A stretch of 64,000 bases of DNA from a virus. The stretch is from IMG/VR virus record IMGVR_UViG_3300035113_000077, positions 34,651-98,650 of that record. One strand, given 5' to 3'. This document shows positions 1 through 64,000 of this stretch, one piece after another. The notes beneath the pieces are model-generated. The model had not been told where the DNA came from and searched no databases. It worked only from the letters and a program-made list of their open reading frames with translations. Positions within the stretch are counted from its first letter, which is position 1. Every line of letters begins with the position of its first letter. The position numbers and the translations under genes were made by a program.

Positions 1-706
1 ATGTTGCACTATCTACACTCCACCAAGGAAATTCTAGCATTGAAGAAATATAAGTGAACGCGAACCCATGACAGTTAACTTTGTATTCTTCAGCAATTCT
101 AAATATCTTTTCAAAGAACTTTCTTTTAGGTAGAAATCCACGTCTCTTAGCTGGATAGGCGCCGATGCATATGAGTTTGTATCCTTCGTCGCAGTATCTT
201 TTGAAAAAATCTAAACTCATATCTCCATGATACACAGGTGCTGGTCTAATTCCTTTTTTCTCTAGGTACTTTTGCATATCCCAAATTATATCGCAATCTT
301 TTTTATAATCAAAATTGCAGTAGACATCCCAATGTTTACTATCGCTCTTTACAAAATCTATATACTGCTTTACTGTCTTATTCTTCTGTTCTTCGAATTC
401 TTGTTCTGTCAGAATCTTTTTATTTGCTGATAGTTTACCACCTTGCTTTCTTACAAACTGATAGAATGAGAATGCAGAACTATCCATAAATATTCCAACA
501 TTCTTAGCTATAGCTGCATCATACATTTCTCTTATTTTCTCTTGATAGTAAAATGCACCCGGGCAGACATATGCAAAATTTAAGCAACGATATTTTGTTC
601 CAGACCGTTTTATCCAGTCTAGCTCAAATTCGTAGTTCCGATTTTTATGTTCCTTGAGTACAGCACGAAATCCACTCAAGTACATTCTAGGCAATTTAAT
701 TTTCAT
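1..706 (-). CDS. dpdA: DpdA/TGT-like DNA 7-deazaguanine transglycosylase (3'-truncated by window edge; absent from ORF track)
   Basis: Manual translation from ATG at 706 (ATGA overlap with the upstream stop) is open to position 1: MKIKLPRMYLSG...IFMDSSAFS...PAPVYHG...LICIG...CHGFA...FPWWSVDSAT. These match the TGT/DpdA DSG[AG]F, PVxH, HGxG and SxDS motifs. QueC/D/E lie in the same window. Confidence 0.8.
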   Translation of the reverse strand, partial: MKIKLPRMYLSGFRAVLKEHKNRNYEFELDWIKRSGTKYRCLNFAYVCPGAFYYQEKIREMYDAAIAKNVGIFMDSSAFSFYQFVRKQGGKLSANKKILTEQEFEEQKNKTVKQYIDFVKSDSKHWDVYCNFDYKKDCDIIWDMQKYLEKKGIRPAPVYHGDMSLDFFKRYCDEGYKLICIGAYPAKRRGFLPKRKFFEKIFRIAEEYKVNCHGFAFTYISSMLEFPWWSVDSAT

Positions 707-961
707 GGTCTATCATGATCTCTAGCCACTTTTTGCCCAGTAAATACATTATGAGAATCTTTCATTTGTTGCATCATTGGATTTGTAAGATTTCTAATTT
801 TATTAAATAGATTGTTCCAAGTTTCAGCTTTGTAGGCCTTTGTAATATGCTGAACAATAGTACTTCCAACTTCATAACTACTTAAACAATTCAGTAATTC
901 TATTTCATCATTTTCTAGTTCTAATGATAAACTAAATTTTATTTCTTTTGCTTCTATTTTC
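703..961 (-). CDS. hypothetical protein (likely start MKIEAK, coupled to the thyX stop; start approximate)
   Basis: ORF 703..1035; internal ATG overlaps the end of thyX. Confidence 0.5.
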
Positions 962-1826
962 ATACTAACTCCGGATGGTTTGGTTTGAAATCTGTAACAT
1001 ATTCTTTTGGAAGTAAGTGACGATATGATCTCCACCCAATGTACTTAGCATATCGTTCATTATCACCCATTGCTTCACAAACATGTTCGAAAGGACTAGC
1101 GTGCATTGGAGTAGAATTAGCTAGACGTTCAAATAGTTTTACGTCTTCAGCAAAATCTCTTTTTCCTTCTTGAGTCAAGTAGGATGTTCTAGCACAGCGA
1201 CCAATTGAAATTCGTTGCCTAGTTAACCAAAGATCATGAACCATTCTTATTTGTAAATCTTCTTCCTGAGTAATATAAGGTGTATGCCAATCACCTTTAA
1301 CTAATTCTTTTGGAGTTGATTTGAAATAAGCAAGTTGAGCCATATAAGCTTGATCTGCAATTGCTTCTGCTGCATCAGGATGGCATCTAAGAGCAAAGTA
1401 ATTTGACCAAGCACCCCAGTCTCCAGTTACACAAACTGTAATCCACATCCAAGGTTCTACTAATCTATTCACCAATTGCTTATGAACATTTAGCCCATTT
1501 TTATCAGCTAAAAATTTAGCCCAACTAATAGCATTATCTCTTGCTTCTAACCAAATACCCTTAGCTTCTTCATAATCTTTTCCTTTCAAAATTTCTGAAT
1601 GTTGCATTCCCTTTTGATTTATTCCAAAAGTTCTAGGAATGTAAGGGTCAACAATTACTCGTTTCAACATTGTTTCAAAAGGAATAGCTCTACTACTAGA
1701 GGCGTTACGAGCAAACATACAATGAGTATTAAACTCTGCATGAATAATTCTAGGGTGGGTTAGTTGCATCGTAGTTAAACGATGTCCATTACAAATTGAA
1801 TCGGCAAGTATTTTAGCTTCGTACAT
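960..1826 (-). CDS. thyX: flavin-dependent thymidylate synthase (phage Thy1/ThyX type)
   Basis: HAEFNTH..FARNASSSRAIP, HKQLVNRLVEPW, LRCHPDA, RCARTSY and HASPFEH motifs; start moved to MYEAK after a purine-rich RBS. Confidence 0.9.
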   Translation of the reverse strand: MYEAKILADSICNGHRLTTMQLTHPRIIHAEFNTHCMFARNASSSRAIPFETMLKRVIVDPYIPRTFGINQKGMQHSEILKGKDYEEAKGIWLEARDNAISWAKFLADKNGLNVHKQLVNRLVEPWMWITVCVTGDWGAWSNYFALRCHPDAAEAIADQAYMAQLAYFKSTPKELVKGDWHTPYITQEEDLQIRMVHDLWLTRQRISIGRCARTSYLTQEGKRDFAEDVKLFERLANSTPMHASPFEHVCEAMGDNERYAKYIGWRSYRHLLPKEYVTDFKPNHPELV

Positions 1827-2139
1827 TTTGTTTTCTTCCTTCCAATCGTTCAATTCGTCTATTCAAATACCAAGCTGCTTTTTTCAAGTCTTCAATCGTT
1901 TTAACTTTTTGTTTCTTACCTGCTCTAGCAATATACTTCACTGCATTGCCAAGATTAAAATCAAAGTCTAATCCCCAAGCCTCCAAAACTTTTATAACTT
2001 CATAAGTAGTGTCGCCACCATAATGGTTAGGATGATTCACCCATTCTTTCCTCCTATTCTTTCTTGAATTGGATGTTACTGACTTTGATTGAACCATCTC
2101 TTTCTTCATAGTGCCATGTTCTGCCATAGTGCTCTCCAC
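1813..2139 (-). CDS. DUF3310 / T7 gp1.7-like protein (true start probably near 2040)
   Basis: VNHPNHY...FNLGNAVKYIARAGKK...EDLKKAAWYL signature. Confidence 0.8.
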   Translation of the reverse strand: MESTMAEHGTMKKEMVQSKSVTSNSRKNRRKEWVNHPNHYGGDTTYEVIKVLEAWGLDFDFNLGNAVKYIARAGKKQKVKTIEDLKKAAWYLNRRIERLEGRKQNVRS

Positions 2140-2302
2140 TCCTCAAAATTTTAATTAACCTCTGCTCACCAGTGCTACCAACTTTTCTACATAGCTTTTT
2201 AATTTTCTTAAATGTTGTGCCCACCATTGCCAGAGAAAATGCTTTATAGATCAATGAAGTAGAATGGGCCATTGGATTTCCGGGAAATCGTTTACGACGC
2301 AT
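2054..2302 (-). CDS. small basic hypothetical protein
   Basis: Coupled ORF, Lys/Arg-rich. Confidence 0.5.
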   Translation of the reverse strand: MRRKRFPGNPMAHSTSLIYKAFSLAMVGTTFKKIKKLCRKVGSTGEQRLIKILRSGEHYGRTWHYEERDGSIKVSNIQFKKE

Positions 2303-2534
2303 ACTTTTCGACCCTCACATATAATCTGCATATTTTTCTATCTTGGCATATTTTACTACACACTAAAGAATGTTTATCATACTGATCTATTTTTCCGAAA
2401 CAAACTGTTTTGTCTTTTTTGGCTTCATTATAACAACTACTACAAATACAAGTCGATGGAAAGAACTTCAAATCTTTAAAGTCTTGTTCAGAGAATTTCT
2501 CTTCACACAAAACACATTGGAAGACTTTAGTCAT
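2292..2534 (-). CDS. Cys-rich putative Zn-binding protein
   Basis: CVLC, CICSSC, CFGK..CSKIC..C. Confidence 0.55.
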   Translation of the reverse strand: MTKVFQCVLCEEKFSEQDFKDLKFFPSTCICSSCYNEAKKDKTVCFGKIDQYDKHSLVCSKICQDRKICRLYVRVEKYAS

Positions 2535-3079
2535 CTTCGTAACCAGGTATTAAAATTTACAACATCACATATTACATTTTTATGTACTTTAAATAACTTA
2601 GCTAATCTAGTTTGTGTATACTTTCCAGTAGCATATAGCTTTCTAATTAATTTAACTATTTTCCAAGTTAATTTTGCATTACCATTATTTTCACCAGTGT
2701 GATCTTTACCATACATCGGATTATTTTTACCACTTCTATTTGTAACTGTATTTCCAATTTTAACTCCATTTCTAACAGCATGTCGCATATTTTCACTACG
2801 ATTACACCACTCTAAATTCTTATAGTGGTTATCACTTTTAATTAAATTCTTGTGGTTAACATGTGGTCTTTTTCTTGTTTTTCCATCAACAAAAGTTACA
2901 GCTATTAACCTATGAACATATAATACTTTTCTTACGCCACCATCTGTTTTTGCAAGTACTTGTATATAACCAGTCTTAGTAACATACTGATTCTTTATAA
3001 CTTTGGTTACACTATTACGTATATACTTACCATTTTTAGTTGCCTCAACTTGATAGCCAGTAACTTTATACCATTTCAT
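2531..3079 (-). CDS. HNH homing endonuclease (paralog 1)
   Basis: YVHRLIA...VNHKNLIKSDNHYKNLEW, NUMOD-like NPMYGKDH, C-terminal HTH. Confidence 0.9.
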   Translation of the reverse strand: MKWYKVTGYQVEATKNGKYIRNSVTKVIKNQYVTKTGYIQVLAKTDGGVRKVLYVHRLIAVTFVDGKTRKRPHVNHKNLIKSDNHYKNLEWCNRSENMRHAVRNGVKIGNTVTNRSGKNNPMYGKDHTGENNGNAKLTWKIVKLIRKLYATGKYTQTRLAKLFKVHKNVICDVVNFNTWLRR

Positions 3080-3081
3080 GC

Positions 3082-3699
3082 TTATAACTCTACAAAATTA
3101 AATTCCGGTAGCCTACTTACAACATCATTTCTAATCTGTACACAATTCATTAGCTTTCGACAATCAGTTCTATCTAAGCCATACTTAGCTGCTAACTGTT
3201 TGAATTCTACTTTGTCCTTTCTAAATCTAACACTATGAGTATGTATCTTCGTGGCATCCATTTGCAGGAACCACCTTCTCATCGACTCTCTTAGATTGTC
3301 GCTAGCATCATTATATGCTTCAAGGAATGCCCTGCGTATATGTTCGCAGTCTTCAGCAGCTTCTTCCTCTTTTGAAACATCATGACCACCTAGCAACATG
3401 TCTTCTATCATTAGGTCATTAGCATCGAATCTCTTATTTGCATTTAATGTTTCAGCGCACCGATGATAGAAGTTTTCAAGCTTTGTCCACAGTATAGTTG
3501 TTAGCTTTCCTTTCTTTGGATCGAATCTTCCTTTTGCTAAAAACTTTGTTGTTACAAATATTCCATCTTGTATCATATCGCTAATTTCGATATAGCATCT
3601 AGTCTTTGGTGGTAATTTCTTCCATGACTCTATAGCCTTTTTTGCAATCAATCCTTTTACAGCATTTATATCACTATCAGTCACAAGTTTTACCTTCAT
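3082..3699 (-). CDS. sigma70 region-2-like transcription factor
   Basis: KLPP..YIEISDMIQDG...RFDPKKGKLTT resembles FliA/ECF region 2 (DLxQxG...FDPxxG..F.T). Confidence 0.55.
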   Translation of the reverse strand: MKVKLVTDSDINAVKGLIAKKAIESWKKLPPKTRCYIEISDMIQDGIFVTTKFLAKGRFDPKKGKLTTILWTKLENFYHRCAETLNANKRFDANDLMIEDMLLGGHDVSKEEEAAEDCEHIRRAFLEAYNDASDNLRESMRRWFLQMDATKIHTHSVRFRKDKVEFKQLAAKYGLDRTDCRKLMNCVQIRNDVVSRLPEFNFVEL

Positions 3700-3733
3700 T
3701 TCGTTTGCTACCTTTGTTACTAGATTTAATTAA

Positions 3734-3742
3734 ATTATACCA
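3734..3742 (-). promoter_or_regulatory. extended -10 promoter TGGTATAAT upstream of the sigma-like gene
   Basis: TGnTATAAT in the intergenic gap, about 35 nt before the ATG. Confidence 0.5.
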
Positions 3743-3801
3743 GTTATTATAAATGGTAGCCAAGTGATTGTCGAGTGTTATATTGTGGGATATTTTACAA
3801 T

Positions 3802-4761
3802 CTAGGGAAGTACGCATATTTCCTGCCTCCTATCAAATATCTCATCTAACTCAAATTTTACTAAGTATTCTAAAGTTTTCCGATAGTTGTATAAATTCCA
3901 GTTTTGTCTATTCAGTCCTTTTTCATCCAGTTCTCGCATAATGTCTCTTATGAGTCTATTTATTTCATTGGATAATCGAGGACTATCCACTTCAGTAATA
4001 ATCTTACACAGATGATAGTTCTCATGCACTTGATACCACAACGATGCAAATCTATCACTATGTAAATTAAATGGTTCTTTAGAATGCATGTGAAAGAACT
4101 TCAAGCTAGGGTCTAATCCAGACTTCAATAGCTTTACTGCTGTCTTAGCTCCAATGCCTTTTATTATGTTACTTATATTGTCGCTCTTATCTCCACAAAA
4201 GGCTCGCATCTTTCTATAGTCTTCTGGCTTAACTCCCCATCGTTTCTCTACATACTTAGGAGTTATAATTGTTCCTTTAACTCCACTTCTCCCCTGAGCA
4301 GCCCAAATCACAATCTTATCTGAAAGTAGTTGTTGAAAGTCTCTATCTCCACTATAAATGATTACTTGAGTTTCTTTATCTGCAATATAGGTAGCTAGTA
4401 TTCCGATCAAGTCATCAGCTTCCAGCTTAGGAACTTCAAAATTCCAAATTCCCATCGTTGTCCATAGTTCTTTGAAAATTGGAATCTGAGAATTTACTAT
4501 AGTTCTAATCTTGCTTAGATGAGCACGATTGCCTTTGTATTCTTTCTTTCTGCCTTTTGTTAGTTCATGTCTCCATGTTTTTCCTGCACCATCCCACACT
4601 ATAATCATTGGAATGTAGTTTAGTTTTCTTTGGAGACTTAGTAACATATTTGTGGCCCCAAATATAACTGATGTCGATTGTCCATGGCTAGACAAAGCAG
4701 AATGAGTGAAATGTGACCTATATGCTAAATTTCTGCCATCAACTAGAAGTACTTGTTTCAT
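3802..4761 (-). CDS. 5'-3' exonuclease / flap endonuclease (PolA N-terminal-like)
   Basis: LLVDG.NLAYRS, VWDG, YKGNR, EADDLIG, SGDRDFQQL, GDKSDNI..IKGIGAKTA. Confidence 0.95.
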   Translation of the reverse strand: MKQVLLVDGRNLAYRSHFTHSALSSHGQSTSVIFGATNMLLSLQRKLNYIPMIIVWDGAGKTWRHELTKGRKKEYKGNRAHLSKIRTIVNSQIPIFKELWTTMGIWNFEVPKLEADDLIGILATYIADKETQVIIYSGDRDFQQLLSDKIVIWAAQGRSGVKGTIITPKYVEKRWGVKPEDYRKMRAFCGDKSDNISNIIKGIGAKTAVKLLKSGLDPSLKFFHMHSKEPFNLHSDRFASLWYQVHENYHLCKIITEVDSPRLSNEINRLIRDIMRELDEKGLNRQNWNLYNYRKTLEYLVKFELDEIFDRRQEICVLP

Positions 4762-5131
4762 CTTGGTAACTTCGGATGTTCATTAAATTCAATAACTAAG
4801 TGTAAGTACTTTCCAATATTACTTCTTAATTCTTCCATCAAGTCATGGCCACCAATAATTAAGTCTTCATCTGTCCAAAGATATCCTGTTATATCGCTGT
4901 AGGCCATACAATATGTTACTTCACCCATTCCGTATAGTTCTTTCAAAAATTCTTCTTCTGGGTTTTCTACTGGTTCATCACTTATGTAATAATGTACTGA
5001 TAAATAATTTCCATTTTCTCTAATATCTGATTCTATAGTTTCAGCTAAGATTTCATCATTTAATTTCAAAACTTCTGTTTCAGTATTATTTCCTTCTACT
5101 AATATTCCTTTGTATATCTTTTCAACTGACA
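4758..5131 (-). CDS. acidic hypothetical protein
   Basis: Coupled ORF, likely start MSVEK. Confidence 0.6.
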
Positions 5132-6117
5132 TTCTGAACTCCACGATAATCTGTTGCCAACATCGACTTAATCTTTATTTCAATTGCCCAAGTGAATAAT
5201 TCTGCATGAGTAAATAGTCTAACAATATACTTTTTGCCATGATTTACATAAGCATTATTTATATCTTTAAACTTTGGATTCATAAAAGATACATAAACAT
5301 TAAACTCTGCTTCTTTCAATTTCTTCAAATCTTTCAATGCACCTTTTAGTCCAGGTCTGTCCATATCAGGCACACGAATTATTTTCTTATAGTGCTTCAA
5401 TAACTTTAGATCTTTATCTCTTAACACTCTACCCGGGATTCCAATTACATCTACTCCATATTGAGATAAAACTCTTTCACCAGATAGTTTATCAATAGCA
5501 CCTTCAACTAGCATTGCAACATCAGACTTTTTCTCAGGTACTCCATACAAAGTCTTTTTGCCCTTTGAATTCTTATAGCGCAGAAATTGCTTTCCTGTGA
5601 AATCTCTTCCAATGTATCCATAGAGCTTATCTTTACGAAAAATAGGTAGAATAATTCTATTGCTATATGGACCAGCAAGGCAGAAGCCAATCTGATATTT
5701 TTCAATTTGTCTATCACTTATTCCCCTATCCCTCAAGTAATGATAAGCTTTACGAAAGTCTTTATCTTTTTTCAGTGGCCATAATAGTTCAAATGATTTA
5801 GGTAGCTGACCATCGAATTCTTTCTTTTCTTCAATCCGAGAAGTTAGTTCTTCGATGTTTTCTTTTTCTATTTCTAATTTCTTAAGAACTTTATCTATAG
5901 TATCATGTCTAGATGCCCATGAGCAGTTAAAACAATAAGCAACATTCTTTTTTACATTGATTCCTAATCTAAATCTTGTATCTAATGTTTCACCTTGGTC
6001 AAAGCAAAATGGGCAACAGATATTAATTTCATTTGGTTTATCATCGCTAGCATGATTTTCAATTCCACGAATATCTAATAGCTCTTTGAAATTCATTCTT
6101 ATTGACCCATTACGCAA
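5122..6117 (-). CDS. DNA primase (Zn finger + TOPRIM)
   Basis: CPFC...CFNC, YLRDRGI, RIILPI, LVEGAID, PDMDRPG, KDIN. Confidence 0.92.
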   Translation of the reverse strand: MRNGSIRMNFKELLDIRGIENHASDDKPNEINICCPFCFDQGETLDTRFRLGINVKKNVAYCFNCSWASRHDTIDKVLKKLEIEKENIEELTSRIEEKKEFDGQLPKSFELLWPLKKDKDFRKAYHYLRDRGISDRQIEKYQIGFCLAGPYSNRIILPIFRKDKLYGYIGRDFTGKQFLRYKNSKGKKTLYGVPEKKSDVAMLVEGAIDKLSGERVLSQYGVDVIGIPGRVLRDKDLKLLKHYKKIIRVPDMDRPGLKGALKDLKKLKEAEFNVYVSFMNPKFKDINNAYVNHGKKYIVRLFTHAELFTWAIEIKIKSMLATDYRGVQNVS

Positions 6118-6524
6118 CCAGGGCTAATACCTACTGCTTCGCTCCAACAATATCCATCTTTATATTTTTTAATTCTAATAATATCATTTTCTTTTAGCAT
6201 TGAACAAACTTGAATATGGTCTCCCCACGCACGAAATGTCATTTGCATATTATCCACTTCAACATTAAATTGGCAACCTTCAATTTTATAAACTATAGTT
6301 GATTTGTCATTTTCTTTACCAGCAATTGCTCCAACAATGGCCCCCGTTTTTCCTGCTACTAACCCACCTACAATTGCACCCGGTATAGTATCATCTTCAT
6401 TATTCTTAGTTTCAGGTTGAAGTAATATTCTTACATCCGTAACTTTTGCTTTTAATTCAAGTGGTGGTTTATCTATTTCACATCCAATTACAAACAATAT
6501 AAATATTACAAAAATACTTTTCAT
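6099..6524 (-). CDS. lipoprotein with glycine zipper
   Basis: Signal peptide ending VIGC; GAIVGGLVAGKTGAIVGAIAG. Confidence 0.65.
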   Translation of the reverse strand: MKSIFVIFILFVIGCEIDKPPLELKAKVTDVRILLQPETKNNEDDTIPGAIVGGLVAGKTGAIVGAIAGKENDKSTIVYKIEGCQFNVEVDNMQMTFRAWGDHIQVCSMLKENDIIRIKKYKDGYCWSEAVGISPGCVMGQ

Positions 6525-6525
6525 A

Positions 6526-7893
6526 TTAGTCCTTTTCCTTCTTTGCTTTCTTAGCTTCTCTTCGATACTGTTTTAATGTTCTATCTCTGTCAAAGAACGT
6601 ACCGTGCTCGAAGTCACTAAAGATGTTCCATCCAATTTCAGACTTATCATTTTTGTTCTTGGTAACATATATGAATTTACTATCATCACCCCAATCACCT
6701 TTACCTACACCTATGCAACAAAAACTTTTCTTGATCTTACCATAATCTTCCCCGATCAATTCTTTGGTAATATATTTCTTACCTTCACCTTTTCTATTTG
6801 TCTGAGCAGCAATCCATCCAAGAAGATTCCTTCTTGCCATTAATCGTCTATAATCTTTATGGATATCAGATAGTTCCATTCTTCTACCGGCAGCATCCTT
6901 ACCATACTTAACTGCCGGTTCGATTTCTTCATCATAGTCTGTTAGAATGGCATCAGCAATGAATCCTTTATTTCTTTCTCTCTCCCAAATTTCTTCTATT
7001 CTAGCAACAGATACTCCACCTTCAGTTCCATCTATAATTTTTAATCTAGAATGAATTAGTAATTTTATCTTTCTAAACTTTCTTCTAAATTTCCTATTCT
7101 GATCACCAAGTTCTTTTGTAGCTATTCCAGTTAATAAGGCATCAAATCTATCTTCAGTAATTTCTCTATTATCTTCAAGAGTAATATAAATAACATTTAA
7201 GCCTTGTAGGATATAAGCAAATGCAATCCAAATCAATAAAAGTGATTTTCCATTTCCAGAAGGGGCTAAAGCAATTCCATATTGCTTTCTAGTAATAGCT
7301 CTAATACTTTCATCCCACGGATCAATTAGTAGTAGTGGATATCTAACAAATCGTTTCTGAGCTTCTCTACGTTTTATTCTATCTTCTGTATTGGTTAGGT
7401 AGTCAGTTGATTCATGCTTATTCTCACTGAAGCTCTCAACACCATTCATGCATATCTTGTACCACTGTTCGTCGGATAATTCACCTTTTTCCAATAGCTC
7501 AGCAGCACGTTCTACAGCTATTTTCTTCAGTCTATTCTTTTTGAATTTAATTACTTTTTCAGCTACTGAATCTACTGATATAATATCTCGTTTTGTATCG
7601 CTAACTTCCTTTACAATTTTGAGAAGCTTTTCAGTTTGCTTCTCACCCATTTTCTTTTCATCAGCATAGTCAATGATGAAAGTTCTAAGTAAAGGACCAA
7701 TTGGTTCTCTAGTCTTATTCCAATGTTCAAAAGCTAATTTCGCAATTGTATGATTTTCATAACCATCATCTTTACTTACTGGTTTAAAGTCATCAGCAGA
7801 TAAAAGGTATCCAGTATCACGTAAAAAATTTCTATCTCTACAAATGAAACTAAGTAATATCTTTTGAAACTCAATGTCTCTGATGATATTCAT
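6526..7893 (-). CDS. replicative DnaB/SF4-like helicase
   Basis: APSGNGKS Walker A, YITLE, LTDYD, AAQTNR, KNK; adjacent to primase. Confidence 0.88.
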   Translation of the reverse strand: MNIIRDIEFQKILLSFICRDRNFLRDTGYLLSADDFKPVSKDDGYENHTIAKLAFEHWNKTREPIGPLLRTFIIDYADEKKMGEKQTEKLLKIVKEVSDTKRDIISVDSVAEKVIKFKKNRLKKIAVERAAELLEKGELSDEQWYKICMNGVESFSENKHESTDYLTNTEDRIKRREAQKRFVRYPLLLIDPWDESIRAITRKQYGIALAPSGNGKSLLLIWIAFAYILQGLNVIYITLEDNREITEDRFDALLTGIATKELGDQNRKFRRKFRKIKLLIHSRLKIIDGTEGGVSVARIEEIWERERNKGFIADAILTDYDEEIEPAVKYGKDAAGRRMELSDIHKDYRRLMARRNLLGWIAAQTNRKGEGKKYITKELIGEDYGKIKKSFCCIGVGKGDWGDDSKFIYVTKNKNDKSEIGWNIFSDFEHGTFFDRDRTLKQYRREAKKAKKEKD

Positions 7894-7897
7894 TTAG

Positions 7898-8437
7898 CTA
7901 AAATTTCCCACTCTTATAAATCTTAGCTCCTTCAACACTAGGATCATTATTATATCTACCTTTATACAAATGTTCTTCACGAACTTCTTCATGTTGAAAG
8001 AAAACTACTTGACCAATTCTAATTCCTGGCTTCAAAATAATACGTGTGTAGTTTGTCATATTCTTAAGTTCCATTGTTAGAACACTATTATGCCATCCCG
8101 GGTCACACCACCCAGCCATCATATGACTAAGTCCACATCTACCAGCAGTACTTTTCATTTTAAATTCTGCACTAATATTTCTAGGAATGAAAAACATTTG
8201 CTCTGAACATCCTAAAATAAATTGACCAGGAGAAAGAACATAACCATTACTAATGTCCACTTTTTGCATTTCCATTCCAGTTTTATTTATTTCAATTGTT
8301 TTATCACAAATAGTTTCAGTAAATATTTCTTTTCCAAGAGTTATATCTATGCTAGCAGGATTCATTAAGTCCATTGTAACATTTGTAATAACTCCATTTT
8401 TAACTAGTTCTTCAAGTTTATGTCTGACTAATATCAT
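7898..8437 (-). CDS. dcd: dCTP deaminase (Dcd/dUTPase superfamily)
   Basis: NPASIDITLG, PGQFILG, KSTAGRCGL, DPGW...LTMEL, PGIRIGQ, YKGRY. Confidence 0.9.
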   Translation of the reverse strand: MILVRHKLEELVKNGVITNVTMDLMNPASIDITLGKEIFTETICDKTIEINKTGMEMQKVDISNGYVLSPGQFILGCSEQMFFIPRNISAEFKMKSTAGRCGLSHMMAGWCDPGWHNSVLTMELKNMTNYTRIILKPGIRIGQVVFFQHEEVREEHLYKGRYNNDPSVEGAKIYKSGKF

Positions 8438-8459
8438 TTATTTTCACCTTCATAAAAGA

Positions 8460-9074
8460 TTATACAGATTCGCGAAGTTGAACTATTTGGTCTAAAATAT
8501 CTTTCTTCAATTCTTTCATTGCTTCACTTTCAAATTGTTCGTTTGCCATAGTTGCTATTCCTTCTGATCTAGGTTTTATAACTGGTGGATTTCCTCTAAG
8601 TTTATATCTTAAGTCATTTGCAAAATTTTCACATTGCTTCTTCTTATTCCATCTTCTAACTAGCTTTATATACTGATCTTGAGTTGGCCTATAAATCCAT
8701 CCTTCACTTTTAGCTTTAATGAAGTTTCCAAATGATACTATATAGATTCCACGAAAGCCATGACTATTACCTAAATTTCTAGGTTGAACATCATTCCATT
8801 TAAGATTCTTTAACTCTTCTTCAGCTTCATTCAAAACTCCAAGGAATGTATTTCTTTCGATTGTAATTTTTCTTACTGTATTGTCGAATAGTTCATATTC
8901 TTGGTCTGGAGTAAAAGCCTTAGAGCTATTTTTTATTGTACGTGTCACAACATCATTGGCTAGTCTATTTATTTTCTCTTCTACTGATATGGATTGTTTC
9001 TGTACTGTTTGTTCCTTATTTCCTTCAACTGTTTCTGGTTTCTGCTGGATAAGTTCTTCTCTCTGCTCTTCCAT
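8460..9074 (-). CDS. hypothetical protein
   Basis: 204-aa ORF with RBS. Confidence 0.6.
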   Translation of the reverse strand: MEEQREELIQQKPETVEGNKEQTVQKQSISVEEKINRLANDVVTRTIKNSSKAFTPDQEYELFDNTVRKITIERNTFLGVLNEAEEELKNLKWNDVQPRNLGNSHGFRGIYIVSFGNFIKAKSEGWIYRPTQDQYIKLVRRWNKKKQCENFANDLRYKLRGNPPVIKPRSEGIATMANEQFESEAMKELKKDILDQIVQLRESV

Positions 9075-9577
9075 TTGATTTCCTTCTTATACTTACTAAT
9101 AAAATGCTGAGGATTATGTGCTTGCAGGATGCTGGTAAATCTAGCTTTCTTTCTTCGATCTTTTCTTGGTTGAATAAGACTTACAATTCGATCTTTTTCT
9201 GCCTGTTGCCAAGTTGACTTATTTTCACCATTGGGAAACTCTCTAAATATTCTTTCTCTAATTATTTCTTCTGACTTCCTACCCACTAGAGTTGCTACTC
9301 TACATCCTAAAGATGATTTAACTTTGAATCTACTAAATTGCTTTGACCAAATCTTTATAAGAAATTTAAGCATCCATCGAATACTAACTCTATACCTATC
9401 TCGCCAAGTATATAATGTCAATAACCTAAGCTCATCGTCGTGCTTTAAATTGTACAATCTACGATTGAAGTCTTCCTTTAATACTTCATTGATAATAACT
9501 CTAAGTCTAAATATTCTTTTCTGGAGTCTTAGCTTCTCTTGCTTGTAGAATCGTTTCTTAAGTTTCTTTTGATTCAT
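8981..9577 (-). CDS. very basic hypothetical protein
   Basis: 198-aa Arg/Lys-rich ORF, GGAG upstream. Confidence 0.55.
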   Translation of the reverse strand: MNQKKLKKRFYKQEKLRLQKRIFRLRVIINEVLKEDFNRRLYNLKHDDELRLLTLYTWRDRYRVSIRWMLKFLIKIWSKQFSRFKVKSSLGCRVATLVGRKSEEIIRERIFREFPNGENKSTWQQAEKDRIVSLIQPRKDRRKKARFTSILQAHNPQHFISKYKKEIKWKSREKNLSSRNQKQLKEIRNKQYRNNPYQ

Positions 9578-9616
9578 TTATCATATTTCTCCTCTGCGTT
9601 CTCCCGCGCCACGGTG

Positions 9617-10012
9617 TTACTTTGCTAATTTCAATCGTCTAATCTCTGATCCTAATTCCAAAGCATTAAATTCGGGCGGCGATAGCACTGCGATTACCAC
9701 ACCGTTCTTAGTAATGCTGAACACTTTTCCCATTTGTGCCTGAAGCAGAATGTCTCCGGGGGTGCGCCTGAAGTCCATAGCTGTTATCGTTTCTGTCTGG
9801 CCCGAGAGAGCAACACTTTTTGCCAACGTTTTACGTGTTCTCTGTTGTATAACGAGGGTTCGGTCAGATGTGAGCCTAATAACGCCATCTGCAAGCATCT
9901 TCAATAATTCAGTTTTCACGTCTCCATCTGCAATCCCTTGCCCTGACAGTTTCTCTAAGAGAGCCACTGGCTTTATTGGAACGCTAGCTAAAATTTCGTT
10001 GTGAATGCTCAT
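9617..10012 (-). CDS. putative DNA-binding protein with C-terminal Phd/YefM antitoxin-like domain
   Basis: GGAGG RBS before MSIHNE; TITAMDFRRTPGDILLQAQMGKVFSITKNGVVIAVLSP fits the Phd/YefM N-terminal pattern. Confidence 0.6.
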   Translation of the reverse strand: MSIHNEILASVPIKPVALLEKLSGQGIADGDVKTELLKMLADGVIRLTSDRTLVIQQRTRKTLAKSVALSGQTETITAMDFRRTPGDILLQAQMGKVFSITKNGVVIAVLSPPEFNALELGSEIRRLKLAK

Positions 10013-10616
10013 TTCCCTCCTTGGTTGCGCTCTCCGGGGATGGAACGGGGCTGGGTTCTTCTTCAGGAAGGACTTCAAGGTATCCCGAAAACCCCCATGA
10101 TGGTTTCTGTTTTGGCTTCGGCCCCTGCCCCTGTGCGCCGTATCCGTGCTGGCGCAGAATGGCTGTAACTTCAGAAATGCGAGTGTGTTCTGGAGTTTCT
10201 TCAAACACTTGGTAATATTTGTCAATCTCCCTCGCCACTTCCTCTACCGGGGCGCTCTGGGCCGCAAGTCTCTTTCCGTATGCGCGTATCCAGTCCCAAT
10301 CTGGATTACACGGACAATGTTCAACAATAGTTCCGTCTGGCTTAACGATATTCGCCATCACGTTGTAATTGGCTCCGCAAATACCAATGCTTTGACAGTC
10401 AAACTCTTCACCGCATCTCATACAACGATGTTTGTGCTTTCTCGCCCGTGCAGTAATTTCTGTTATATCGCTTTTATTAGTTTGACAATCTTCAGCTACA
10501 TGACCAATATGAGAAAGAATTTCTTTGCGAATTATTACAGCACGTTTATGAGCTTTAAGATTCCATGATCCAATATCCAAAAGTTCATCAAGCAATTCTT
10601 TGACTTTCATTTCCAA
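9984..10616 (-). CDS. hypothetical protein with Cys cluster
   Basis: HRCMRC..C..IC..HCPC; mosaic GC content. Confidence 0.55.
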   Translation of the reverse strand: MEMKVKELLDELLDIGSWNLKAHKRAVIIRKEILSHIGHVAEDCQTNKSDITEITARARKHKHRCMRCGEEFDCQSIGICGANYNVMANIVKPDGTIVEHCPCNPDWDWIRAYGKRLAAQSAPVEEVAREIDKYYQVFEETPEHTRISEVTAILRQHGYGAQGQGPKPKQKPSWGFSGYLEVLPEEEPSPVPSPESATKEGNEHSQRNFS

Positions 10617-11919
10617 TTCCTTCCTGTGAGAACACAGCTAATAGCAATAGCTTTACTGCTTCCAGTAAATTGACCTTCACTAAGAATTGTGCAATTCTCT
10701 TCAATTCCACTATCCTTGTCATGAAGGATAATAGCTCCAACTTGATCAGAAAGTTTCTGTACATATAAAACTTCTATTCTTTCAGGAGCACTAGCTTTTA
10801 CTTTATCTACTTTATCATTGTTGTCATCAATTATAGCTAATGTTAACAGCACCAAAATTAAAATTACAAAAAATATCTGTTTTGAAAATTTTCATTCATT
10901 TCAGTTTTCTCTTTCTGCTATCAATGTAACTTTATGCTTAGCTGAACCAAACTTCCCAATTCCAAAATTCTTCATCACTCCAGTAAATGCTAGTGGCTCT
11001 GATCTATATTTTGTCTGCTGAGTAATCATCAGTTCCACTACAGCTTTAGGTGGAAGCCTCTTCAGATACTTAATTAATTTCCTCACTGATAATGGTCTAT
11101 TTCTCTTTTGAGTTTCTTTACTTATTTTTTCAATTACTCTAGAATATTCAACTAGAAAATTATCTTCTCTTTTAATCTTCATCTTGTTTTATCTCTGACT
11201 TCTTCAACAAGCTAACAACTTTCTCTACATTAGATGTTGCAGCTTTAATCTCACTAGACTTTTTATTTGCCTGTTTAATTATCTCTGCAATCAATTCGTC
11301 TAATTGATCTGATAATTGAATTCTAATATTACGACTACAGTCATTCAATGGAGTTATTGAATTTAGTGATTCTACATAGATTCTCCATTTACCATTGTGT
11401 TTTTTATAGACTAAATATAATTCAGATAGCTTTGTTGGAATACTAGCTTCTACTCCAAAGTGTTTCTGAGCTAGAATTTCTTCTAAATCTAAAATTGCTT
11501 TTCTTAATTGATCACTTGCTTCATTTATACTTCTAGCTGCTTCTTCAAAATCTTTTTCATAAAACTGCATTTTTCTTTTCCTACTTAATTTCATTTAACT
11601 TATTGATTTCAGCAACAGCTAATCCTAGCTTATATCCTGCATAAAAAATATCAACTAATGAATCTCTAATTGGCAATTCTTCTATAAACTTCAATTTATC
11701 TTCCGATGATTGTGAACTTAAATCTTTTGGCATCAATAGCATTCCAAGTAAGCTAATCATCCCTGTTGCTTGGATTATAGCTTTAAACTTTTCACTGTTG
11801 ATTAATGCTTTGACTATTAATTGAAAATCTTCTCCATTTTTAATTCCAAAATTTGTTTTGCTGTACTGATGCATTTTAACTAAAATTTCATCAATCTGAA
11901 CTGCTGATATCTCTACCAT
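10607..11919 (-). CDS. four small coupled hypothetical genes (10607-~10895 membrane-anchored, 10901-11182, 11172-11594, 11581-11919)
   Basis: Tightly packed or overlapping minus-strand ORFs; no family recognised. Confidence 0.5.
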
Positions 11920-11932
11920 TTCTTTTCTCCTA

Positions 11933-12065
11933 TTTACATATACATTATGTATTATGAATAACGGTTATATGTAACATATACATATACGTTTATTAGTTAT
12001 TAACTATAGCTCTATAACTTAAGTTATGATCTTATACTACTTCGTAGTATAAGAAAGAACTTTCT
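11933..12065. repeat. AT-rich, palindrome-dense intergenic element (candidate origin or regulatory site)
   Basis: ATAACTTAAGTTAT palindrome, CTTATACTAC-TTC-GTAGTATAAG hairpin, AGAAAG-AA-CTTTCT, repeated ACATATACAT. Confidence 0.5.
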
Positions 12066-13016
12066 ACTTGAACTCTGGATTTCCAGCACACATAAACTTT
12101 CTTTCCAGAGATGATAACTTTTGTTTACTAGTCTTAACCCATCTACCCTTCGGAGAGAATTTTGTGTAAATCACTGATTTATTTCTCTTTAAATAAAACA
12201 CTGGTAGTGGTTCGTTGGATTTGAATGTAGTCTGTTTATCTTTCCAGATAACTTTCTTTTTTCTTGTAGCTTTAATTCCAATAGCTCTCTGGTTTCTTTT
12301 AATTTTACGTTTCTTAGCTTTATCTTTATCTTCACACTTACTACAAATTGTTTTTCTACCTTCTACTGTATTTTTACATTTCAATCGTCTACATCTAAAG
12401 ATATCACCTTTACTAAAATGAAATCTATCGAAACACTTTTGTGGTTGAAATCTCTCTGGTAGTTGTTTTCTATCATCTTTGGTTCCACCACAAGTTGGAC
12501 ATTTATCTTTTTTCATATGGTCTCACCAAAGAAGTCTTTAATTTTATCTTTGCACGGAAGACAAATTGTCAATGTAACTTCTTCACCAAATTGAATTAGT
12601 GTAAATGCACCTTGATCTATGGTGTTCTTACAAAATACATTTGCACACCTAGTCTGTAACCATCCAGATTTTATAGGCTTATCAGCTTTAATTTTTTGTT
12701 TTTTCATTGTGACCATTACTCCAATTTAATTCCACTTTTGTAGTTCAGAGTGCTCTGTACCTTCAGAAGCTCTTTCACCATTTTTAATACGTTTCAAAGC
12801 ATCTTCTAAAAGAAGAATCGCACAATTTTTACAAAGCTCAGCTTCCCTTAATTTTCCATTATTATGAACTCCACTATTGTTTTGTATTCTCACGTGAAGT
12901 CTTTCCCAACAACTTCCCTCTGATAAAGATGTTACAATATCAATTGAGTTACTATACGTTTTCAATTTTTTATTACATTTATCACAATTATACGTTCTAC
13001 TAATTAATGTTGACAT
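12064..13016 (-). CDS. three small Cys-rich (Zn-finger) hypothetical genes (12064-12516, 12513-12716, 12726-13016)
   Basis: Paired CxxC motifs in each. Confidence 0.55.
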
Positions 13017-13052
13017 TATTGTTCACCTAATATATTATACAGAAAGTGACAT

Positions 13053-14546
13053 TTATTTTATGATTTGTTTAAGTTTCCGTTCTGCCTTTTCGTATAGGTG
13101 TTTTGACCAGTGTTTATTATGCAGGTAATCATTAGGTATTCTGATGATTGGGATTCCTACTTGCTTGAACGTTTTTCTACGTTGTTCAGCTGCTTCTTCA
13201 AATCGATTATATTTGTCCGCGATGTCGAAATAAATAAGTCCTTTTTTCTTCTTATGCCTACGAACACCGCGCCCAAATTTTTGGATTGCATCCTCTTGAC
13301 TTTTCTTAGCCGCACCATCAATTACAACATCTAGTCTACTGATGTCAATGCCTTTCTTAAAAACGGTGTTTGCTATGATGAGCTTACACTCTCCAGCATT
13401 CATATCTTGAGCAGCTTCGAATCTTTCTTTGGCATGAATTTTTCCATAGGCAAGTTGATGCGGAAAGTGCTTAAGTCTACGAGATAAGTCTTCTAAATGA
13501 GAAACTCTTTCCACTAATAGTACAATATGCTTTTTACGTTTGATTCCTTCTTTAATAAGTCTATAAATAATTTCATTTCTTTTATCGCAATCTACAATTA
13601 GTTCATTATAATCCCTCTGATACTGTTTTAGTCTAGCCCAACGACCCATTCTTCCTCTACGTTTTTCTTTCTGATGATTGTGATTTACTTGAACTACTAC
13701 TCCAAAATCAAGAACTCCCTCTTCTTGACCTCTCTTCAGTGGATAAGAATACACAACTGGCCCACACAATGAATATGCTTTCATCCTAATGTGCTTTTTC
13801 TTTATAGCTAAAGTGGCAGTCAATCCAAATATGCAAGGAGCTTTAATTGCAGCGGTTGTTCTAAACGCTCTTTTGTTCATTGCAAGATGCACTTCATCTA
13901 CAATGATAACACTAAGAGTTTTTGTCCATTTTCTAAATTCTTTGTTGTTACGATACTTATCCATTGTCTGGATAGTAGCTACAGTTATTCTTCTTGGCTT
14001 AAACTTGGAATTGCCAACTATTCCAATCTTTTCACCTAACGTGGCTGCCAACGATGCTCTTGTCTGTTTTAATAGCGTTAGTTCATCTACTATAAATACT
14101 CCACTTCCTTCTAGCCATGAGAAAAACATTCCAGCTATTCTTGTCTTGCCTGTCCCGGTCGCATTTAAGACGAGACCACCCCCTTGCTCTGAAGTCTCCA
14201 ACATGGATTTCAAGCAATCGTTTTGAAATAGCCATTTTTTCTCCTTAGAAGTTTCTCCAGTTCTATTAAAGAACACTGGATCCAAGTCTGTTTCAACTTT
14301 AAATTTTATCTTTGTCTTTTTAGTTAGGTCTTCATGGATAGCACGAAAAAGACCTGCTGGAATTGAATCGTCTCTCTCATCCAGCAGGTTAACGTAACCG
14401 TCCCAATCAGTGTACCTATAAGCAGGAGTGAATTGATAGTTTTTTGGTCTGAAGCGAAGTAGTGGTTTTAGTAGCTTACGTTTTCTTTTACTAAGACTTA
14501 AATAGGATACACGATTGTTTAATAGGACGTCGCAAGTTCTTCCCAT
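13053..14546 (-). CDS. SF2 DNA helicase (UvsW/ResIII-like)
   Basis: ATGTGKT, DEVH, GLTAT, GIDI, QKFGRGVR. Confidence 0.92.
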   Translation of the reverse strand: MGRTCDVLLNNRVSYLSLSKRKRKLLKPLLRFRPKNYQFTPAYRYTDWDGYVNLLDERDDSIPAGLFRAIHEDLTKKTKIKFKVETDLDPVFFNRTGETSKEKKWLFQNDCLKSMLETSEQGGGLVLNATGTGKTRIAGMFFSWLEGSGVFIVDELTLLKQTRASLAATLGEKIGIVGNSKFKPRRITVATIQTMDKYRNNKEFRKWTKTLSVIIVDEVHLAMNKRAFRTTAAIKAPCIFGLTATLAIKKKHIRMKAYSLCGPVVYSYPLKRGQEEGVLDFGVVVQVNHNHQKEKRRGRMGRWARLKQYQRDYNELIVDCDKRNEIIYRLIKEGIKRKKHIVLLVERVSHLEDLSRRLKHFPHQLAYGKIHAKERFEAAQDMNAGECKLIIANTVFKKGIDISRLDVVIDGAAKKSQEDAIQKFGRGVRRHKKKKGLIYFDIADKYNRFEEAAEQRRKTFKQVGIPIIRIPNDYLHNKHWSKHLYEKAERKLKQIIK

Positions 14547-14551
14547 ATAAT

Positions 14552-14561
14552 ATTATACAGA
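14552..14561 (-). promoter_or_regulatory. TCTGTATAAT promoter motif (also 8459-8468, 13034-13043, 52839-52848, 61110-61119)
   Basis: Five identical 10-mers, all at gene boundaries on the coding strand. Confidence 0.6.
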
Positions 14562-14571
14562 TAGTAGCTAT

Positions 14572-14958
14572 TTATCTTTCAGGATGAAGAAACGAATGTC
14601 CTTTTCCTATTAATTTTGTAATTACATCCACTATCGTATCTGTTGGATTTAGCTTACAATAAACATCTAGTGAATCATAGTGACTTTGATGTTTTCCTTT
14701 ATTCTTTTTTGCTAAATGATTCTTCAATGTAATATTTTCCGATAATGATGGGTGCATTGCCACAGTATCATGGTCACCTAGTAATTGATTGAAAGCATAA
14801 TCTTCCAATTCAATCGTTCCAAAAATAACATTATTATCTATTCTAATCCAATTCACTCTAGAAATTCCTTCCAGTTTTCCTAGAATAGATTTCTGAGATT
14901 CATGGTGAGGGTCTTCATGACCTGTTAATGATTCCGAAAAATATCTTAGTCTAATCAT
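14572..14958 (-). CDS. hypothetical protein coupled to the tail gene
   Basis: ATGA overlap with the tail protein stop. Confidence 0.55.
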   Translation of the reverse strand: MIRLRYFSESLTGHEDPHHESQKSILGKLEGISRVNWIRIDNNVIFGTIELEDYAFNQLLGDHDTVAMHPSLSENITLKNHLAKKNKGKHQSHYDSLDVYCKLNPTDTIVDVITKLIGKGHSFLHPER

Positions 14959-17900
14959 TGCTTTGGCAAAACTCCATTGTGCGTTAATATACTTCCTGCA
15001 AACAATGTATGAATTGGCAACACTACTAGCTTAACTACTTTCTTAAATCCAAGATTTTCTACCGATTTAACATTTGATAGATTACCATCAATTGTAAACA
15101 ACTGTAAATCGCCAGTTAAATTCCAAGGGAGTATATAGCCAATAAATTTATTATCTTTCCAAATAGGTATCTCAGTGTAAATTGAGCAACTACCTTTTGA
15201 CCCATCTTCCAATTCAATCTTTACACAACGTTCTTGTCCAAAAACAATTGAATCTATTGTACTATGATGAATTGATCTATCTTCAGGATTCGCACCCTTT
15301 ATAAAGTGCTTCATAGTTACATCAGATCCAAGTATTTCTCCTTCTGATGTATGTAATATTTCATCAACTGGAATACATTTACTTCCACCACCAGTTCCAC
15401 CACCACTTGAAGGTGGACCAGCAGCTGGTGCTGCTGGAACATTAAATGTTAATGCAATTGTCGTTCCACCTAAAGCAATAAATCCATCAGTCTGACAAGC
15501 AATAGCATCGTTTGAACTAGCTGTTGTATGAGCTTCATTTACAAATTCTACAAGTGTTCCAGGTATTCTAGCTTTAACTCTTGGATAAAATAAATAGGGG
15601 GTTACTCCACCTTGTGACGATGTCAAAATTGTTCCAGTATCTAATGTACCACTAAGTATCGTTTGAAAAAATAAATCTGGAAAAGCTAAAATAAATGTAG
15701 GCCATGTAATTACTATTCTACCTGTAGCTATTCCCCCAGGCGATACTGCTGTAGCTGTATACGTAAATAATGGAGTAACTTGATTATCAAACGATGGTGG
15801 AATACTTCCCTGTCCACCAATAAATGATGAAGCAATTAAGTTTCCATAGGGAATGTATAGAATTGGGCTCCAAGGTCCATCACTAAAGAAATCAGTTCTT
15901 TTCGACCTAGCAAAGAAAGAATTTCCACTACCAATAATTGGAGCATGTACATTAAATGTCGGTGGCTGAGCCGAACCAGTTACACTAATAGCCCCTGTTG
16001 ATAAGAAATTTCCATCTGTTGAAATCTGTAACTGTGTTCTACGAATATCTCCTCGATTTAATTGATCTAAAAATAATACTAAAGCATTTGACAGTTTTTC
16101 TCCTAGTGTCATATTAGGAGCAGGTGGACTAGAAATTGGCACAATCGTTGCTTGACTGTAAGCCCACATTAAATTGAAGAAATACAAATAGAATAATCGC
16201 AAGACATTACCATTTCCTAGGTATAGTGTCGCAGCATTACCATATTCTAGCTGAGCACCCCACACATATAAAACTTGAGCACCTACAGCAATAGTAAATC
16301 TTGATCCAATGTATATTCTTAACTTACCACTAGGATTCGAGCCAAATGCACCAGAAAATGAAAATCTTTGCCATTGGTTTGTAACAGTTATTAGCTGATC
16401 AATAATATTAGTAGTCTGTGGTGAATCTTGAACTACTAATTCAGTTGTTATATTGGCTCCAGATGTTTTCAACCAAACTGATACTGTAAAAGTTTTATTA
16501 GCTATTAATGGAGCTATTAATGATTGCTGAACTCCTGAATCTGCATTTGTTCCTTTAGGAGCTAAGTTTATTTGATCAGCAGTTAAAAATCCATTTGGAT
16601 CAAGAGTAGCATCTGGTGAAACAGTTGTTAAATAATTTACCTTAATTAAACTAACTGCTAAATAGAATACTGGTAAATCGCTTGGGAAAGTTATTGATCT
16701 AACTTTCTTTGTTGGATCTAAAGCATATTGATAATGATAGACATTTACTGCACCACCTAATGTGGTTGCAGCTTGAGTAGAATGAGCCATTGCCTTTGCT
16801 AATAGCTCATTTGCATTTCCACTAAACAATGTCCAAGCACTATATATTTGTGAAAATGTTGTCTGCGTTCCATCAACATAAGTTACTGTAATTAAGTCAG
16901 TTGTTGTTGGAGCTGCTCCTCCAAGTATTCTTAGTGAGTTATAATAATCTGGAACTACAGGAACAACTTGTCCTGTACCATACATTATATTCTGAGGTGG
17001 AAAACCACCAGCAGCAAAGCTAGATAATTTTGTTGATGGAGCAGCAACGCCTACTCCAAATATTCCAGGACTACCAGAAGAAATAGGAGTTGCATCTATA
17101 GCAGTAAGAACAACTACTCCATTTGTAATTCCAATAATTACATTTCCTTTTATTTCTATTTGCATCACGTCATTTAGTACAACTGGCCTATTAGTTGATG
17201 CAAATAGAATACCTGCTCCATTAACTATTCTAACAATATAAGTATTAGTTGTATCTCCATAATAAAAATAGCCATTTATTGATCCTAAAGGCCCACTTGC
17301 TCTAACACCTACACCCATATTGTTTGTATTTGTAGGAGCCACAGCAATTGTAGCTTGAGCAAATTGATCTGCTGGATAAGACTGATCTGTTCTTATTGCC
17401 AAAGCATGTGAATCAGCAGCTAGTGCTGTAACTGATACTTGTCCTCCTGCTACTGCAAATGTAGCCTCTACTACTGTCCAGTTTGCAGATAAAGCCCCAC
17501 CAGCAAATGCATCAGTAATAAAATTACTAGGTTGTGGTCCAAAAGCAAAAGATACTCCAGCAAAATTCAAAGATGTTCCCAATAAATTTGCAGAATAAGC
17601 TGCTGTTTGTAGTCCAGCACCAACTGGATTTCCTTGTAATGAATTATTAAAAGTTATTCCATCTTGAACTATTCCCTGAAAATTATACGGTAATGACAAA
17701 GCTACAGCACCACCAGTTACTGATGGGCCAGAAGACGTAGTCCAAAAATCAGTATTATCAAATTCTTCTGTTGCTTGGATATAATTTTTAACATTATAGT
17801 TATTTACATTAACATCATAGGTACTTGGTGATGTTCCAACTTCCAGTTGTGCTCCCCATGCAAATATTGCCTGTGCTCCAATTGCCTGTCCAAATGGTGA

Positions 17901-20900
17901 TCTTATCCAAACTCTAACTGAATTATTTGTTCCCGACCCCATTGTTCCACTAATAGAAAATCTTTTCCAAGTACTAGTAACTGTTTGTAATGCAGAAAAT
18001 CCACTTGTAAATGGTGAATCTTCAACAACCATTTCTATTGTTGCCGTACCCCCAGATGTTCTTAGCCAAGTAGAAAATGTAAATGAAGTTCCAGCAACTG
18101 GTAAAGGTTGACTTAGGTCTAAGCTAGGAATATTTACTACTTGAGATAATCCATCTAGTGTGTTTATTACTTTTCCGGGTATCTGTAATAAATCAGCATT
18201 TGTTGCTAAATTATTTGGATCTAGTGCTGCATTAGCTGAAACACTTACACTACCAAAATTTGCCCAAACAGGATTATCAAATTCTTCAGTAGACAATAAC
18301 AAATTAGGAGATACCCAAAACTGATTAGCTTTTAGTTTGATTAAATCCAGCTCCATATCTGTAGGAGTAGAAACTGGTTGTTGCGTTAGAATAGTTGCAT
18401 TATCTGGGCCCCTTAGTTCTATTCCATAAATATTTCTTATGTCTCCATTGAAAAATCCTTTTATTCTAGATGAGTCAGCATATAAAAGTTGTGGTGAAGC
18501 TGGAGTAATTGGAGCATAGACTCTAAGTACTTTTGATCTACGAGAAATTAATCCACCAACATTTAGATTTCTATTTGTAAAAGTTCCCTGTAGTAATCTA
18601 AAGTACCAAGTTCCATCAAATCTAGTTCTAGGTAATGTAAATGTTCTAGTTTGAAATAAGCCCAAACGATCATTATTTGATATTCCCCAGCCAAAATTTG
18701 TTTGCCTTGCTTCTATAAATTGTCCTGCCGTTGGAATAAAGCCAGCATCAATATAAATATTAGAACTATCAAGTCCTAAGCTAGGTACTGGGCCACCTGA
18801 TAATGATACTAAATCTAGATCAGTAGTAAAAGCAGAGCCAACATTAGCTAATTGAATAGGAGTTGGCTGAACAGCTGTATCTTTTGGCATCAAAACCCCT
18901 TCAGGCTTTGGTACAAATGTTGCCAAAAGATTTTCTAGAAATTGAGTTGGTCCATAATTTAATGTTATATTAGCTTGCTCGGACATTAGTTCAATATACG
19001 AAATTGTTACTGAACTAACCATTACTTTAAGATTATTTATATTTCTTTTTGGAGCATTGATCGTAAAGAATAATCCAGGCCTTGGATAATCTTTATTTAC
19101 AAAGTCAAAGAAAATATCTCTAATTGGCCCATATGAACCCTGATAGATAGTATTCGTTCTATCTAGTAAAACAGCTTTTCCTGCTAGCTCACATTCTTCA
19201 CTAGATCTAGGTAATGGCTTAAAATCGGTCATAATTGTCATTCTATGACCATCATCACCTACAACAGAAGCTTCTTTTGCTATAGAAGTTGAATCTTGAA
19301 CCCTAGCTATAGCAGTTTTTGATTCCCAAGATTGCAAGCGTATTCGTGATCCTACTCCTGGTATCGAGTCACTATAGAATTGTAAAACACTACCAGTTCC
19401 ATCCGATGCTGAACCACCACCTCCTGATTGGCTATTTCCAATAGTAGCTATTTGTCGACCTAAGCCAAATCCTAATTCGTAGTCAAATAGACTTCCAACA
19501 TTATTTGGTAATAGTGGTAATAACCCACCTGATACACCTGATATTCCTGCAGCAGACAAACTAGCTTGTGGTGGATCAAAAATTTGTGTCCATTGAATGG
19601 TTAAATTAGCATTTTTAACATTATATAAAACGTATAAAGCAAACGCAGGAACGTTTTGATCTCTTAGTGTAAATCTAGTATCTGTAATTGGTGGCTGAAC
19701 GTTAACGAAACCAGGCTGCAACGGATTAGTGTTATTTAGATTTATATCTGATATTACCCATGTTATATCAGCTGTTGCACTATTTGTTCCACCAGAAATT
19801 ATAGCGCCGGTAAAACTCTTAAACGTAGAAGTGTATCTGTTAACAGATTGTCCATTAACAATTGTTCTAAGTATATAATAGTGATTCTGTTGAGTAATTA
19901 CTGGTGTTCCTACTAATTGACCTAATCTACGTGGTTGTATTTGTAAGCCAGACGTACCACTTACTGAACTAGCAACAGTAAATCCAGAAGCGGGTCTAAT
20001 ATCAAATCCAAACTCACATTGTCCAGAGCCATTTACTTCAGCAAAGGTATTTGCGTTATCATATACTCCACCGATTATTGCTCCAGAACAATTTCCAACA
20101 AAGAATATTTCTCCATGCTCCAGAACGATTTTTCTTCCTAAGTCTAATCCTGTTCTTAGATACTGATAGGTTTCTCCAAAATTATTGGTTCCTCCATTTA
20201 TATTCAAAGCACCTACAAGAGAAACAGAGTTTACTGGATCTTGTATCACCCATTTACTAGTGTCAACTGATCCAGATGACCAATCTTCTTTTAGTAATAG
20301 ATCAGTATCTGTTTGGAATCCAACATATCTAAGTGGAAAGTTTGTCTGAAAGCCATCTCCTACAAAGTAATCTTCATGGTTATCTGAAGCTTCAGCATCA
20401 CCAAGAACAAAGACATCATTCACCAGTGGAGTATCGAAAATAGTTGTCTTTAGTAAGGTAGGATCAAAAGTTTTCTGATTCTGAGTTTCATCATAAGTAA
20501 TAGGAAAAGCTTGATCTCCCCACGGCTTATAATATAAAACTTTATTTAGTATCTTTACTCTATATCTAAATTGATCAGCTAATTCTTTTGCCATTGCGAT
20601 CCAATTTTTATTTGGATCATATTCCATATAAGGAACTAAGTCACCGGAAGCAGTTTGAGAAGTAACATCGAAGTATCCTGGTGCTAGTACATTAGCTAAA
20701 TAGCCCAAGATTTGACCTGCACCCATATTTACAAATGGTGGCAAAATTGGAACAGCTTTTTGTCCTAATAAATACTCATCTCCTGTAGCTTGAATTAAAA
20801 ATCTATAGGTCTGAAAATTCATACTAGGAGTAGTAGAATTTAATCCAACAAAATCTTTTGGAATATCATTAGCTATAAAACCAGTAAACACATAGCGATT

Positions 20901-21494
20901 ATACTGATTACTAAAAACTTGAATATAAGCTTCTCTACTAGGAATAATGAATGTATCATCGTTATTGGTTAGGCTAAACTGACACTGAGCAGGCTGATTT
21001 AACTTATCTGTAATTGTTAATGAGCCATTATTTACATATTGGGTGTAATCAATCGTTCTATTTTGACTCTGAGTTACTATTACAGTTGCCCCACTAAAAC
21101 TATTCCAGTTTGTTTGAAACGTTGTATCTGTTGAAATAATCAAATTCGTAGTTGGAGCTTGTGGTGTATACTGAACTGGATTCCAAACAATAACATCAAT
21201 TGGATCGCCTGCTGCTTGTGTTTGAAATATAAATTGAAATGATGCTGCACCATTTCCTTTTGATTGTAATCTTATTGGTACAAACTTTGTTCCTGGTTGA
21301 ATTGTTATCGAACCACCAAGATTATCTAAAATAATTACTGGTTTTGTTCCTTGGTTCTTAATCCAACAAGTAGTTACATATGTCTGACCATTAACAGATG
21401 GAATTACAGTAGAATGAAAATACTTAGTTACATTTGACCCACCTGAACTTTGTATTCTAGTGGAGTCTTTATTTGTAATTAATACTTGTAGCAT
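14955..21494 (-). CDS. large tail tip / receptor-binding protein with CBM- and lectin-like domains and a C-terminal Hint domain
   Basis: Follows the tape measure; beta-rich; two N..TEEFDN..W...WGAQLExG repeats; ends CIPVDE...ILTHNGVLPKQ. Confidence 0.85.
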   Translation of the reverse strand: MLQVLITNKDSTRIQSSGGSNVTKYFHSTVIPSVNGQTYVTTCWIKNQGTKPVIILDNLGGSITIQPGTKFVPIRLQSKGNGAASFQFIFQTQAAGDPIDVIVWNPVQYTPQAPTTNLIISTDTTFQTNWNSFSGATVIVTQSQNRTIDYTQYVNNGSLTITDKLNQPAQCQFSLTNNDDTFIIPSREAYIQVFSNQYNRYVFTGFIANDIPKDFVGLNSTTPSMNFQTYRFLIQATGDEYLLGQKAVPILPPFVNMGAGQILGYLANVLAPGYFDVTSQTASGDLVPYMEYDPNKNWIAMAKELADQFRYRVKILNKVLYYKPWGDQAFPITYDETQNQKTFDPTLLKTTIFDTPLVNDVFVLGDAEASDNHEDYFVGDGFQTNFPLRYVGFQTDTDLLLKEDWSSGSVDTSKWVIQDPVNSVSLVGALNINGGTNNFGETYQYLRTGLDLGRKIVLEHGEIFFVGNCSGAIIGGVYDNANTFAEVNGSGQCEFGFDIRPASGFTVASSVSGTSGLQIQPRRLGQLVGTPVITQQNHYYILRTIVNGQSVNRYTSTFKSFTGAIISGGTNSATADITWVISDINLNNTNPLQPGFVNVQPPITDTRFTLRDQNVPAFALYVLYNVKNANLTIQWTQIFDPPQASLSAAGISGVSGGLLPLLPNNVGSLFDYELGFGLGRQIATIGNSQSGGGGSASDGTGSVLQFYSDSIPGVGSRIRLQSWESKTAIARVQDSTSIAKEASVVGDDGHRMTIMTDFKPLPRSSEECELAGKAVLLDRTNTIYQGSYGPIRDIFFDFVNKDYPRPGLFFTINAPKRNINNLKVMVSSVTISYIELMSEQANITLNYGPTQFLENLLATFVPKPEGVLMPKDTAVQPTPIQLANVGSAFTTDLDLVSLSGGPVPSLGLDSSNIYIDAGFIPTAGQFIEARQTNFGWGISNNDRLGLFQTRTFTLPRTRFDGTWYFRLLQGTFTNRNLNVGGLISRRSKVLRVYAPITPASPQLLYADSSRIKGFFNGDIRNIYGIELRGPDNATILTQQPVSTPTDMELDLIKLKANQFWVSPNLLLSTEEFDNPVWANFGSVSVSANAALDPNNLATNADLLQIPGKVINTLDGLSQVVNIPSLDLSQPLPVAGTSFTFSTWLRTSGGTATIEMVVEDSPFTSGFSALQTVTSTWKRFSISGTMGSGTNNSVRVWIRSPFGQAIGAQAIFAWGAQLEVGTSPSTYDVNVNNYNVKNYIQATEEFDNTDFWTTSSGPSVTGGAVALSLPYNFQGIVQDGITFNNSLQGNPVGAGLQTAAYSANLLGTSLNFAGVSFAFGPQPSNFITDAFAGGALSANWTVVEATFAVAGGQVSVTALAADSHALAIRTDQSYPADQFAQATIAVAPTNTNNMGVGVRASGPLGSINGYFYYGDTTNTYIVRIVNGAGILFASTNRPVVLNDVMQIEIKGNVIIGITNGVVVLTAIDATPISSGSPGIFGVGVAAPSTKLSSFAAGGFPPQNIMYGTGQVVPVVPDYYNSLRILGGAAPTTTDLITVTYVDGTQTTFSQIYSAWTLFSGNANELLAKAMAHSTQAATTLGGAVNVYHYQYALDPTKKVRSITFPSDLPVFYLAVSLIKVNYLTTVSPDATLDPNGFLTADQINLAPKGTNADSGVQQSLIAPLIANKTFTVSVWLKTSGANITTELVVQDSPQTTNIIDQLITVTNQWQRFSFSGAFGSNPSGKLRIYIGSRFTIAVGAQVLYVWGAQLEYGNAATLYLGNGNVLRLFYLYFFNLMWAYSQATIVPISSPPAPNMTLGEKLSNALVLFLDQLNRGDIRRTQLQISTDGNFLSTGAISVTGSAQPPTFNVHAPIIGSGNSFFARSKRTDFFSDGPWSPILYIPYGNLIASSFIGGQGSIPPSFDNQVTPLFTYTATAVSPGGIATGRIVITWPTFILAFPDLFFQTILSGTLDTGTILTSSQGGVTPYLFYPRVKARIPGTLVEFVNEAHTTASSNDAIACQTDGFIALGGTTIALTFNVPAAPAAGPPSSGGGTGGGSKCIPVDEILHTSEGEILGSDVTMKHFIKGANPEDRSIHHSTIDSIVFGQERCVKIELEDGSKGSCSIYTEIPIWKDNKFIGYILPWNLTGDLQLFTIDGNLSNVKSVENLGFKKVVKLVVLPIHTLFAGSILTHNGVLPKQ

Positions 21495-21502
21495 TTATTT
21501 TC

Positions 21503-24500
21503 CTATGAGTACAAGTAGCCTGCTGCCCCGCCAAATCCCCCACGTGCGCGATTGGCTCTAATATTATTTAACCAATCTTCAATGCTACCACCCATACCAC
21601 CATTACCTAATGGTGCTGGTGATGCCATAGCAGAATTAAGCCCTAGAGCAGCTAATATCTGATCCATATTTGTTAATGGAGTTCCAGATTGCAACATTTT
21701 AACTATCTGAACTAGTGCCTCTATTCTAAGTATTTCTTTGTCCGTTTGTGCTTCTTGGAGTTTTAATAACTGAGCTTCTAAATCAATTCTAGTTGTTGCC
21801 AGGTCAAATATTTGTTTTTCACTATTTACTTTGTAAGTAGTCAATGCAATGTCTTGATCCATTTGTTGAAGCTGAATATTCATCTGATTTCTTGCCTGTT
21901 GAATCTGTTGCATTTTTGTCATTGCTACTGTTCTTTGATTAACTAAAACTCCCTGAGTCATAATGTCATATTCAGTTTGAGCTTCATCTGTTAACAACTG
22001 CTTTCTATCTCTAAGTAAATCATTCAGTTTTATTGCATCTTGAATTGCCCCTTGTTCTGCTTCATTCAATGCAGTTGCCTGAGTGTCAGCAAAGTTTCTA
22101 AGACTATCAGCTAAGAACTGATTTGCCATAGCTAAGTCTTTAGCATCTCTTGCAGCTCCAGCAAATTTCTTATACTGATCCATTATATCTTTTAAGCTAC
22201 CTAACAAGCCTTGGAATTGAGTCGGAGAATTTAAAACTTTTAATTGAAGCCCAAGATCAATAAACATGGCTTCCTGTTGACGTTGTAAAGCAATAATTTG
22301 ATCATTGATAGCTTGAGCTTCTTGTTCTAATTGTGCTTTTTGTTTTTTCTTACTATGTCCTTCTTGCGAAATAACACTTTGACGTAAACTTTGTAGTTGT
22401 TGTATTCCTTGCTGAATTCCAGTTGTACCATTTGAAATAGCAGCTTGCAAATCAGCCATTTGTTTATTAACACTATTTATAAATTGAGCAGTCTGATTAT
22501 TCTTATGTCCAATAATTCCACTTAGTATTCCACCAAAAGCCGCGCCTGCAACTTGTCCGATTGGGCCAGCAAATTTGCTAAACTTACTAAACATATCTCC
22601 AATATCTCCACCAATTCCCATTCCTCCTATTGCACCACCAGCAATATCTCCGGCTTTACCATGACTAGATCCAATCATTTGAATAAAGCTTCCAACAGCT
22701 CCAACAGCCCCTTTTATTCCTTCATTAAATTTTTGCATTGAATCAGACATATCATGCCAATCAAATCCTTTGAAGGCATCTGCCAAATCAGAGAAAGCAC
22801 CACCATCTTTATCTTGGGCTGATCGTTTTGCGCGAGCGCTACCTAATTGTTCTAATATCCCACCAGCAGCTCCAACACTTGCCCATCCACCGCGAGTCAC
22901 TCCAAATTGGCCGATTAAAGAACTTAGTTGCTGAAAAATACTTCCAACATTTACCATTACGCTCTTTGACTTAAGCAATTCAATATTCATCTTCATTAAT
23001 TCTTGAGTTGCTTTAGTCATATTTCCAAGAATTTGAAACCAAAGATTAGATAAGGGCATTGTACTATGAAGTAAAGCTTGCTGTTCTTCTTTATATCTTT
23101 TTGTTGCTTCAATTTGCATTTGAACAGCATTATTGGATAATGCTACGCCACTACCACCTGACATCATTTGGGCAATAGCTTGTTGTCCCTGAAACAGCCC
23201 CATTGATCCCTGATAACGACTTTCTGAAAAACTTAATCTTGTCTGAGTTTCATTTCTTAATAGGTCAGTTAATTCTCTCTCACTTTTTATTCTAGCTTCA
23301 ATTCTTTTGTTTTCTAATTGTACTAAAGCCTCAGGTGTCTTTTTTCCATTATTATATTCTTCTTGAGCTGCAATATTTGATAGCTCTACTTCATGTTTTA
23401 TTTGAGCTTCTCGTATTGCCATGTATTCGTCGACGCTAACTGTTCTTTGCTTCAATTGATAGTCTAATAATGACTTATCGTTGGTTAGAATCTCCTGTTG
23501 CATTTTCAAATTTTCAGCAATACGCAGCTGATTCGCTTTTATCTCTGAAGTTACTCCTTGAAGATCTAGTTGCTGATTTTCTTTTGCGAATTTTTCGTTC
23601 TCAGCTAATATCTTTTCTTTAGTTTGTACATTAATTATTTTTACTTTCTCAGCAGTCTGCTGATTCAATAATTTAATTTTATCTTGTTGTTCAGCAGCAA
23701 ATGAAGCTTTATCTCCACCCTCTTCTGGTTCCTCACCACCCAGCTGAGTTATCTGTTGCCTTGCAGCTTCTTGTACTTTTTGTATTTCTAACTTCTTATA
23801 TTCTGTTAAATACTTTAGCTTAGTTTCATGATCTTGCTTATCTAGTTCTCTACTTTGATTAAGAAACGATTCTTGTGTTATTAACCCCTGATCATAAGCA
23901 ATTGTTAGAGCAGATTTCTTTGTTGCAATTGCAGCTTCTTCTTGTTTCTCTTTTAATTGTGCAACAACTTCATTATATTTAATTGTCAGTTCAGTTACTT
24001 TAGCAATACTTTTAGTATTATCTTGTAAGCGTTTATCAAGACCGCTTGTAGCAGTTTCAGCTTTTTTCAGAGCATCAGGAAATTTTTGAGCAAATAGCTC
24101 AATCAAATCATTAGTTGGTTTACCTTCGCTTTGTAGCTCTAAATAAATATCCTTCCAAGTATTATTTTTACCAAAAGTCATTCTCGAAGCTTTTTGTTTT
24201 CCATATCTTTTTTCAGCTAAAGTTCTTTGAAGATCTTCAGGAACTTTTTCTTCCATATGACTTCGAGCATCTGTACTAAATTTCAGTTGTGGTTTTCCTG
24301 CCATCATTCCTTTAGCTCGTGCCCATGCTTCCACTTCATTTCCAAAATCTTTTACTGCATTAACTCCAGCTAGTTGATTCCAACCTTCTGCAATTTTATT
24401 TACCCAACTAGCTACTTGAACTAATAGGGGTAATATTCCTTCTCCTAGAGTAAATTGCAATTGGTCAAATTGCATCTTTAGTGCAGCAGTTTCGACATTC

Positions 24501-25498
24501 CATTGATGTTGCGATTTTATAAGGTCTTCATTAACTAAAACACTATACTTATCAGCTCTATCATATAGTTCTTGAATTGCTCCACTACCTTGATTTAATA
24601 GTGGAATCATCTGATAGCCAATTCTACGTGAGAATAAATCAGCAGCTAATCTACTCTTTGTCATTCCATCCGGTAAAGTTTGAAATAAATCAGATACTCG
24701 TTTTAATATATCATTAGCTGGAAGTATATTGCCATGAGCATCTCTTAAACTAACTCCAAAAGCTTTTAATTCTTTTTCAGCTTTACTTATTCCTTGTCCC
24801 CCTCTAGAGAGTTGAAGATTCATCAACATCATAGAGCGACCCATTGTTTGAATATCTATACCAGTCGCAGCTGCTGCTAGTTTTAATTCTTGAAATTGCT
24901 TAGTAGTTACTCCAGCTCTTGAAGCAGATCGTTCTAGTTCTTCTGCCATTTTGCCAGCTTTTTCTGGCATTTCACTAATTGTCTTTACTATTTCTCCTAA
25001 TGAAGATGCTAGTTTCTCAAATATTAAAAATGCTCCTCCACCAGCTGCTCCTGCAATGATAGTGTTTAACATTCCACCACCAGTAGCAGCTCCAGAAAAA
25101 CTAGCTAATAGTTTACTAAATCCTCCACCACCTCCTGCATCTGCTTTGTCTAATGATAACTGTTTTTCTTTCAAAGAAATTAACTGTTGCTGTAGCCTTA
25201 TTTCATTTGACTTCGTTGTAAGTCTTTTTATCTGTGAAGCAGCTAAAGATTTTTCGTAGTTTGTTTCTGCTTCTGCTGCTCTTTGTTTTGCTTTTATTAA
25301 GTTAATCTGAACTGCAGTTTGTTCTTTGGTTAATCTAATTGCTTCATCATGTTGCTTCTTTGCTTCAGATGCAGACTTACTTCTTTCGCTACTAAGCATA
25401 TTACTAAGTTTTTTAACAGTGCTTTCTACACCCTTAGCATTTTCAGTAAGAGCGGATAAATCACCTTTAAACTTCAGTAATAATGTTCTAGCATCCAT
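21503..25498 (-). CDS. tail tape measure protein
   Basis: 1331 aa, helical, Ala/Gln/Lys-rich, Gly-rich hydrophobic patches; after the chaperone pair. Confidence 0.92.
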   Translation of the reverse strand: MDARTLLLKFKGDLSALTENAKGVESTVKKLSNMLSSERSKSASEAKKQHDEAIRLTKEQTAVQINLIKAKQRAAEAETNYEKSLAASQIKRLTTKSNEIRLQQQLISLKEKQLSLDKADAGGGGGFSKLLASFSGAATGGGMLNTIIAGAAGGGAFLIFEKLASSLGEIVKTISEMPEKAGKMAEELERSASRAGVTTKQFQELKLAAAATGIDIQTMGRSMMLMNLQLSRGGQGISKAEKELKAFGVSLRDAHGNILPANDILKRVSDLFQTLPDGMTKSRLAADLFSRRIGYQMIPLLNQGSGAIQELYDRADKYSVLVNEDLIKSQHQWNVETAALKMQFDQLQFTLGEGILPLLVQVASWVNKIAEGWNQLAGVNAVKDFGNEVEAWARAKGMMAGKPQLKFSTDARSHMEEKVPEDLQRTLAEKRYGKQKASRMTFGKNNTWKDIYLELQSEGKPTNDLIELFAQKFPDALKKAETATSGLDKRLQDNTKSIAKVTELTIKYNEVVAQLKEKQEEAAIATKKSALTIAYDQGLITQESFLNQSRELDKQDHETKLKYLTEYKKLEIQKVQEAARQQITQLGGEEPEEGGDKASFAAEQQDKIKLLNQQTAEKVKIINVQTKEKILAENEKFAKENQQLDLQGVTSEIKANQLRIAENLKMQQEILTNDKSLLDYQLKQRTVSVDEYMAIREAQIKHEVELSNIAAQEEYNNGKKTPEALVQLENKRIEARIKSERELTDLLRNETQTRLSFSESRYQGSMGLFQGQQAIAQMMSGGSGVALSNNAVQMQIEATKRYKEEQQALLHSTMPLSNLWFQILGNMTKATQELMKMNIELLKSKSVMVNVGSIFQQLSSLIGQFGVTRGGWASVGAAGGILEQLGSARAKRSAQDKDGGAFSDLADAFKGFDWHDMSDSMQKFNEGIKGAVGAVGSFIQMIGSSHGKAGDIAGGAIGGMGIGGDIGDMFSKFSKFAGPIGQVAGAAFGGILSGIIGHKNNQTAQFINSVNKQMADLQAAISNGTTGIQQGIQQLQSLRQSVISQEGHSKKKQKAQLEQEAQAINDQIIALQRQQEAMFIDLGLQLKVLNSPTQFQGLLGSLKDIMDQYKKFAGAARDAKDLAMANQFLADSLRNFADTQATALNEAEQGAIQDAIKLNDLLRDRKQLLTDEAQTEYDIMTQGVLVNQRTVAMTKMQQIQQARNQMNIQLQQMDQDIALTTYKVNSEKQIFDLATTRIDLEAQLLKLQEAQTDKEILRIEALVQIVKMLQSGTPLTNMDQILAALGLNSAMASPAPLGNGGMGGSIEDWLNNIRANRARGGFGGAAGYLYS

Positions 25499-25503
25499 AG
25501 TAA

Positions 25504-25884
25504 TTACCTCTGAACAATTGGTATCTTAATTCCTTGTGATGAAAGAAATCTATAAGCTTCTTTACCAGTTACTTTGCGAAGATCAATTTCACCCTCTTCA
25601 TTATAAAAGTTAGGTGATAAATCTTCCTCTTGTTCCTCTTCAATTTCTTCAGTAAATTTATTTCTTTTCTTCTTAGTAGTCTTAGAATTCTTTTCCAAGT
25701 TTAAGACTTGTTCACGTGACGAATATGACATCATTGCCATTTCAGATTTAGTAAACTTATCTTCTATTTCTGATAATGACATTTTAAATTCTTGCATCCA
25801 GCTACCTGCTGCACTTACTGCTGGGCATTTACTAATGTTGTCGCCACGTCGCTTTGGAAGCCTTGGAAAAGAATCGAGAAAAAA
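25504..25884 (-). CDS. tail assembly chaperone, -1 frameshift extension (gpGT-like)
   Basis: The -1 frame is open from the T TTT TTC slippery site (25878-25884) into ORF 25504..25797. Confidence 0.8.
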   Translation of the reverse strand, partial: FFLDSFPRLPKRRGDNISKCPAVSAAGSWMQEFKMSLSEIEDKFTKSEMAMMSYSSREQVLNLEKNSKTTKKKRNKFTEEIEEEQEEDLSPNFYNEEGEIDLRKVTGKEAYRFLSSQGIKIPIVQR

Positions 25885-26522
25885 TCCCTCATCTTGTTTA
25901 CCTCCACTTGAGCAAGAACTATGGTGGTTATTCTATAATTGGATAGATTCTCAATTACCCAAGCTTCAGTCAACCACTCATGTTTCTTTACTTTATTTTC
26001 TCCTCTAGGTGGATCTAAACAAAGTACACAACACTTTGCCAGTATATCTTGTAATGGTTGAAATAATTCCATCATTCCAAGAATCTTTTGTAGTACATCA
26101 CCTTCAAATGTTCTTAAATTAAAACCGCTAAATTCTTGAGATGCTGAAGCTAAAGAATTCTTTGCAATGGAATATAATTCACGTTCAACACTTTGAGGTA
26201 ATTCCTTCAATATAAAATCAATTGTATCGTTATCTTTTTGTAGTTTAACTTTAAAAGTTACATATTCTTTAGATAACAATTTCTGCAGTTCATCAGCGGA
26301 TAGGGGGATTCTTTTCTTTCTCTCTTCTTCTTCAAATTTTTGAACAGCTTCTCGCAACATCTCATCGTTGTTTTTACGTAGATCATCTTTAAATAGAGCA
26401 ATGTCTATTTCAAATTTCTTTTTAAATTCTTCACGTAATTGTGGTTCAAGTTCTAAGCGAAGTTGTAATTTTAAGGAATCAGTGGTGTCAATAGAATTTG
26501 ACACTATAGGTGTGGTTGACAT
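25815..26522 (-). CDS. tail assembly chaperone (gpG-like)
   Basis: Between tail tube and tape measure; slippery heptamer near the 3' end. Confidence 0.8.
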   Translation of the reverse strand: MSTTPIVSNSIDTTDSLKLQLRLELEPQLREEFKKKFEIDIALFKDDLRKNNDEMLREAVQKFEEEERKKRIPLSADELQKLLSKEYVTFKVKLQKDNDTIDFILKELPQSVERELYSIAKNSLASASQEFSGFNLRTFEGDVLQKILGMMELFQPLQDILAKCCVLCLDPPRGENKVKKHEWLTEAWVIENLSNYRITTIVLAQVEVNKMRDFFSILFQGFQSDVATTLVNAQQ

Positions 26523-26574
26523 TCTAAACCTCCAAGCTTTCTCAAATAATATAAATTACTTCAACTAGAAAATA

Positions 26575-26606
26575 TTTATGGGTGACGATATTCTGTCACC
26601 CATAAA
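26575..26606 (-). terminator. stem-loop / intrinsic terminator after the major tail gene
   Basis: 12-bp inverted repeat TTTATGGGTGAC...GTCACCCATAAA. Confidence 0.7.
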
Positions 26607-26616
26607 AGGTTAATTA

Positions 26617-27762
26617 CTAAATAGGAACTCCAGTATTCGATGCTGGATAATATGCTCTATAGCATACAACAGTTTCACCATCTAGTGGATCATCAAATGC
26701 CAATGATTCAAAAGACGCATCTAATTCATATCCAGTTTCATCGGTTGTCCCTACGTTGCTAATGGCCCAGTTTCCTAAATCTTTAAATTGACTAATCGAC
26801 AAATGTGGATAATAGAATGCAATTTGATCACTATCAATTGTATCTAGTATAAACAATGCCGACCAATCCATAATGAATGTTCCACCTTCTCTGGAAGTCC
26901 ACCCATTTATTCTCTGGATTTTAGATCCAGTCGGTGGTGATGTTGGCCCAACTAATACAGAAGATGAAGCGCCACCACCTGTAAACACTTGTTTCAAAAC
27001 TAGGGCATCTTGGTTTCCAGCAATACCAGCAATTGGCCCAGCAACTACAGCAGTAATTAGATTCGTAAAGTCCGATGTTCTACGAATAAAATCAGTGTCT
27101 TGTGGAGCGTTGTTTACATATACTGGAACTCCATTTGATCCAATAAATCCAGTTGAAACTTTATCATAGTCAACATCTACTACTATCATTTGACCAGCAG
27201 CAAATAATGCACCAGATCCAGATGGTAGAAATACACAAGGCAAACCAGCTACTCCAGGCTGAGTAGCTGTTCCTCCAGTGGTCTGATATCCAGATGCTCC
27301 AAGAGCTACAGCAGTAGTTCCAGAAGTTCCTAGTGGGTTCGTTGTTGAAGCTTGACCAGCAGCTAAGAAATTAAACACTTCGCAGCCAGAAGCAATTTTC
27401 AAAGCTAAGCGAGAATACTCACGAAACTTAAATTCAATTTCCTCCGATACTTCACCACGAACCTTTGCTCTTGTTGCCCCACGATAGCCAGACTTGATCG
27501 ACCCCACTTTGCTACCTTGTGTTAACTTATAGTCTTTAATCCATCCAAGATCAAACCATCCTGCTGGCATGTTGTTTGTATTGAATGGTCCTTGAAATTG
27601 CAAATCTAAGATTGTAGGACCAACAGCGGAGTTTGTTTGGCCAGCCCAAAAGGGGGTATTGAATGGAGCAAAGAACCCTCTCCATCCTGCTCCAATTAAA
27701 AGTTGATTTCGTCTAAATGGTTGTACTATACCTTTAGATAGTGGCATACTTAATTCCTCCAA
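26617..27762 (-). CDS. major tail (tube) protein
   Basis: Position; GWFDLGW tube-like motif; terminator downstream. Likely start MPLSK. Confidence 0.75.
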   Translation of the reverse strand: MEELSMPLSKGIVQPFRRNQLLIGAGWRGFFAPFNTPFWAGQTNSAVGPTILDLQFQGPFNTNNMPAGWFDLGWIKDYKLTQGSKVGSIKSGYRGATRAKVRGEVSEEIEFKFREYSRLALKIASGCEVFNFLAAGQASTTNPLGTSGTTAVALGASGYQTTGGTATQPGVAGLPCVFLPSGSGALFAAGQMIVVDVDYDKVSTGFIGSNGVPVYVNNAPQDTDFIRRTSDFTNLITAVVAGPIAGIAGNQDALVLKQVFTGGGASSSVLVGPTSPPTGSKIQRINGWTSREGGTFIMDWSALFILDTIDSDQIAFYYPHLSISQFKDLGNWAISNVGTTDETGYELDASFESLAFDDPLDGETVVCYRAYYPASNTGVPI

Positions 27763-27823
27763 ATGTCCTTATTTTAAATTCCTGCTTTAACCATTCTTTC
27801 TTTTTTAATATGACACTATTTCT

Positions 27824-28348
27824 TCAGCTAGTAATTACATCAGCAAACTCTCCAACAGTTACTTGACATGCTCCATAAATTATTCCTTCTTGCTTTTCAA
27901 ATCTAGTTGGCATAAATCGTGGTCTACTCCACCAAATACTATCTTGTGGTTGAACAGTTGGTACAGCCACTAATTTATTTCCTTGAACTTGGGGAGTGTA
28001 AACATTCTTATCACAAAAGTAAGGATATAAACCATTTATTAACTCAGACTTCATTTGATAATTAGATTGGTACCTACTTCCACGATTGTTTCCTACTTGA
28101 TCTTGTGGTAAATCTGCTCCTTCAATTGTCCAAACCCACTGAGTTAAATGAGAGAATCCAATTGATGTCGCTGTTCCAGATGTTGGCATTTCTCCCAACA
28201 ACAAAAGATAGAATGCTTCAGCTTGAACATTCTTCGGTGGCCAAGCATTTGCTTCAATCACTCCCATAACTGTACGTTTAGGATTTTTAGCTACAATTCT
28301 AGCTTTGACAAATTTAAAATAGCTATCGACGGCGTCTCTAATGTTCAT
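27824..28348 (-). CDS. putative tail terminator / completion protein
   Basis: Synteny immediately before the tail tube; size. Confidence 0.55.
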   Translation of the reverse strand: MNIRDAVDSYFKFVKARIVAKNPKRTVMGVIEANAWPPKNVQAEAFYLLLLGEMPTSGTATSIGFSHLTQWVWTIEGADLPQDQVGNNRGSRYQSNYQMKSELINGLYPYFCDKNVYTPQVQGNKLVAVPTVQPQDSIWWSRPRFMPTRFEKQEGIIYGACQVTVGEFADVITS

Positions 28349-28890
28349 ATAATTCGTCTGTCAAAGATAGCTTTCAATTTCAAATAACGATCAGGGCCAA
28401 CAAATTCTATCAATCGTTCTGTCCAAGATAATTTATCTTTGAATCTAAATAATAATTTACCTTCTTTACAGTAAAGATTAAAATTACCTTGACTACAGCT
28501 CTCACAGTGCTGAACATGAGTTTGCCAAGATTCTGGAAGTTTCATCAACGATGGCATAAATGACCACACTTCCAGCCAGTCAGAATCTACTTCCATGTCT
28601 CTAAATGTATCACATTTCCAAGTAAGAGTTATTCCAAAGCAATCGCGAGGCTTAAATATTACTTTCTGTAGCTGAGCCTCCATGAAATTTGTTCTATATA
28701 AACTAGTTCCAGTAAAATTCGATCCATAGCAATTAGCATTGGAAAAATTTGAATAGGAACAATCAGCATCTGTAAAATTACATTCTAATAATGAGCATCG
28801 ACTAAAATCTGAAAACTTCAACTTTTGCTTTGAGAAATCTTTTTGATAAAACTTCTGACCCGAGAATTTTGCACCATCTTGTTTTGTCAT
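28345..28890 (-). CDS. pentapeptide-repeat protein
   Basis: About 15 consecutive pentads (AKFSG QKFYQ KDFSK ... CNFTD ... SNFSN ... TNFME). Confidence 0.85.
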   Translation of the reverse strand: MTKQDGAKFSGQKFYQKDFSKQKLKFSDFSRCSLLECNFTDADCSYSNFSNANCYGSNFTGTSLYRTNFMEAQLQKVIFKPRDCFGITLTWKCDTFRDMEVDSDWLEVWSFMPSLMKLPESWQTHVQHCESCSQGNFNLYCKEGKLLFRFKDKLSWTERLIEFVGPDRYLKLKAIFDRRII

Positions 28891-28905
28891 TCCAAATTAC
28901 CTCAA

Positions 28906-29466
28906 CTATAAATTTAATGTTCCAATTGTATTAATCATATCTGATGCTAGATCATTTACACCTTTTAATATTTCATCACCTGGTTCAACAACTTGTAAGC
29001 TATCGTATAAATCACCACTATCAATTGGTACGTTTTCTTGCAGTATGACTAAACACTTCTCTGAAATTCTTTTGTAAGCACCAGTTAACTCTTGTTTTAA
29101 ACTATCTTCCGTAATTGATTCTTTTGAATCAAAACTTACTTTAGATAACTCATCTTGAATTATATTCCAATACTTATCTTCATTTATTGCAATCCATCCA
29201 CTAGGAGCTTGGGTAGAAAACCACCTATTGGTAAATTGTCCTTTAGGATTTCTACCTTGAACTGTCTTTGGTCCTTTCTTCGTTTGTCTAATATTCCCCC
29301 ACTCCCATACAAGTGCATAATTTGCTGGCGGCCCCACGCTTTGCACTCCAGACTCAACAATAATGGCCATTTGGTTTAGCCAACTAACCAACTTGTCGAT
29401 ATCTTCATCTGCTATTTCAGCAAAGATGGAACCGAGCGCTACGCTTGTTGTGTCTACCGCCAGCAA
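28906..29466 (-). CDS. putative neck protein (HK97 gp10-like)
   Basis: YALVWEWG and PIDSGDLYDS motifs, in permuted order relative to the usual gp10 pattern. Confidence 0.55.
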   Translation of the reverse strand: MLAVDTTSVALGSIFAEIADEDIDKLVSWLNQMAIIVESGVQSVGPPANYALVWEWGNIRQTKKGPKTVQGRNPKGQFTNRWFSTQAPSGWIAINEDKYWNIIQDELSKVSFDSKESITEDSLKQELTGAYKRISEKCLVILQENVPIDSGDLYDSLQVVEPGDEILKGVNDLASDMINTIGTLNL

Positions 29467-29470
29467 TTTA

Positions 29471-29767
29471 TTACACCAATACCTGTCTAACAGAATCTAA
29501 TGCAGTAAAGATGGTTGAATCAGTTCCAGTCTTAATTATTGCATTAGTAACTCCAGAACCACTTGGATCAAGAACTAAATCATTACATATTTTCTTTAGT
29601 TCTTCTGCTTTAATCAGAGCGACATTAATCATTCCTGTAATATCTTGGATCATGCCTGCTCCACCACCACTATTAAGTGGGCTAATTGCATCTGATTGTG
29701 CAGTAGCACTAGGGGTAGTTGCTAATGCAGACTTTAAATCTGTAATTACTTGTGTACTCTTTGCCAT
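29471..29767 (-). CDS. small putative virion protein
   Basis: AGGAG RBS; located in the head-tail module. Confidence 0.5.
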   Translation of the reverse strand: MAKSTQVITDLKSALATTPSATAQSDAISPLNSGGGAGMIQDITGMINVALIKAEELKKICNDLVLDPSGSGVTNAIIKTGTDSTIFTALDSVRQVLV

Positions 29768-29783
29768 GTTTATTTCTCCTTTT

Positions 29784-30317
29784 TTACTTTAATTTAATAA
29801 CTGTTAATCTAGCTAAGCCACCAATAAGAGAATCATTATGACCAGAAAATGCTCTTAAAACATCTCCTGATGAAAGTATCGTTGTATTTGAACAAGTTTC
29901 TACTAACGTTCCACTTGTGTTGCTTATAGTTCCCTCTTCATAGCAAAGAGAACTAGCAAAGTTTGGTTCATCATCATTTACAGTGACATTCATGATATTA
30001 GAAATACCAGAACTCCCAGTTGTGGCATTTCCATCAGTGTAGCTTATTGAATAAATCCCACTAGAATTTATTGTTAAAGTTGCACCATCAGTAGAGTTAT
30101 CAGCATAAGTTATATCTGATCCAACATTAATACTAACTGTAGTAAATCGCCTTACTCCTGATCCACTACCATTCCCATTTCCACCTCTAAGAATAATTTC
30201 TGATTCAAGACATGGAGCACTAGATTGGGCCATTACTTTTTCTAGCTCACGTGTTCCAAGTAAAGTAATGGTTATAGCCAAAATTACAATACTAATTTGT
30301 CGAAATACTTTCTTCAT
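29784..30317 (-). CDS. exported / membrane-anchored beta-rich protein
   Basis: N-terminal hydrophobic segment; LTINSSGIYSISY and LSSGDVLR resemble TNF/C1q-like fibre heads. Confidence 0.5.
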   Translation of the reverse strand: MKKVFRQISIVILAITITLLGTRELEKVMAQSSAPCLESEIILRGGNGNGSGSGVRRFTTVSINVGSDITYADNSTDGATLTINSSGIYSISYTDGNATTGSSGISNIMNVTVNDDEPNFASSLCYEEGTISNTSGTLVETCSNTTILSSGDVLRAFSGHNDSLIGGLARLTVIKLK

Positions 30318-30326
30318 TCTTTCTCC

Positions 30327-30620
30327 TTAGCGATAGTTATTGATTAAACTGCCTATTGTTCTGTACGTTGGATTGACACTTACTACTGCACGTCCGCCAC
30401 CAAATATTTTTCCCGATAGTTCAAGATTCTCCACAAGAATTTCTCTGCGTGCTGAAGCTTGCAATGATCTAGGCTTTCTAGGGTCATCTTGCAATGACAC
30501 TAAAGCTATTTCATTATTATCACCTTTGAAAGCCATCACTGTTCCTAAGCGAATCTTAGTACAATTGAATAGCTTTTCTTTAAATACTACTTGACTATTT
30601 ATTTGAATTCCATGATCCAT
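30327..30620 (-). CDS. hypothetical protein (possible SH3-like)
   Basis: GAGGTG RBS; 97 aa. Confidence 0.5.
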   Translation of the reverse strand: MDHGIQINSQVVFKEKLFNCTKIRLGTVMAFKGDNNEIALVSLQDDPRKPRSLQASARREILVENLELSGKIFGGGRAVVSVNPTYRTIGSLINNYR

Positions 30621-30630
30621 GAATCACCTC

Positions 30631-31131
30631 TTATCCAGTAACATTAATTTCGCCACCAACTACTGTTATATTCCAAGAAATAACTTGACCACCAGCATGC
30701 TCTGGCCAAATAGATTCTACGGAAGTTAATTCACCTGCATAAACAACTCCAATTACTCTAGGGTCTCTAAATACTGACATTGGATTCTGAAATGAAAATA
30801 AATCCATTTGACTAAGAACCCACGTATGAGAAACTTGCATTGTCGTTCTATTTAACTGCAACTGAGTTTCTGGATTTCCTCCTCTTCTACTTGGAGTTTC
30901 TACTACTATAGGTTGTGGAATAATTGGATAGTCAGTGTAACCAGCTTGTCCAGATAATGCCGTCCCACTTACTGAAACTGAAAATCCAATATCAGCAACA
31001 TCACTAAATTCATAGTCTGTTGTCTGCATCCTAACAGCAACTACTGTTCCTTCTCCAGTGAATTTCATGGTTTGATCGGTCATATATCTTGCACCGAATC
31101 CAAACCCCAAGGGTGCTGACATTCCACTCAT
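30631..31131 (-). CDS. putative head-closure protein
   Basis: Synteny after the connector; beta-rich, 166 aa. Confidence 0.5.
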   Translation of the reverse strand: MSGMSAPLGFGFGARYMTDQTMKFTGEGTVVAVRMQTTDYEFSDVADIGFSVSVSGTALSGQAGYTDYPIIPQPIVVETPSRRGGNPETQLQLNRTTMQVSHTWVLSQMDLFSFQNPMSVFRDPRVIGVVYAGELTSVESIWPEHAGGQVISWNITVVGGEINVTG

Positions 31132-31412
31132 TGAAATAATCCAATTTGTCTAGGATCTTTAGCTGCTGCCTGTCGCCTTTCTTCCTCTGTCATTTGTGAC
31201 CATTTCTTTTTGCTTGATCCTTTCTTTCTTCCGGAGCCTGGGCCACCACCTTTTATGTGCTTGAAATATTCCACCTGTCTTAATCTGCGTTTAGCACCTT
31301 CTTTTGATGGTTTACATCCAAGATTTTTAGATCTATCTTCTGACTTGACACAATATTCATTTCCTTCTTTTACCACTACACAATTAAGATCAATTGAAGC
31401 TTGTAAATTCAT
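31128..31412 (-). CDS. small basic GGPGSGR-motif protein
   Basis: TAATG coupling with the connector; YCVKSE..KNLGC...RRLRQVEYFKH then GGGPGSGRK. Confidence 0.6.
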   Translation of the reverse strand: MNLQASIDLNCVVVKEGNEYCVKSEDRSKNLGCKPSKEGAKRRLRQVEYFKHIKGGGPGSGRKKGSSKKKWSQMTEEERRQAAAKDPRQIGLFQ

Positions 31413-32203
31413 TAGACTGCAATTACCTTTTGGTAAGGGGCTAACCATTTCTTCACTGTTGGATCAACAAGATCTGGAGTAAAGGTAACATGAACTTTTC
31501 CAGCATCATAAGTTTGCACTGATGTAATTCCTCCTGCTCTTGCTATAAAGTTCTTAGCTAAAGCAGCACATGCATGCTTAACTCCCTTGGGCATATTCCT
31601 AGGATCATAGCCAGAATTGTAAATGCATAAAACCTCTGTATACGATGCCATCATTTGCCCAGCTGGCACCCATACTTCTCCTACTAGATCATAGTAGTCA
31701 GTCAATGAAACGTCTAAAGCTACAAACTGTGGGGGCCCACCAAAAAATGCCGCGACTTGCAGTATGTTTGCTGCATACTGAGAATCAGGATACACTTGAG
31801 CAGCACTTTTTCTTCCATAGCTATATCTGCCACTTATTCCAACAAATGCAGATAAATTTCCATTCAACTGATTCGTAGTATTCGGTAAAAAGCCAGTATA
31901 AAAATGATTTCCTGAAACTGCATTCAATCCAGATAGAGTTAATTGAGTTGTAGTATCTAATCCAGTTAATGGAGCATATGCTGTTCTAAAGATATTTCTA
32001 GATTCTGAAATTCCAATTCTTTCTGCATAGGTGGAATACACTAAAGAACCACCACCAGTTGCATCCACTCTTCCACATTCACTATCAATCAAAGTGCTTG
32101 CTGCATCAACAATTGTCATTATATTTGGCAATTGCTTGACAGATGGCAGATCAAAAGTTGCAATCTCTGCGTCTAAAAGATATCTGGGTTGAAAATCAAC
32201 CAT
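31412..32203 (-). CDS. head-tail connector / adaptor
   Basis: DAASTLIDSECG, YNSGY...PKGVKHAC, VKKWLAPYQ (SPP1 gp15 / HK97 gp6-like pattern). Confidence 0.75.
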   Translation of the reverse strand: MVDFQPRYLLDAEIATFDLPSVKQLPNIMTIVDAASTLIDSECGRVDATGGGSLVYSTYAERIGISESRNIFRTAYAPLTGLDTTTQLTLSGLNAVSGNHFYTGFLPNTTNQLNGNLSAFVGISGRYSYGRKSAAQVYPDSQYAANILQVAAFFGGPPQFVALDVSLTDYYDLVGEVWVPAGQMMASYTEVLCIYNSGYDPRNMPKGVKHACAALAKNFIARAGGITSVQTYDAGKVHVTFTPDLVDPTVKKWLAPYQKVIAV

Positions 32204-32703
32204 TAAACACCCACTATATAAGTACTATAATTAACAATGTCATGGATTGCGTCTTTACCTACATTAAACATTTTGGTTATCTGTTTTTGAGTGTATTTGC
32301 CAGTAGCATATAACTTTCTAATTTTTCTAACTTGTTTGGGTGATAATATTCTATTACTATAAATTGGAGTTACACTCGCTCCATATTTTACGCCATTCTT
32401 TACTGCATGATCTTTGTTTCCCTTGCTAGTAAGATACTCTAAATTCTTATAATGATTATCATACTTAATTAAATTTTTGTGATTAACTTCTTTTCCTTTA
32501 GGACATTTACCATGAAATACTCGTGCAACTAATCTATGAACTTTAGCCGTTGTATTGCTACCATCTTCTTTTGTTACCATTATATACTTATAGCCATTTT
32601 TATCGTCCCATTGTGTCTTTATCTTGTTTGTTATTGTATCTATAACACAACTACCATCATTTGTAACTTTTAATCCATATCCAGGTACTTTATAAAATCT
32701 CAT
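32203..32703 (-). CDS. HNH homing endonuclease (paralog 2)
   Basis: KVHRLVA..VNHKNLIKYDNHYKNLEY; IRKLYATGKYTQ. Confidence 0.9.
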   Translation of the reverse strand: MRFYKVPGYGLKVTNDGSCVIDTITNKIKTQWDDKNGYKYIMVTKEDGSNTTAKVHRLVARVFHGKCPKGKEVNHKNLIKYDNHYKNLEYLTSKGNKDHAVKNGVKYGASVTPIYSNRILSPKQVRKIRKLYATGKYTQKQITKMFNVGKDAIHDIVNYSTYIVGV

Positions 32704-32734
32704 AAAATTAATTCCTTCATCTAGTATTAAGTAT

Positions 32735-32756
32735 GAGGCCCCATTTCTGAGGCCCC
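32735..32756 (-). terminator. GC hairpin with GAAA tetraloop after the capsid gene
   Basis: GGGGCCTCA-GAAA-TGGGGCCTC; weak U-tract. Confidence 0.55.
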
Positions 32757-32771
32757 TTTAGTTTGTATTTC

Positions 32772-33761
32772 TTATCTGGTCGTTTTTATAGCTGCGTGCG
32801 CATAAGACGCACCCTTTGCGACCACTGCTCCGAATTTCAAGATGATAAACTGAGCAGCTAAATTACTAACTAATCCAAGTTGGAACACCCTTGGAATGGG
32901 CGATGTCAACCAGTGGTATTCTACAAACTCTTCCGAGATAATGAATCCTGTATATTGCTTCAATGCACCAGATGGTAACACTGACAATGCAGGATCAGGA
33001 ATTAAAGGTAATAGACCAATCTGAGTAGGAATGGCTTTTACAATAACTCCCGGAATTACTTCCACTTCGTTGTAGTACAATTGAACTGACTTGGCTTCCT
33101 GATCGAACAAATCTCCAAACAACGGGTTCAAATACATTCCCGATGGCTTGACCTCATAATCCGTTCTAGAAGCAATTGTAGCTACTTGAGTTTTTACACC
33201 ATCCACTAATGATCCAGAAGCGGAGATGGTGGCAATATGAGCGATTCCATTTACGTCAGCTGCTGACATGATCTGTCCAGAAACACCAAAGTAATCGTTC
33301 GATGTTTGCAGAACTAGATCAGTATCGGCACCTGTCCACAGGTTCTGATCGTGCAATTTCAACACGGCATCAACTTGATCTGTAAGATCTTTCGCTTCGA
33401 GATATGCGAACTGGCCCTGCTGCTGATTGACTTCCACATCGAAAATGGAGTAGTTAATTCCACTAACGATGGCTTTCAGCATCAAAGGTCTTTCCAAGCG
33501 AATCGGTTGTGATGCTGTAGTTGATAATGCACGAGGATTGGTTGTATTGGCTGAGCCAATTGCCGTCTGTTCGAAATAGCGAGACGGATGGCCAGTGGCT
33601 GGAGTTTGTGAGATGCGTTGTCCGAAAACGAATCTACGGCGAACCAGATCAAAAATTTCAGTCTGATAACGATTAATTTCAATTGCACCAGGCCCAAAGA
33701 AATCAGCGGCAGCGCCGATATCACCGGCGAAATGAGCCTGTACGATAGTTTTACCTGCCAT
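32772..33761 (-). CDS. major capsid protein (HK97 fold inferred)
   Basis: 329 aa directly after the protease/scaffold; followed by a hairpin; typical size and position. Confidence 0.85.
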   Translation of the reverse strand: MAGKTIVQAHFAGDIGAAADFFGPGAIEINRYQTEIFDLVRRRFVFGQRISQTPATGHPSRYFEQTAIGSANTTNPRALSTTASQPIRLERPLMLKAIVSGINYSIFDVEVNQQQGQFAYLEAKDLTDQVDAVLKLHDQNLWTGADTDLVLQTSNDYFGVSGQIMSAADVNGIAHIATISASGSLVDGVKTQVATIASRTDYEVKPSGMYLNPLFGDLFDQEAKSVQLYYNEVEVIPGVIVKAIPTQIGLLPLIPDPALSVLPSGALKQYTGFIISEEFVEYHWLTSPIPRVFQLGLVSNLAAQFIILKFGAVVAKGASYAHAAIKTTR

Positions 33762-33783
33762 TATCTTTTCCTCTTTTCTTCAA

Positions 33784-35328
33784 TTATTGTAACTGCCTGC
33801 GATCCATTTCTCCCTGCTCCATCAAATCTTTCTCCAGCAAATGATTCTTCATAGTCATTCTTTCCATTGGACTTAGTGTTACTTTAGACGATGCAAACAT
33901 CTCATCTACTTCAGCAACAGTTAGTTTACGCCCACTAGCTTGAAGTTCGTTAATATCAAAGCCACCCTTTTGCAGTAGCATCCTAACATCAGCAGGTAAA
34001 GCTTTTGGAGTCATAGTTTCCGTAAAGTTATCGACTTGAGCTTTTACTTCTTCTAATTCTGTTTCTAATTCTTTTTGTTTCTTAATTGATGCATGGAGCT
34101 TCTTGCGAGTTTTCTTTTCGCTAGCTTTTAAGGTATCAATTCGTTTAGTTGCAGATGCAGCAATCGATCGAACAGTCTTAATCACTGCGGCAGCGTTCAC
34201 TGATGTTTTGTGTCCCTTGCTCTTTGCATTTTTGTTTAATTGCCCAAGATCAGGATCAGCAGATTCTTCATCTGGACCTGCTTTAGTTCCCTTTGCCGGA
34301 GCACTAAGTTTAGCCAACTGACTATCAATATCGTCGTCTAAGCTGCTGGAGTCATCATCAGATGAATCATCGTCATCTTTTGCTTTCTTCGCTTTTACTG
34401 TTCCACCTTTTGCTTTTCCAGAAGATGAACTACTGGCACTTCCACTTGCAGCTGCAGCCAGTTCATCCTCTTCATCATTGCCTGAATCAGCACTAGCTCG
34501 AACAGACGATGCAGAGCTTTCAACAGCAGAAGATTCTTCACCAGCATTGATTGTTCCTGCAGCTTGAGACGCAGCCATTTCAGTAATTAGTTCTCCATGT
34601 TCTTTTACTGAAGCAGCAATTGTTTCTAGTTTAGCTCCAAATGGTTTCAGCCCTTCTGCCAAGCCATTTTGAACTGATTTTCCAATTGCAGTAACTAAGT
34701 TGCCCAGCGATCGCGATGAGCCGCTGAGGTTCTTTGATTTCTTTTTCTTGTCGCTCATTCTTACTCCTCCTATTAGTGATTGTAGTTCTCGCACAGCGGC
34801 CATTGCTGCTAGCGAAGTCTTTTGATAAGCTGCAGAGTTTTTGTATAACGCTGTAGCACCTGTAAAGCTAAAGTCTATTAATTTCCAAACATTATCGTTT
34901 TTATTTTTTACTAATACATTGGCCAATTCCATTGACATGCCAATATTAGAGCCTTTTAGTTCTTTTGCTGCTTCAGGGAAGTCCTTTGCGTAAATTATTC
35001 CACTACACTTTACTTGATTACCTTGAATCCATGCTTTTGTTATTACACCAACTTTATGTCTAGGATTATGTCCCTGAAGTTTATTAGGTTGATAGTTAAT
35101 TCCCATTCCTATCAATGAACCTAAATTCTTTTTTGCTATATCTTTAGGAACTAAAATTCTATGTCCATCTGCGCCGTTTGGTGGCCTCGTAGATGGCTCA
35201 TCTACTACTAAAAGAGTTCCAGTGAATTTAGATTTATTAGGATGCTCATCGCTGCTCTCTATCCCACATAGATCGCCACATTCAACAGCAACTGCAGCAT
35301 CAATTTCAAATGTAAGTAGTTTACTCAT
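33784..35328 (-). CDS. prohead protease-scaffold fusion, with internal scaffold start at 34758
   Basis: N-domain GH..RHKVGVITKAW...GMSME (herpes/HK97-like protease); GGAGG before the internal MSDKK; acidic/Ser-rich and coiled C-terminus. Confidence 0.8.
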   Translation of the reverse strand: MSKLLTFEIDAAVAVECGDLCGIESSDEHPNKSKFTGTLLVVDEPSTRPPNGADGHRILVPKDIAKKNLGSLIGMGINYQPNKLQGHNPRHKVGVITKAWIQGNQVKCSGIIYAKDFPEAAKELKGSNIGMSMELANVLVKNKNDNVWKLIDFSFTGATALYKNSAAYQKTSLAAMAAVRELQSLIGGVRMSDKKKKSKNLSGSSRSLGNLVTAIGKSVQNGLAEGLKPFGAKLETIAASVKEHGELITEMAASQAAGTINAGEESSAVESSASSVRASADSGNDEEDELAAAASGSASSSSSGKAKGGTVKAKKAKDDDDSSDDDSSSLDDDIDSQLAKLSAPAKGTKAGPDEESADPDLGQLNKNAKSKGHKTSVNAAAVIKTVRSIAASATKRIDTLKASEKKTRKKLHASIKKQKELETELEEVKAQVDNFTETMTPKALPADVRMLLQKGGFDINELQASGRKLTVAEVDEMFASSKVTLSPMERMTMKNHLLEKDLMEQGEMDRRQLQ

Positions 35329-35648
35329 TATTTTATAGCATTAAGATGATGGCTTAAATCACCAAGAGTTAATCCACCATTTTGTTTTATTCCAGCGTTC
35401 TTAATCCCAGTATGGCTCCACTCAGGATTTCTGCCATTAGGACCATGTTCAATTGTAACTTTACCATTTCCTGAATAATGGTGAGTAGTTACTCCATGCT
35501 TAGTTTGACTACCTTCATACTTATAACCATGTTGTTCTAACTTTTCGTGCCAACCACCTCTAGGTGCCCCTTCTGGTCGTCCGGAGCCTGGGCCTCCGGC
35601 ATGGAGTGTAGCTAATGTATACAATTGAGCAGCTTCTATGCAATTCAT
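35328..35648 (-). CDS. small GGPGSGR-motif protein between portal and protease
   Basis: LHAGGPGSGRP; translationally coupled on both sides. Confidence 0.6.
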   Translation of the reverse strand: MNCIEAAQLYTLATLHAGGPGSGRPEGAPRGGWHEKLEQHGYKYEGSQTKHGVTTHHYSGNGKVTIEHGPNGRNPEWSHTGIKNAGIKQNGGLTLGDLSHHLNAIK

Positions 35649-37576
35649 TTTCTTAATGCCTTCCTATCTTCAGGATTTAGTGATCTAGGAAATTTTGATG
35701 TTGCTTGATTTACTTTCAAATCATTTGCATTTCTGTATCTAGAGCTGTAGCGCGTGTTAATTGCCTTTTCTTGCCATGTTGGCCTATGTTCAGCTTTCTT
35801 GAATTTCTGTGCTTGATCTTTTTCATCTTGCCTAGAAACTTTAGCTGGCCTAGTATGAGCTTCTCCTTCTTCATCCATTTCATCTGCAACATCGAAGAAC
35901 TGTTTCAATTGCTGAGTTAATGTCTGCAGAATTCCTGGTGATTGCTGCTCCATTTGTTGGCCAAGCTCATCTGTCTCTGGAAGCAAATTGTTTTCTTGCA
36001 GCCACTCAATATCTTCGGGTGACATATCAGCAATATCGTCAGCAGTAAATGCAGAGCCACCAATTCCCATCCCAGTTCCTGTACCTAAGCTTCCACCTCC
36101 ACCACCTCCCGGTATTCCAGTTCCCATTCCTGTTGAACCACCATAGCCTCCACCAGCTGCTGCGCCAGTCGGTGGTTTGGCAGCCATAATCATCATCTGC
36201 ATTTGCCCGAATGATAATTTGCCCCATCCACCAGGCAATGGAGGCCTGCCATCATCTTCTCTTATTTCATCTGGAACTAAAGCATTCATTTGATACTTAC
36301 GTTGCTGAATAGTAGCTTTAGTTAACTGATCTGGGTCTTCGAGGCCGATGAATACAAATTCTAAATCTTCCCATCCCAATCTACGATGCAACACTTCATA
36401 AGTGTAGGCTTCGGATAATCTAATTGCCATTGGCACAACGGCACTTAGAAAATCCTGGTCGGACATGACTTTGCCCACTGCCTTATTTACATCTTGAGTC
36501 ATGTTTAGGGAGATTGGACTAATGTCGAAGGCAGCTCCAATGATTTTAATTTGGAACTCTTGCCAATCTAATAGAAGGTCATCAGGGTTGACAGCTTTGA
36601 TATCGATTACTTCTGGCTTTGGCATATTGGCAATCAAACTAATCTTCGACTGCCCTTCTAATTCGTTTTGAATGTAGCGACGAACAGTTTGCATATTCGC
36701 ATTCTGTTGTGCCGATGTCCACCAAAGCATTGTCTTATGAATCTGATCTGCACCAGCTTTACCGGCTGCATCTTGAGATCCAAGAAAATAATTTATTGTA
36801 TTGAATGCAACTTCCATCTTGCCTAATCCAAATGGAGTTGATGATCTGCTGTTATCTCTGATATAAACTAATTCTTTATCATAGAATGCAATGATTCCAC
36901 GTTCACCCTTTAGCCCAGTCATTTGAGCATAATGTGGTTTGATGTCTGCCATCGACTCAGTCCAATCAGCATAAATTCTAATTGTACTGCCGTCTACTGG
37001 CCACATCATAATTGGTCGTTCATAGCTAGGAGTTATTCTAGGTTCGAAGCATCCATAACCACCCAATAGCAAATCTTCCAAAACTTTCTCAGAGAAAGTT
37101 CTAAAACTATCTTGACGATTTGGTCGCTTAAAACATTTCTTAGCAATACGAATTCTTTTTTCTATTTCTGGAGTCAGCTCAACTTCATCGTCTTCTCTTA
37201 TTTCCCAAGGTAAAGTCATAATGATTGAGTTCTTAATTAAGTTTATGGCTCTACGTGGAATTGGAGTCTCGCTGAAGCGACGGAGGTTGTACGGGGTGTT
37301 CTTTAGGATGGGTTGGTTCAGACGGTGCAAAGATTCCGGAAGATATGGGTACTGCCAACTTCTTCTATCTATTATATCTAGCTTTCCTGCTGTTACAGCA
37401 TTTATTCTTTCTTTATGCTGTTGAATTGTCGATGGCCATAATTCTATAGGAGTACTTTTTAATTCTTGAGCATGAGCTACAGATAAAACTTTAATTACTT
37501 CTTTAATACGCAGTCTTTTTACAATACTGGCTTTTAAATCGTTATGCCAAGCTTTTATGTAATCAGTTATTTTCAT
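35645..37576 (-). CDS. portal protein
   Basis: KRPN..DSFRTF, WPVDGSTIR, PFGLGKME, AAFDISP, PDEIR...PLPGG (HK97-type); long Gly-rich/acidic tail. Confidence 0.9.
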   Translation of the reverse strand: MKITDYIKAWHNDLKASIVKRLRIKEVIKVLSVAHAQELKSTPIELWPSTIQQHKERINAVTAGKLDIIDRRSWQYPYLPESLHRLNQPILKNTPYNLRRFSETPIPRRAINLIKNSIIMTLPWEIREDDEVELTPEIEKRIRIAKKCFKRPNRQDSFRTFSEKVLEDLLLGGYGCFEPRITPSYERPIMMWPVDGSTIRIYADWTESMADIKPHYAQMTGLKGERGIIAFYDKELVYIRDNSRSSTPFGLGKMEVAFNTINYFLGSQDAAGKAGADQIHKTMLWWTSAQQNANMQTVRRYIQNELEGQSKISLIANMPKPEVIDIKAVNPDDLLLDWQEFQIKIIGAAFDISPISLNMTQDVNKAVGKVMSDQDFLSAVVPMAIRLSEAYTYEVLHRRLGWEDLEFVFIGLEDPDQLTKATIQQRKYQMNALVPDEIREDDGRPPLPGGWGKLSFGQMQMMIMAAKPPTGAAAGGGYGGSTGMGTGIPGGGGGGSLGTGTGMGIGGSAFTADDIADMSPEDIEWLQENNLLPETDELGQQMEQQSPGILQTLTQQLKQFFDVADEMDEEGEAHTRPAKVSRQDEKDQAQKFKKAEHRPTWQEKAINTRYSSRYRNANDLKVNQATSKFPRSLNPEDRKALRK

Positions 37577-38100
37577 GCTATTAAAGATTTATCTTTCCAA
37601 GTCTCATAATTTACAATTAAATTTATTGTCCTTTGGCACACTTTAAACATCTTAGATAATTGTACTTGAGTACATTTTCCAGTTGCATATAGCTTTCTTA
37701 TTAACTTAACTTTCTTCCAATCCAATTTAGATATTCCATGATTTTCTCCTGATACATCACCTAAATTTTTTCCCGGAGAATAACCATTTCTAACTGCGTG
37801 GTGCATATTTTCACTACGAGTAATCCATTCTAAATTCTTATAATAATTATTCTGTCTATTACAGTCAATATGATTTACTTCTAATCCTTTCTTATAACCT
37901 TTACAAAATACTAGAGCAACTAATCTATGAACTCCTACTATAGTACTTTTTCCATTATCTTTTCTAACACCTAAAAACTTATAACCTCGTTGTAAATAAA
38001 GTGTTCTTAAATTCTTTGTTATATTATCTCTTACATCACCATATTTTGTAACTTCAACTTGGTAACCTGGAACTTTATACCATTTAATTCCAATAGACAT
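37573..38100 (-). CDS. HNH homing endonuclease (paralog 3)
   Basis: VHRLVA..VNHIDCNRQNNYYKNLEW; KLIRKLYATGK. Confidence 0.9.
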   Translation of the reverse strand: MSIGIKWYKVPGYQVEVTKYGDVRDNITKNLRTLYLQRGYKFLGVRKDNGKSTIVGVHRLVALVFCKGYKKGLEVNHIDCNRQNNYYKNLEWITRSENMHHAVRNGYSPGKNLGDVSGENHGISKLDWKKVKLIRKLYATGKCTQVQLSKMFKVCQRTINLIVNYETWKDKSLIA

Positions 38101-38274
38101 AGTTATTTCCTTTTCTTACCATAAAGATACTCAAACGTTTATTTAAGATATTTATTACTTTCATTATGGAAAATTATAAAGGAAGGGAAATAATTAATTA
38201 AGAACGAAGCACTAATAGCAGATTTACTGTAGAATTAGGCCAACGACTTAGCACTTCAAGTAGCGGATAGGCAT

Positions 38275-38311
38275 AAAAATAGGGTCGCAGAGCTTTTATG
38301 CTCCACGACCC
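38275..38311 (-). terminator. intrinsic terminator separating the early/middle genes from the virion module
   Basis: GGGTCGTGGAGC-ATAAAA-GCTCTGCGACCC followed by TATTTTT. Confidence 0.8.
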
Positions 38312-39014
38312 ATTCTTTCAGTTACATCTTTTGTCTTGTTTGTTCTATTTTAATCGTTAGTTTTAGCCACAGATAATTCGCTGTCTTTTAGATCTTGTAA
38401 CCTTCTGTTTCTGCATTATGAATCTTATCTGATAGTTTCAAAGCTGATTCTAATTCAAAGTTGATTAATGCTTTTCGCAATTCTTTCTTAAACCTTTACT
38501 CCTCCAGATTTAATTCAATCTAGAGGATTTGATTTGTTCATAAACTATCCTTCCTTCTTTAAAAGTGTATCTAGAGCTATTGCCCTAAGCACCATTGTCT
38601 TTCAAATACTAATTATTACTGATTAGTACATTTAGTTAAAATACTTTTCTTATTAATTACCTTTTTGCAACCAATGCACTTAATCCCTTGCGTTCGAATT
38701 CCTCTGATTAAGTCTTTTAAATCAGATTCACTTCTCCTATCAAATCTATGAGTTGTTTGTCTTACTGTTTCTTCAATTGTCATTTAATCCTCTTCATCAC
38801 TTGCTGTCGCTTCATGAATTACTATTCTTTCGTTTAGCACTTTATTAAAAGAAGTTCAAAGTTTTCTTGAGCCTCTAAGTACTTTCTCCACAATTGATTG
38901 TTTATTCGATATTTCTTTCCAGTAAATCCTTGATGAGCTTTTGGCACTTTTCTAACTACCTCTCTACCGATAAAATCATCATTCATAAATACTGGAATAT
39001 TTCTAGCCATACAA

Positions 39015-39299
39015 TTACTCCTCTTTCTTCAAGTGCTTAAATATCTTTCCAGCCACTTCAGTCATTTTAACTGGCTTCTTTCCCATAACAGCTGCTAGCA
39101 ATTTATCTTTTTCCACATGAATGATTCTTCCATCTTTCTTGTCTTTCAACTTATGCTTCTCTGCATACTTCCAGAACCACTTAATTGCTCCACCACGAGA
39201 GAGCCTTTTTTCACCACTTACTTCACGAAGCTCCGAAGAGCACCGCAATGGAATTTTCAATGCCGATCCACGACCACTAATTTTCTTTTCTTTACTCAT
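39015..39299 (-). CDS. SWIB/MDM2-domain protein (own RBS; in frame with upstream ORF to 39656)
   Basis: SSELREVSG...LSRGGAIKWFWKYAEKHKLKD..DGRII..DKLLAAVMG..VKMTEVAGKIFKHL; AGGAG before ATG 39299. Confidence 0.85.
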   Translation of the reverse strand: MSKEKKISGRGSALKIPLRCSSELREVSGEKRLSRGGAIKWFWKYAEKHKLKDKKDGRIIHVEKDKLLAAVMGKKPVKMTEVAGKIFKHLKKEE

Positions 39300-39657
39300 T
39301 TGTTTCTCCTTTAGTTTATTAAATAGTCTAATATCAATCTGTAAATAATTCTCACAACATTCACAACCATTCCATACTAAATTCTTTTTCGCCCAATTAT
39401 AAACTATCTCATTTAGTTTCTTTTCTACTTTTGTCGAAATTCCAAATTGCCTTATCCCATTGAATGTGTATTCATTCAATTTTGCACATAAGAAAATTTG
39501 TAATGAACAAGGTTCTTGAGTTACTTCAGAATAGCAACCACAAGAGTTTATAAACTCAATTGCTTTATTTTCAAATCCTTGCTTAGGTGCATACTCAGCG
39601 CTTTTTATAACTTTCTTTATACATCTAAGTAAGTTATCTTTAATTTGTTGTTTCATT

Positions 39658-40065
39658 TTATTCCTTTACAATTGTTACAGGTATTCCTTTCTTCTGAGCT
39701 TTCTGAATCATATTCTTTGTTCCTTTACTATTTTCAATATCATTATGAAAGGCAAGCACTTCAGTTACTGGCATAAATTTAATCATCCATCCATTGCGAA
39801 TTGGACCAGCAGCTTTCTTATAGAACTCCCAATTTGCTTTACATTGAAAATGTGGAATTCCTAATTCATCAGCAACTACTCCTGCAAGATGATCTGCTCC
39901 CCATGGCTTTAAACGTTTATATTTCGCATCAGGATCATATGGACTAGTATCTTTTGATACTTGGCCTCCTTCTACAATTGCATTTGGCTTTTTCTTTTTC
40001 AACCATTTCTTAATTAGCTTTTTGTTCTTCCAATTGCGATCACCACAACATAAAATTATTTTCAT
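39658..40065 (-). CDS. SLOG-family (YspA/DUF2493-like) protein
   Basis: CCGDRNW, GADHLA, ANW..Y.KAAGPIRN..M, SKGTKNMI. Confidence 0.88.
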   Translation of the reverse strand: MKIILCCGDRNWKNKKLIKKWLKKKKPNAIVEGGQVSKDTSPYDPDAKYKRLKPWGADHLAGVVADELGIPHFQCKANWEFYKKAAGPIRNGWMIKFMPVTEVLAFHNDIENSKGTKNMIQKAQKKGIPVTIVKE

Positions 40066-40165
40066 AAAGAGTTACTTTCTCTAATAGCCCTTATTAAAAG
40101 ACTTATAGCAAGAAATAAAGATAGGCAACTTGAGAAAATAGTAATGTATAAACAAATAATTACTA

Positions 40166-41102
40166 TCATTTCTTTATCTCACAATTCAAGTCAAATTCAA
40201 TTATTCCATCTACTACTTTTACTTTGTATTCGCCAGCAAGATTTTCTTGTACCTCTCCTGGAAAACCCATTGCAGTTAAAGTTCCCATAAGGCTAATCAA
40301 TGGAGATGCAGCACCACCATTGCTAGCATAAGCAACTAAAGGACTACCATATTTTTCCATTAATTTTAAAGCTTCAGTAGGATTTTTAGCTTGATCAGAA
40401 ATAATTTTCCAATTAGCTAATTGAATTTTGCTCCCCTTAAAACTTACAGTAAACTTATCGCCTACTTTTGCTAGATTTGCTGCGAGTCTTGCTGTGCCAT
40501 CTTTTAATATCCTTACTGTGTCTATGCTCTTTGGTTGTCCTGCCCTTTTTCTTTTCATATCTTTTTAACCTAGCTCCCTGTTGATCATTGATGGCCACCA
40601 AAGTTTCATTTTTGTACTGCAATTTATCTAGCTTTTGTTCCAACTTACGAATGTAATCCAATGTTGGTTTCTTTGATTGCCTTGCCGATAATCCACTAAG
40701 ATCTAATCTGAGCCACGCATCATCTGGATTATTTAATTTTCTTTCACTCACTGGAGTTTCTGTACTTATCCTATGAGGACTAAGCTGACGCTTAATGAAT
40801 AGGGCAATTTCAATTCCTCTGTACTTCAGAATTCCAACTCTACCATGAAGATCTATTTCACAATAACTCCAAGATGTAGCATACTTATAGTTTTTCTCAG
40901 CTTCTAATTCTTTTTTCAGAAAATGTTTTGCTCTATCACCAGTTGTTATTTCTTTTTTAATAATTGTCTTTAGTGCTGTTTCTAAACTATCTTTATCCAT
41001 TTCCAATATCGTTAGAGAATCATATCTAGCATTCTCTTGAAATACACCTCTACGATATGGAATGAGATTATGTGCACTTGCTGCTATTACTGCTTTGCTC
41101 AT
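40166..41102 (-). CDS. two hypothetical genes (40166-40558, 40455-41102)
   Basis: Overlapping minus-strand ORFs. Confidence 0.5.
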
Positions 41103-41423
41103 ACTAAATATCCTTTTGCTAGTTCATATGCATCTTTAGCTTTAGCTACAGCTTGCTCCATTGTCAAATCCATCCCCTCTTTGGATCTGTAAATAAGTAC
41201 AGCTAATTGTGCAATAGCACTTTTATCTTGTTCACTCATTTACTTTACTCCTAATAGAACTAAAAATCTTTGTAATAGAGAATGAGATTCCCAATGGTCA
41301 ACTATTGTAACAAAGATACTTGATCCACATAGTTTGCATCTAGGTTTTCCAGGTATGGAACAATCGAATCTTTTCTCTATCCACTTCATTGAAAACTTAT
41401 TCATATTTGCCTTCTTAAAATTG

Positions 41424-41497
41424 TGGGCTCAGCAAGACTCGAACTTGCAACCTATGGATTAGAAATCCATTGCTCTATCCATTTGAGCTATGAGCCC
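41424..41497 (-). tRNA. tRNA-Arg(UCU), no encoded CCA
   Basis: GGGCTCA/TGAGCCC acceptor, TAGCTCAAATGGATAGAGC D arm, ATGGA-TTTCTAA-TCCAT anticodon arm, GCAAG-TTCGAGT-CTTGC T arm. Confidence 0.95.
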
Positions 41498-41506
41498 ATG
41501 CCACAA

Positions 41507-42529
41507 TTATTTCAATAGCCAGCCAGAAGATGATGCTTTGAATGACAATCCATTCTTCTCAGCAAAAGCTTTCACTGCCTTCTGCTTAGCTACAATCATT
41601 TTTGCAGGAAATTCTTTCTTGCGACCTTTTACTTTCTGAATTTCTTTGCATAGCTTATCAATTGAAACTTTCTTTCCCTTGTTCTTCAAAAGATAGCGCA
41701 GTGCAATTGACTTAGCATTCTTCTTTCCACGAACAACAACTTCACCTTTCTTCTTTTCAGACTTCGATCCTTTCTTAGATGATTTCTTCTTTTTATCATT
41801 GCTGGAGCTTGCAGCAGAAGATGCAGCACTGCTGCTCGCGGCTGAACTTGCACTTGAACTATCCTTCTTTTTCTTCTTATCTTTTTTGCTACTCATTAAA
41901 TTATTCTCCTCATCTATATTTTCTAATCGTTTAAGGTCAACGATTAACCTTTTGATGTAACCAGTACTCCGTACTTTTTCTTGCCAAGCTTTAAGTCCCT
42001 CACCAATTTGTTTTTCAACAATCTTATATTTTGGAACTTGATCTAATGGAATATCTTTTAAGTCAGCAATTGCTTCACGAATACTTTGTTGAAGTTTCTT
42101 CGTTAGTTTTTCTCGCTGAGCAAAGTCTTTCAGTTTGTTTGACATTGTTTCAGCAACACTAAATCTATTGCAGAATAACCCATATCTATTCTTTGCACAA
42201 GGATCATGAATTGCTGCTACGTTTGGCCACCAAACATCAGTAACACCCTTATCAAATGCTCGTCGACTAACTTTATAAATTTTTAATAAAGTAGGATGAA
42301 GTAAAATTACTTCACTATCATAGTCGATTACATAATAAAGAGCGTTTCCATGAACTGGTGGAGCAGCAACTCCTTTTCTCTTTTTACCTCCTAAATTGAT
42401 TAGAGTCAAACTAACTAATTTATATGACAGTGGTAATTCATCGAAGTCATTGTCGTGTTCTTTACGTCTCAACCGATGAAGTGTTTTCTTTAATCGGTTA
42501 CGAAACTTCTTATCCCACGACTGTTTCAT
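41507..42529 (-). CDS. basic protein; internal start at 41896 gives a Lys/Ser-rich wHTH-like protein
   Basis: GAGGAG before MSSKK; C-terminus LLKNKGKKVSI is paralogous to 53218..53682. Confidence 0.6.
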   Translation of the reverse strand: MKQSWDKKFRNRLKKTLHRLRRKEHDNDFDELPLSYKLVSLTLINLGGKKRKGVAAPPVHGNALYYVIDYDSEVILLHPTLLKIYKVSRRAFDKGVTDVWWPNVAAIHDPCAKNRYGLFCNRFSVAETMSNKLKDFAQREKLTKKLQQSIREAIADLKDIPLDQVPKYKIVEKQIGEGLKAWQEKVRSTGYIKRLIVDLKRLENIDEENNLMSSKKDKKKKKDSSSASSAASSSAASSAASSSNDKKKKSSKKGSKSEKKKGEVVVRGKKNAKSIALRYLLKNKGKKVSIDKLCKEIQKVKGRKKEFPAKMIVAKQKAVKAFAEKNGLSFKASSSGWLLK

Positions 42530-42691
42530 TTAGTTTTCATCAACTTTCTCTAGTATAATGTTACAATCAGGACATTTATCTTTTAGGTTGCAATCATCAT
42601 GAGCAAATGGCCCAGCCTGTGATGGTTCCCAACTATGAACAAATACTAAATGGTTAAATATACGAAATCGAATTTCAATCTCGTCCATTTT

Positions 42692-43248
42692 TTATGCAAC
42701 CTTCTTTGTTCCTTTTGTAGTTGTCTTCTTTGCATACTTTTTGTTTAGCCCAGTAAGAGTGCTTACCACCCAATTGATGCTTGTCTTTTTAGTATTAGCT
42801 TTTTCAACAAATACTGGTTCACTCATTAATTCCAATCGCTTAAGGGCTTTGTTGAATTTAACAAAAAGCTTTGCTACTTTCTTACCAAGCTTAACTGATT
42901 TCTTTGCTGCCTTCAACTGTTTACGAATTTCTCTCTTATCTTCCTTCTTCAATTGTTTCGCTACTTTATTTTTCACTTTTATTGCTCCTTTTAGTTTATG
43001 TTGTTATCGTTAAATAAAGACTTAATTGCCATAACTATTTCTTTGACTCTTTCAGGTGGCCCACTTGTAAACAATTCAAAGTTAACAACTTTCTCTTTTC
43101 CTTCTTCCAAAGTAGTTATGCAAATAAGTCTCCCTCTAAGTTCCTTCGAAGCTTTCATCATAGATCGTGTTGAGTCATGATCTAAATGCTTAGCACCAAC
43201 ATCTTCCAGATTATAGCTAACTTCCTGCACTTCCAAGTTTGGTCTCAT
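42692..43248 (-). CDS. Lys-rich histone-like protein (42692-42976) and hypothetical protein (42991-43248)
   Basis: Composition and operon packing. Confidence 0.5.
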
Positions 43249-44180
43249 TCGATTACTCCTAAGAATCTAGATGCACGTCGGACACTTGCCATCAGTTGAG
43301 ATGCATATATTTGCGATGGCTCAATCTGAATTGGAACTGTATTGTTTGCTCCCCAAGGGAATATAAAATGCCATCCAAGACATTGGGGATAAAATAAAAT
43401 ATGCTTTGCATCTTGGCTTGCCGCAAGATGGCCCATTCCATTATCAACTGTAATAACTAATTTGGAATTTTTCATTAGAACAGCCAAGTAGTCTAATCTA
43501 ACTCCTGTCATTACTTCTTCTTCGCTTAGCTGCCAACTTTCATCTGGTTTATCATCTGGAGCACCAAGCATTCTTACTAGACCTAGCGTTCGCATAAATT
43601 GAATCAATGGAATCCAATGGCCAGGTTGAAGCATTTTGTTTGGAACGTCACCTTTTCTGCTTGCGCAGCTTGCAGAGAATGGGCTAAATAAAACAAAACG
43701 TTCATCCACTTCAACATCATCTTTCAAGTGAGCTAATGTCACCCAAGGGTCATAATAAGGCTTCCATGCTTTGAATGTTCCAATTGAGTTCGTCAGTGTT
43801 CCAACTTTTGGTGACTCAATTCCAAGTTGATCGCAGAAGCCTTCTATGATATGGCACTGATGGTCGTCAGCATACTTGCCAGCGTCACCTGCGCCAAGAA
43901 CAAATATTTTATCATAAAAAGAATCTACTAAATCAATATACCGATGATCTTTTGGTAAACTCTCTTTTGTAAATATTTGTCTATCATTATCCATACTATA
44001 AAAAATGTTTGTCCACTCAACACCTATTCCTTTATAGAGTCTTGTCACATGATCTTGCTGAGTTAGCAAATCAACTTCATCATATTCTGATCGATGAAGT
44101 CTAAACCATTCACGAATGGCAACACCAGCACATAAAGCATCTCCAATCAAATTATGAGAAATTATAAATACTCTTTTCAT
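43245..44180 (-). CDS. GT9 (ADP-heptose:LPS heptosyltransferase-like) glycosyltransferase
   Basis: HNLIGDAL, FSPFSAS..NK...W, VITVDNGMGHLAA. Confidence 0.8.
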   Translation of the reverse strand: MKRVFIISHNLIGDALCAGVAIREWFRLHRSEYDEVDLLTQQDHVTRLYKGIGVEWTNIFYSMDNDRQIFTKESLPKDHRYIDLVDSFYDKIFVLGAGDAGKYADDHQCHIIEGFCDQLGIESPKVGTLTNSIGTFKAWKPYYDPWVTLAHLKDDVEVDERFVLFSPFSASCASRKGDVPNKMLQPGHWIPLIQFMRTLGLVRMLGAPDDKPDESWQLSEEEVMTGVRLDYLAVLMKNSKLVITVDNGMGHLAASQDAKHILFYPQCLGWHFIFPWGANNTVPIQIEPSQIYASQLMASVRRASRFLGVIE

Positions 44181-45073
44181 TTCCTTCTGCTCCTACGTTT
44201 TGTTTTAATGAGTCGTCTTGATAGCTTTGGATTGCGTTGACAATAGTTAATCAAGTTTTGAAGCATTTGAAAAATAGAATCACGATCTTTCTTCAGATCA
44301 ACAATCCATTTTCCTTTTTCTTCTTCGTTTGGCTTGTGTGCACATATTCTAGCAAGTAAATCTATCTCTGATAGTACAATTGGAAAGAATCCATCCTTTT
44401 TAAGAGTGGCTAACATTTGTTGAGCATATTCCTTAGAGTACATAATAGTACGAAAGTCAATAGATGCTGAGCGTGGCTTTTCACTCAAATCCCCCACTTT
44501 AAATTGTACAGAATCTCCCCGGGCATTTCTTGGTTGCAGAGCTTCTTCCAGAAAGCCAATCACTATTTTGAATTTTGATTCCAGCCTTAGTGATCGCTTC
44601 TCCAGTCTTGTTTGTATCTTTTTAAGTTTAGCATAAACACTAGCTAAAGTCTTTGTTCGAATGATTCCAACTAGAGCTTGTTCAAATTTTTCAATCAGCC
44701 TCCTAAGAATGTCTTCACGTTTACTAAGGTTGTTTGCATTAATTGACATTATTCGAAGGTCTTCAATTGAGTCAAGAATTTTAGCCTTTTTTGTTATTTG
44801 AAGTTTAAGATTTTTTCTCTCGTCATCCTTGATATAGTCTAGAGCAGCATCGTACCAATGAACTGCCGCAATCAACTGGTTCACTCTAGCTTCAGGAATA
44901 GCTGATAGTAAAAGTTTGTATATAGCTTTCAACTGTTTTCGATCTGGTCTTGGTTTACGTTTTCTTTTGCTACCTACAAACTGATTTAATTGAGTTGGCT
45001 TTGGTTTTCTCTTTCGTTTTGACTTTTCAGTCTTTTTTGTCATTGAAGTAGCGACCTCGCTCAAAATTCCCAA
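44177..45073 (-). CDS. basic coiled-coil hypothetical protein
   Basis: 298-aa ORF. Confidence 0.55.
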   Translation of the reverse strand: MGILSEVATSMTKKTEKSKRKRKPKPTQLNQFVGSKRKRKPRPDRKQLKAIYKLLLSAIPEARVNQLIAAVHWYDAALDYIKDDERKNLKLQITKKAKILDSIEDLRIMSINANNLSKREDILRRLIEKFEQALVGIIRTKTLASVYAKLKKIQTRLEKRSLRLESKFKIVIGFLEEALQPRNARGDSVQFKVGDLSEKPRSASIDFRTIMYSKEYAQQMLATLKKDGFFPIVLSEIDLLARICAHKPNEEEKGKWIVDLKKDRDSIFQMLQNLINYCQRNPKLSRRLIKTKRRSRRK

Positions 45074-45245
45074 TACTTTATAAAAACTATTAACTTATCT
45101 GTTAGTTTTTCACACCCTTCTTTGGTTGTGCTATTAACAACAATAGCAGCATAAGTGCTACTCACAGGCAAGTCTTTGTTATAGATAGTTGAAAAATATG
45201 TTCCATCAGATCTTGGCACATTTACACATCCCAATTCAAACATTT

Positions 45246-46547
45246 TTATCTCTCCATTTTGTCTTCTCTTATCTTCAAAAAGACCCCATTACGAACTGCC
45301 GGAAGTTTATCGCCTTTGTGCAGTCGAAGCGAATCAGTCAAACCATAGTGCTCAATTTCAACTACTAATCGCTTCAGTTCTTTTTCTGGCATCTCCCAAA
45401 ATTCAGTTCTATTTTCATCGCTTAACCCCTGACCCACTTCAGAGCGAAATTTCTTTCCATCAATTCTTCCTTCGACGATCAAAGCTCCTAGCTTACCTTT
45501 GTTTTTATGTTTGCCTTCGACTCTTCCAATCACTTTGCAATCAACATTGTCTTTGAATTTGTACTTAAGCCAGTTGCTGCTTCGTTTGAAGTCATAAGTT
45601 CCTTCAATTGGCTTTATAATTATTCCTTCTCCACCTTTCTCAATATACCTTTTGGCAATTTTCTTTATTTCTTTTACCGAGAATGTTCCAACTTCTGCCT
45701 TTGAAATTGAAACGTGTGGAGTTCCCAGAACTGCATGCTTCAAACACGATCTACGTTCCTCCCAAGGTTGTTTGCACTTTCTCTTTTCCCAATCTGTTAA
45801 GTTAAGAATATCAAATGCAACAAAATGCAATCCTTTTACTTTTTTGTTCTTGCTATGAGCACCAGAAACACTTGATCCCCATGACTTGTCTTCGCCTCTT
45901 AATTCTCCATCAACTATCCAACCAGTTCCATGTAGCCTTTTTAACTCTTCAAAAATTATCTCTGTGTTATAGATTGGTCTACCATTTCTAGAAACTGATG
46001 TTGGTTCGCCTTTCTTTGGGAAGATCAAATGACATCTAAGACCATCTAGCTTTTCCTCTATGGCAATTTCTTCTTCAATTTCTTCTTCACCCCATGTCTC
46101 AGCTAGCATAGGATAACACTTGGGAACAAATTCACCAAGATGTTTCTCGAATGACTTCAGTTGCATTCCAATTTTTATATCACGATTAAGAATTTGAATA
46201 AACCAATCAACAATATTGCAGGGTATATGCCCAACCATTGCTTCTACGTAGTCTCGTGCTTTGTCTCCAGTTATTTCTCTATTGCGAAGTTTATCCAACA
46301 TTTCTTTCCAACGAGACCAATGTTTGTCGTGAGGAGTATGACTTGGACGATATGCACCTTCTCCATCTTTCCACCTCACCCAGTAGTTCCAATACGGGTG
46401 GAAAGTGTACGTTAGCATTTCAGTTAGAAGAGCTTTTGTCTTTTCATCTTTAATCAACCTCTTCATTATTTTGTCTTTCTCTAATCTGCTATTTGTTTCT
46501 TTAATTAGAGTAAACGCATTCAAGATTAGTTCAAGTCGTGATCTCAT
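45246..46547 (-). CDS. ATP-dependent DNA ligase (T4-like)
   Basis: PMLA, EEKLDGLR, SRNG, DGEL, FDIL, EGIIIK, WLKYK, OB fold. Confidence 0.95.
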   Translation of the reverse strand: MRSRLELILNAFTLIKETNSRLEKDKIMKRLIKDEKTKALLTEMLTYTFHPYWNYWVRWKDGEGAYRPSHTPHDKHWSRWKEMLDKLRNREITGDKARDYVEAMVGHIPCNIVDWFIQILNRDIKIGMQLKSFEKHLGEFVPKCYPMLAETWGEEEIEEEIAIEEKLDGLRCHLIFPKKGEPTSVSRNGRPIYNTEIIFEELKRLHGTGWIVDGELRGEDKSWGSSVSGAHSKNKKVKGLHFVAFDILNLTDWEKRKCKQPWEERRSCLKHAVLGTPHVSISKAEVGTFSVKEIKKIAKRYIEKGGEGIIIKPIEGTYDFKRSSNWLKYKFKDNVDCKVIGRVEGKHKNKGKLGALIVEGRIDGKKFRSEVGQGLSDENRTEFWEMPEKELKRLVVEIEHYGLTDSLRLHKGDKLPAVRNGVFLKIREDKMER

Positions 46548-47334
46548 TTTGACTTCCTTAATTCTTCAATTAAAGCATCTTTAACACTTTCAAACGTTGA
46601 TCCAGTTGCAAGTAAAACATTATTAAATCTTAAGCGCCACCTGCTCATTTTGCCTACAGCTCCTTTATTAGTTTTATAAGCAGCATAAATGTTAAACTTT
46701 AGTGTTGGCTTTTGTCTAGAAAGTCTATTTGGACGAGATTCACCAATTCCTTTCCCTTCATAATACATCTTTAAGTCCTTTCTGCGTTGTCTGTATGCGC
46801 AGCCCACACTAGAGTTATTTCTTTTCGTGGAAAGTTACTTGGATTTCGATGCTCTTCACTCGATCAGGTTTCACTCCAGCTTTCTCCATTGCTTTGTGCA
46901 TCAGATACACTGAAGTTAGCAAAACACTCTTGTCATCTTTGTCTGCATTTGCACGAAGTGAATGTTTCTTTTCATCAAAATCAGTCATTGTTTGTTTGAT
47001 TACTTTAGCCATTGTTTCTCCTTTATGTTTCCAACTGAGTTAAGAAATTATCAAATTCAGGAAAGTCTGCACGATGCTTCAATCGAAATTTAATTCTCTT
47101 CTTCAGCCACAATGGCAATGAAGAGAATGATCGAAGCGATTCGAATGTCTTCATTTCACCATTAACTTCCTCTTGTGATTTAGAGAAAATCAATTGTTCG
47201 ATTAAATTTTTAGGAACATCGAGTAGTTCGAATAAACCAACTCTTGTTCCTTCAATTTTTATTCCAAGTACTTGTTTTGTTAATGGCCCACTACGTTCTG
47301 CCCAAGTTTCTTTTTCTAGAAAATTAATATTCAT
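46544..47334 (-). CDS. three small hypothetical genes (46544-46807, 46815-47012, 47023-47334)
   Basis: AGGAG RBSs; operon packing. Confidence 0.5.
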
Positions 47335-47343
47335 TTTTCTCCT

Positions 47344-48054
47344 TTATTTAGATAGTTTTTTCCAATGCTTCACAACATTTGGGTGAGCGGCTTCTTTGTC
47401 GGCCAGTTGCTTCTCGGCCTGTTCCTTCAGCCATGGCTTCCATTCCTCCATCGCTTCTGCCAACTTACCCGGTAGATCGTATTGCGGGTAAAGAGCATCT
47501 TCCGCTTTGATTAGGATGAATGGGCCTTTTATGCCGCGAGTTCTGCGGATGAAATCGAGATCGGCGCATGAGGCTTGGATTACGGTCACGCCTAATTGGT
47601 GCGAGACGTAATTGAATGCTGCCGCTGCCGCAAGGCTGAGAGCATAGACGCAGGTTCCATAATCGTGCTGCCGGTCAACAAGCGAGGCGATGTATTCCGT
47701 TAACTGTGCCTGAGTATAGGGCCACGGCTCTTTCGTCTCTCGCATCTCCGCTTCCGTTTGCGCGGCTTCCTTCATAGAAGCAGATATCTTGCGCTGGTAC
47801 TCTTCGGCCTCTTTCTGTCGCGCCTCTTTGTATTCCGGAGAATTGCGGTAGGCTTCGGCAGCGGTTTCAAAATCGACAGACCATTTCTTCTCAAGTTGCT
47901 CTGGCGAATCTCCGGGCTGCGCTATTACTTCTGTGCCATTGAACTCAAAGCGGACTGAATCCCGCTCTGCATTGGCGCGGTCAACTGCTTCTTTGCAAGC
48001 AGCCGAAATGTGCATTCCTACGAAATTTTCTAGTGTAATCATTTTAATCTCCAC
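47344..48054 (-). CDS. hypothetical protein in a GC-rich patch
   Basis: 236-aa ORF with HDYGTCVYA motif; many G/C-ending codons. Confidence 0.65.
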   Translation of the reverse strand: MEIKMITLENFVGMHISAACKEAVDRANAERDSVRFEFNGTEVIAQPGDSPEQLEKKWSVDFETAAEAYRNSPEYKEARQKEAEEYQRKISASMKEAAQTEAEMRETKEPWPYTQAQLTEYIASLVDRQHDYGTCVYALSLAAAAAFNYVSHQLGVTVIQASCADLDFIRRTRGIKGPFILIKAEDALYPQYDLPGKLAEAMEEWKPWLKEQAEKQLADKEAAHPNVVKHWKKLSK

Positions 48055-48267
48055 TTTGCCGATTCAAATCCATTCATACTCATCACCGAATTACGATGAG
48101 CAATCAAATGCTGTACAACTGAAGTTGCTTCAGCATATGTTTTTACTATTCGATAGTAACCATCTTTGTCTTCAATTCTTATTCCACCAACAATCTTAGT
48201 TACTATTGGTTGACGATTACTCTTTGTGGCTGCCAACTTTTGAGAGCCAGCAGCCACAGCAGAGTTA

Positions 48268-49686
48268 TTAGTTGATTGAGTCGCTACGAAAGGTCGAAGC
48301 ACTAGGGTGACCTCCACGATCACCCTTTTCTTGGTTTCCACGAGCAGTAATTGATTCAAGCAGAGTGCGAACATCTTCAATTGATGTCCACGGAGCATGC
48401 AGCCTACGAAGCTCAGGACGAGTTGCACTAGTATAGAGCATATCACCACGAGTCATCAAGTGCTGAGCACCAGTCGTTCCAAGAATCGTCGAACTATCAC
48501 GATGGCTTGGGAGCCTGAATGACAAACGAGCTGGGAAGTTGGCTTTGATTGCGCCAATTACTGTTTTAACATCTGGTCTCTGCGTTGCTGCAATCACATA
48601 GATTCCAGCTGCACGAGAGCGAGCAGTAATTACTTTCAGTTTATCTGCATTGGCTTTTGCTTCACTACGACTCTGCTCCATGCCAAGGATATCAGCCAGT
48701 TCATCAATTACAATTACTATCAAAGGTAGCCTTGCATGTTCAGGAACCTTTGCATTGTACTGATGAATGTTCTGCACATCTTGTTCGCCAAGCTTATCGT
48801 AGCGAATTTGAGTTTGCTTTACACAATAGTCAAGAGCAGCCATTGTCGAATAAACATCACTGCAATAACCACCATGAACCAATCGTGGGTCACTTATAAG
48901 GTGAGGTACATCACGGAATGCTTTGAACTCCACACCTTTTGTATCACTGATAATCAACTGCAACTCTTTTGGAGTCATTGCAAAAAGCATCGAGAGAACA
49001 ATTGCTCGAATGCCAGTTGACTTTCCAGAGCCAGTCGTTCCAGCCATAAGCAAATGTGGCTGCATGGTTAGATCATCAACGTAGGGCTTTCCAGCAACAT
49101 CCATGCCAAAGTTCAAAGGAATTGGCTTGTGCCCATCTTCAGTTTCGATCTGCATGAATTCAATGATATGCTCAAGAGTATCTTTCAGTTCGATACGTTG
49201 CTTCTTCTCGTTGGCTACAAAAACACCAACAGCAGAATCACCAGGCATCATCTTCACGAGAACTGATTCACGGCCAAGAGCTACTGCAAAGTCGCCACCA
49301 AGTTGTTCAAGTTGCTTCACTTTGGTGCGACGACCTGGCTTAAAGCGATAGGTGGTTACGTAAGGCCCAACAGTTACTGGCCCAACAAAATCCATCGAAC
49401 GCCCAAGAGCAAGAGTCTTATCCAGAACAGTTTCGATTACTTGCTTTTGTTCTGGAGAACATTTTGTCATTGGATTCTTTGCTTCAGCTTTCTTCTTCTC
49501 TACTTTCGGATCTTCCATGACAAACTTTTTTCTCGGTGAAGCCGCCAACTTCACACGTTCCTGGTGTGGCTCAGTGCGATAGTCACCTTTCTTTGAGCCT
49601 TTGGTAAATTTGCATTTCTTGTTTGTCCACGCACCACACTTTGGGCAAATAACATCTTTCCAAGTTTGCTTACTATGCTTTGACAT
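48268..49686 (-). CDS. FtsK/SpoIIIE-like ATPase with N-terminal Zn finger; no TM or gamma domain
   Basis: GPYVTTY alpha domain, PHLLMAGTTGSGKS, DTKGVEF, VIDELAD, RAAGIYVIAATQRP, IKANFPARLSF, DSSTILG..GAQHL..RGDML; N-terminal CPKC-x7-C...PHQER. Confidence 0.92.
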   Translation of the reverse strand: MSKHSKQTWKDVICPKCGAWTNKKCKFTKGSKKGDYRTEPHQERVKLAASPRKKFVMEDPKVEKKKAEAKNPMTKCSPEQKQVIETVLDKTLALGRSMDFVGPVTVGPYVTTYRFKPGRRTKVKQLEQLGGDFAVALGRESVLVKMMPGDSAVGVFVANEKKQRIELKDTLEHIIEFMQIETEDGHKPIPLNFGMDVAGKPYVDDLTMQPHLLMAGTTGSGKSTGIRAIVLSMLFAMTPKELQLIISDTKGVEFKAFRDVPHLISDPRLVHGGYCSDVYSTMAALDYCVKQTQIRYDKLGEQDVQNIHQYNAKVPEHARLPLIVIVIDELADILGMEQSRSEAKANADKLKVITARSRAAGIYVIAATQRPDVKTVIGAIKANFPARLSFRLPSHRDSSTILGTTGAQHLMTRGDMLYTSATRPELRRLHAPWTSIEDVRTLLESITARGNQEKGDRGGHPSASTFRSDSIN

Positions 49687-49693
49687 TTTGTTT

Positions 49694-49709
49694 CTCCTCA
49701 AGATTAGTT
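49694..49709 (-). promoter_or_regulatory. conserved leader AACTAATCTTGAGG(A/T)G fused to the RBS (also 51068-51083, 53680-53695; variant 52795-52811)
   Basis: Repeated sequence directly before the starts of four early genes. Confidence 0.7.
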
Positions 49710-49731
49710 TTTGGTTTTTTGTTTAACAGCT

Positions 49732-50430
49732 TTAGAACTCTGTATCTCCATACTTAAAGTTCTTGTGATAAGCAAACGAATTAGGTTCTTTTCGCAAATA
49801 CTCATCTGTTGGTAACAACTTACCATTCTCAACATAAGAGCCTTCACCACCAATAAAACAATAACCCGGATCAGGTTCTTTGTATAAAGATAATTCAACA
49901 TTTTTCGTTTCCGTATCTTGCATTGCACATGCACAATAAGGAATACCTTTAAATTCGATTGTCCCCCAAACTGTCAATTCTTGATTTCCAGCTTTAATCA
50001 TTTTTTGATGCTCTTTTTCAGATCGCCAATTGTCACGACTATGACGATTCACTTTCATTTTGTGTTTACCAATTTGCAAAAATTGGTCAATCTTAACATT
50101 TTCAATTGTTGTTTTCATTTTTCCTCCTACGCAAAAATAAGGACTTTTTCAAGTCCAGTAGTCACAAATTCTACCTAAGAATATTATAGTAAAAACTCAT
50201 GATTACGTCAATGGTTATTTTTCACCCATTTTAATTGGATCAAATAGAGTATATTGATCTACCCACCCAATCCAAGACGTTGTTCCATTTTCAAATTGCT
50301 TCATCACTTTACGCTTTGGAGCTGCCATCGAATTGTTCTTTTTCATAAATACTGGTTGAATGATTAGTCTATCCATCCCATCAGCAGTTAATCGAAGCAT
50401 TGCAAATTTCTTCTCATAATCATCTGCCAT
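49732..50430 (-). CDS. two early hypothetical genes (49732-50118, 50215-50430)
   Basis: GGAGG / GGAG RBSs. Confidence 0.6.
50183..50211 (-). promoter_or_regulatory. strong sigma70-type early promoter
   Basis: TTGACG-17nt-TATAAT. Confidence 0.85.
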
Positions 50431-50439
50431 ACTTACTCC

Positions 50440-51060
50440 TTAAAGAATGTCTCCAGCACCAGCAACACTAATTGTCGCCGGCACTGAATTAGCTAGATCA
50501 TTGTTAAACCACAGCAACAGAGCATCGAAGTGATATCCACTATTAAATACTAATGGTTGGCCTGATGCTCCTTCAAATGGAATTGCAATTGGAACTGAGT
50601 GTGATGCTTGCATTTTGGACATGTGCAAAATTTCTTTCTGTCCGTTGTCGATTGCATAGAGCCACGTTACTATGCTCGTTGCATTGTTTGTCCACGGTTC
50701 CAATCCAACATTTCCACGAAGATTAACGATCGTACCTACATGAGGTACAAAAATAGGGCATCCAGAAAGCGTTGGGTCGTCGATCAATGCAACTAATCCA
50801 ATCTCCAGAGTAAATGACATCGAGTGTGGCCACATATAAACGTCACCTTGGCAATAACCAAGTTCTTTTCCATTTGCATCTTTAATGTGATGAACCCAGT
50901 GGCAATTGTCTCCACCAGTTACTGGGCCACAAGTCAAAGGAACTTCAGGGCCAATCGTTGGCGGAGCAGTTGAGCTTGCCTGCACAGATGAAACACCGCC
51001 GCAGCCAGTCATTAACATCACTGCGATCAAGATATAAGCGATTGCTGAATTGATTTTCAT
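50440..51060 (-). CDS. lipoprotein
   Basis: MKINSAIAYILIAVMLMTGC lipobox; start reset by RBS. Confidence 0.75.
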   Translation of the reverse strand: MKINSAIAYILIAVMLMTGCGGVSSVQASSTAPPTIGPEVPLTCGPVTGGDNCHWVHHIKDANGKELGYCQGDVYMWPHSMSFTLEIGLVALIDDPTLSGCPIFVPHVGTIVNLRGNVGLEPWTNNATSIVTWLYAIDNGQKEILHMSKMQASHSVPIAIPFEGASGQPLVFNSGYHFDALLLWFNNDLANSVPATISVAGAGDIL

Positions 51061-51098
51061 TTTATTTCTCCTCAAGATTAGTTTTTGTTTTTGTAGGT

Positions 51099-51680
51099 TT
51101 ACTTTACTTTAGACTTCGTCTTAACTGATCTTCCTTCAACTTTGGCTGCCAACTTTTTAAGTCGACGAAGTTCGTAGCGTGTACATTTTTTATTGTTGTC
51201 TGCAATATGAAGAAATTTCATTTCAGAAGCAGTAAACGTTTCGTCTAACTTTTCTATATCAACTGAAAGTATTTTCTTCAATATTGTTTTTGCTCTTTGA
51301 TGTAAGGGCTTTACTGTTTTCAATCCTTTCTTTTTGTGGCTCAACGTCATTTCATGTTTGCCATGGCAAGGGCGATGCACTAAAGATTTATTTCCACAAA
51401 TAGCAAAAATCAAATCTGGAGTAAATCGTTCTTTTAACACTTTGTGAGCTGTTAAATTATTCATCAAATACTTTCCAGAATTGTCACGATGCTTGCCATT
51501 GCGGTGGTGCGTAGTCAATTTCAGATTCTTCAATGGTGAATGAGTTTTGTTGCCAAATACTTTGTCTGCAAGCTTTGGATCGAGCAAAGGCAATCCACAA
51601 AACTCACAACACACAAGAGGTAGCAGAAAGTGAGCTACCTCTCGCAATGCACGAATTTCAGTTTTTGTGCTATTTCTCAT
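51099..51680 (-). CDS. degenerate HNH-like / Zn-binding protein
   Basis: CEFC...LTTHHRNGKHRDN...LVHRPCH..H. Confidence 0.55.
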   Translation of the reverse strand: MRNSTKTEIRALREVAHFLLPLVCCEFCGLPLLDPKLADKVFGNKTHSPLKNLKLTTHHRNGKHRDNSGKYLMNNLTAHKVLKERFTPDLIFAICGNKSLVHRPCHGKHEMTLSHKKKGLKTVKPLHQRAKTILKKILSVDIEKLDETFTASEMKFLHIADNNKKCTRYELRRLKKLAAKVEGRSVKTKSKVK

Positions 51681-52224
51681 ATGGGTACACTAAGTACTTT
51701 TTAATTATCTGAAGTATTTCTTTGTTTACATCAGCAGCAGCATCAGCAGCAGCACGAGCAGCAGCATAAGCAGCATAAGCAGCAGCATCAGCAGCAGCAC
51801 GAGCATCAGCAGCAGCACGAGCAGCAGCATAAGCAGCAGCATCAGCAGCATCAGCAGCAGCACGAGCAGCAGCATCAGCAGCAGCACGAGCAGCAGCATC
51901 AGCAGCATAAGCAGCAGCATCAGCAGCATAAGCAGCATCGTTAGTCGGATTTTCTATCCAAAATTCCGCTGCTTCAATTGCTTTAAGTGGCCTCAGTTCA
52001 TTTTCAGGAACAAACTTCAGAACCAATCGAGCAATTTGGCAAGCAACAATAACAAATTGCTTTTTGTCGTTCTTGTTTGTTCTACCAGCCCACCAAAAGA
52101 TCCAATCAATTCTTTCACATTCATTCCAACATTGTTGAGGAGTCTTATCAGATGCCCAAATTCTAGCACCTTCACAAGCACCCAAAGTCTTAAGATGAGT
52201 TTGTAGTTCTGTTAACTTTTTCAT
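51670..52224 (-). CDS. Imm5-like protein with Ala-rich repeat
   Basis: GACEG..W, ERIDWIFW, ARLVL..ELRPLKAIEAAE.W then AAYAADAAARAA repeats. Confidence 0.65.
   Translation of the reverse strand: MKKLTELQTHLKTLGACEGARIWASDKTPQQCWNECERIDWIFWWAGRTNKNDKKQFVIVACQIARLVLKFVPENELRPLKAIEAAEFWIENPTNDAAYAADAAAYAADAAARAAADAAARAAADAADAAAYAAARAAADARAAADAAAYAAYAAARAAADAAADVNKEILQIIKKYLVYPYEK
51729..51938. repeat. imperfect GCA tandem repeat encoding poly-Ala with D/R/Y interruptions
   Basis: Units gcagcatca, gcagcacga, gcagcataa. Confidence 0.95.
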
Positions 52225-52372
52225 TGTAAGTCTATCCCTTCTGTCCTTTCAGCTGCCAACTTTTGCATCGATGGTTCAGGATTGTAAAGATCAACATACT
52301 TGATGATCTTATCTGTGAAATGGTCGATGGCTTTCAATTGTGTTTTCCAGAATTGATCTTCAGTTCGAATTT

Positions 52373-53154
52373 TCATGGCTTATCCTTTATAGGAATTTCA
52401 TTCACAGGGCCAAGTAAATGAGCAAAAACTTTTCCTGTTCGTGAATTAAAACCAACACCATTCACTTTAACAAAGTTAAGAGCATCATCTTCGGATGAGG
52501 CAAATATATGAATCGTTGTTGGTTTCCAACCAGGATACAAAGTATACCATACTTCAAACTTTTTATTTTCCATGTTTAGAACCTCCAGATTCTGCCAGTA
52601 TTGTTCTGTCCACGATTGTCAGCTTTCGGAATGTACGAAGGCAACGGCTGAGCTGCCAACTTTTCACGATCAAACTGAGATGCATGAGTTACACCAGTTC
52701 TACGGCCATGGCGAACTGCATAGTTAATTCGCTGGGCATCGTAGGCCATCATCGCAACCATTGAGAACTTTGAATTTTCGTTGGTCATAATTTTCTCCAA
52801 AAGATTAGGTTGATTGTTTAGAGTGGTCTGTATAAAGAATTATACAGATTTTAATGCAATTTCTAAATCTTTTCTGACTTGCTCTTCATCTTTCACGTTT
52901 TGAAAATCTTCGAAAGAGAAACAACCATCAATGCAAGCTGAAAAATTCAGAACATTCAAAAAGTACCAACTTGCATATTCAGAATTGTTAACAATAAGAT
53001 GAGTTTGGCAACTCATCAAATTTTTTGCATGAGCAGGAACCTCATCTACTGTTAATGGAAGTGTAAAGGTTCGAAAGTAATGGCCATCAAAGTTGCCTTT
53101 GTAACAAACTGCAACATATCTACGAGTTGGCGATACAACTTTAGTTGTTAACAT
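52373..53154 (-). CDS. three small early genes (52373-52573, 52576-~52788, 52840-53154)
   Basis: GGAG / GGAGG RBSs. Confidence 0.55.
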
Positions 53155-53172
53155 TTTTTAATCCTCCCGTTC

Positions 53173-53199
53173 AAGTCTACTGTCACACTCAGTAGACTT
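53173..53199. other. perfect 10-bp inverted repeat (processing site or terminator)
   Basis: AAGTCTACTG-7nt-CAGTAGACTT, intergenic. Confidence 0.6.
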
Positions 53200-53217
53200 T
53201 GGCTTGAAGATTAACTT

Positions 53218-53682
53218 CTAGGCCGCCAACTTCATGCCATCTGATTTCACAACCAGCTTCAGGTTGCGTTGCTTTGCCCACAAAGCAACTTGAGCTGTCT
53301 TCTGCTTTATCCGTTTTGCAACTTTGGCATCGGTGAAGCCAAGCTTCTTCACTGCATGTTTAATTGCAGAGATGCTCACTGTTTTGCCTTTGTTTTTCAG
53401 AAGCAGGTTGATCATCGTTGCACGAGTTGTCTTTCCACGAACGGCTGCCAACTTTGAACTCGATTTTGAGCTGGATGAAGATTTTGCTGAGCTGCGGTTT
53501 GTAGCTTTTTTCACAACTTCTCCTTTTAATTTTTTGATGTGGATGCAGTTTTTCCAAATTTTAAAGCCGATGCACGAACAGGTTAAACTTTTGCCCACTC
53601 GATACTGCTTGTGAACGACATCTGGATGTGAGGAGCTTTTTGCTCTACCCACTAGAACTTTTTTAAGTTTCATTTTCATCAC
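53218..53682 (-). CDS. SWIM-type Zn finger plus basic wHTH-like protein
   Basis: CSC.GF....CIH; Ser-rich linker; LLKNKGKTVSI. Confidence 0.65.
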   Translation of the reverse strand: MMKMKLKKVLVGRAKSSSHPDVVHKQYRVGKSLTCSCIGFKIWKNCIHIKKLKGEVVKKATNRSSAKSSSSSKSSSKLAAVRGKTTRATMINLLLKNKGKTVSISAIKHAVKKLGFTDAKVAKRIKQKTAQVALWAKQRNLKLVVKSDGMKLAA

Positions 53683-53713
53683 CTCAAGATTAGTTAATTG
53701 TTTTGGAAAAGTT

Positions 53714-53866
53714 TTACTTCAGAGCTGCCAACTTTTTGGCAATTTCAAGTTTGATTTGCCGTTTATCTTTTGCAACAATTCCGTAAGCTTCATCTGCAAA
53801 TCTCAATTCATCTTTAACAGCTTTCACACAACGATCAACGACTTCTTTCATTTCAGAAGCTCTCAT
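53714..53866 (-). CDS. first early gene, small hypothetical protein
   Basis: GAGGT RBS before MRASEM. Confidence 0.55.
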   Translation of the reverse strand: MRASEMKEVVDRCVKAVKDELRFADEAYGIVAKDKRQIKLEIAKKLAALK

Positions 53867-53956
53867 TTTAACCTCTTTGAATTTGTTGGATTTTAGAAGG
53901 CCCACGCCAGTTAAGGGTTTCAAGTGAACCGGTAGGCATATCTTCCACCTAGGAAT

Positions 53957-53985
53957 ATTATAGGAAACTCAGGGGTCGATTGCAA
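53957..53985 (-). promoter_or_regulatory. strong sigma70-type early promoter with AT-rich UP region
   Basis: TTGCAA-17nt-TATAAT; downstream ATTCCTAGGTGGAA matches the 50183 promoter (ATTCTTAGGTAGAA). Confidence 0.8.
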
Positions 53986-54082
53986 GGATTATTTTCTGTT
54001 ATTTTTAGTACGAAGAAAAAGCGAAGCTTATTTGAAGGTTTTTTTTAAATCTGCTGGAATATCACTTTAGAGCTGCCAACTT

Positions 54083-55849
54083 TTAGGACACAGATTCCAT
54101 CTCTTCCTCTTCGTCTTCTACTGTTCCATATACGTGGGCTCGCCAAGTCAAGGGGTCTAGGTACCCAAGAACGATAAGTCGTGTAATGTGAGCAACACTC
54201 GTGGCAAAGACCATGTCATCAAAATGTCCTTCCATTGCTGCCGGTCTGCCCGTTTCATCATATATGAATGTAAAACACTCCTGTACGAAAGTTATGTCCC
54301 AAATTAATTCTGGATGATGCCGTACAAACCACGCCGCTTTATTGAGTAGAATTTTTCGAGTCTTATTTGTTGTTGGCCATCCTTCGAACTCTGCCCACTT
54401 CCTCTTATCGACATTCTTATCTCTTTTCCACCACTCTTTGTGTCGATAAATATTTCCGTAGCCTAGTTCTCTAGCAGCAAGAATTACTGTTCCACCATGG
54501 TTATTTCTTTCGATTGCGAGCAATGCATCATTGTAGTGCTGGCAAATTTCCACAGCATCAGCAGCTGCATCTTCAGGAGCTAATCTTGCCCGATATGCTA
54601 AACACTCTTCACCGGTTTCTCTGTCGATTAATTTGCCACATGTCCAATCACCCACTTCTGTTCCTGCCTGAATAATTCCTTTGCCCTCTGCAGGGTCCAT
54701 TCCAAAGATATAATTACGACCTCTACGTGGCTTCTGGAAAATTGTCACTTCACCATTGCGTTCGATATCTAATGGCTTATAAACTTGAAGCTCTGCAATC
54801 CTTGCTGCAAGCACTTCCTGATCAAAGAATAAACGACCAGACGTTAAGAAGCACGTTGTAGAATCTTCAGGATACTTCTCTTTGAAGTTGTGGCGTAGCG
54901 AAACCATCTTCTTTCTGCGCCATGTCATTTGCTCTAAATCTAAATTGAATAATTGCTGCTTGCGTCTTTCTTCTTCATTTAGTTCTTCTTCTGTTAAAAC
55001 ATTATCTATAATTCTATATTCATCATGCCAAAACCACGGATGGAAGTGAGCAACAAATTCACAATCTTTTCCACCTTGTTCTGCTCTTTTATATTCTTCA
55101 TAATAATATCCACCCATTCCATTAGGAGTTGATTCGATATCATGGGTTCCACCAGCAGCTAAGGCTTCCTTCACGTTGGCCATTGTCTCTTCAGGATTCC
55201 CAGGCCATCTCGCAGTTTCTGTGCAAACAAGATGTTGCAAAGTGAACCCCTGCCCTGCCTCTTCCACCTCTGCTGATTCAATATTAACTCTGGAATCAAT
55301 CTGATCGAAGATTAATTCTTTCTTTGTTGATGCTGATGTATGAAGTAAATTCTGAAGCAATTGCCTATGTAGAACATTTATTTCATCATTCCAAGGGTCT
55401 AGGCATCCAACGTATCTATGGGCTCTTTTCAGAATGCTAAAATGCATTGCTGCATAATGATGATTCTGAGATACGAGCATCCCAGTTGTTCCTGGTTCTA
55501 AAAACGATGGAAGATATAAACGAGTATTAATAAAGAACGTGGTATATCCAGCTTGGCGAGGCTTATTGCAGATATTCTTTAGCCCCATCTTCTTATCTAA
55601 ATCACGTTGGATGCGATTAAATTTGAAGGGAACTAAACGACGATTCCAGTGTGCTGTTGGAAGAACTTGAACTGTATCTGGTTCGGGGTTCTTGCGAAGA
55701 ATCCAAAGAAGATTTTGAGCTACATACTTACGACCATAAACTCGATACATCGCTTGAAGAGCTTCAAGCTGCATTCGAACAATGCCTTGATCTGGGTCAC
55801 CTAATTTTCTGCCTTTTATTAGAGTTAATGGCACACAATAATTCCTCAA
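54083..55849 (-). CDS. terL: terminase large subunit
   Basis: KPRQAGYTT, VCTETARW, IESTPNG, GMDPAEG, IERNNHG, HFDDMVFA. Confidence 0.92.
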   Translation of the reverse strand: MRNYCVPLTLIKGRKLGDPDQGIVRMQLEALQAMYRVYGRKYVAQNLLWILRKNPEPDTVQVLPTAHWNRRLVPFKFNRIQRDLDKKMGLKNICNKPRQAGYTTFFINTRLYLPSFLEPGTTGMLVSQNHHYAAMHFSILKRAHRYVGCLDPWNDEINVLHRQLLQNLLHTSASTKKELIFDQIDSRVNIESAEVEEAGQGFTLQHLVCTETARWPGNPEETMANVKEALAAGGTHDIESTPNGMGGYYYEEYKRAEQGGKDCEFVAHFHPWFWHDEYRIIDNVLTEEELNEEERRKQQLFNLDLEQMTWRRKKMVSLRHNFKEKYPEDSTTCFLTSGRLFFDQEVLAARIAELQVYKPLDIERNGEVTIFQKPRRGRNYIFGMDPAEGKGIIQAGTEVGDWTCGKLIDRETGEECLAYRARLAPEDAAADAVEICQHYNDALLAIERNNHGGTVILAARELGYGNIYRHKEWWKRDKNVDKRKWAEFEGWPTTNKTRKILLNKAAWFVRHHPELIWDITFVQECFTFIYDETGRPAAMEGHFDDMVFATSVAHITRLIVLGYLDPLTWRAHVYGTVEDEEEEMESVS

Positions 55850-55898
55850 CTAGAATTTTGTGATACCAATAACTCTTCATCTGATAATTAAATTTCTT

Positions 55899-56459
55899 TT
55901 ACACACCACTTAATGTCTTTGATTCTTTTGGATAGATAACAAAATTCTTTGAAAGAACTTTAAATGCTTCAAATGGATTTACTTTCTTTGGAAGTAAAAC
56001 TGTTTTATGAAGTAAATTCCAGAATTCTCCTTGAATAGCTTTTTCTGAATAGTTCAGCTTTGAAAATATATGGCCACTATCCATGATTCCATCTTCACCA
56101 AAGAAATTTGTAAATCCTTCTTTTACCATTCTAAATTCTTGTTCAGATGAAAATGAAAACGGTTGACCTGCATAATGCTGGAACAAAACATGATCACCAA
56201 CTTCTAAAGCAGTCTTAATTTTTAAGTGGTCTGCCTTCCATAATTTCACTACAACACCTTCTAGTGTTACTTTGTTCTGATGTTTTTCATCACCTGGAAC
56301 CCATAGAGAACCAATTCTCTGTTCACGTGGTAGTACATATACAAGCACCCACGGAAATTTAGGATACCAATTTCCATAGTCCGGATGAAATTCATTATGT
56401 AACTCAGCAGATAACAATGCAATCTTCTTCTTTATTTCTTGTATTCTCGTTGCCATCAT
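55899..56459 (-). CDS. GroES/Cpn10-like co-chaperonin with extensions
   Basis: P..PWVLV....RIGSLWVP....EGVVV...LEVGDHVLFQHYAG. Confidence 0.75.
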   Translation of the reverse strand: MMATRIQEIKKKIALLSAELHNEFHPDYGNWYPKFPWVLVYVLPREQRIGSLWVPGDEKHQNKVTLEGVVVKLWKADHLKIKTALEVGDHVLFQHYAGQPFSFSSEQEFRMVKEGFTNFFGEDGIMDSGHIFSKLNYSEKAIQGEFWNLLHKTVLLPKKVNPFEAFKVLSKNFVIYPKESKTLSGV

Positions 56460-56463
56460 ATCC

Positions 56464-56766
56464 TCAAATAATAAGTTTTTTATTCGGTAAAAGCAATCCT
56501 GACCCTTGTTCTTGTGTCTTCATAGAGAAGATGCCGAAGCTCTTAACAACTACTTCCTTCATAACGAATTGATGTGGAGTTCCACATCCAGTACAACACT
56601 GAGGATTTTCGTGAATGAATATTGCCATTGAATAAGTTGCTTGATTATTTATTTCCATTCTTGGCATTATAAATGCATTCTTTGTCCCACACTTTTTGCA
56701 TTCAAAGTCAATTGAATTTCCAGTTTCACCAACATCAATAAAATTCTGTTCACCATTTCCACTCAT
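56464..56766 (-). CDS. Zn-ribbon protein
   Basis: CKKC...CTGC; ATGA coupling with queE. Confidence 0.55.
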   Translation of the reverse strand: MSGNGEQNFIDVGETGNSIDFECKKCGTKNAFIMPRMEINNQATYSMAIFIHENPQCCTGCGTPHQFVMKEVVVKSFGIFSMKTQEQGSGLLLPNKKLII

Positions 56767-57491
56767 CGCACACCCCAAATTTTCTGTGATTGTTGAGTAA
56801 TTCTCCAAGTTGGATGTCTCTCAGCTATTTCTTTGCATTTATCCATATTTGATTTATCTAAAAAATCAATTCCATTGATTGAAGATAGCCAAATGATACA
56901 ATCATCTTTTGCAAAACTAACTAGTGCTTCTGCTTTTTGTTCATCAAATTTATCATCAACTAGAAGTTTTATTTCATTTGCTAGCATAGCCATTTTCATT
57001 TTACAGTTAAATTTTGGGCTAACTGTAAACCAAAGATTATAATGACCATGAGTGAATCTAGGAATTTTTGTTCCACTAGTTTCAATATGTATCTTTGCTA
57101 TGATTTTACTTTTATATAATAAATCAAAAAATTCTTCTAAATCATGAATTAAAGGTTCTCCACCAGTTATACAAATATGTTCTACACCTACTGGGATTCT
57201 TTTTATAATTTCTTCTGCTGTTAATCTTTCTTTAACTCTAAAATCAGTATCACATAAAAACTTACGACCATCCCATGATGTGCACTCTTCTTGCCAGATA
57301 GGGATGTTTCCATATTCTTCAGTATCTTTACCAGTACTTTCAGATATAAAAGAATCTTTTACTTTATCAATTGGTTTACCAACATTACATCCAGCAAATC
57401 TAACGAAACACATTCTGACGCCAGAAAATAATCCTTCGCCTTGCCAACTAGTAAATATTTCACTTATTGGATATTTCTTTTCTTCACTCAT
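56763..57491 (-). CDS. queE: 7-carboxy-7-deazaguanine synthase (radical SAM)
   Basis: ISEIFTSWQGEG..SG..FVRFAGCN...CDTDF, ITGGEPL, IETSG, TVSPK. Confidence 0.93.
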   Translation of the reverse strand: MSEEKKYPISEIFTSWQGEGLFSGVRMCFVRFAGCNVGKPIDKVKDSFISESTGKDTEEYGNIPIWQEECTSWDGRKFLCDTDFRVKERLTAEEIIKRIPVGVEHICITGGEPLIHDLEEFFDLLYKSKIIAKIHIETSGTKIPRFTHGHYNLWFTVSPKFNCKMKMAMLANEIKLLVDDKFDEQKAEALVSFAKDDCIIWLSSINGIDFLDKSNMDKCKEIAERHPTWRITQQSQKIWGVR

Positions 57492-57492
57492 C

Positions 57493-57936
57493 TTATTTAT
57501 CCTTCCTCTTTTGAAATATTGGTTCCCTAAGTTTTCGTCTAGCAACTTTCTTTGATGACTCATTGTCAGCCGTCGGATAGACAACTTTTTCTTGATCTAT
57601 TTCTTCTACTCTATTCTTTCCAAAGCCCAAAGCAGTAACGGTATTGACTATCATATCTAATAGATTGAATTTCTTCTTTGGCTTAGCCATTTGCTCAATA
57701 GTCATATTCGCATCTGGCGATCCAAATATCTCTCTAAGTAATTCTTCCTGTGGATTAAGTACTTCCGGTCTAGGTAATCCTTGTTCGCACCAGTAACATA
57801 TTGCCGATGAATATCCATTATAAGAAGTCTTACAAATGAAGTATCCACATCTCCGGCAGTGTATATTGACGGATCCATCTAGATTTCTTATTCTAATTCT
57901 TGATGGATCAGTTTCTGGCGAATCCCTAAAGGGCAC
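57493..57936 (-). CDS. Zn-finger hypothetical protein
   Basis: CRRC...CYWC. Confidence 0.55.
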   Translation of the reverse strand: MPFRDSPETDPSRIRIRNLDGSVNIHCRRCGYFICKTSYNGYSSAICYWCEQGLPRPEVLNPQEELLREIFGSPDANMTIEQMAKPKKKFNLLDMIVNTVTALGFGKNRVEEIDQEKVVYPTADNESSKKVARRKLREPIFQKRKDK

Positions 57937-58600
57937 TTAGCATCCTCTCCAGTACTCGATATACAATGTGTAAATTACTATCAAATGATTCTATACCTTC
58001 ACCACAAAGCATACTATATCTAAGGTTTGAATGCTTCGATAAAAATTCTTTTGGGTATTCATTTAAATTATACAGTTCTAATACAGCTTTATTTTCACAA
58101 GCAGCTAAATACGTTGCTACTGATCTAGTGCCACAAAGAATTTTAGCAGAATCAAAAGTTGATGTAGTAACATTTACTTTAGTCTTAATACTATCAATAA
58201 ATTCAAATGCTTTACTGCTCCAAGGAATTATGCACAGATCATATTTTATTTCTTTACTAGGAATTGCAACTAATTCATTTACTTGTTCTAATCCGATCAT
58301 GGCCCCAAAGCAATTAGCAGCATGTCTATGATTGCTTCTCCCCATGTCAATTGCACTTTCATCATCTAAATCCATTACTAAATCAAATTTCACTTCAGCA
58401 AAATCTTCAAGCTTATTTGATATAAATACCATTGAAGGAATAATTAAGTTCGTTAGCCAGTTCTCTTCCATCAACATGAACGTTTGAAATGGCAATTTCA
58501 TTCTACGAAGCTTATTTTCGTAAGTAGAAACTGCTGCCCACGCTGCTACTAGAAGTTCTTCACCTTTAGGCATCTTGAATAATATGTTATATGTTCTCAT
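57926..58600 (-). CDS. degenerate GT9-like glycosyltransferase
   Basis: ILCGTRSVATYLAACENKAVLELY parallels the GT9 xIxxDSGxxHLAA..P.V.L motif. Confidence 0.45.
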   Translation of the reverse strand: MRTYNILFKMPKGEELLVAAWAAVSTYENKLRRMKLPFQTFMLMEENWLTNLIIPSMVFISNKLEDFAEVKFDLVMDLDDESAIDMGRSNHRHAANCFGAMIGLEQVNELVAIPSKEIKYDLCIIPWSSKAFEFIDSIKTKVNVTTSTFDSAKILCGTRSVATYLAACENKAVLELYNLNEYPKEFLSKHSNLRYSMLCGEGIESFDSNLHIVYRVLERMLSAL

Positions 58601-58860
58601 CAGCTTATCACTGTTGAATCAAGAGGAACTTTAATTTTTTCATTGATACACATCGGACACCACTTATGAGGTTCGCCGGTTTCTTCATTTTTCATAAATT
58701 CTATTAAATGCTTAGCTCTAAACAACCCATGCTTAGGGCACTCGTACATCGGTTCTCTTGGACTAGACTTTACTTCTAACTTTGATTCTATAATCAAAAA
58801 CAACAAATATAGTAGCGCCGATCCAATAAAGCATAAAACAATTATCAATTCAATATGCAT
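58600..58860 (-). CDS. membrane-anchored Zn-finger protein
   Basis: N-terminal TM; CPKH...CPMC. Confidence 0.55.
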   Translation of the reverse strand: MHIELIIVLCFIGSALLYLLFLIIESKLEVKSSPREPMYECPKHGLFRAKHLIEFMKNEETGEPHKWCPMCINEKIKVPLDSTVIS

Positions 58861-58864
58861 ATCG

Positions 58865-59884
58865 TTACCCTAAAGCAGTTTTGAAAGCTTCATGCCACGC
58901 AACAATTCTTTTCTTCATATTGTAGTTTTCCATTACTACATTGTACATTTTATTTCCATAGTATAGTCTTTGGTCTTCATTTGTACTCAATTCAAACAAC
59001 TTAGTTTTCCAATCTTTCTCTGTTTCACAGAGCAACCACTTTAAATCATTATCTAATGAAGTAAATTCCAAATATGGTTGCACAGGTGAAGCTAAACATG
59101 GAGTTCTTATGGCACCCATTTCAACCATTTTTAATGCTGACTTACTTCTATTGAATCTATTATTCTCTAAGGGTGCAACTCCGATGTCCCAGTTCCATGT
59201 GGATAGTCTAGCAAAATACTCTTTCACTGGAACCCACGAATGTACTAGTACTCGATTATGATGTAATAAACTTTCACCCGGTGGAACCATTCCAATCCAG
59301 TGCAAGTGAACTTTAGGAACATTTTGTACTACATTAGCAAGCGTATTATGACCCATCTGTTCTAAATCTTTTAAGTGAGTATCTGACCCTGCCCATCCAA
59401 TAACAACTCTATCTTTATTCTTTGGTAGAATTGACTGTTTCAATAATGCAGGATCAATAGCATTAGGAATTGCAACAATTGGAATTCTAGTTCCTATCTT
59501 TTGTTCAACAACTGATTTCAATCTAGTAGTAGAACAAGTAATTATATCACATGTAGAAGCACACGTCATAAATCCACGTTCAAAGTCTTTTATTACTTTA
59601 AGATGATTTTTAGCTGGATTCGAAGCTTGTACACTCCACATGTCGTCGTCCAAATCAAAGCAAATTTTTATTCCAATCTGTTTCATTGCCATTAACGTTT
59701 CATAGTTTTTATCTGATGCTAATCTTTGAACTACTCCTAGTTCACAATCAGAAAAACTCTTATATGAAACTAGTCCCTTTTCATCTGGCATTATATACTT
59801 AGAATTTGGAGTTCGCAAATAAGGTAGCCACATTCTAAAGAATGCGCATCCATCTTCACTAGCTGGAAGAAATGCGACTCTCAT
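58865..59884 (-). CDS. GT-B (GT4-like) glycosyltransferase
   Basis: FDLDDD, IPNAID, IGWAGS.TH..DL, DIGVAPL..NRFNRSKS.LK..E.GA. Confidence 0.88.
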   Translation of the reverse strand: MRVAFLPASEDGCAFFRMWLPYLRTPNSKYIMPDEKGLVSYKSFSDCELGVVQRLASDKNYETLMAMKQIGIKICFDLDDDMWSVQASNPAKNHLKVIKDFERGFMTCASTCDIITCSTTRLKSVVEQKIGTRIPIVAIPNAIDPALLKQSILPKNKDRVVIGWAGSDTHLKDLEQMGHNTLANVVQNVPKVHLHWIGMVPPGESLLHHNRVLVHSWVPVKEYFARLSTWNWDIGVAPLENNRFNRSKSALKMVEMGAIRTPCLASPVQPYLEFTSLDNDLKWLLCETEKDWKTKLFELSTNEDQRLYYGNKMYNVVMENYNMKKRIVAWHEAFKTALG

Positions 59885-60384
59885 TTTAGTTTCCTATTAT
59901 AATCAGCCCAACAGTTTGGGGTTTCATATACTCGTACATTTGTTAACTCTAAACCTTTTTCTTTAATTGAAGAACTAAGTAGTGCAAAAAAGTACCTAGC
60001 TAAATTTTCAGCTGTAGGGATAAAATTCATAATAATTAACTTGCCCATTAAATCATCGTGCATAACAAAGCTATTTAGTGTTTTATCAGATGTGTTACTA
60101 AGTACTATACCACTAGTTGTTAATTTTCTTGGTAAAGCAATATCTTTTACCCATAACATCATTCCATGATCATGAATACCATGAATGTCGTGCATCATTA
60201 ATTCTTTTAAAAATCCAAAGTCTACAACCATACCTTCTTCAGAACTTCCTTCTTCAACACATATTTCTCCACTAACTGTAGCTTGTATTTTGTAGCGATG
60301 CCCGTGAAAACTACGACAAGCACTTTTATGATTTGGGATTCTATGACCTGCATCAATTTCAATTTCTCTAGTTATTTCTTGCAT
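59881..60384 (-). CDS. queD: 6-carboxy-5,6,7,8-tetrahydropterin synthase
   Basis: DAGHRI....CRSFHGHRY, GMVVDFG, DH, PTAENLA, VYETP. Confidence 0.95.
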   Translation of the reverse strand: MQEITREIEIDAGHRIPNHKSACRSFHGHRYKIQATVSGEICVEEGSSEEGMVVDFGFLKELMMHDIHGIHDHGMMLWVKDIALPRKLTTSGIVLSNTSDKTLNSFVMHDDLMGKLIIMNFIPTAENLARYFFALLSSSIKEKGLELTNVRVYETPNCWADYNRKLK

Positions 60385-60871
60385 TTTGTCTCCGTCCGTA
60401 TTCAGCAATAAGAAGTGCATCGGCCCGACCATCATGTTTCTTTAATCTAAAGTACTTCTTTGATCTAGGAAATAATTTCTTAGCTCTTTTTATATTTGAT
60501 GCTTTCTTATTTTCTCTTTTCTTTTTGCCAAAATAAAATCTGGTCCAAGAGATCATTGGTACTAGTTCATATTCTAATCCTAACCCTACAAGGATTCCTT
60601 CCCACAATCCTTTACTTCTTCCAAGTAAGAAGTTAGATACTTTACTTCCTAGAAAAGGATGAACACCTTCAATGAATATTTTTGTTTTCCTCTTTGTTAA
60701 TTGCTTCAATAGCTTTCTACATTTTCTTAAGTCATAATCTTTTGTTTGCTTCTTTTTTCTTGAATATGTTTTTCTAATCTTTGTAGGAGTATCATATATG
60801 TGTGCTCTACCTTTTGAATCTATTAGAGCTACAGCTCCAGATATGCCGGGATCTATACCGATTGATCTCAT
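60368..60871 (-). CDS. RuvC-like Holliday junction resolvase
   Basis: IGIDPG.SGA, FIE, DGRADALLIA. Confidence 0.9.
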   Translation of the reverse strand: MRSIGIDPGISGAVALIDSKGRAHIYDTPTKIRKTYSRKKKQTKDYDLRKCRKLLKQLTKRKTKIFIEGVHPFLGSKVSNFLLGRSKGLWEGILVGLGLEYELVPMISWTRFYFGKKKRENKKASNIKRAKKLFPRSKKYFRLKKHDGRADALLIAEYGRRQNARNN

Positions 60872-61743
60872 TTTGTTTTATCTTTAATCATTTGATATAT
60901 CCTAGGGCTAACCATAAATGAGTTATCGGCTAATTTATAAATTTCATCTTCACAACTAATATGTGTAAAATTCTTCCGTTGTTTCGACCATTTCTTTCTA
61001 ATTCTTTTCTTTTTTGATTTAGGAAATTTAACTTGAACAAGTTTCATTGTAGGTAAATATGGGCTAACATAAACTTTACTTACAGCACTAATTAGTGTTT
61101 CCATACTTAATTATACAGATTCTAGTTTTGTACTTCTTTCACATATTTGTCATAGATTTTTTCAAAAGTAACTTGTTGGTTGCCAAAGAATTTAAACTTA
61201 TCTTCATATCTTTCTAGATTAGTTCTAATACTATCTAGAAATTTCGTTTCGAAGTCATTAAATTCAGTTTCAAAATCATCTAGATCATTAAGCATTTCAG
61301 CAACACGAACTGACTCAAGCTTTGCCATTGCTTATCACCTTTAAGTTCTTTTCTGGAACTTTAAATTTCTTTGTTGTTCCTACAATACAAACTTCATGCC
61401 TAATATGGCCTCTATTATTTGTATCTACATCAGTAGCCATAATAGTTACTTTTTCACCAGTAGGAATGTGTTGCATTATCATTCCACGTTTTATTTTACT
61501 GCTTAGCTTTTCTTTTTGTTTTCCCTTAGCTCTAATAATTGATTCCACTCGATCTGCTGGAATAGCTTTTTCAAGTATTTCTTTATCTCTATCTGATACT
61601 TGAGCATCACTGTAACTAGTTTGTGGATGACCTAATTGCTTTCCTTTGCTTTCAGCAATTTGAAATAGAGTTAAATTGCCGGAGCTAAAATTACGCCCCG
61701 GCAACTGTTTTTCTACAATTGTAACTTTTTCTTCTTTAGCCAT
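60868..61743 (-). CDS. three small hypothetical genes (60868-61104, 61122-61328, 61315-61743)
   Basis: Packed minus-strand ORFs. Confidence 0.5.
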
Positions 61744-61758
61744 TGTACATTACTTCCT

Positions 61759-62343
61759 TCAGAATGTTTTTGACAAACGCATTCCTTCAACTTGTCCAAG
61801 CGTAACTGGTGATCCTGTAACTTTCTGATATGCAGCAATAGCTGCTTCTACATCCTGAATTAGTTCTAGTGGAATGTCTGTTCCAAGTTTTAATTGAGAT
61901 AACAATGCTTCTAAACCAGCTAAGCCTAACTTAAGAGCTTCAATAATATCCATTTATTTCACCAGTCCTTTCACATCATTAATTAATTGATTCAAATTTG
62001 CAAGAGCAGAATTAAGAGCATCAGCTTTAGAAGCAACAGGGGCACAAACAGTTTCTATTGGATCAGTAGGTTTAAATCCACAATATGTCTTAAGAGCTGT
62101 AATTGTTAAATTCTGAGCATCGACACTTTTATTTATTGTTACACAAGTTGTCTTTGATGGAGTAGCAGAGCACTCAGTTTGATATTGACTTTGTGCTTTA
62201 GAAATAAATCCAGTTGCTCCAGCAATTCCATCACGAGCACGTTGCTCGAGAGTTGTTGGTGTTCCCGTAGGAGTAGGGCCAGTTGATTTCTTACATCCAA
62301 ATAACCCAAGTACCATTAAACATACTACAATAGTTCTTTTCAT
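61759..62343 (-). CDS. lipoprotein (61954-62343) and adjacent small hydrophobic protein (61759-61953)
   Basis: LGLFGC lipobox; AGGAG RBS; abutting genes. Confidence 0.6.
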
Positions 62344-62354
62344 TATTTCTCCTT

Positions 62355-63077
62355 TTAATCATTTACTTCTTCAAGTCTTAGACTCATTACTTTACCCAAA
62401 TCATGCCCCCACGTTGCGCCGCCACGATGGCCCACCAAGGCTTTAAAACTACGAATTGTCAACCATCCCAAACTTTGTAACTTATATGAAATTTCATTAT
62501 CACTAAAAATATGAATGTTTCTTTGATTAGTTTCATCCAAATAAATCCCAGGCATTCCTCTTGATGCAGAAGCTTCATATAGAGCTTGCATATTCAAAAG
62601 CCAACAGTGTCCAGTACAGTACCCGGGGTTACCCGGGACACTAGGAGAAGTAATGTTTTGCCAGCGTCTAGGTTCTTCCATAGACATCTCTGAACCAACT
62701 AATCCAACATGAACTCCTAATTGAGCTTCAGCTTCATCTTTAACAGCAAATAATTCTTCTAACCATCCTTCTCCTAATTCTAAATCTACATTTAATGTTA
62801 CCACCCAAGAACTTCTAGCTAGTCTTAAGCCAAGATTATAGGCCCGGGTGAACCACCTCTGTTTCTGTGTTCTAATCAAATGTGAAGACTTGCTGAAAGC
62901 TGGATGATTGTCTACCATGTTTGAAATATGATTTCTACCTACTTCATCACTATTATCATCCACTGCAATAATTCTATAGTCTTTAGTATGCTGATGTAAA
63001 GTATCTAAGCATTTAGATAAACAGTCCTCTGCTGGATATTGTCTAGTTGATCTAATTGATAAAATAATATCTATCAC
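62355..63077 (-). CDS. GT2 (GT-A) glycosyltransferase
   Basis: IIAVDDNS, FTRAYNLGL, TLNVDLE, SDNE, H.GGAT; GTGA overlap with queC. Confidence 0.85.
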   Translation of the reverse strand: MIDIILSIRSTRQYPAEDCLSKCLDTLHQHTKDYRIIAVDDNSDEVGRNHISNMVDNHPAFSKSSHLIRTQKQRWFTRAYNLGLRLARSSWVVTLNVDLELGEGWLEELFAVKDEAEAQLGVHVGLVGSEMSMEEPRRWQNITSPSVPGNPGYCTGHCWLLNMQALYEASASRGMPGIYLDETNQRNIHIFSDNEISYKLQSLGWLTIRSFKALVGHRGGATWGHDLGKVMSLRLEEVND

Positions 63078-64000
63078 TTAATCATCCTCAATGCTTCTAA
63101 GTCTTCGATGCAACGTTTTTCGGAATAATGACTAAAATCTTTCTCATTCAAAGCTTTATTCAAATTGATATTGTACTTATCAATATATTCTTTGCACCCT
63201 ATCTTTGGGTGAATAGCATAGTCTTCAGATGTGTTCATTCCAAATGCTGAAATAAATGATAGATACTTGCGCAAACATGCTTGACACTTTCCACATTGAC
63301 TATGTTCTTTTGAAAAACAAGTTACTGTACTATATCTAATAATGTTTATATCATTTGTTTTAGCAAATTCTTTTAACCAACCGGCTTTAGTATGAGTAGA
63401 CAATGTATCTACATAAACTTCTTTCCCAGTTACTGCTTCATACCAATCTTGCCACTGCCCAATAAATTTCTTTGATTTATCCCCTTTATCTGATTCAAGT
63501 CCTTCACCATCTACTACTGAAAATATAACTACTCCATTGTCTTTAACACATTCAGCAGCAATAGTTAGAAACAAAAAGTTTCTACCTGGAATAATGTGTT
63601 TCCAGTTCTTATAAAGAGGAGTTTCAGAGTCTAAATTACCCAAATCTATATACCTATACTTTAATCCACAGGGTCTTAATTTATTTAAAGCCTCAATTTC
63701 TTTACTAGCATAATCTTGATTAATATCAATATATAGCCCTCTAGGTTTATCAGCTAAAAACCACGCTATCGTACTATCAGCCCCTCCAGATGTAAGACAT
63801 ATTTCATCTAACAATTGTTGACTATTCCAAGGTTTAACTTTTATATCAAAGCCTTCTGGTTTCTCTGGACAATCAATTGATGTTGATAGAACACTTTGCA
63901 ATAACTCTGGTTGTAACTGAGTATGAAAGTTAGTTCCACGTTTTAATGCTGCTATCACTTCAATTGCTGTCTGTACTACTACTGAATCTTTAATATCCAT
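63074..64000 (-). CDS. queC: 7-cyano-7-deazaguanine synthase (may extend beyond the window)
   Basis: SGGADS, Y..KE, IPGRNFLF, DKS, TCF...CGKCQAC. Confidence 0.9.
   Translation of the reverse strand: MDIKDSVVVQTAIEVIAALKRGTNFHTQLQPELLQSVLSTSIDCPEKPEGFDIKVKPWNSQQLLDEICLTSGGADSTIAWFLADKPRGLYIDINQDYASKEIEALNKLRPCGLKYRYIDLGNLDSETPLYKNWKHIIPGRNFLFLTIAAECVKDNGVVIFSVVDGEGLESDKGDKSKKFIGQWQDWYEAVTGKEVYVDTLSTHTKAGWLKEFAKTNDINIIRYSTVTCFSKEHSQCGKCQACLRKYLSFISAFGMNTSEDYAIHPKIGCKEYIDKYNINLNKALNEKDFSHYSEKRCIEDLEALRMIK

What the first reader, a model, noticed from the sequence alone, without database searches (positions are those of the whole stretch)
14955..15430. Tail protein ends in a Hint (intein-like) domain that cannot splice canonically
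Seen: a flexible linker PPSSGGGTGGGSK, then a 134-aa domain from Cys (15377) to ...HTLFAGSILTHN (14976), followed only by GVLPKQ-stop. Known: Hint domains start with C/S and end HN, and splicing needs a +1 C/S/T. Here +1 is Gly, and the block-B His and block-F Asp appear substituted (SCSIYTE; VVKL). Inference: a BIL-like autoprocessing module. It may self-release like an intramolecular chaperone, or form a thioester that ligates the tail tip to another protein or a host-surface nucleophile.
Basis: partly seen in the sequence, partly recalled or inferred. Interest (0 to 1): 0.75.

Follow-up and report, generated by a model that had tools for sequence, protein, structure and literature searches.

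The report
Self-processing Hint domain capping tail-tip protein
The 2179-residue tail-tip protein of this uncultured soil phage ends in a genuine intein/Hedgehog-type (Hint) domain that keeps its cutting residues but has lost two residues thought essential, so it probably cuts itself off the fibre by an unusual route that I found described in no paper.

Summary
ORF 14955..21494(-), directly after the tape-measure gene, ends in the linker PPSSGGGTGGGSK, a 134-aa domain (Cys 15377 to Asn 14976), then GVLPKQ and the stop.

The domain is a true Hint fold:
- A profile of its own subfamily alone hits the gp41-1 intein at E 5e-8.
- The AF2 model (pLDDT 93) matches inteins, BIL domains and Hedgehog at Z 19 (rmsd 1.7 Å).
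- Cys and Asn fall exactly on the first and last catalytic positions.

In all 11 known relatives (24-96% identity), Cys1, His-Asn and a Lys at +5 of the tail are invariant. The +1 residue is never C/S/T. The block-B His is replaced by an invariant Thr, and the block-F Asp mostly by Lys/Arg. A variant strain in other soil samples shows at least 20 synonymous against 6 non-synonymous codon changes, so the domain is under purifying selection.

The best reading is a type-A-BIL-like self-processing module on the fibre tip. Its chemistry, including activity without the block-B His, is untested.

Sister groups with canonical block B cap the same tip domain and Flavobacterium tail-fibre-cluster proteins.

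The scan noted C-terminal Hint caps on other phages' tail proteins before (e1-3507311, e1-3282460). I found no paper on them.

The parts
14955..21494 (-). Gene for the 2179-aa tail-tip / host-recognition protein (P0001)
   Evidence: A single ORF lying directly downstream of the tape-measure gene. It carries CBM_4_9 and three copies of the NF048003 spike-fibre domain. Homologs of 1469-2520 aa share the same architecture.
15417..16022 (-). 'Tip' domain preceding the linker (about residues 1825-2026). It always occurs together with a terminal Hint.
   Evidence: It aligns with the N-terminal parts of the short proteins P0008, P0010 and P0013 and of P0016/17. All 5 long homologs found with this region also end in the Hint. 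The boundaries are approximate.
15378..15416 (-). Gly-rich flexible linker PPSSGGGTGGGSK. Lys2039 is the -1 residue.
   Evidence: A Gly-rich run precedes the Cys in every complete relative and in both sister groups.
14976..15377 (-). Hint-fold domain, Cys2040 to Asn2173 (134 aa)
   Evidence: AF2 gives pLDDT 93.4 and pTM 0.87. Foldseek finds inteins, BIL and Hedgehog at probability 1.00 and TM up to 0.85. VIA-align Z is 19.5, with model 3..136 mapping to intein residues 1..last. The subfamily profile hits gp41-1 at 5e-8.
15375..15377 (-). Cys1 codon (block A nucleophile)
   Evidence: Invariant in all 10 complete relatives. TGT changes to TGC synonymously in the variant strain.
15174..15185 (-). 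Block B: S-I-Y-T in place of T-x-x-H (Ser2104, Thr2107)
   Evidence: S67 and T70 are invariant in 11/11 sequences, with no His nearby. HMMER aligns them to S-E-E-H of gp41-1. hhalign aligns them to T-P-T-H of the canonical sister groups. MAFFT gives an alternative register (His to Pro73), which also lacks a His.
15030..15032 (-). Block F position 4: Lys2155 where class 1 inteins have Asp
   Evidence: By alignment to gp41-1 and by spacing from the terminal Asn. The position is K, K, K, M, K, R, P, R, R, R, R in the 11 members.
14976..14981 (-). Block G: His2172-Asn2173, the site of Asn cyclisation in inteins and type A BILs
   Evidence: Invariant in 11/11 sequences. The His codon changes synonymously in the variant strain.
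14958..14975 (-). Six-residue tail GVLPKQ. +1 is Gly. Lys2178 (14961..14963) is invariant in the subfamily.
   Evidence: Four consecutive tail codons (G, V, L, P) differ synonymously in the variant strain with no amino-acid change. pLDDT is below 50 for the last four residues.
21503..25498 (-). Tape-measure protein gene (context)
   Evidence: Hits to PHROG tape-measure families down to E 1.7e-22.

Best explanation
The last 140 residues of the tail-tip protein are a functional Hint-superfamily domain of the type-A bacterial-intein-like (BIL) kind. It is tethered by a flexible Gly-rich linker to the distal 'tip' domain of the fibre.

Inferred mechanism:
1. Cys2040 attacks the Lys2039-Cys2040 peptide bond (N-S acyl shift) and forms a thioester.
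2. His2172-Asn2173 cyclise and cut the Asn2173-Gly2174 bond.
3. With no Cys, Ser or Thr at +1, no branched intermediate can form. The thioester is therefore resolved by water or by an amine.

The net result is removal of the Hint domain from the mature fibre, which would then end at ...GGGSK. The released hexapeptide may or may not be ligated back on through its free alpha-amine, the type A BIL route.

Functionally it would act as a single-use maturation or assembly device, analogous to, but unrelated to, the self-cleaving S74 chaperone domains of other fibres.

The subfamily has replaced the block-B His (by an invariant Thr) and the block-F Asp (mostly by Lys/Arg), so step 1 must be activated differently from standard inteins.

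Shown: the fold, the residue pattern, co-occurrence with the tip domain, and purifying selection. Inferred: all of the chemistry and its timing.
For: Fold:
- AF2 pLDDT 93.4.
- Foldseek top hits are all inteins, BIL or Hedgehog.
- Z is 19.5/19.4 at rmsd 1.7 Å over 133 residues, and model 3..136 maps to Mtu RecA intein 1..440, so Cys and Asn sit on the catalytic termini.

Sequence homology without help from canonical members:
- The A2 profile hits gp41-1 intein at 5e-8.
- hhalign against the canonical terminal-Hint groups gives probability 97%, E 2e-11.

Conservation:
- Only 11 of 142 columns are invariant across 24-96% identity, and they include Cys1, His135 and Asn136.
- +1 is G, G, P, N, G, D, N, L, L, N, N.

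Selection:
- The variant strain shows 20 synonymous against 6 non-synonymous codon changes in Hint plus tail, including synonymous changes in the Cys1, His135 and four tail codons.

Architecture:
- The domain is always at the extreme C-terminus behind a Gly linker, in long (1469-2520 aa) and short (314-509 aa) proteins alike.
- Every homolog found with the tip domain also has the Hint.
- The same tip domain carries a canonical Hint in P0016/17.

Published knowledge:
- A few natural inteins work without the block-B His through compensating residues (PMC6333167).
Against: - The block-B His is the most conserved intein residue and is essential for the acyl shift in many inteins (PMC6333167). It is absent here, as is the block-F Asp, so the N-terminal reaction may be slow or lost.
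- If the domain only needed to fall off, the invariant Lys in the tail and the conserved tail sequence would have no explanation.
- No Pfam, PHROG or NCBIfam Hint model recognises the domain.
- The AF2 alignment contained canonical Hint sequences, which could favour that fold. The subfamily-only profile result answers this objection.
- There is no experimental or proteomic evidence of cleavage.
Confidence: 0.55

Rival explanations
1. The Hint is a ligase rather than a self-remover. The thioester at Lys2039 is passed to a lysine epsilon-amine to form an isopeptide bond. The acceptor could be the invariant tail Lys2178 (giving a branched C-terminus after Asn cyclisation), a Lys on a neighbouring subunit or another virion protein (covalent cross-linking of the tip), or an amine on the host surface.
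For: - A Lys at +5 (+4 in one member) is invariant in all 11 subfamily members, while the other tail residues vary.
- The tail is under purifying selection.
- Tetrahymena BIL2, a close structural match (Z 17.7; Foldseek E 6e-8), resolves its thioester onto Lys epsilon-amines to form isopeptide bonds (PMC8616854).
- The invariant Lys occurs in the group that lacks the block-B His. The sister groups with His have Lys at +2 or none at all.
Against: - This rests on a pure correlation across three groups.
- The tail is modelled with pLDDT below 50, so no geometry supports reach to the thioester.
- The Lys could instead be structural or catalytic.
- A thioester exposed on a long-lived virion would tend to hydrolyse.
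Confidence: 0.15
2. The domain is a catalytically silent Hint fold. It is kept on the virion as the distal knob of the fibre, serving a structural or receptor-binding role, and the precursor is never cut.
For: - Loss of the block-B His and the block-F Asp, both important for the coordinated reaction in standard inteins (PMC6333167).
- Strong purifying selection is also what a binding domain would show.
- The domain lies at the very tip, where receptor-binding domains normally sit.
Against: - The few invariant residues are exactly the catalytic Cys1 and His-Asn at the two termini, which a mere binding fold has no reason to keep across 24% identity.
- The Hint diverges faster than the adjacent tip domain: 96/70/48/45/33% identity against 97/86/64/57/54%.
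- The tip domain accepts a different, canonical Hint in P0016/17. This fits an exchangeable processing cassette better than a receptor-binding site.
Confidence: 0.2
3. Only the C-terminal reaction survives. His-Asn cyclisation trims the hexapeptide, and Cys1 no longer forms a thioester, so the Hint stays attached.
For: - His135 and Asn136 are invariant.
- The residues that assist the N-terminal step are the ones lost.
Against: - Cys1 is invariant in all complete members and sits behind a conserved flexible linker.
- Removing a 5-8 residue tail has no obvious purpose.
- The tail's own conservation argues that it matters beyond being discarded.
Confidence: 0.08

Closest known systems
Type A bacterial intein-like (BIL) domains (Amitai 2003; Dassa 2004, as cited in PMC4031507; solved example Clostridium thermocellum BIL, PDB 2LWY)
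   Same: - Hint fold (Z 16.5, rmsd 2.2 Å over 131 residues; combined-profile E 1.4e-5).
- N-terminal Cys, C-terminal His-Asn and no +1 nucleophile.
- Located in variable surface or extracellular proteins rather than conserved enzymes.
   Different: - The block-B His is replaced by an invariant Thr, and the block-F Asp by Lys/Arg.
- It sits at the extreme C-terminus with only a 5-8 residue tail bearing an invariant Lys.
- The host protein is a phage tail-tip fibre.
- It is no closer in sequence or structure to 2LWY than to mini-inteins.
Class 1 mini-inteins, e.g. cyanophage-like gp41-1 (PDB 6QAZ/6RIZ) and Ssp DnaB (1MI8)
   Same: - Best sequence match: subfamily profile E 5e-8 over 116 of 128 residues.
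- Best structural matches: Z 19.0-19.4.
- The block G sequence ILTHN is identical to that of gp41-1.
   Different: - No +1 Cys, Ser or Thr.
- No real C-extein.
- Not inserted in a conserved site of a housekeeping protein.
- Lacks the block-B His and the block-F Asp.
Tetrahymena thermophila BIL2 of the BUBL1 locus (PDB 6Y75/6TMM)
   Same: - Hint fold (Foldseek E 6e-8; Z 17.7).
- Non-canonical resolution of the thioester. A Lys amine is the acceptor there (PMC8616854) and is a candidate acceptor here.
   Different: - BIL2 has its block-B His (H69) and is flanked by ubiquitin-like domains.
- Here the C-terminal flank is six residues, and no acceptor has been shown.
Hedgehog/Hog C-terminal autoprocessing domain (PDB 1AT0)
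   Same: - The top structural match (Z 19.5).
- A C-terminal Hint that releases the N-terminal functional part through a thioester.
   Different: [quoted passage not shown]
- From my own knowledge, not checked here: it lacks the terminal His-Asn and is followed by a sterol-recognition region.
- Here His-Asn is invariant and only six residues follow.
Peptidase S74 intramolecular chaperone domains of phage fibres and tailspikes
   Same: A self-cleaving C-terminal module of phage fibres. The role is analogous. Fibres ending in it sit beside the Flavobacterium Hint genes.
   Different: The fold and chemistry are unrelated. There is no S74 match in this protein.
Sister terminal-Hint groups found here: the P0016/17 type, and Flavobacterium DUF5977-Gly-Hint proteins (L002-L007)
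   Same: - The same layout: domain, Gly linker, Cys...HN, then a 4-9 residue tail without a nucleophile.
- The same tip domain in P0016/17.
- A tail-fibre gene neighbourhood for the DUF5977 group.
- hhalign probability 97%.
   Different: They keep the canonical block B T-P-T-H, and their tails lack the +5 Lys.

Membership tests
Hint (Hedgehog/intein) superfamily | Hint beta-fold | tested here: met
   pLDDT 93.4. Foldseek probability 1.00 and TM up to 0.85. Z 19.5 at rmsd 1.7 Å over 133 residues.
Hint (Hedgehog/intein) superfamily | Nucleophile (Cys/Ser) as the first residue (block A) | tested here: met
   Cys2040 aligns with intein residue 1. It is invariant in the 10 complete relatives.
Hint (Hedgehog/intein) superfamily | Block B T-x-x-H with the conserved His | tested here: not met
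   The Ser/Thr position is kept (S67), but the His is replaced by an invariant Thr70. There is no His in the region in 11/11 members. The register is uncertain by up to 3 residues, but no register supplies a His.
Class 1 intein | Cys, Ser or Thr at +1 of the C-extein | tested here: not met
   +1 is Gly here. It is G/P/N/D/L in the relatives, V in P0016/17 and Y in the Flavobacterium group.
Class 1 intein | Inserted inside a host protein, with a functional C-extein restored by splicing | tested here: not met
   Only six residues follow the domain, then TGA. Reading through the stop adds two codons before TAA.
Class 1 intein | Block F Asp (F:4) | tested here: not met
   Lys2155 here. The position is K/R in 9 of 11 members, with M and P in the other two.
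Type A BIL domain | C-terminal His-Asn (intein-like block G) | tested here: met
   H135 and N136 are invariant. Definition from PMC4031507.
Type A BIL domain | Lacks the +1 nucleophile | tested here: met
   Definition from PMC4031507 and PMC7664689.
Type A BIL domain | Specific sequence kinship with described BIL-A domains rather than with inteins | tested here: inconclusive
   2LWY is matched (E 1.4e-5 with the combined profile; Z 16.5), but more weakly than gp41-1 or DnaB inteins. It is not listed with the subfamily-only profile at E<=1.
Type A BIL domain | Autocatalytic cleavage or splicing activity | not testable with these tools
   Needs expression and mass spectrometry. Only conservation and purifying selection support it.
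Hedgehog/Hog autoprocessing domain | The Hint is followed by an adduct (sterol) recognition region and has no terminal His-Asn | tested here: not met
   His-Asn is present and only a 6-aa tail follows. The defining feature is stated from my own knowledge of the family.
Pretoxin Hint (PT-HINT) of polymorphic toxins | The Hint precedes a C-terminal toxin domain, and the protein matches PF07591 | tested here: not met
   No domain follows the Hint. There is no PF07591 hit at E<=10.
Peptidase S74 intramolecular chaperone | Match to PF13884 / S74 fold | tested here: not met
   No Pfam hit. The fold is Hint.

The most novel reading that the evidence does not exclude
This His-less Hint uses the invariant lysine of its own short tail, or a lysine on a neighbouring subunit or on the host surface, as the acceptor for the thioester at the fibre's end. 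That would create an isopeptide bond. It would be a phage tail tip that uses intein chemistry for covalent cross-linking or covalent attachment, by analogy with the Lys-directed BIL2 of Tetrahymena.
Probability: 0.12. Interest if true: 0.85.

Novelty: new variant of a known kind. Interest (0 to 1): 0.6.

Why it matters
Hint domains are the chemistry behind inteins, Hedgehog maturation and expressed-protein ligation. A natural Hint at the business end of a phage tail fibre would be a second, unrelated solution to fibre maturation, beside the S74 chaperone domains.

This subfamily is conserved and under selection although it lacks the 'essential' block-B histidine. That gives a natural system for asking how the N-S acyl shift can be activated otherwise. 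The invariant tail lysine gives a concrete, testable candidate for isopeptide formation.

If the thioester is used for ligation rather than release, it would be a new way for a virion to build or anchor its host-recognition apparatus. It would also be a compact new tool for protein ligation.

Tried and rejected
Searches and tools that gave nothing:
- Pfam, PHROGs and NCBIfam do not recognise the domain.
- Single-sequence AF2 failed, with pLDDT 32.
- No nucleotide or tblastn match in 50,697 deposited phage records.
- Two IMG/VR scans found no relative.
- The genome and metagenome contig scans found only the canonical Flavobacterium-type group.
- Homolog searches recovered few members: 11 representatives at 50% clustering, plus P0015-P0017.
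- No Hint-less homolog of the tip domain turned up. These searches are word-limited, so absence is weak evidence.
- No other intein was detected in the 98.65-kb record with PF14890.
- The atlas look-up of the N-terminal region gave only weak leads (scores <=0.80) to Tal/baseplate-hub families.
- Literature searches for Hint or intein-like domains on tail fibres found nothing relevant.
- Run X3 laid no contig.

Readings rejected:
- A canonical or split intein, because all four blocks are present, there is no +1 nucleophile and there is no C-extein.
- A pretoxin Hint, because nothing follows the domain.
- Stop-codon read-through, because it adds only two codons.
- A sortase-like LPxTG reading of 'LPKQ/LPKT', because it occurs in only 5 close members, has no Gly and has no anchor.
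- P0012 as a family member, because its best matched stretch lies in its repeats and not in its Hint.

Not possible or not run:
- No complex prediction was run.
Full report
**What is there.**
The window is part of a 98.65-kb IMG/VR virus record, with all genes on the minus strand. ORF 14955..21494(-) encodes 2179 residues. It lies directly downstream of a 1331-aa tape-measure protein (PHROG tape-measure families, E 1.7e-22) and further downstream of the portal gene. It carries a CBM_4_9 domain and three copies of the NF048003 'spike fibre' domain. So it is the tail-tip / host-recognition protein.

The stop overlaps the ATG of a 128-aa ORF (ATGA). Read-through would add only two codons.

**Is it a Hint domain?**
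Curated libraries miss it. A single-sequence search of PDB sequences gives only a weak hint, gp41-1 intein at E 0.18.

An exhaustive search of 1.84 billion representatives found 11 proteins. In nine of them the match lies at the very C-terminus, in proteins of 138 to 2520 residues. The other two, P0012 and P0014, match through repeats and are not members. Two further word-indexed searches added P0015 (70% identical) and P0016/17.

- A profile built from the window's own subfamily alone (A2) hits the gp41-1 intein at E 5e-8 over 116 of its 128 residues.
- With sister groups added (A3), the hits are gp41-1 at 1e-11, DnaX mini-intein at 4e-6, the C. thermocellum BIL (2LWY) at 1.4e-5 and Tetrahymena BIL2 at 6.5e-4.
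- Single-sequence AF2 failed (pLDDT 32). With the 19-row alignment, AF2 gives pLDDT 93.4 and pTM 0.87.
- Foldseek finds 60 PDB chains at E<1e-3, and every listed hit is an intein, BIL or Hedgehog Hint structure.
- VIA-align gives Z 19.5 (Hedgehog 1AT0), 19.4 (Ssp DnaB; rmsd 1.7 Å over 133 residues), 17.7 (BIL2) and 16.5 (2LWY).
- Model residues 3..136 map onto intein residues 1..last, e.g. Mtu RecA 1..440.

The Cys and the Asn are therefore at the two catalytic termini. The fold claim is settled. The possible bias from canonical rows in the AF2 alignment is answered by the subfamily-only profile result.

**Catalytic inventory.**
Eleven subfamily members at 24-96% identity were compared.

- Only 11 of 142 columns are invariant: C3 (in all 10 complete sequences), D60, S67, T70, G112, P123, F128, L133, H135, N136 and K141.
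- +1 is G, G, P, N, G, D, N, L, L, N, N, never a nucleophile.
- Block B: HMMER aligns S67-x-x-T70 with S-E-E-H of gp41-1. hhalign aligns it with T-P-T-H of the canonical sister groups. Spacing from the conserved D-G turn and the model's strand boundaries agree.
- MAFFT offers another register, T70 on Thr and Pro73 on His. No register supplies a His, and none occurs at a conserved place in the region in any member.
- Block F position 4 (Asp in class 1 inteins) is K/R in 9 of 11 members.
- The tail is 5-8 residues, with an invariant Lys at +5 (+4 in one member).

**Is it alive?**
A variant strain is present in other rhizosphere and soil samples. It covers the region without indels, and its translation equals P0004.

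In the Hint plus tail, 26 codons differ: 20 synonymously and 6 not. Synonymous changes occur in the codons of Cys1, Thr134, His135 and four consecutive tail residues G-V-L-P. That is strong purifying selection, which argues against a decaying relic.

The Hint nevertheless diverges faster than the adjacent tip domain: 96/70/48/45/33% identity against 97/86/64/57/54%. This is what one expects of a single-turnover processing module constrained mainly at its core and catalytic residues.

**Wider pattern.**
- The tip domain and a terminal Hint always co-occur in what could be found.
- In P0016/17 the same tip domain and Gly linker carry a different, canonical Hint: T-P-T-H, ending in VHN | VQPVS.
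- In Flavobacterium genomes and two metagenome contigs, ~290-aa DUF5977 proteins end in a Gly linker, then CLVEG...TPTH...THN | YKQ...
- Those genes lie among tail-fibre genes with Peptidase_S74 ends and phage fibre repeats.
- BFVD holds uncultured-phage proteins of 410-424 aa, labelled only 'Fibronectin type III' or 'Hint domain containing', that match the model.

A Gly-tethered terminal Hint without a +1 nucleophile is therefore a recurring cap on phage tail proteins. The window's subfamily is its His-less, Lys-tailed variant.

Earlier notes of this scan report such caps on other phages (e1-3507311, e1-3282460). I treated them as leads only. My literature searches found no description.

**Mechanism.**
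Published work defines type A BILs by the C-terminal His-Asn and the missing +1 nucleophile. They form the N-terminal thioester, cyclise Asn, and give mostly cleavage products. Ligation is possible through the freed alpha-amine (PMC4031507; PMC7664689).

The window's domain fits that definition, so self-removal from the fibre tip is the most likely outcome (0.55). What does not fit:
- The block-B His is essential in many inteins, although a few natural inteins compensate for its absence (PMC6333167).
- The conserved tail with its invariant Lys is unexplained by simple self-removal.

Tetrahymena BIL2 passes its thioester to Lys epsilon-amines (PMC8616854). This makes an isopeptide-forming reading plausible but unproven (0.15). 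A silent structural knob (0.2) is disfavoured, because the invariant residues are the catalytic ones and because the Hint is exchangeable on the same tip domain.

**Limits.**
- There is no experiment.
- The family is small.
- The host is unknown.

Noticed in passing
14572-14958 (-): A 128-aa ORF of unknown function. Its ATG overlaps the tail gene's TGA (ATGA), so it is probably translationally coupled. It has no Pfam match. It is a candidate fibre assembly factor or partner of the Hint-capped tip.
   Followed up: partly
28345-28890 (-): A pentapeptide-repeat protein (PF00805, E 2e-13) encoded inside the tail-gene module, between the head genes and the tape measure.
   Followed up: no
16220-18310 (-), within P0001: The tail protein holds three copies of the NF048003 'GTA/phage head spike fibre' domain plus a CBM_4_9 match.
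   Followed up: partly
L002:5302-6162, L003-L005, L006:7299-8162, L007:6724-7608: Flavobacterium genomes and metagenome contigs encode DUF5977-Gly linker-Hint proteins (canonical T-P-T-H, ending in THN then YKQ..). Each sits beside a paralogous Hint-less DUF5977 gene and large fibres ending in Peptidase_S74. Two different self-processing modules therefore occur in one fibre cluster.
   Followed up: partly
P0016, P0017 (459 aa, public protein clusters): The same tip domain and Gly linker as in the window, but capped by a canonical Hint with the block-B His and no tail Lys. This is evidence that Hint cassettes are exchanged on one fibre end.
   Followed up: partly
P0012 (1436 aa, public protein cluster): A repeat-rich Fn3-type protein that also ends in a canonical Hint (CFIAGT...TKNHP...VHN, then KP). 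It scores above the PF07591 cut-off. This is another terminal Hint with only two residues after it.
   Followed up: no
13053-14546 (-): A UvsW-like helicase (ResIII, Helicase_C and UvsW_N) immediately after the tail module.
   Followed up: no

Follow-up and report, generated by a model that had tools for sequence, protein, structure and literature searches.

The window analysed here is a stretch of 64,000 nucleotides (positions 34,651 to 98,650 of IMG/VR record IMGVR_UViG_3300035113_000077) from an uncultured tailed phage, and the 158 ORFs of the record are without exception on one strand. The large terminase gene terL (54083–55849, on the minus strand, as are all of the window features given below; PHROG terminase) is the upstream border of an array of short repeated words that runs through a block of small genes, many of them ORFans. 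A repeated sigma-70-type promoter cassette is present in the block and is shared with a related phage, L026; its members include P1 (53957–53985; TTGCAA-17-TATAAT) and P3 (50183–50211; TTGACG-17-TATAAT), the latter a P1-type cassette with a stem-loop and T run downstream. Because of the shared cassette and the small ORFan genes, an early (host-takeover) type of region, as proposed in a first-pass annotation of this DNA, is supported. No Phage_integrase match was found in the record, which is 83% complete, and nothing in it points to a temperate lifestyle.

Three genes of the block are candidates for acting on the word. Gene B (53218–53682), the second gene after P1, is predicted to encode a SWIM-like CxC..CxH N-terminal domain joined by a disordered, Ser-rich linker to a winged helix at the C-terminus (AF2 model, pLDDT 79), and this winged helix gives VIA Z scores of 8.1–8.7 to those of OmpR/PhoB-type proteins, ScpB and PurR; gene B is a candidate reader, contains two copies of the word within its own gene, and has diverged fast, with 38% identity to its L026 ortholog. 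The second candidate reader is an FtsK/SpoIIIE-like ATPase (48268–49701) with Pfam matches to FtsK_SpoIIIE (2e-35), FtsK_alpha and, at its N-terminus, the phage zinc finger Phage_zn_bind_8. Pfam finds no gamma domain in this protein; the motor match stops at residue 377, and homology with L026 continues to about residue 460 of 477, with the finger and linker visibly more divergent than the motor. The third, gene H (51099–51680), encodes an HNH nuclease extended at its C-terminus by a helical segment and is a candidate nickase. Its CxxC…HH…N…HxxCH residues are invariant or nearly so across 33 homologs, which match Pfam HNH_3 and HNH, its best PDB profile match is a weak one to I-HmuI (E = 0.3), and it is retained in L026.

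The word itself, AAAGTTGGCAGC, is a non-palindromic, asymmetric 12-mer. A recount agrees with the eight exact copies and two variants (GAAGTTGGCGGC) first described, all on one strand and nine of them between 48.2 and 54.1 kb; these nine lie within 5.9 kb after terL and the whole array within about 10 kb. A search of all 98,650 bp of the record found no further exact copies in the other 88 kb. The abundance was said to be far above chance, and in keeping with this there are no copies in 100 dinucleotide shuffles. The k-mer and strand-bias check that had been recommended identifies the word as the most frequent non-tandem 12-mer genome-wide, and allowing up to two mismatches there are 17 matches on the coding strand versus 0 on the opposite one, where shuffles give about 4.3 per strand; the variant copies all depart from the word by a transition (A>G or C>T). 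Co-orientation with transcription, also claimed, holds for all 10 copies but does not stand as a property of its own: all of the genes are on one strand, so it is inseparable from a restriction to one DNA strand.

Taken in the direction of transcription, copy 1 (54072–54083) is non-coding, its first A doubling as the final base of the TAA that ends terL, and it is 87 bp upstream of P1, bearing out both the reported overlap with the terL stop and the spacing of about 90 bp. Copy 2 (53724–53735) encodes K-L-A-A three codons ahead of the stop of a 69-aa ORF, and copy 3 (53444–53455) encodes the same peptide at residues 77–80 of gene B, at the end of its disordered linker. A variant copy (53222–53233) makes up the final four codons of gene B (…MKLAA-stop) and has no equivalent at the orthologous place in L026. 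There follow copies in a 74-aa ORF (52652–52663; K-L-A-A), in a 51-aa ORF nine codons ahead of its stop (52252–52263), and in the C-terminal helix of gene H (51145–51156; K-L-A-A), then the second variant copy (49541–49552) in the linker joining the zinc finger of the FtsK-like protein to its motor. The copy at 48229–48240, 28 nt past the stop of the FtsK-like gene, is probably non-coding, and the outlying copy at 43529–43540 is read in the frame E-S-W-Q inside a GT9-like glycosyltransferase gene. Seven or eight of the ten copies are inside ORFs, with a preference for C-terminal tails, disordered or inter-domain linkers and short spacers. The segment TTGGCA recalls a sigma-70 -35 hexamer, but the array does not fit that reading: the -10 hexamer expected 16–18 bp downstream is missing (the sole candidate is a weak TACATT, 18 bp from copy 52652), the aligned downstream flanks contain no -10, and the L026 word lacks TTGGCA. 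Nor does it fit a DNA uptake sequence, since those occur on both strands and genome-wide and this word is confined to one strand of one region.

The site following the FtsK-like gene is the strongest in the array. Here the word forms the 3' arm of a hairpin (48219–48265) with a 14-bp inner stem that includes three G.U pairs (-29.1 kcal/mol, z -7.4), and L026 has a corresponding hairpin (10104–10132; -20.4 kcal/mol, z -4.1) with one G.U pair, whose 5' arm is one base shorter in step with a shorter word. The arms depart from perfect complementarity at four points in all, each of them compatible with wobble pairing. The inverted double copy is located 28 nt past the FtsK-like stop in both phages.

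Among the relatives, L026 (terL 77% identical) is the only informative one that can be read at the DNA level. It carries a word one letter shorter, GTGGCAGC, with a core of 8 bp, which occurs seven times, on the plus strand only, versus 0.2 expected, and is absent from the window. Four of the sites are homologous in the two phages: that after the terL stop (at 1251 in L026, 3 nt past the stop), those in two small genes, and the hairpin after the FtsK-like gene. The L026 ortholog of the gene B copy at 53444 is at 5031 (AAAGTGGCAGC, K-V-A-A) and that of copy 52652 is at 6276 (CAAGTGGCAGC, Q-V-A-A), and the place orthologous to the HNH copy at 51145 has a degenerate AAAATTGGCAGT. A single window-type word is present in L026, in a gene absent from the window. 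Copies also coincide with limits of DNA homology between the two phages: the terL homology block stops exactly at copy 1, an 88%-identical block begins at copy 52652 (covering the 3' portion of the 74-aa gene, which is conserved), homology of the FtsK motor begins inside copy 49541, and the block containing the gene B winged helix begins 8 nt after a copy. In the whole genome of G001 (terL 63% identical) there is neither the word nor a comparable array after terL, and gene B, the HNH gene and the FtsK-like gene are all absent, such that the word accompanies these three genes in the window and L026, whereas G001 has none of the four. The word is also absent from the 1.7-kb fragment of L028 (terL 60% identical). 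The nearest cultured phage has a terL at most about 26% identical, and a search of a bacterial genome collection, bearing on the host, gave no match. From these comparisons we regard the word as a lineage-specific, oriented cis-element, with a putative reader that changes along with it.

Several lines of evidence bear on the level at which the word is selected. In called genes, all seven K-L-A-A peptides of the array are encoded AAG-TTG-GC[A/G]-GCY, as had been noticed earlier, and with genome-wide codon shares of 0.375, 0.18 and 0.44 the chance that seven of seven use identical codons is about 2e-11; the two K-L-A-A peptides outside the array both use different codons. The copies that had been singled out as lying in another frame (43529) or between genes (54072) are both as described, and copy 48229 probably adds a further non-coding one. 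The first-pass annotation had asked whether homologs might keep the peptide and not the codons, and L026 displays the opposite, with K-L replaced by K/Q-V at the orthologous coding sites and the shifted DNA word retained. Because of the fixed codons, the non-coding and other-frame copies, and the sister word at homologous L026 sites, selection at the nucleotide (DNA or RNA) level rather than on the peptide is supported, in agreement with what had been proposed. That the array is instead a shared K-L-A-A peptide motif, such as a degron or cleavage site, encoded by DNA without a role of its own, might be suggested by the peptide's presence at most copies and the …LAA terminus of gene B, but is scarcely credible, being already contradicted by codons identical in all copies against genome usage, by the non-coding and other-frame copies, and by an L026 copy after terL that is in a different frame relative to terL.

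Our preferred reading, which we put forward tentatively and with the balance of probability against it, is that the array provides roadblock or operator sites for the early winged-helix protein, gene B. The word would have been written into the early block wherever the proteins tolerate it, in tails, inter-domain linkers and short spacers, and a sequence-specific DNA-binding protein made from the block, for which gene B is the best candidate, would bind the array. The bound protein would then act as a one-way barrier to elongating host RNA polymerase, and so shut down or insulate the early block, read-through of the terL transcript included, in a stoperator-like manner. We infer all three components: that a protein binds the word, that gene B is the binder, and that transcription is affected. 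The nucleotide-level selection, the concerted change of the word between phages, the early promoters shared by both, the similarity (Z ~8) of the winged helix to OmpR/PhoB-type DNA-binding domains, and the placement of copies in linkers and tails are in its favour. Against it, the copies all lie clear of the -35 and -10 hexamers of the promoter cassettes (53985, 50211 and the L026 cassettes) and the distance from copy to next promoter varies (87, 50 and 43 nt), so that these are not operators proper. The word is linked to gene B no more than to the HNH gene or the FtsK zinc finger, and the G.U-paired hairpin hints at an RNA or single-strand feature that would be superfluous for a roadblock on duplex DNA.

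A close parallel is with the stoperators of Cluster A mycobacteriophages, asymmetric 13-bp sites active in one orientation only, whose repressor has two DNA-binding domains that are proposed to let other immune specificities evolve (PMC9283540). Stoperators, such as those of L5 gp71 and the TipsytheTRex repressor (PMC9283540, PMC6550527), and the window word are alike in being asymmetric, 12–13 bp long and repeated many times. The window copies, all on the strand of the genes, may likewise take their orientation from transcription, and both kinds of site act, or in the case of the window word would act, on elongation rather than initiation. They differ in that the window copies lie within about 10 kb where stoperators are distributed over the genome, are mostly intragenic where stoperators occupy short intergenic spaces, and are never at a promoter; moreover, no immunity repressor or integrase was found, and the fold of the window's candidate binder is a SWIM-like finger with a winged helix. 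A stoperator-like role, one of the earlier suggestions, is possible.

Site-specific nick sites were not among the hypotheses of the first-pass annotation. The embedded HNH nuclease (51099–51680) may nick one strand at each copy, as at the 'single-chain interruptions' of other phages, and the pattern corresponds point by point to that of phage tf, which has 14 copies of an exact 9-bp asymmetric word on one strand, densest in one part of the genome, and whose relatives have a word one base different at similar positions (PMC3517423). As with the nick sites of tf/LUZ24, phiKMV-like phages and T5, the window word is short, exact, asymmetric, confined to one strand, present in about 10–14 copies and uneven in density, and its relative L026 has a slightly altered word at similar positions (four orthologous sites). 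The conserved catalytic and zinc residues of gene H in its 33 homologs, the weak match to I-HmuI, itself a nicking enzyme, and the presence of gene H in L026 and its absence in G001 are all consistent with such a role, and a 'Phage_T5_Nicking_endo' in an Atlas neighbour cluster offers a lead only. However, known nick sites are spread genome-wide, whereas nine of the ten copies here cluster beside terL in 6% of the genome; free-standing HNH genes are also commonplace, and gene H does not resemble T5.141 or T5.154, the endonucleases of T5. We consider nicking an unlikely explanation, though the next in probability after the roadblock.

Loading sites for the embedded FtsK-like motor had also been suggested and are possible, though we judge this quite doubtful. 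The word would load or orient a gamma-less FtsK-type translocase through its N-terminal zinc finger, giving one-way movement on the DNA that is early or first to enter. FtsK-family motors are naturally guided by polar words, those of FtsK and SpoIIIE (KOPS/SRS) being 8 bp long (PMC8190038), and Streptomyces TraB, an FtsK homolog of a mobile element, reads 8-bp direct repeats in clt, cis-site and motor gene being in the same element (PMC4447253). The window and L026 have both the word and the FtsK-like gene and G001 has neither, the strongest site is just past the FtsK-like stop in both phages, and the greater divergence of finger and linker is as expected if specificity has shifted. But KOPS, SRS and clt are read by a C-terminal winged helix (gamma in FtsK and SpoIIIE) and KOPS are genome-wide and skewed, whereas the window motor lacks gamma and has an N-terminal zinc finger of putative DNA specificity, and the word is a local one of 12 bp; copy 43529 lies beyond the inverted pair with unchanged orientation, no phage FtsK-like protein has a known cis-site, and the co-occurrence applies equally to the HNH gene and gene B. 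The fuller proposition, that a soluble phage FtsK-type pump has lost gamma, gained a zinc finger and reads a phage-private 12-bp polar word in leading or early DNA, appears improbable to us. If true, it would imply one-way loading that draws in the remaining genome or sweeps host proteins off, and a phage version of KOPS in which word and finger change together between lineages.

A role in early transcripts is more improbable still. The word could be recognised by an endoribonuclease or an RNA-binding regulator, RegB and RegA acting on T4 early mRNAs being a model, or be a pairing partner of the hairpin 'anti-word'. All copies are on the transcribed sense strand and all variants are A>G or C>T transitions; the hairpin alone argues for it, requiring three G.U pairs (one in L026) and having a 5' arm shortened together with the word. 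Yet nine of the ten copies have no local structure, their predicted accessibility is ordinary (percentiles 0.11–0.67), there is no Rfam family match, and copy 1, lying ahead of the first early promoter, would be transcribed only as part of the 3' UTR of terL. T4-type PeSL (promoter-early stem-loop) cassettes are short control sequences repeated at intervals among the small early genes of a plastic block, and the window block similarly has repeated promoter and stem-loop cassettes; the 12-bp word differs in being separate from the promoter cassette and mostly in coding sequence.

The homology limits described above raise the idea of a recombination junction, in which a short shared word at gene or domain borders would permit in-frame module swaps between related phages. 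Twelve of the 13 intragenic copies of the window and L026 together share one reading frame, so that exchanges there would stay in frame, and the lone window-type word of L026 lies in a gene foreign to the window. Nevertheless, homologous exchange would hardly be served by a mere 12 bases, differences in protein constraint would by themselves place borders at linkers and tails, BLAST alignments are anchored by the conserved word, and evolvability is a weak selective force that leaves the concerted change of the word unexplained, making this highly unlikely. Equally little probability, or slightly less, attaches to a Chi-like shield, whose complement (GCTGCCAAC…; GCTGCCAC in L026) would be read by host RecBCD or AddAB entering from the leading end, switching degradation off. 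A tandem one-way series from a possible genome end fits a low recognition rate per site, the L026 core has the size of Chi (8 bp), and the orientation fits if the entering end is on the terL side; but no Chi is known to be as exact as 12 bp, the word tracks a phage module rather than any identified host, and G001 has no comparable array. Recruitment or exclusion of DpdA is rejected, ten sites within a mere 10 kb making it implausible.

None of the four mechanisms first proposed for the array is established, and the earlier interpretation is supported in part; its core inference, selection on DNA or RNA within an early-type region, is supported.

The 12-bp word AAAGTTGGCAGC occurs eight times exactly in the window and not once in 100 dinucleotide shuffles, and is the most frequent non-tandem 12-mer of the genome; the variant GAAGTTGGCGGC contributes two further copies. 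All ten are on the minus strand, and when up to two mismatches are allowed the coding strand has 17 matches and the opposite strand none. The IMG/VR record is 98,650 bp long and the window is its final 64 kb; the remaining 34.6 kb contains no additional copy. Nine of the ten are confined to 48229-54083 and the other is at 43529. Copy 1 overlaps the stop codon of terL (54083-55849) by one base, and a TTGCAA-17-TATAAT promoter follows 87 bp downstream; the first-pass annotation had described the array correctly in each checkable detail, including the counts, the strand, the terL-stop overlap and a promoter about 90 bp further on. Because a single strand carries all 158 ORFs of the record, co-orientation of the copies with transcription is inseparable from mere strand specificity. 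About half of the sites have a weak [R]AAG approximately 3 nt past the word. Three near-copies are also present on the coding strand (2174-2185, 37351-37362 and 14044-14055): AAAGTTGGTAGC is intergenic, immediately following a TAG, with the next ATG about 70 nt further on; the portal gene contains GAAGTTGGCAGT and the helicase gene ATCGTTGGCAGC. These differ within the 9-bp core by transitions, and their number is not above chance.

Where the word is translated in called array genes it reads K-L-A-A, and in seven of seven cases this is coded AAG-TTG-GC[A/G]-GCY; given genome-wide codon shares of 0.375, 0.18 and 0.44, seven sites of this kind would arise by chance with a probability of about 2e-11. 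Outside the array KLAA appears just twice, coded AAA-CTA-GCA-GCA and AAA-TTA-GCT-GCT. The copy at 54072 is non-coding, that at 48229 is 28 nt past the stop of an FtsK-like gene (48268-49701), and that at 43529 reads E-S-W-Q. The fixed codons and the non-coding and other-frame copies bear out the earlier proposal of selection at the DNA or RNA level, and judging from codon use and frame, selection is acting on nucleotides. The sequence outside the 12 bases is unrelated between copies, which are therefore not duplications; recent duplication is excluded. The copies are placed where proteins tolerate them: three codons before a stop (53724), directly before a stop with no codon between (53222), within the C-terminal tail of a protein (52252 and 51145), within the gene B linker that the AF2 model shows as disordered (53444), and in the linker joining the Zn finger and motor of the FtsK-like protein (49541). 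The product of gene B thus terminates in …MKLAA-stop (53218-53233), an LAA end common only to its closest homologs. A C-terminal LAA resembles the terminus of the ssrA degradation tag.

The most informative relative is L026, a JGI soil-metagenome contig with a terL 77% identical to that of the window, followed in the same order by homologs of gene B, a 74-aa protein, an HNH protein, a 71-aa protein and the FtsK-like protein. L026 contains one copy of AAAGTTGGCAGC and seven copies of GTGGCAGC, all on the coding strand (0.2 expected), and GTGGCAGC is absent from the window. Four word sites are orthologous. The first is directly past the terL stop, where the frames of the two words relative to terL differ, and the fourth is about 25 nt beyond the FtsK-like stop. 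The second is in the gene B linker (window TCA AAG TTG GCA GCC, L026 CAG AAA GTG GCA GCT) and the third in the 74-aa gene (window GAA AAG TTG GCA GCT, L026 GAG CAA GTG GCA GCG), so that at the coding sites K-L has become K-V or Q-V in a manner that exactly preserves the one-base-shorter DNA word. At the protein level, the linker K-[LV]-A-A is kept in most gene B homologs from other metagenomes, and the C-terminal copy is found in the closest homologs only. A concerted change of a cis-element in L026 points to a trans-acting reader that changed too. We regard it as very likely that the word is a lineage-specific oriented cis-element whose reader changes along with it and is probably a product of the same module.

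At the DNA level this comparison has one informative relative, L026; closer terL relatives are present at the protein level (P0001 98%, P0003 84% on a 61-kb contig, and P0002, P0004, P0005 and P0006 76-78%). The word is missing from two more distant phages, G001 (terL 63% identical, 56% GC, whole genome) and L028 (60%, a 1.7-kb fragment), and G001 has no comparable oriented k-mer after terL and is without gene B, the HNH gene and the FtsK-like gene. The 120.7-kb G001 genome has one-strand arrays of a 36-bp repeat (GAACGAGTCA followed by 26 variable bases) with at least 11 copies in three runs (L021:3171-4240, corresponding to G001 43171-44240), which could be iterons or a CRISPR-like array; nothing resembling these is present in the window. 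In G001, at 25455-26386, the terL match is interrupted by about 930 bp, and many terL relatives (P0002, P0005, P0010-P0012 and P0024) are 900-970 aa long, one with a Pfam intein domain. This terL family often has inteins or other insertions; the terL of the window has none.

The genome is that of a tailed phage encoding a tape-measure protein, a portal, DNA polymerase A, a DnaB-like helicase and an ATP-dependent ligase; no cultured phage has a terL more than about 26% identical to this one. When the region was compared with cultured phages by megablast, and terL with bacterial genome contigs, nothing matched, and Rfam matched only a tRNA. Neither an integrase nor a sigma-factor domain was found in the record, which covers 83% of the genome, and in the search for a T7-type RNA polymerase the control genomes were likewise without a match. 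The block after terL, from 54 to 46.5 kb, consists of small ORFs, nearly all without a family, and has a GC content of 40-42%, above that of most of the remaining window. The terL-to-ligase segment (46000-56000) is 39-42% GC, compared with 32-36% on both sides and 39% for L026 overall; the module may have moved between phages differing in base composition. A repeated promoter cassette is formed by AAAATAAT, TTGCAA or TTGACR, 17 bp, TATAATATTCTTAGGT… and a stem-loop, in which the downstream part, TATAATATTC(T/C)T(A/G)GGT(C/G)GAA, is usually followed by a GC stem-loop whose loop is AAAAA, and by a T run (GGACTTGAAAAAGTCC TTATTTTT). It is found at 53925-54010 and 50120-50240 in the window and in three places in L026 (1290-1380, 4225-4320 and 8445-8560), and in layout it is reminiscent of the promoter-early stem-loop cassettes known from T4-type phages. 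It is reasonable to regard the block as early and driven by the host polymerase. A 184-aa ORF in the block (51670-52224, minus strand) contains a long Ala-rich tandem repeat, AAYAADAAARAAADAA…, which is the source of the most frequent 11-16-mers of the genome, and a Leu-rich ORF is open on the same strand in another frame at 51726-51938.

Three candidate readers are encoded within the array. Gene B (53218-53682) encodes a CxC…CxH finger, a Ser-rich disordered linker and, in the AF2 model, a C-terminal winged helix that matches OmpR/PhoB-type, ScpB and PurR domains with VIA Z of 8.1-8.7; identity of gene B with the L026 ortholog is only 38%. Tentatively, we rank first the possibility that the word forms a roadblock or operator array for this winged-helix protein, because the sites are limited to the early block, one separates the terL transcript from the first early promoter, and the candidate DNA binder is early and fast-evolving and its own gene contains sites. 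Stoperators provide a precedent for one-way blocks to elongation (PMC9283540). Against a roadblock, however, no copy is at a promoter, the majority are intragenic, and signs of lysogeny are absent.

It is unlikely, though second in rank, that the copies are nick sites read by the HNH nuclease of gene H (51099-51680). The pattern nearly copies that of phage tf and its relatives (PMC3517423) and the HNH gene is within the array, but known nick sites are not limited to a single block. The CxxC…HH…N…HxxCH residues of gene H are conserved in 33 homologs, some of which match Pfam HNH_3 and HNH, and the best PDB profile match is to the nicking enzyme I-HmuI, weakly (E = 0.3). An Atlas neighbour cluster with a 'T5 nicking endonuclease' family is a lead only, and no similarity was found to T5.141 or T5.154; tblastn of the HNH protein against phages gave no match. 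Foldseek against the PDB gave no match at E <= 0.001 with either model, and profile searches of PDB sequences with gene B and the HNH protein returned nothing significant.

Loading sites for the FtsK-like motor come third and we consider them unlikely. The protein combines a phage Zn finger with alpha and motor domains and lacks a gamma domain. Divergence from L026 is visibly greater in the finger and linker region than in the motor, and searches of IMG/VR with the protein alone and as an alignment gave no match.

An element acting at the RNA level, fourth in rank, is distinctly unlikely. Downstream of the FtsK-like gene there is a 14-bp hairpin (48219-48265; -29.1 kcal/mol, z -7.4) whose 3' arm is the word; it has an equivalent in L026 (z -4.1) with a 5' arm one base shorter, matching the shorter word. 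All four departures from perfect complementarity are G.U-compatible, which favours an RNA or single-strand structure, and they could also mean that a perfect copy on the reverse strand is avoided. Among the remaining nine copies local structure is never significant and predicted RNA accessibility is ordinary, and a 7-bp hairpin at 53724 is no better than shuffles (z -0.9). Downstream of the post-FtsK hairpin in both phages (48174-48188 in the window, about 10140-10155 in L026) there is a Shine-Dalgarno sequence (GGTGGA or GAGGAG), 6 nt and an ATT in the frame of a conserved ORF further on that has no ATG, GTG or TTG nearby; the ATT may be a start codon.

Homology blocks in a BLASTN comparison with L026 begin or end at copies of the word: copy 1 is precisely where the terL block ends, the 74-aa gene is conserved in its 3' part from its copy onward, the FtsK motor block begins within its copy, and the winged-helix part of gene B begins 8 nt past its copy. 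These borders may reflect exchange at the word, although linkers and tails would yield such borders regardless, and a recombination linker is improbable; so, to a yet greater degree, is a Chi-like shield, and a peptide motif, with its fixed codons, is barely credible. The first-pass annotation had also suggested signals that recruit or exclude DpdA, and this is rejected since a genome-wide modification cannot be served by ten local sites. Other rejected readings are a sigma-54 promoter (GC is absent ten bases past GG), a sigma-70 -35 element (the -10 element is missing), mimicry of a tRNA D-arm (that of the phage tRNA-Arg is unlike the word), uptake sequences, and internal TTG or GTG starts of mini-ORFs (a Shine-Dalgarno sequence is absent, and tail copies would give just 3-6 residues).

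Relative to published systems, the array is stoperator-like, nick-site-like or KOPS-like, with three reader candidates and a natural specificity variant. It is a compact case, with ten exact sites and the three candidates inside the array, and this compactness and the variant in L026 could make the reader findable by a few binding and nicking assays. If the reader is a regulator, stoperator-type control of elongation would extend to apparently lytic phages outside the actinobacteriophages; if it is a nickase, there would be a defined enzyme and site for long-unexplained phage nicks; and if it is the FtsK motor, the word would be the first known cis-site for a phage FtsK-like protein.

Follow-up and report, generated by a model that had tools for sequence, protein, structure and literature searches.

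FtsK-type motors rank among the fastest known DNA pumps, and the targeting of these motors is, to our knowledge, understood only for the gamma domain, which recognises KOPS or SRS, and for TraB. Soluble FtsK proteins encoded by phages are common in the databases, and we know of none with an assigned role. A zinc-finger FtsK-like translocase gene in the genome of an uncultured phage (IMG/VR record IMGVR_UViG_3300035113_000077, of which positions 34,651 to 98,650 were analysed as a window of 64,000 nucleotides) raises the question of which DNA such a motor would act on in the infected cell, and whether its N-terminal finger and an array of polar 12-mers surrounding the gene have anything to do with each other. 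All positions below are those of the window.

Results and discussion

An intact motor without membrane anchor and gamma domain

The gene lies at 48268..49686 on the minus strand (ATG at 49686, stop codon at 48268-48270), as defined by its ORF, by Pfam and by PHROG 1358, and its start codon is preceded by a GAGGAG ribosome-binding site. It encodes a product of 472 aa, identical to the database protein P0002, in which a zinc finger, a basic linker, the two domains of the FtsK motor and a short tail follow one another. The alpha domain (PF17854) spans residues 74-157 (49216..49467, minus strand), where FtsK_alpha is matched with 41.5 bits against a Pfam cut-off of 22.9 (E 1.6e-10), whilst the beta, or RecA-like ATPase, domain spans residues 181-451 (48334..49146, minus strand) and includes a match to FtsK_SpoIIIE (PF01580) at residues 181-372 with 122.5 bits against a cut-off of 24. 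Taken together, residues 75-451 align in phmmer with residues 85-468 of 2IUU, the crystal construct of the alpha and beta domains of Pseudomonas aeruginosa FtsK (E 2.5e-57). The catalytic set is intact and comprises Walker A (GTTGSGKS) at 216, Walker B (VIVIDE) at 324, TQRP at 368 and R387; within it, K222, D328/E329, Q369/R370 and R387 show no variation among 29 relatives and align to 2IUU. The AF2 model of the protein (pLDDT 84.7) has the FtsK fold, being superposed on the E. coli FtsK motor 2IUS with a target-normalised TM of 0.85 and an rmsd of 2.4 A (E 3e-34). On the grounds of this homology, the protein is predicted to assemble into a hexameric ring which translocates dsDNA at the expense of ATP.

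The phmmer alignment stops near residue 451, so the motor ends there and 21 residues remain, close to the estimate of about 25 made in an earlier, sequence-only reading of the locus. This C-terminal tail (48271..48333, minus strand), which ends in ...RSDSIN, is disordered as judged from pLDDT (below 50 for residues 459-472 of the AF2 model), and in many aligned relatives it closes with the pattern [KR]-x-[ST]-[VI]-[NQ].

Cellular FtsK/SpoIIIE proteins (2IUS, 2IUU, 6T8B) have in common with the phage protein the alpha and beta domains, the Walker A and B motifs, TQRP and the arginine finger, at an identity of 31-33%, but they also possess an N-terminal membrane domain, a long linker and a gamma winged helix acting on KOPS/SRS and XerD, all of which are missing from the phage-encoded protein, whereas the latter has an extra zinc finger at its N-terminus. 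No membrane helix was found, as the highest mean Kyte-Doolittle value over 19 residues is 1.58 and belongs to the core strand of Walker B, and the N-terminus is basic and hydrophilic. FtsK_gamma (PF09397) has no Pfam match in the 472-aa protein, nor was it detected anywhere in the 98,650-bp record, a trimmed 'provirus' call which is 83% complete; the identical search was positive in 12 of 14 control genomes. The ORF overlapping the 3' end of ftsK (48039-48449) was also considered as a separate source of gamma, and this was discarded because the ORF matches no family. Since both the anchor and gamma are absent, guidance by KOPS and activation of XerD, as carried out by cellular FtsK, are impossible. 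The picture of a soluble alpha/beta motor preceded by a zinc finger, which had been drawn from the sequence, is therefore confirmed by Pfam, hydropathy and alignment.

The same reading held that gamma had been replaced by the finger, and this wording is misleading. None of the 120 best listed relatives carries PF09397 and most of them are fingerless, the commonest phage form among them being an alpha/beta-only protein of ~370 aa with neither gamma nor finger; gamma was accordingly lost before the finger was gained. Moreover, the finger is placed on the alpha side of the motor, where the linker and anchor of cellular FtsK are found, and not at the place of gamma.

The zinc finger and its linker

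The CCCH finger covers residues 10-51 (49534..49659, minus strand), with the arrangement C14-x2-C17-x7-C25-x15-H41-x2-R44, and corresponds to Phage_zn_bind_8 (PF24623), which scores 23.8 bits on the protein, just under the Pfam cut-off of 24, and 27.8 bits in a six-frame search of the genome; this PF24623 domain is the sole one in the genome. Residues C14, C17, C25 and H41 do not vary, and R44 hardly does, in 29 relatives sharing 39-82% identity, the putative zinc ligands are likewise invariant across 33 finger proteins, and 63 of the 65 proteins retrieved with a profile of the finger match PF24623. The pattern C-P-x-C ... C ... (P)H-x-x-R-x-x-L-A is common to PF24623 proteins and to the finger of FtsK. 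The family consists mostly of small phage proteins in which the domain stands alone or in tandem, at times fused to HTH domains; nearly all of them measure 52-300 aa, and an FtsK motor is present in only one of the 65 representatives. The finger constitutes a mobile phage module acquired in one lineage.

When modelled alone with AF2 (pLDDT 82), the finger was matched to no PDB entry by either VIA-align (none with Z >= 2) or Foldseek, and because the domain is very small this is no proof of a new fold; the protein atlas also yielded no usable match to it. The capacity of PF24623 to bind DNA is labelled no more than 'putative' in Pfam. Between finger and motor lies a basic disordered linker (residues 52-73; 49468..49533, minus strand), which has a pLDDT of 36-44 across residues 52-68 of the AF2 model and differs in length between aligned relatives; a pI of 9.9 is stated both for the finger and for the linker.

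The explanation that we prefer, with a probability of roughly 55%, is that of a cytoplasmic dsDNA translocase of the FtsK/SpoIIIE type serving phage DNA metabolism, with the finger as a DNA tether and the 12-mers as a separate signal. The ATP-driven ring would act on DNA within the infected cell rather than at the division septum, and its likeliest substrate would be the replicating or recombining DNA of the phage itself. Attached to the alpha face of the motor through a flexible basic linker of ~20 residues, the finger would most likely tether the ring to DNA or load it there.

Relatives, lineage and genomic context

The architecture is not undescribed, as had been proposed. Its finger is a Pfam family, the combination PF24623+PF17854+PF01580 is already precomputed for dozens of database proteins and occurs in ~60 metagenomic clusters (450-528 aa, on contigs of up to 124 kb), PHROG 1358 is already named as a group of phage FtsK/SpoIIIE-like proteins, and soluble phage FtsK was discussed earlier for Cluster J mycobacteriophages (PMC3706429). 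Literature searches returned no paper on the finger-FtsK architecture or on PF24623. The phage FtsK proteins of PHROG 1358/3551, which include Omega gp203, those of other Cluster J phages and those of many Bacillus phages, are likewise anchorless and have no assigned role; a motor of the Cluster J type matches residues 115-461 with 33% identity. Cluster J FtsK, however, retains a divergent, gamma-like C-terminal domain of ~90 residues (PMC3706429), whereas the protein described here has only its 21-residue tail after the motor, and carries a finger at the N-terminus.

For the first 50 residues, i.e. the finger region, the phage collection contains no matching record. A scan of viral contigs with the single sequence gave no match, and the alignment-based scan of the same contigs recovered only two finger-bearing loci. 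Relatives in the metagenome scan reach at most 43% identity among the matches listed, and the closest one in the scan of bacterial genomes is 36% identical. No close cultured phage was found by megablast, and identity to the TerL of cultured phages does not exceed 26%. The finger-FtsK belongs to the conserved proteins of a lineage of soil and rhizosphere siphophages of ~100-125 kb.

In the genome studied here ftsK is located between the terL (54083-55849) and portal (35645-37576) genes, and the synteny terS-terL-small ORFs-ftsK-...-298 aa-GT9-like gene is retained in two relatives of ~50% identity. An ATP-dependent DNA ligase is encoded 1.7 kb downstream of ftsK, whose immediate neighbours have no recognisable function; contigs from related strains retain ftsK, while the small ORFs surrounding it are exchanged.

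A functional hint comes from the fingerless FtsK proteins of ~370 aa found in uncultured soil phages (P0063-P0121; loci L003-L080), which also lack anchor and gamma and whose motors are 40-48% identical to the one studied here. Instead of lying downstream of terL, these genes belong to a VWA-FtsK-exonuclease-Sak4-DUF669 module of phages of ~40-60 kb, and about 40 of 79 viral loci contain a VWA protein, FtsK, an unknown gene, a PD-(D/E)XK exonuclease, a Sak4-like annealing protein and DUF669. Such an arrangement suggests a function in DNA recombination or replication; the argument derives from phages which are much smaller and whose fingerless FtsK is only 30-45% identical.

A polar 12-mer array around ftsK

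Eight exact copies of AAAGTTGGCAGC, together with variants, are distributed over 43529..54083 on the minus strand, which is the coding strand; their plus-strand starts are 43529, 48229, 51145, 52252, 52652, 53444, 53724 and 54072, and GAAGTTGGCGGC variants are found at 53230 and 49541-49552. One exact copy follows the ftsK stop codon by 30 nt and one variant is within ftsK. The polar 12-mers around the gene, which had been pointed out previously, are real, since a third-order Markov model predicts 0.04 copies where eight are observed, and the other strand has none. With spacings of 0.3-4.7 kb, the array is limited to ~10 kb and is not genome-wide. In a complete relative of 119 kb (G001), all nine copies of AAGTTGGCAC fall within 12 kb around ftsK, and in two relatives the finger-ftsK gene is flanked by close variants of the motif. 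The motif occupies different reading frames in relatives of ~50% FtsK identity, so that what is conserved is a DNA core and not a peptide motif; a KLAA peptide motif had been considered and was ruled out by its occurrence in all three frames in G001. Readings of the motif as part of a promoter were likewise rejected: the TGGCA core resembles a sigma-54 -24 element and the -12 TTGC is missing, and TTGGCA as a sigma-70 -35 element has no -10 element at 16-18 nt.

These properties invite a tentative alternative, for which we would give odds well below even, namely that the zinc finger reads the polar AAAGTTGGCA(G/C)C and that the co-oriented array of ~10 kb is a cis loading zone which sets the direction of pumping. 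Such loading would be analogous to that of TraB on clt or of FtsK gamma on KOPS, with a different reader placed on the opposite face of the motor, and might serve to reel in or organise the genome, to clear proteins before replication or packaging, or to form loops. Besides the excess of copies on a single strand, the conservation of the core as DNA and the clustering of all G001 copies around ftsK, it is favoured by the fact that no putative DNA-binding domain other than the finger is recognisable in the region. It is also favoured by co-occurrence, in that all three finger-FtsK phages examined, members of one lineage, have the array, while a complete relative with a TerL 63% identical (G002) has neither ftsK nor the motif. 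Co-location of gene and 12-mers in three phages and their joint absence in a fourth are better explained by motif reading than by the tether that we prefer.

A precedent is offered by TraB of Streptomyces conjugative plasmids (e.g. pSVH1), a membrane-associated FtsK-like protein serving conjugation, which recognises 8-bp clt repeats through a C-terminal winged helix and whose repeat locus adjoins its own gene. The likeness would concern the working model only, that is, a dsDNA translocase acting on its own replicon by means of nearby direct repeats. In TraB the reader is a C-terminal winged helix and the repeats form a tight cluster, whereas here a winged-helix reader is absent, the part of candidate reader falls to a zinc finger at the N-terminus, and a 12-bp motif occurs locally, spread across 10 kb, which is neither an 8-bp clt cluster nor a genome-wide KOPS skew.

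Several observations weigh against motif reading. The three positive genomes are related by descent and amount effectively to one observation, so that the comparison with G002 is confounded, and the genes for DpdA and for proteins of 184, 273 and 213 aa, as well as a family of HNH-like paralogues, show the same pattern of presence and absence. In a 46%-complete relative (G003), three copies come directly after terL, in an interval devoid of ftsK. The sites prefer gene junctions, about half of them being located either at most ~90 nt from the start of the following gene or at ORF 3' ends, whilst in one related locus (L001) they are intergenic and 20-45 nt upstream of start codons. As all genes lie on one strand, the polarity of the motif says little by itself, and comparable polar, dispersed 9-mers with at least seven copies are also found in 5 of 78 fingerless loci. 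Of the association between motif and motor proposed from the sequence, what stands is the co-occurrence, in a single lineage, over a local stretch, and in company with other genes that behave alike. It is most likely that the 12-mers form a signal of their own, regulatory or recombinational, at the gene junctions of a hypervariable region of small ORFs.

It is a speculative, though not negligible, proposal that the finger-FtsK and the co-oriented array make up a phage system of sequence-directed DNA translocation that has so far gone unrecognised. If true, this would represent a third way of directional loading with an evolutionary origin of its own, following gamma with KOPS/SRS and TraB with clt; if the finger does not read the motif, the protein would be one more accessory enzyme of DNA metabolism in an uncultured lineage of soil phages. 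The locus provides a compact and naturally soluble motor with a distinct candidate targeting domain and a candidate cis motif, which makes the role and the loading of phage FtsK accessible in vitro, with no need for the identity of the host.

The neighbourhood of terL also bears on a further explanation, in which a motor made from the DNA that enters first pulls in the remainder of the genome, or assists the terminase. The gene keeps its place at 3-5 kb downstream of terL, whose stop codon is overlapped by the first 12-mer in the genome studied here, and in G003 a copy follows the terL stop codon by ~45 nt. Without an anchor in the membrane or at the portal, however, a soluble motor cannot pull DNA through the envelope alone, the terminal repeats of G002 are 26 kb away from terL, and both TerL and the portal are present and complete in the genome studied here. 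G002 is a complete close relative devoid of the gene, so that neither entry nor packaging requires it in this lineage, and we deem an accessory role in these processes very improbable. The earlier view that the protein is unlikely to be the packaging ATPase, given the separate TerL, is upheld. A translocase acting on replicating or recombining phage DNA remains our preferred reading.

Upstream region

Upstream of ftsK, a putative sigma-70-like promoter (TTGACG-17-TATAAT, matching 11 of 12 consensus positions) is located at 50183..50211 on the minus strand, ahead of an ORF of 128 aa with no assigned function (49732..50118, minus strand), and is followed by a 5'-UTR hairpin (50141-50156). The near-consensus site reported from the sequence is thus there, but promoter-like sites in the region are no more frequent than in shuffled sequences (31 against 36.8 expected), and the qualification of 'early' is an interpretation only. 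Rfam has no family within 42-57 kb.

The gene lies within a block of small ORFans behind sigma-70-like promoters, a setting typical of early host-takeover regions, and PHROG places phage FtsK/SpoIIIE-like proteins in the category 'moron, auxiliary metabolic gene and host takeover'. Both would agree with a motor acting on the host chromosome, for instance by stripping nucleoid proteins, or disturbing host FtsK, segregation or division, for instance through mixed or competing rings. The category is nevertheless a label and not a test, and the fingerless relatives are located in recombination modules. Mixed rings are unlikely in view of the ~31-33% identity to cellular FtsK and the 36% of the best relative in bacterial genomes. 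We consider host takeover unlikely, and the phage's own DNA the better candidate substrate for a tethered translocase.

The intergenic junction between the 128-aa ORF and ftsK (49687..49731, minus strand) contains the ribosome-binding site in the form ACTAATCTTGAGGAGAAAcAAA-ATG, and this junction is repeated before two other genes, which start at 51060 and 53673. In one contig of a related strain, of low depth and weak as evidence, the 128-aa ORF is seemingly skipped, with a joint from 49721 to 50134.

A soluble FtsK motor with an N-terminal zinc finger

The finger-ftsK gene occupies 48268-49686 on the minus strand of the window, coordinates correctly placed by the sequence-only reading, with its ATG at 49686 preceded by a GAGGAG ribosome-binding site and its stop at 48268-48270. 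The 472-residue product is assigned to phrog_1358 (FtsK/SpoIIIE-like) in PHROGs (E 6e-71), and Pfam recognises Phage_zn_bind_8 (PF24623, residues 10-51), FtsK_alpha (74-157) and FtsK_SpoIIIE (181-372). A search of solved structures matched residues 75-451 to the P. aeruginosa FtsK alpha/beta construct (its residues 85-468; E 2.5e-57); because the alignment covers this span, the motor is placed as ending near residue 451, just 21 residues before the C-terminus, close to the 25 or so predicted earlier. The AlphaFold2 model, computed with 29 relatives as input (mean pLDDT 84.7), fits the E. coli FtsK motor with a target-normalised TM of 0.85 and an rmsd of 2.4 A, and is disordered in the linker (52-68) and tail (459-472). 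The catalytic set is complete and invariant across the family: Walker A GTTGSGKS (216), Walker B VIVIDE (324), TQRP (368) and R387. Domains, catalytic residues and fold thus agree with the intact alpha/beta motor originally proposed. The proposed lack of a membrane anchor and of gamma, the C-terminal winged helix which reads KOPS in cellular FtsK, also held: no membrane helix was found in the protein, and FtsK_gamma was detected neither there nor in the whole 98,650-bp record, using a search that was positive in 12 of 14 control genomes. At the very C-terminus, many family members carry [KR]-x-[ST]-[VI]-[NQ] (...SIN, ...KASVN, ...KTTIQ, ...RKVN; window residues 467-472 in the family alignment A1), a possible short motif for docking to some partner.

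The finger follows the pattern C14-x2-C17-x7-C25-x15-H41-x2-R44. Across 29 full-length relatives (39-82% identity) its four CCCH ligands never vary and R44 hardly does, which bears out the CxxC-x7-C...HxxR finger described from the sequence; the ligands are present in 29/29 aligned clusters, including those without the Pfam flag. A profile of this finger and those of two related loci was searched against 1.84 billion representative proteins and retrieved 66 at E 0.001 or better, 63 of the 65 scanned matching PF24623. Nearly all are small (52-300 aa) stand-alone or tandem-finger proteins sharing the core V-x-C-P-x-C-G ... C ... G ... (P)H-x-x-R-x-x-L-A; a few have HTH or sigma-70 region 4 domains, and only one of those scanned carries an FtsK motor. 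Given this distribution, the finger is, on comparative evidence, a mobile module of phages which one lineage has fused to FtsK. With a pI of 9.9 the finger is basic, and this genome has no other PF24623 domain. A finger-only model was confident (pLDDT 82) and had no detectable relative among solved structures, a result that proves nothing for so small a domain.

Relatives of the protein and prior descriptions

Some 60 clusters in the databases, with proteins of 450-528 aa, align over at least 93% of the protein (38-82% identity); many already have the annotation PF24623+PF17854+PF01580, and their source contigs are up to 124 kb long. The next tier of relatives (~360-400 aa) matches residues ~75-450 only, that is, alpha/beta without finger or gamma. 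Among the 120 relatives listed, none carries PF09397 (gamma), and the finger was found in only two (loci L001 and L002) of 132 FtsK-like ORFs in the loci retrieved from contigs of viruses and metagenomes. Since the listed relatives lack gamma and the next tier is fingerless too, this phage clade, judging from these comparisons, generally lacks both gamma and anchor, and the finger was gained in addition. The earlier idea that the finger replaced gamma fails for the same reason, and also on position: the finger lies N-terminally, next to alpha, in the place of the membrane linker of cellular FtsK and not in that of gamma.

Nor are soluble FtsK proteins of phages new in themselves. Cluster J mycobacteriophage FtsK proteins, 33% identical to the window protein, were described in 2013 as lacking a membrane domain, with an unclear role; they are likewise soluble, but keep a divergent gamma (PMC3706429). 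Literature searches turned up nothing published on PF24623 or on the combination of finger and motor; the architecture is catalogued, yet unstudied.

The phage and its relatives

The record is one 98,650-bp contig (35% G+C), classed as provirus by IMG/VR and estimated by CheckV as 83% complete. Its recognised genes, all on one strand, include TerL (54083-55849), portal (35645-37576), tape measure (21503-25498), an ATP-dependent DNA ligase (45246-46547) and helicases. No close cultured phage was found (TerL identity at most 26%; no megablast match), nor any close copy of finger-FtsK in bacterial genomes, and all public runs that contain the stretch are rhizosphere or soil metagenomes. Two related genomes, the 64-kb fragment G004 (L001) and the complete 119-kb G001 (L002), have FtsK proteins 49-56% identical by different measures and share the order terS, terL, small variable ORFs, finger-ftsK, ..., a 298-aa gene and a GT9-like gene. 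Further relatives sought through TerL were G002 (120.7 kb, complete, with terminal repeats, TerL 63% identical) and G003 (a 55.5-kb fragment, 46% complete). The TerL homologue of G002 (L161:8777-11467) has 896 aa vs 588 aa in the window, which points to an insertion, perhaps an intein. In G003 (L258-L260, ~21.3-26.5 kb) tail genes lie 3 kb past terL with no portal or capsid between, unlike the other four genomes, so that it is either rearranged or misassembled.

Locus context and proposed role

Some 40 of the 79 viral loci with fingerless relatives share a conserved module in the order VWA-domain protein, FtsK, an unknown gene, a PD-(D/E)XK exonuclease, a Sak4-like annealing protein and DUF669. 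By gene content, this module links phage FtsK of the soluble type to DNA metabolism that depends on recombination. Around finger-ftsK, low-depth contigs that represent related strains in other rhizosphere and soil metagenomes (80% likeness) omit or substitute small ORFs, with breakpoints precisely at gene limits (49721-50134, 51191-51363, 52376-52577 and 52851-53152). The region thus appears, on low-depth evidence, to behave as a cassette-swapping zone, in which ftsK and terL are kept, a retention to be read with the same caution. On the basis of the locus context and of a conserved ftsK amid swapped small ORFs, we favour, with a probability of roughly 0.55, a cytoplasmic dsDNA translocase: finger-FtsK would pump dsDNA in the service of phage DNA metabolism, and the finger would tether the motor to DNA. 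A host-directed takeover role appears improbable, and an accessory function in entry or packaging highly improbable, as the gene is absent in G002 and the protein has no anchor.

The sequence-only reading had also associated finger-FtsK with a polar 12-mer. The array is real: AAAGTTGGCAGC has eight copies on the coding strand and none on the opposite one (expected 0.04, third-order Markov model), all within 43529-54083, and there are two GAAGTTGGCGGC variants, one inside ftsK. In G001, 9/9 AAGTTGGCAC copies fall within 12 kb around ftsK (119-kb genome), and in L001 seven TTGGCACC copies (6/7 being TTGGCACCA) flank it, several intergenic and 20-45 nt upstream of start codons. Most window copies read K-L-A-A; the G001 core AAAGTTGGCACC turns up in every one of the three reading frames, with K-V-G-T in one copy at the FtsK C-terminus, which rules out a peptide motif and makes the signal one of nucleic acid.

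The presence of gene and array together in three genomes and of neither in the complete G002 agrees with the sequence-only proposal, and no other recognisable DNA-binding domain was found among the small ORFs of the region. Motif-directed loading of finger-FtsK, of the TraB-clt kind, is nevertheless unlikely, and the association is weak on five counts: in the three positives the motif goes back to common descent; the same presence/absence pattern is seen for DpdA, for an HNH-like paralogue family and for three other genes; the array is local, whereas that of KOPS is not; its sites tend toward gene junctions; and polar dispersed 9-mers (seven or more copies) occur in 5/78 fingerless loci. G003 is uninformative: its three motif copies come straight after terL, in a gap that has no ftsK, but portal and capsid genes also lie outside the fragment. 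Of the features of finger-FtsK, only a possible coupling to a conserved polar motif could give it importance; that coupling is cheap to test in vitro.

Further features of the region

The near-consensus early promoter attributed to ftsK corresponds to a TTGACG-17-TATAAT promoter-like site upstream of a 128-aa ORFan that precedes the gene. About 27 nt past this site, in the 5' UTR (minus strand, 50141-50211), a hairpin and T-run (GGACTTGAAAAAGTCC TTATTTTT) give a layout recalling the promoter-early stem-loop cassettes of T4-type hyperplastic regions. A junction of ~45 nt, TCTRAAGt ... aaaaACTAATCTTGAGG(A/T)G ... ATG, including the ribosome-binding site, is common to ftsK and the ORFs starting at 51060 and 53673 (minus strand, 49687-49731, 51061-51100 and 53674-53712) and suggests a repeated cassette, serving translation initiation or as a linker. 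After the ftsK stop, a ~73-codon open frame (minus strand, 48039-48260) contains one 12-mer copy; it has no family match and no convincing start codon or ribosome-binding site, the candidate starts being a GTG 8 nt past the stop or an ATT after GGTGGA.

Four scattered paralogous genes of ~170-180 aa (window 37573-38100, 32203-32703 and 2531-3079; genome 22050-22577) all match one single locus in G001 and one in G004, and none matches G002; they look like a mobile, perhaps HNH-like, gene family. Finally, the extended -10-like TCTGTATAATA, separate from the GTTGGCACC motif, has 10-13 copies on the G001 coding strand (L241-L246) and four in G004 (L254-L257); it probably indicates promoter positions in these phages.
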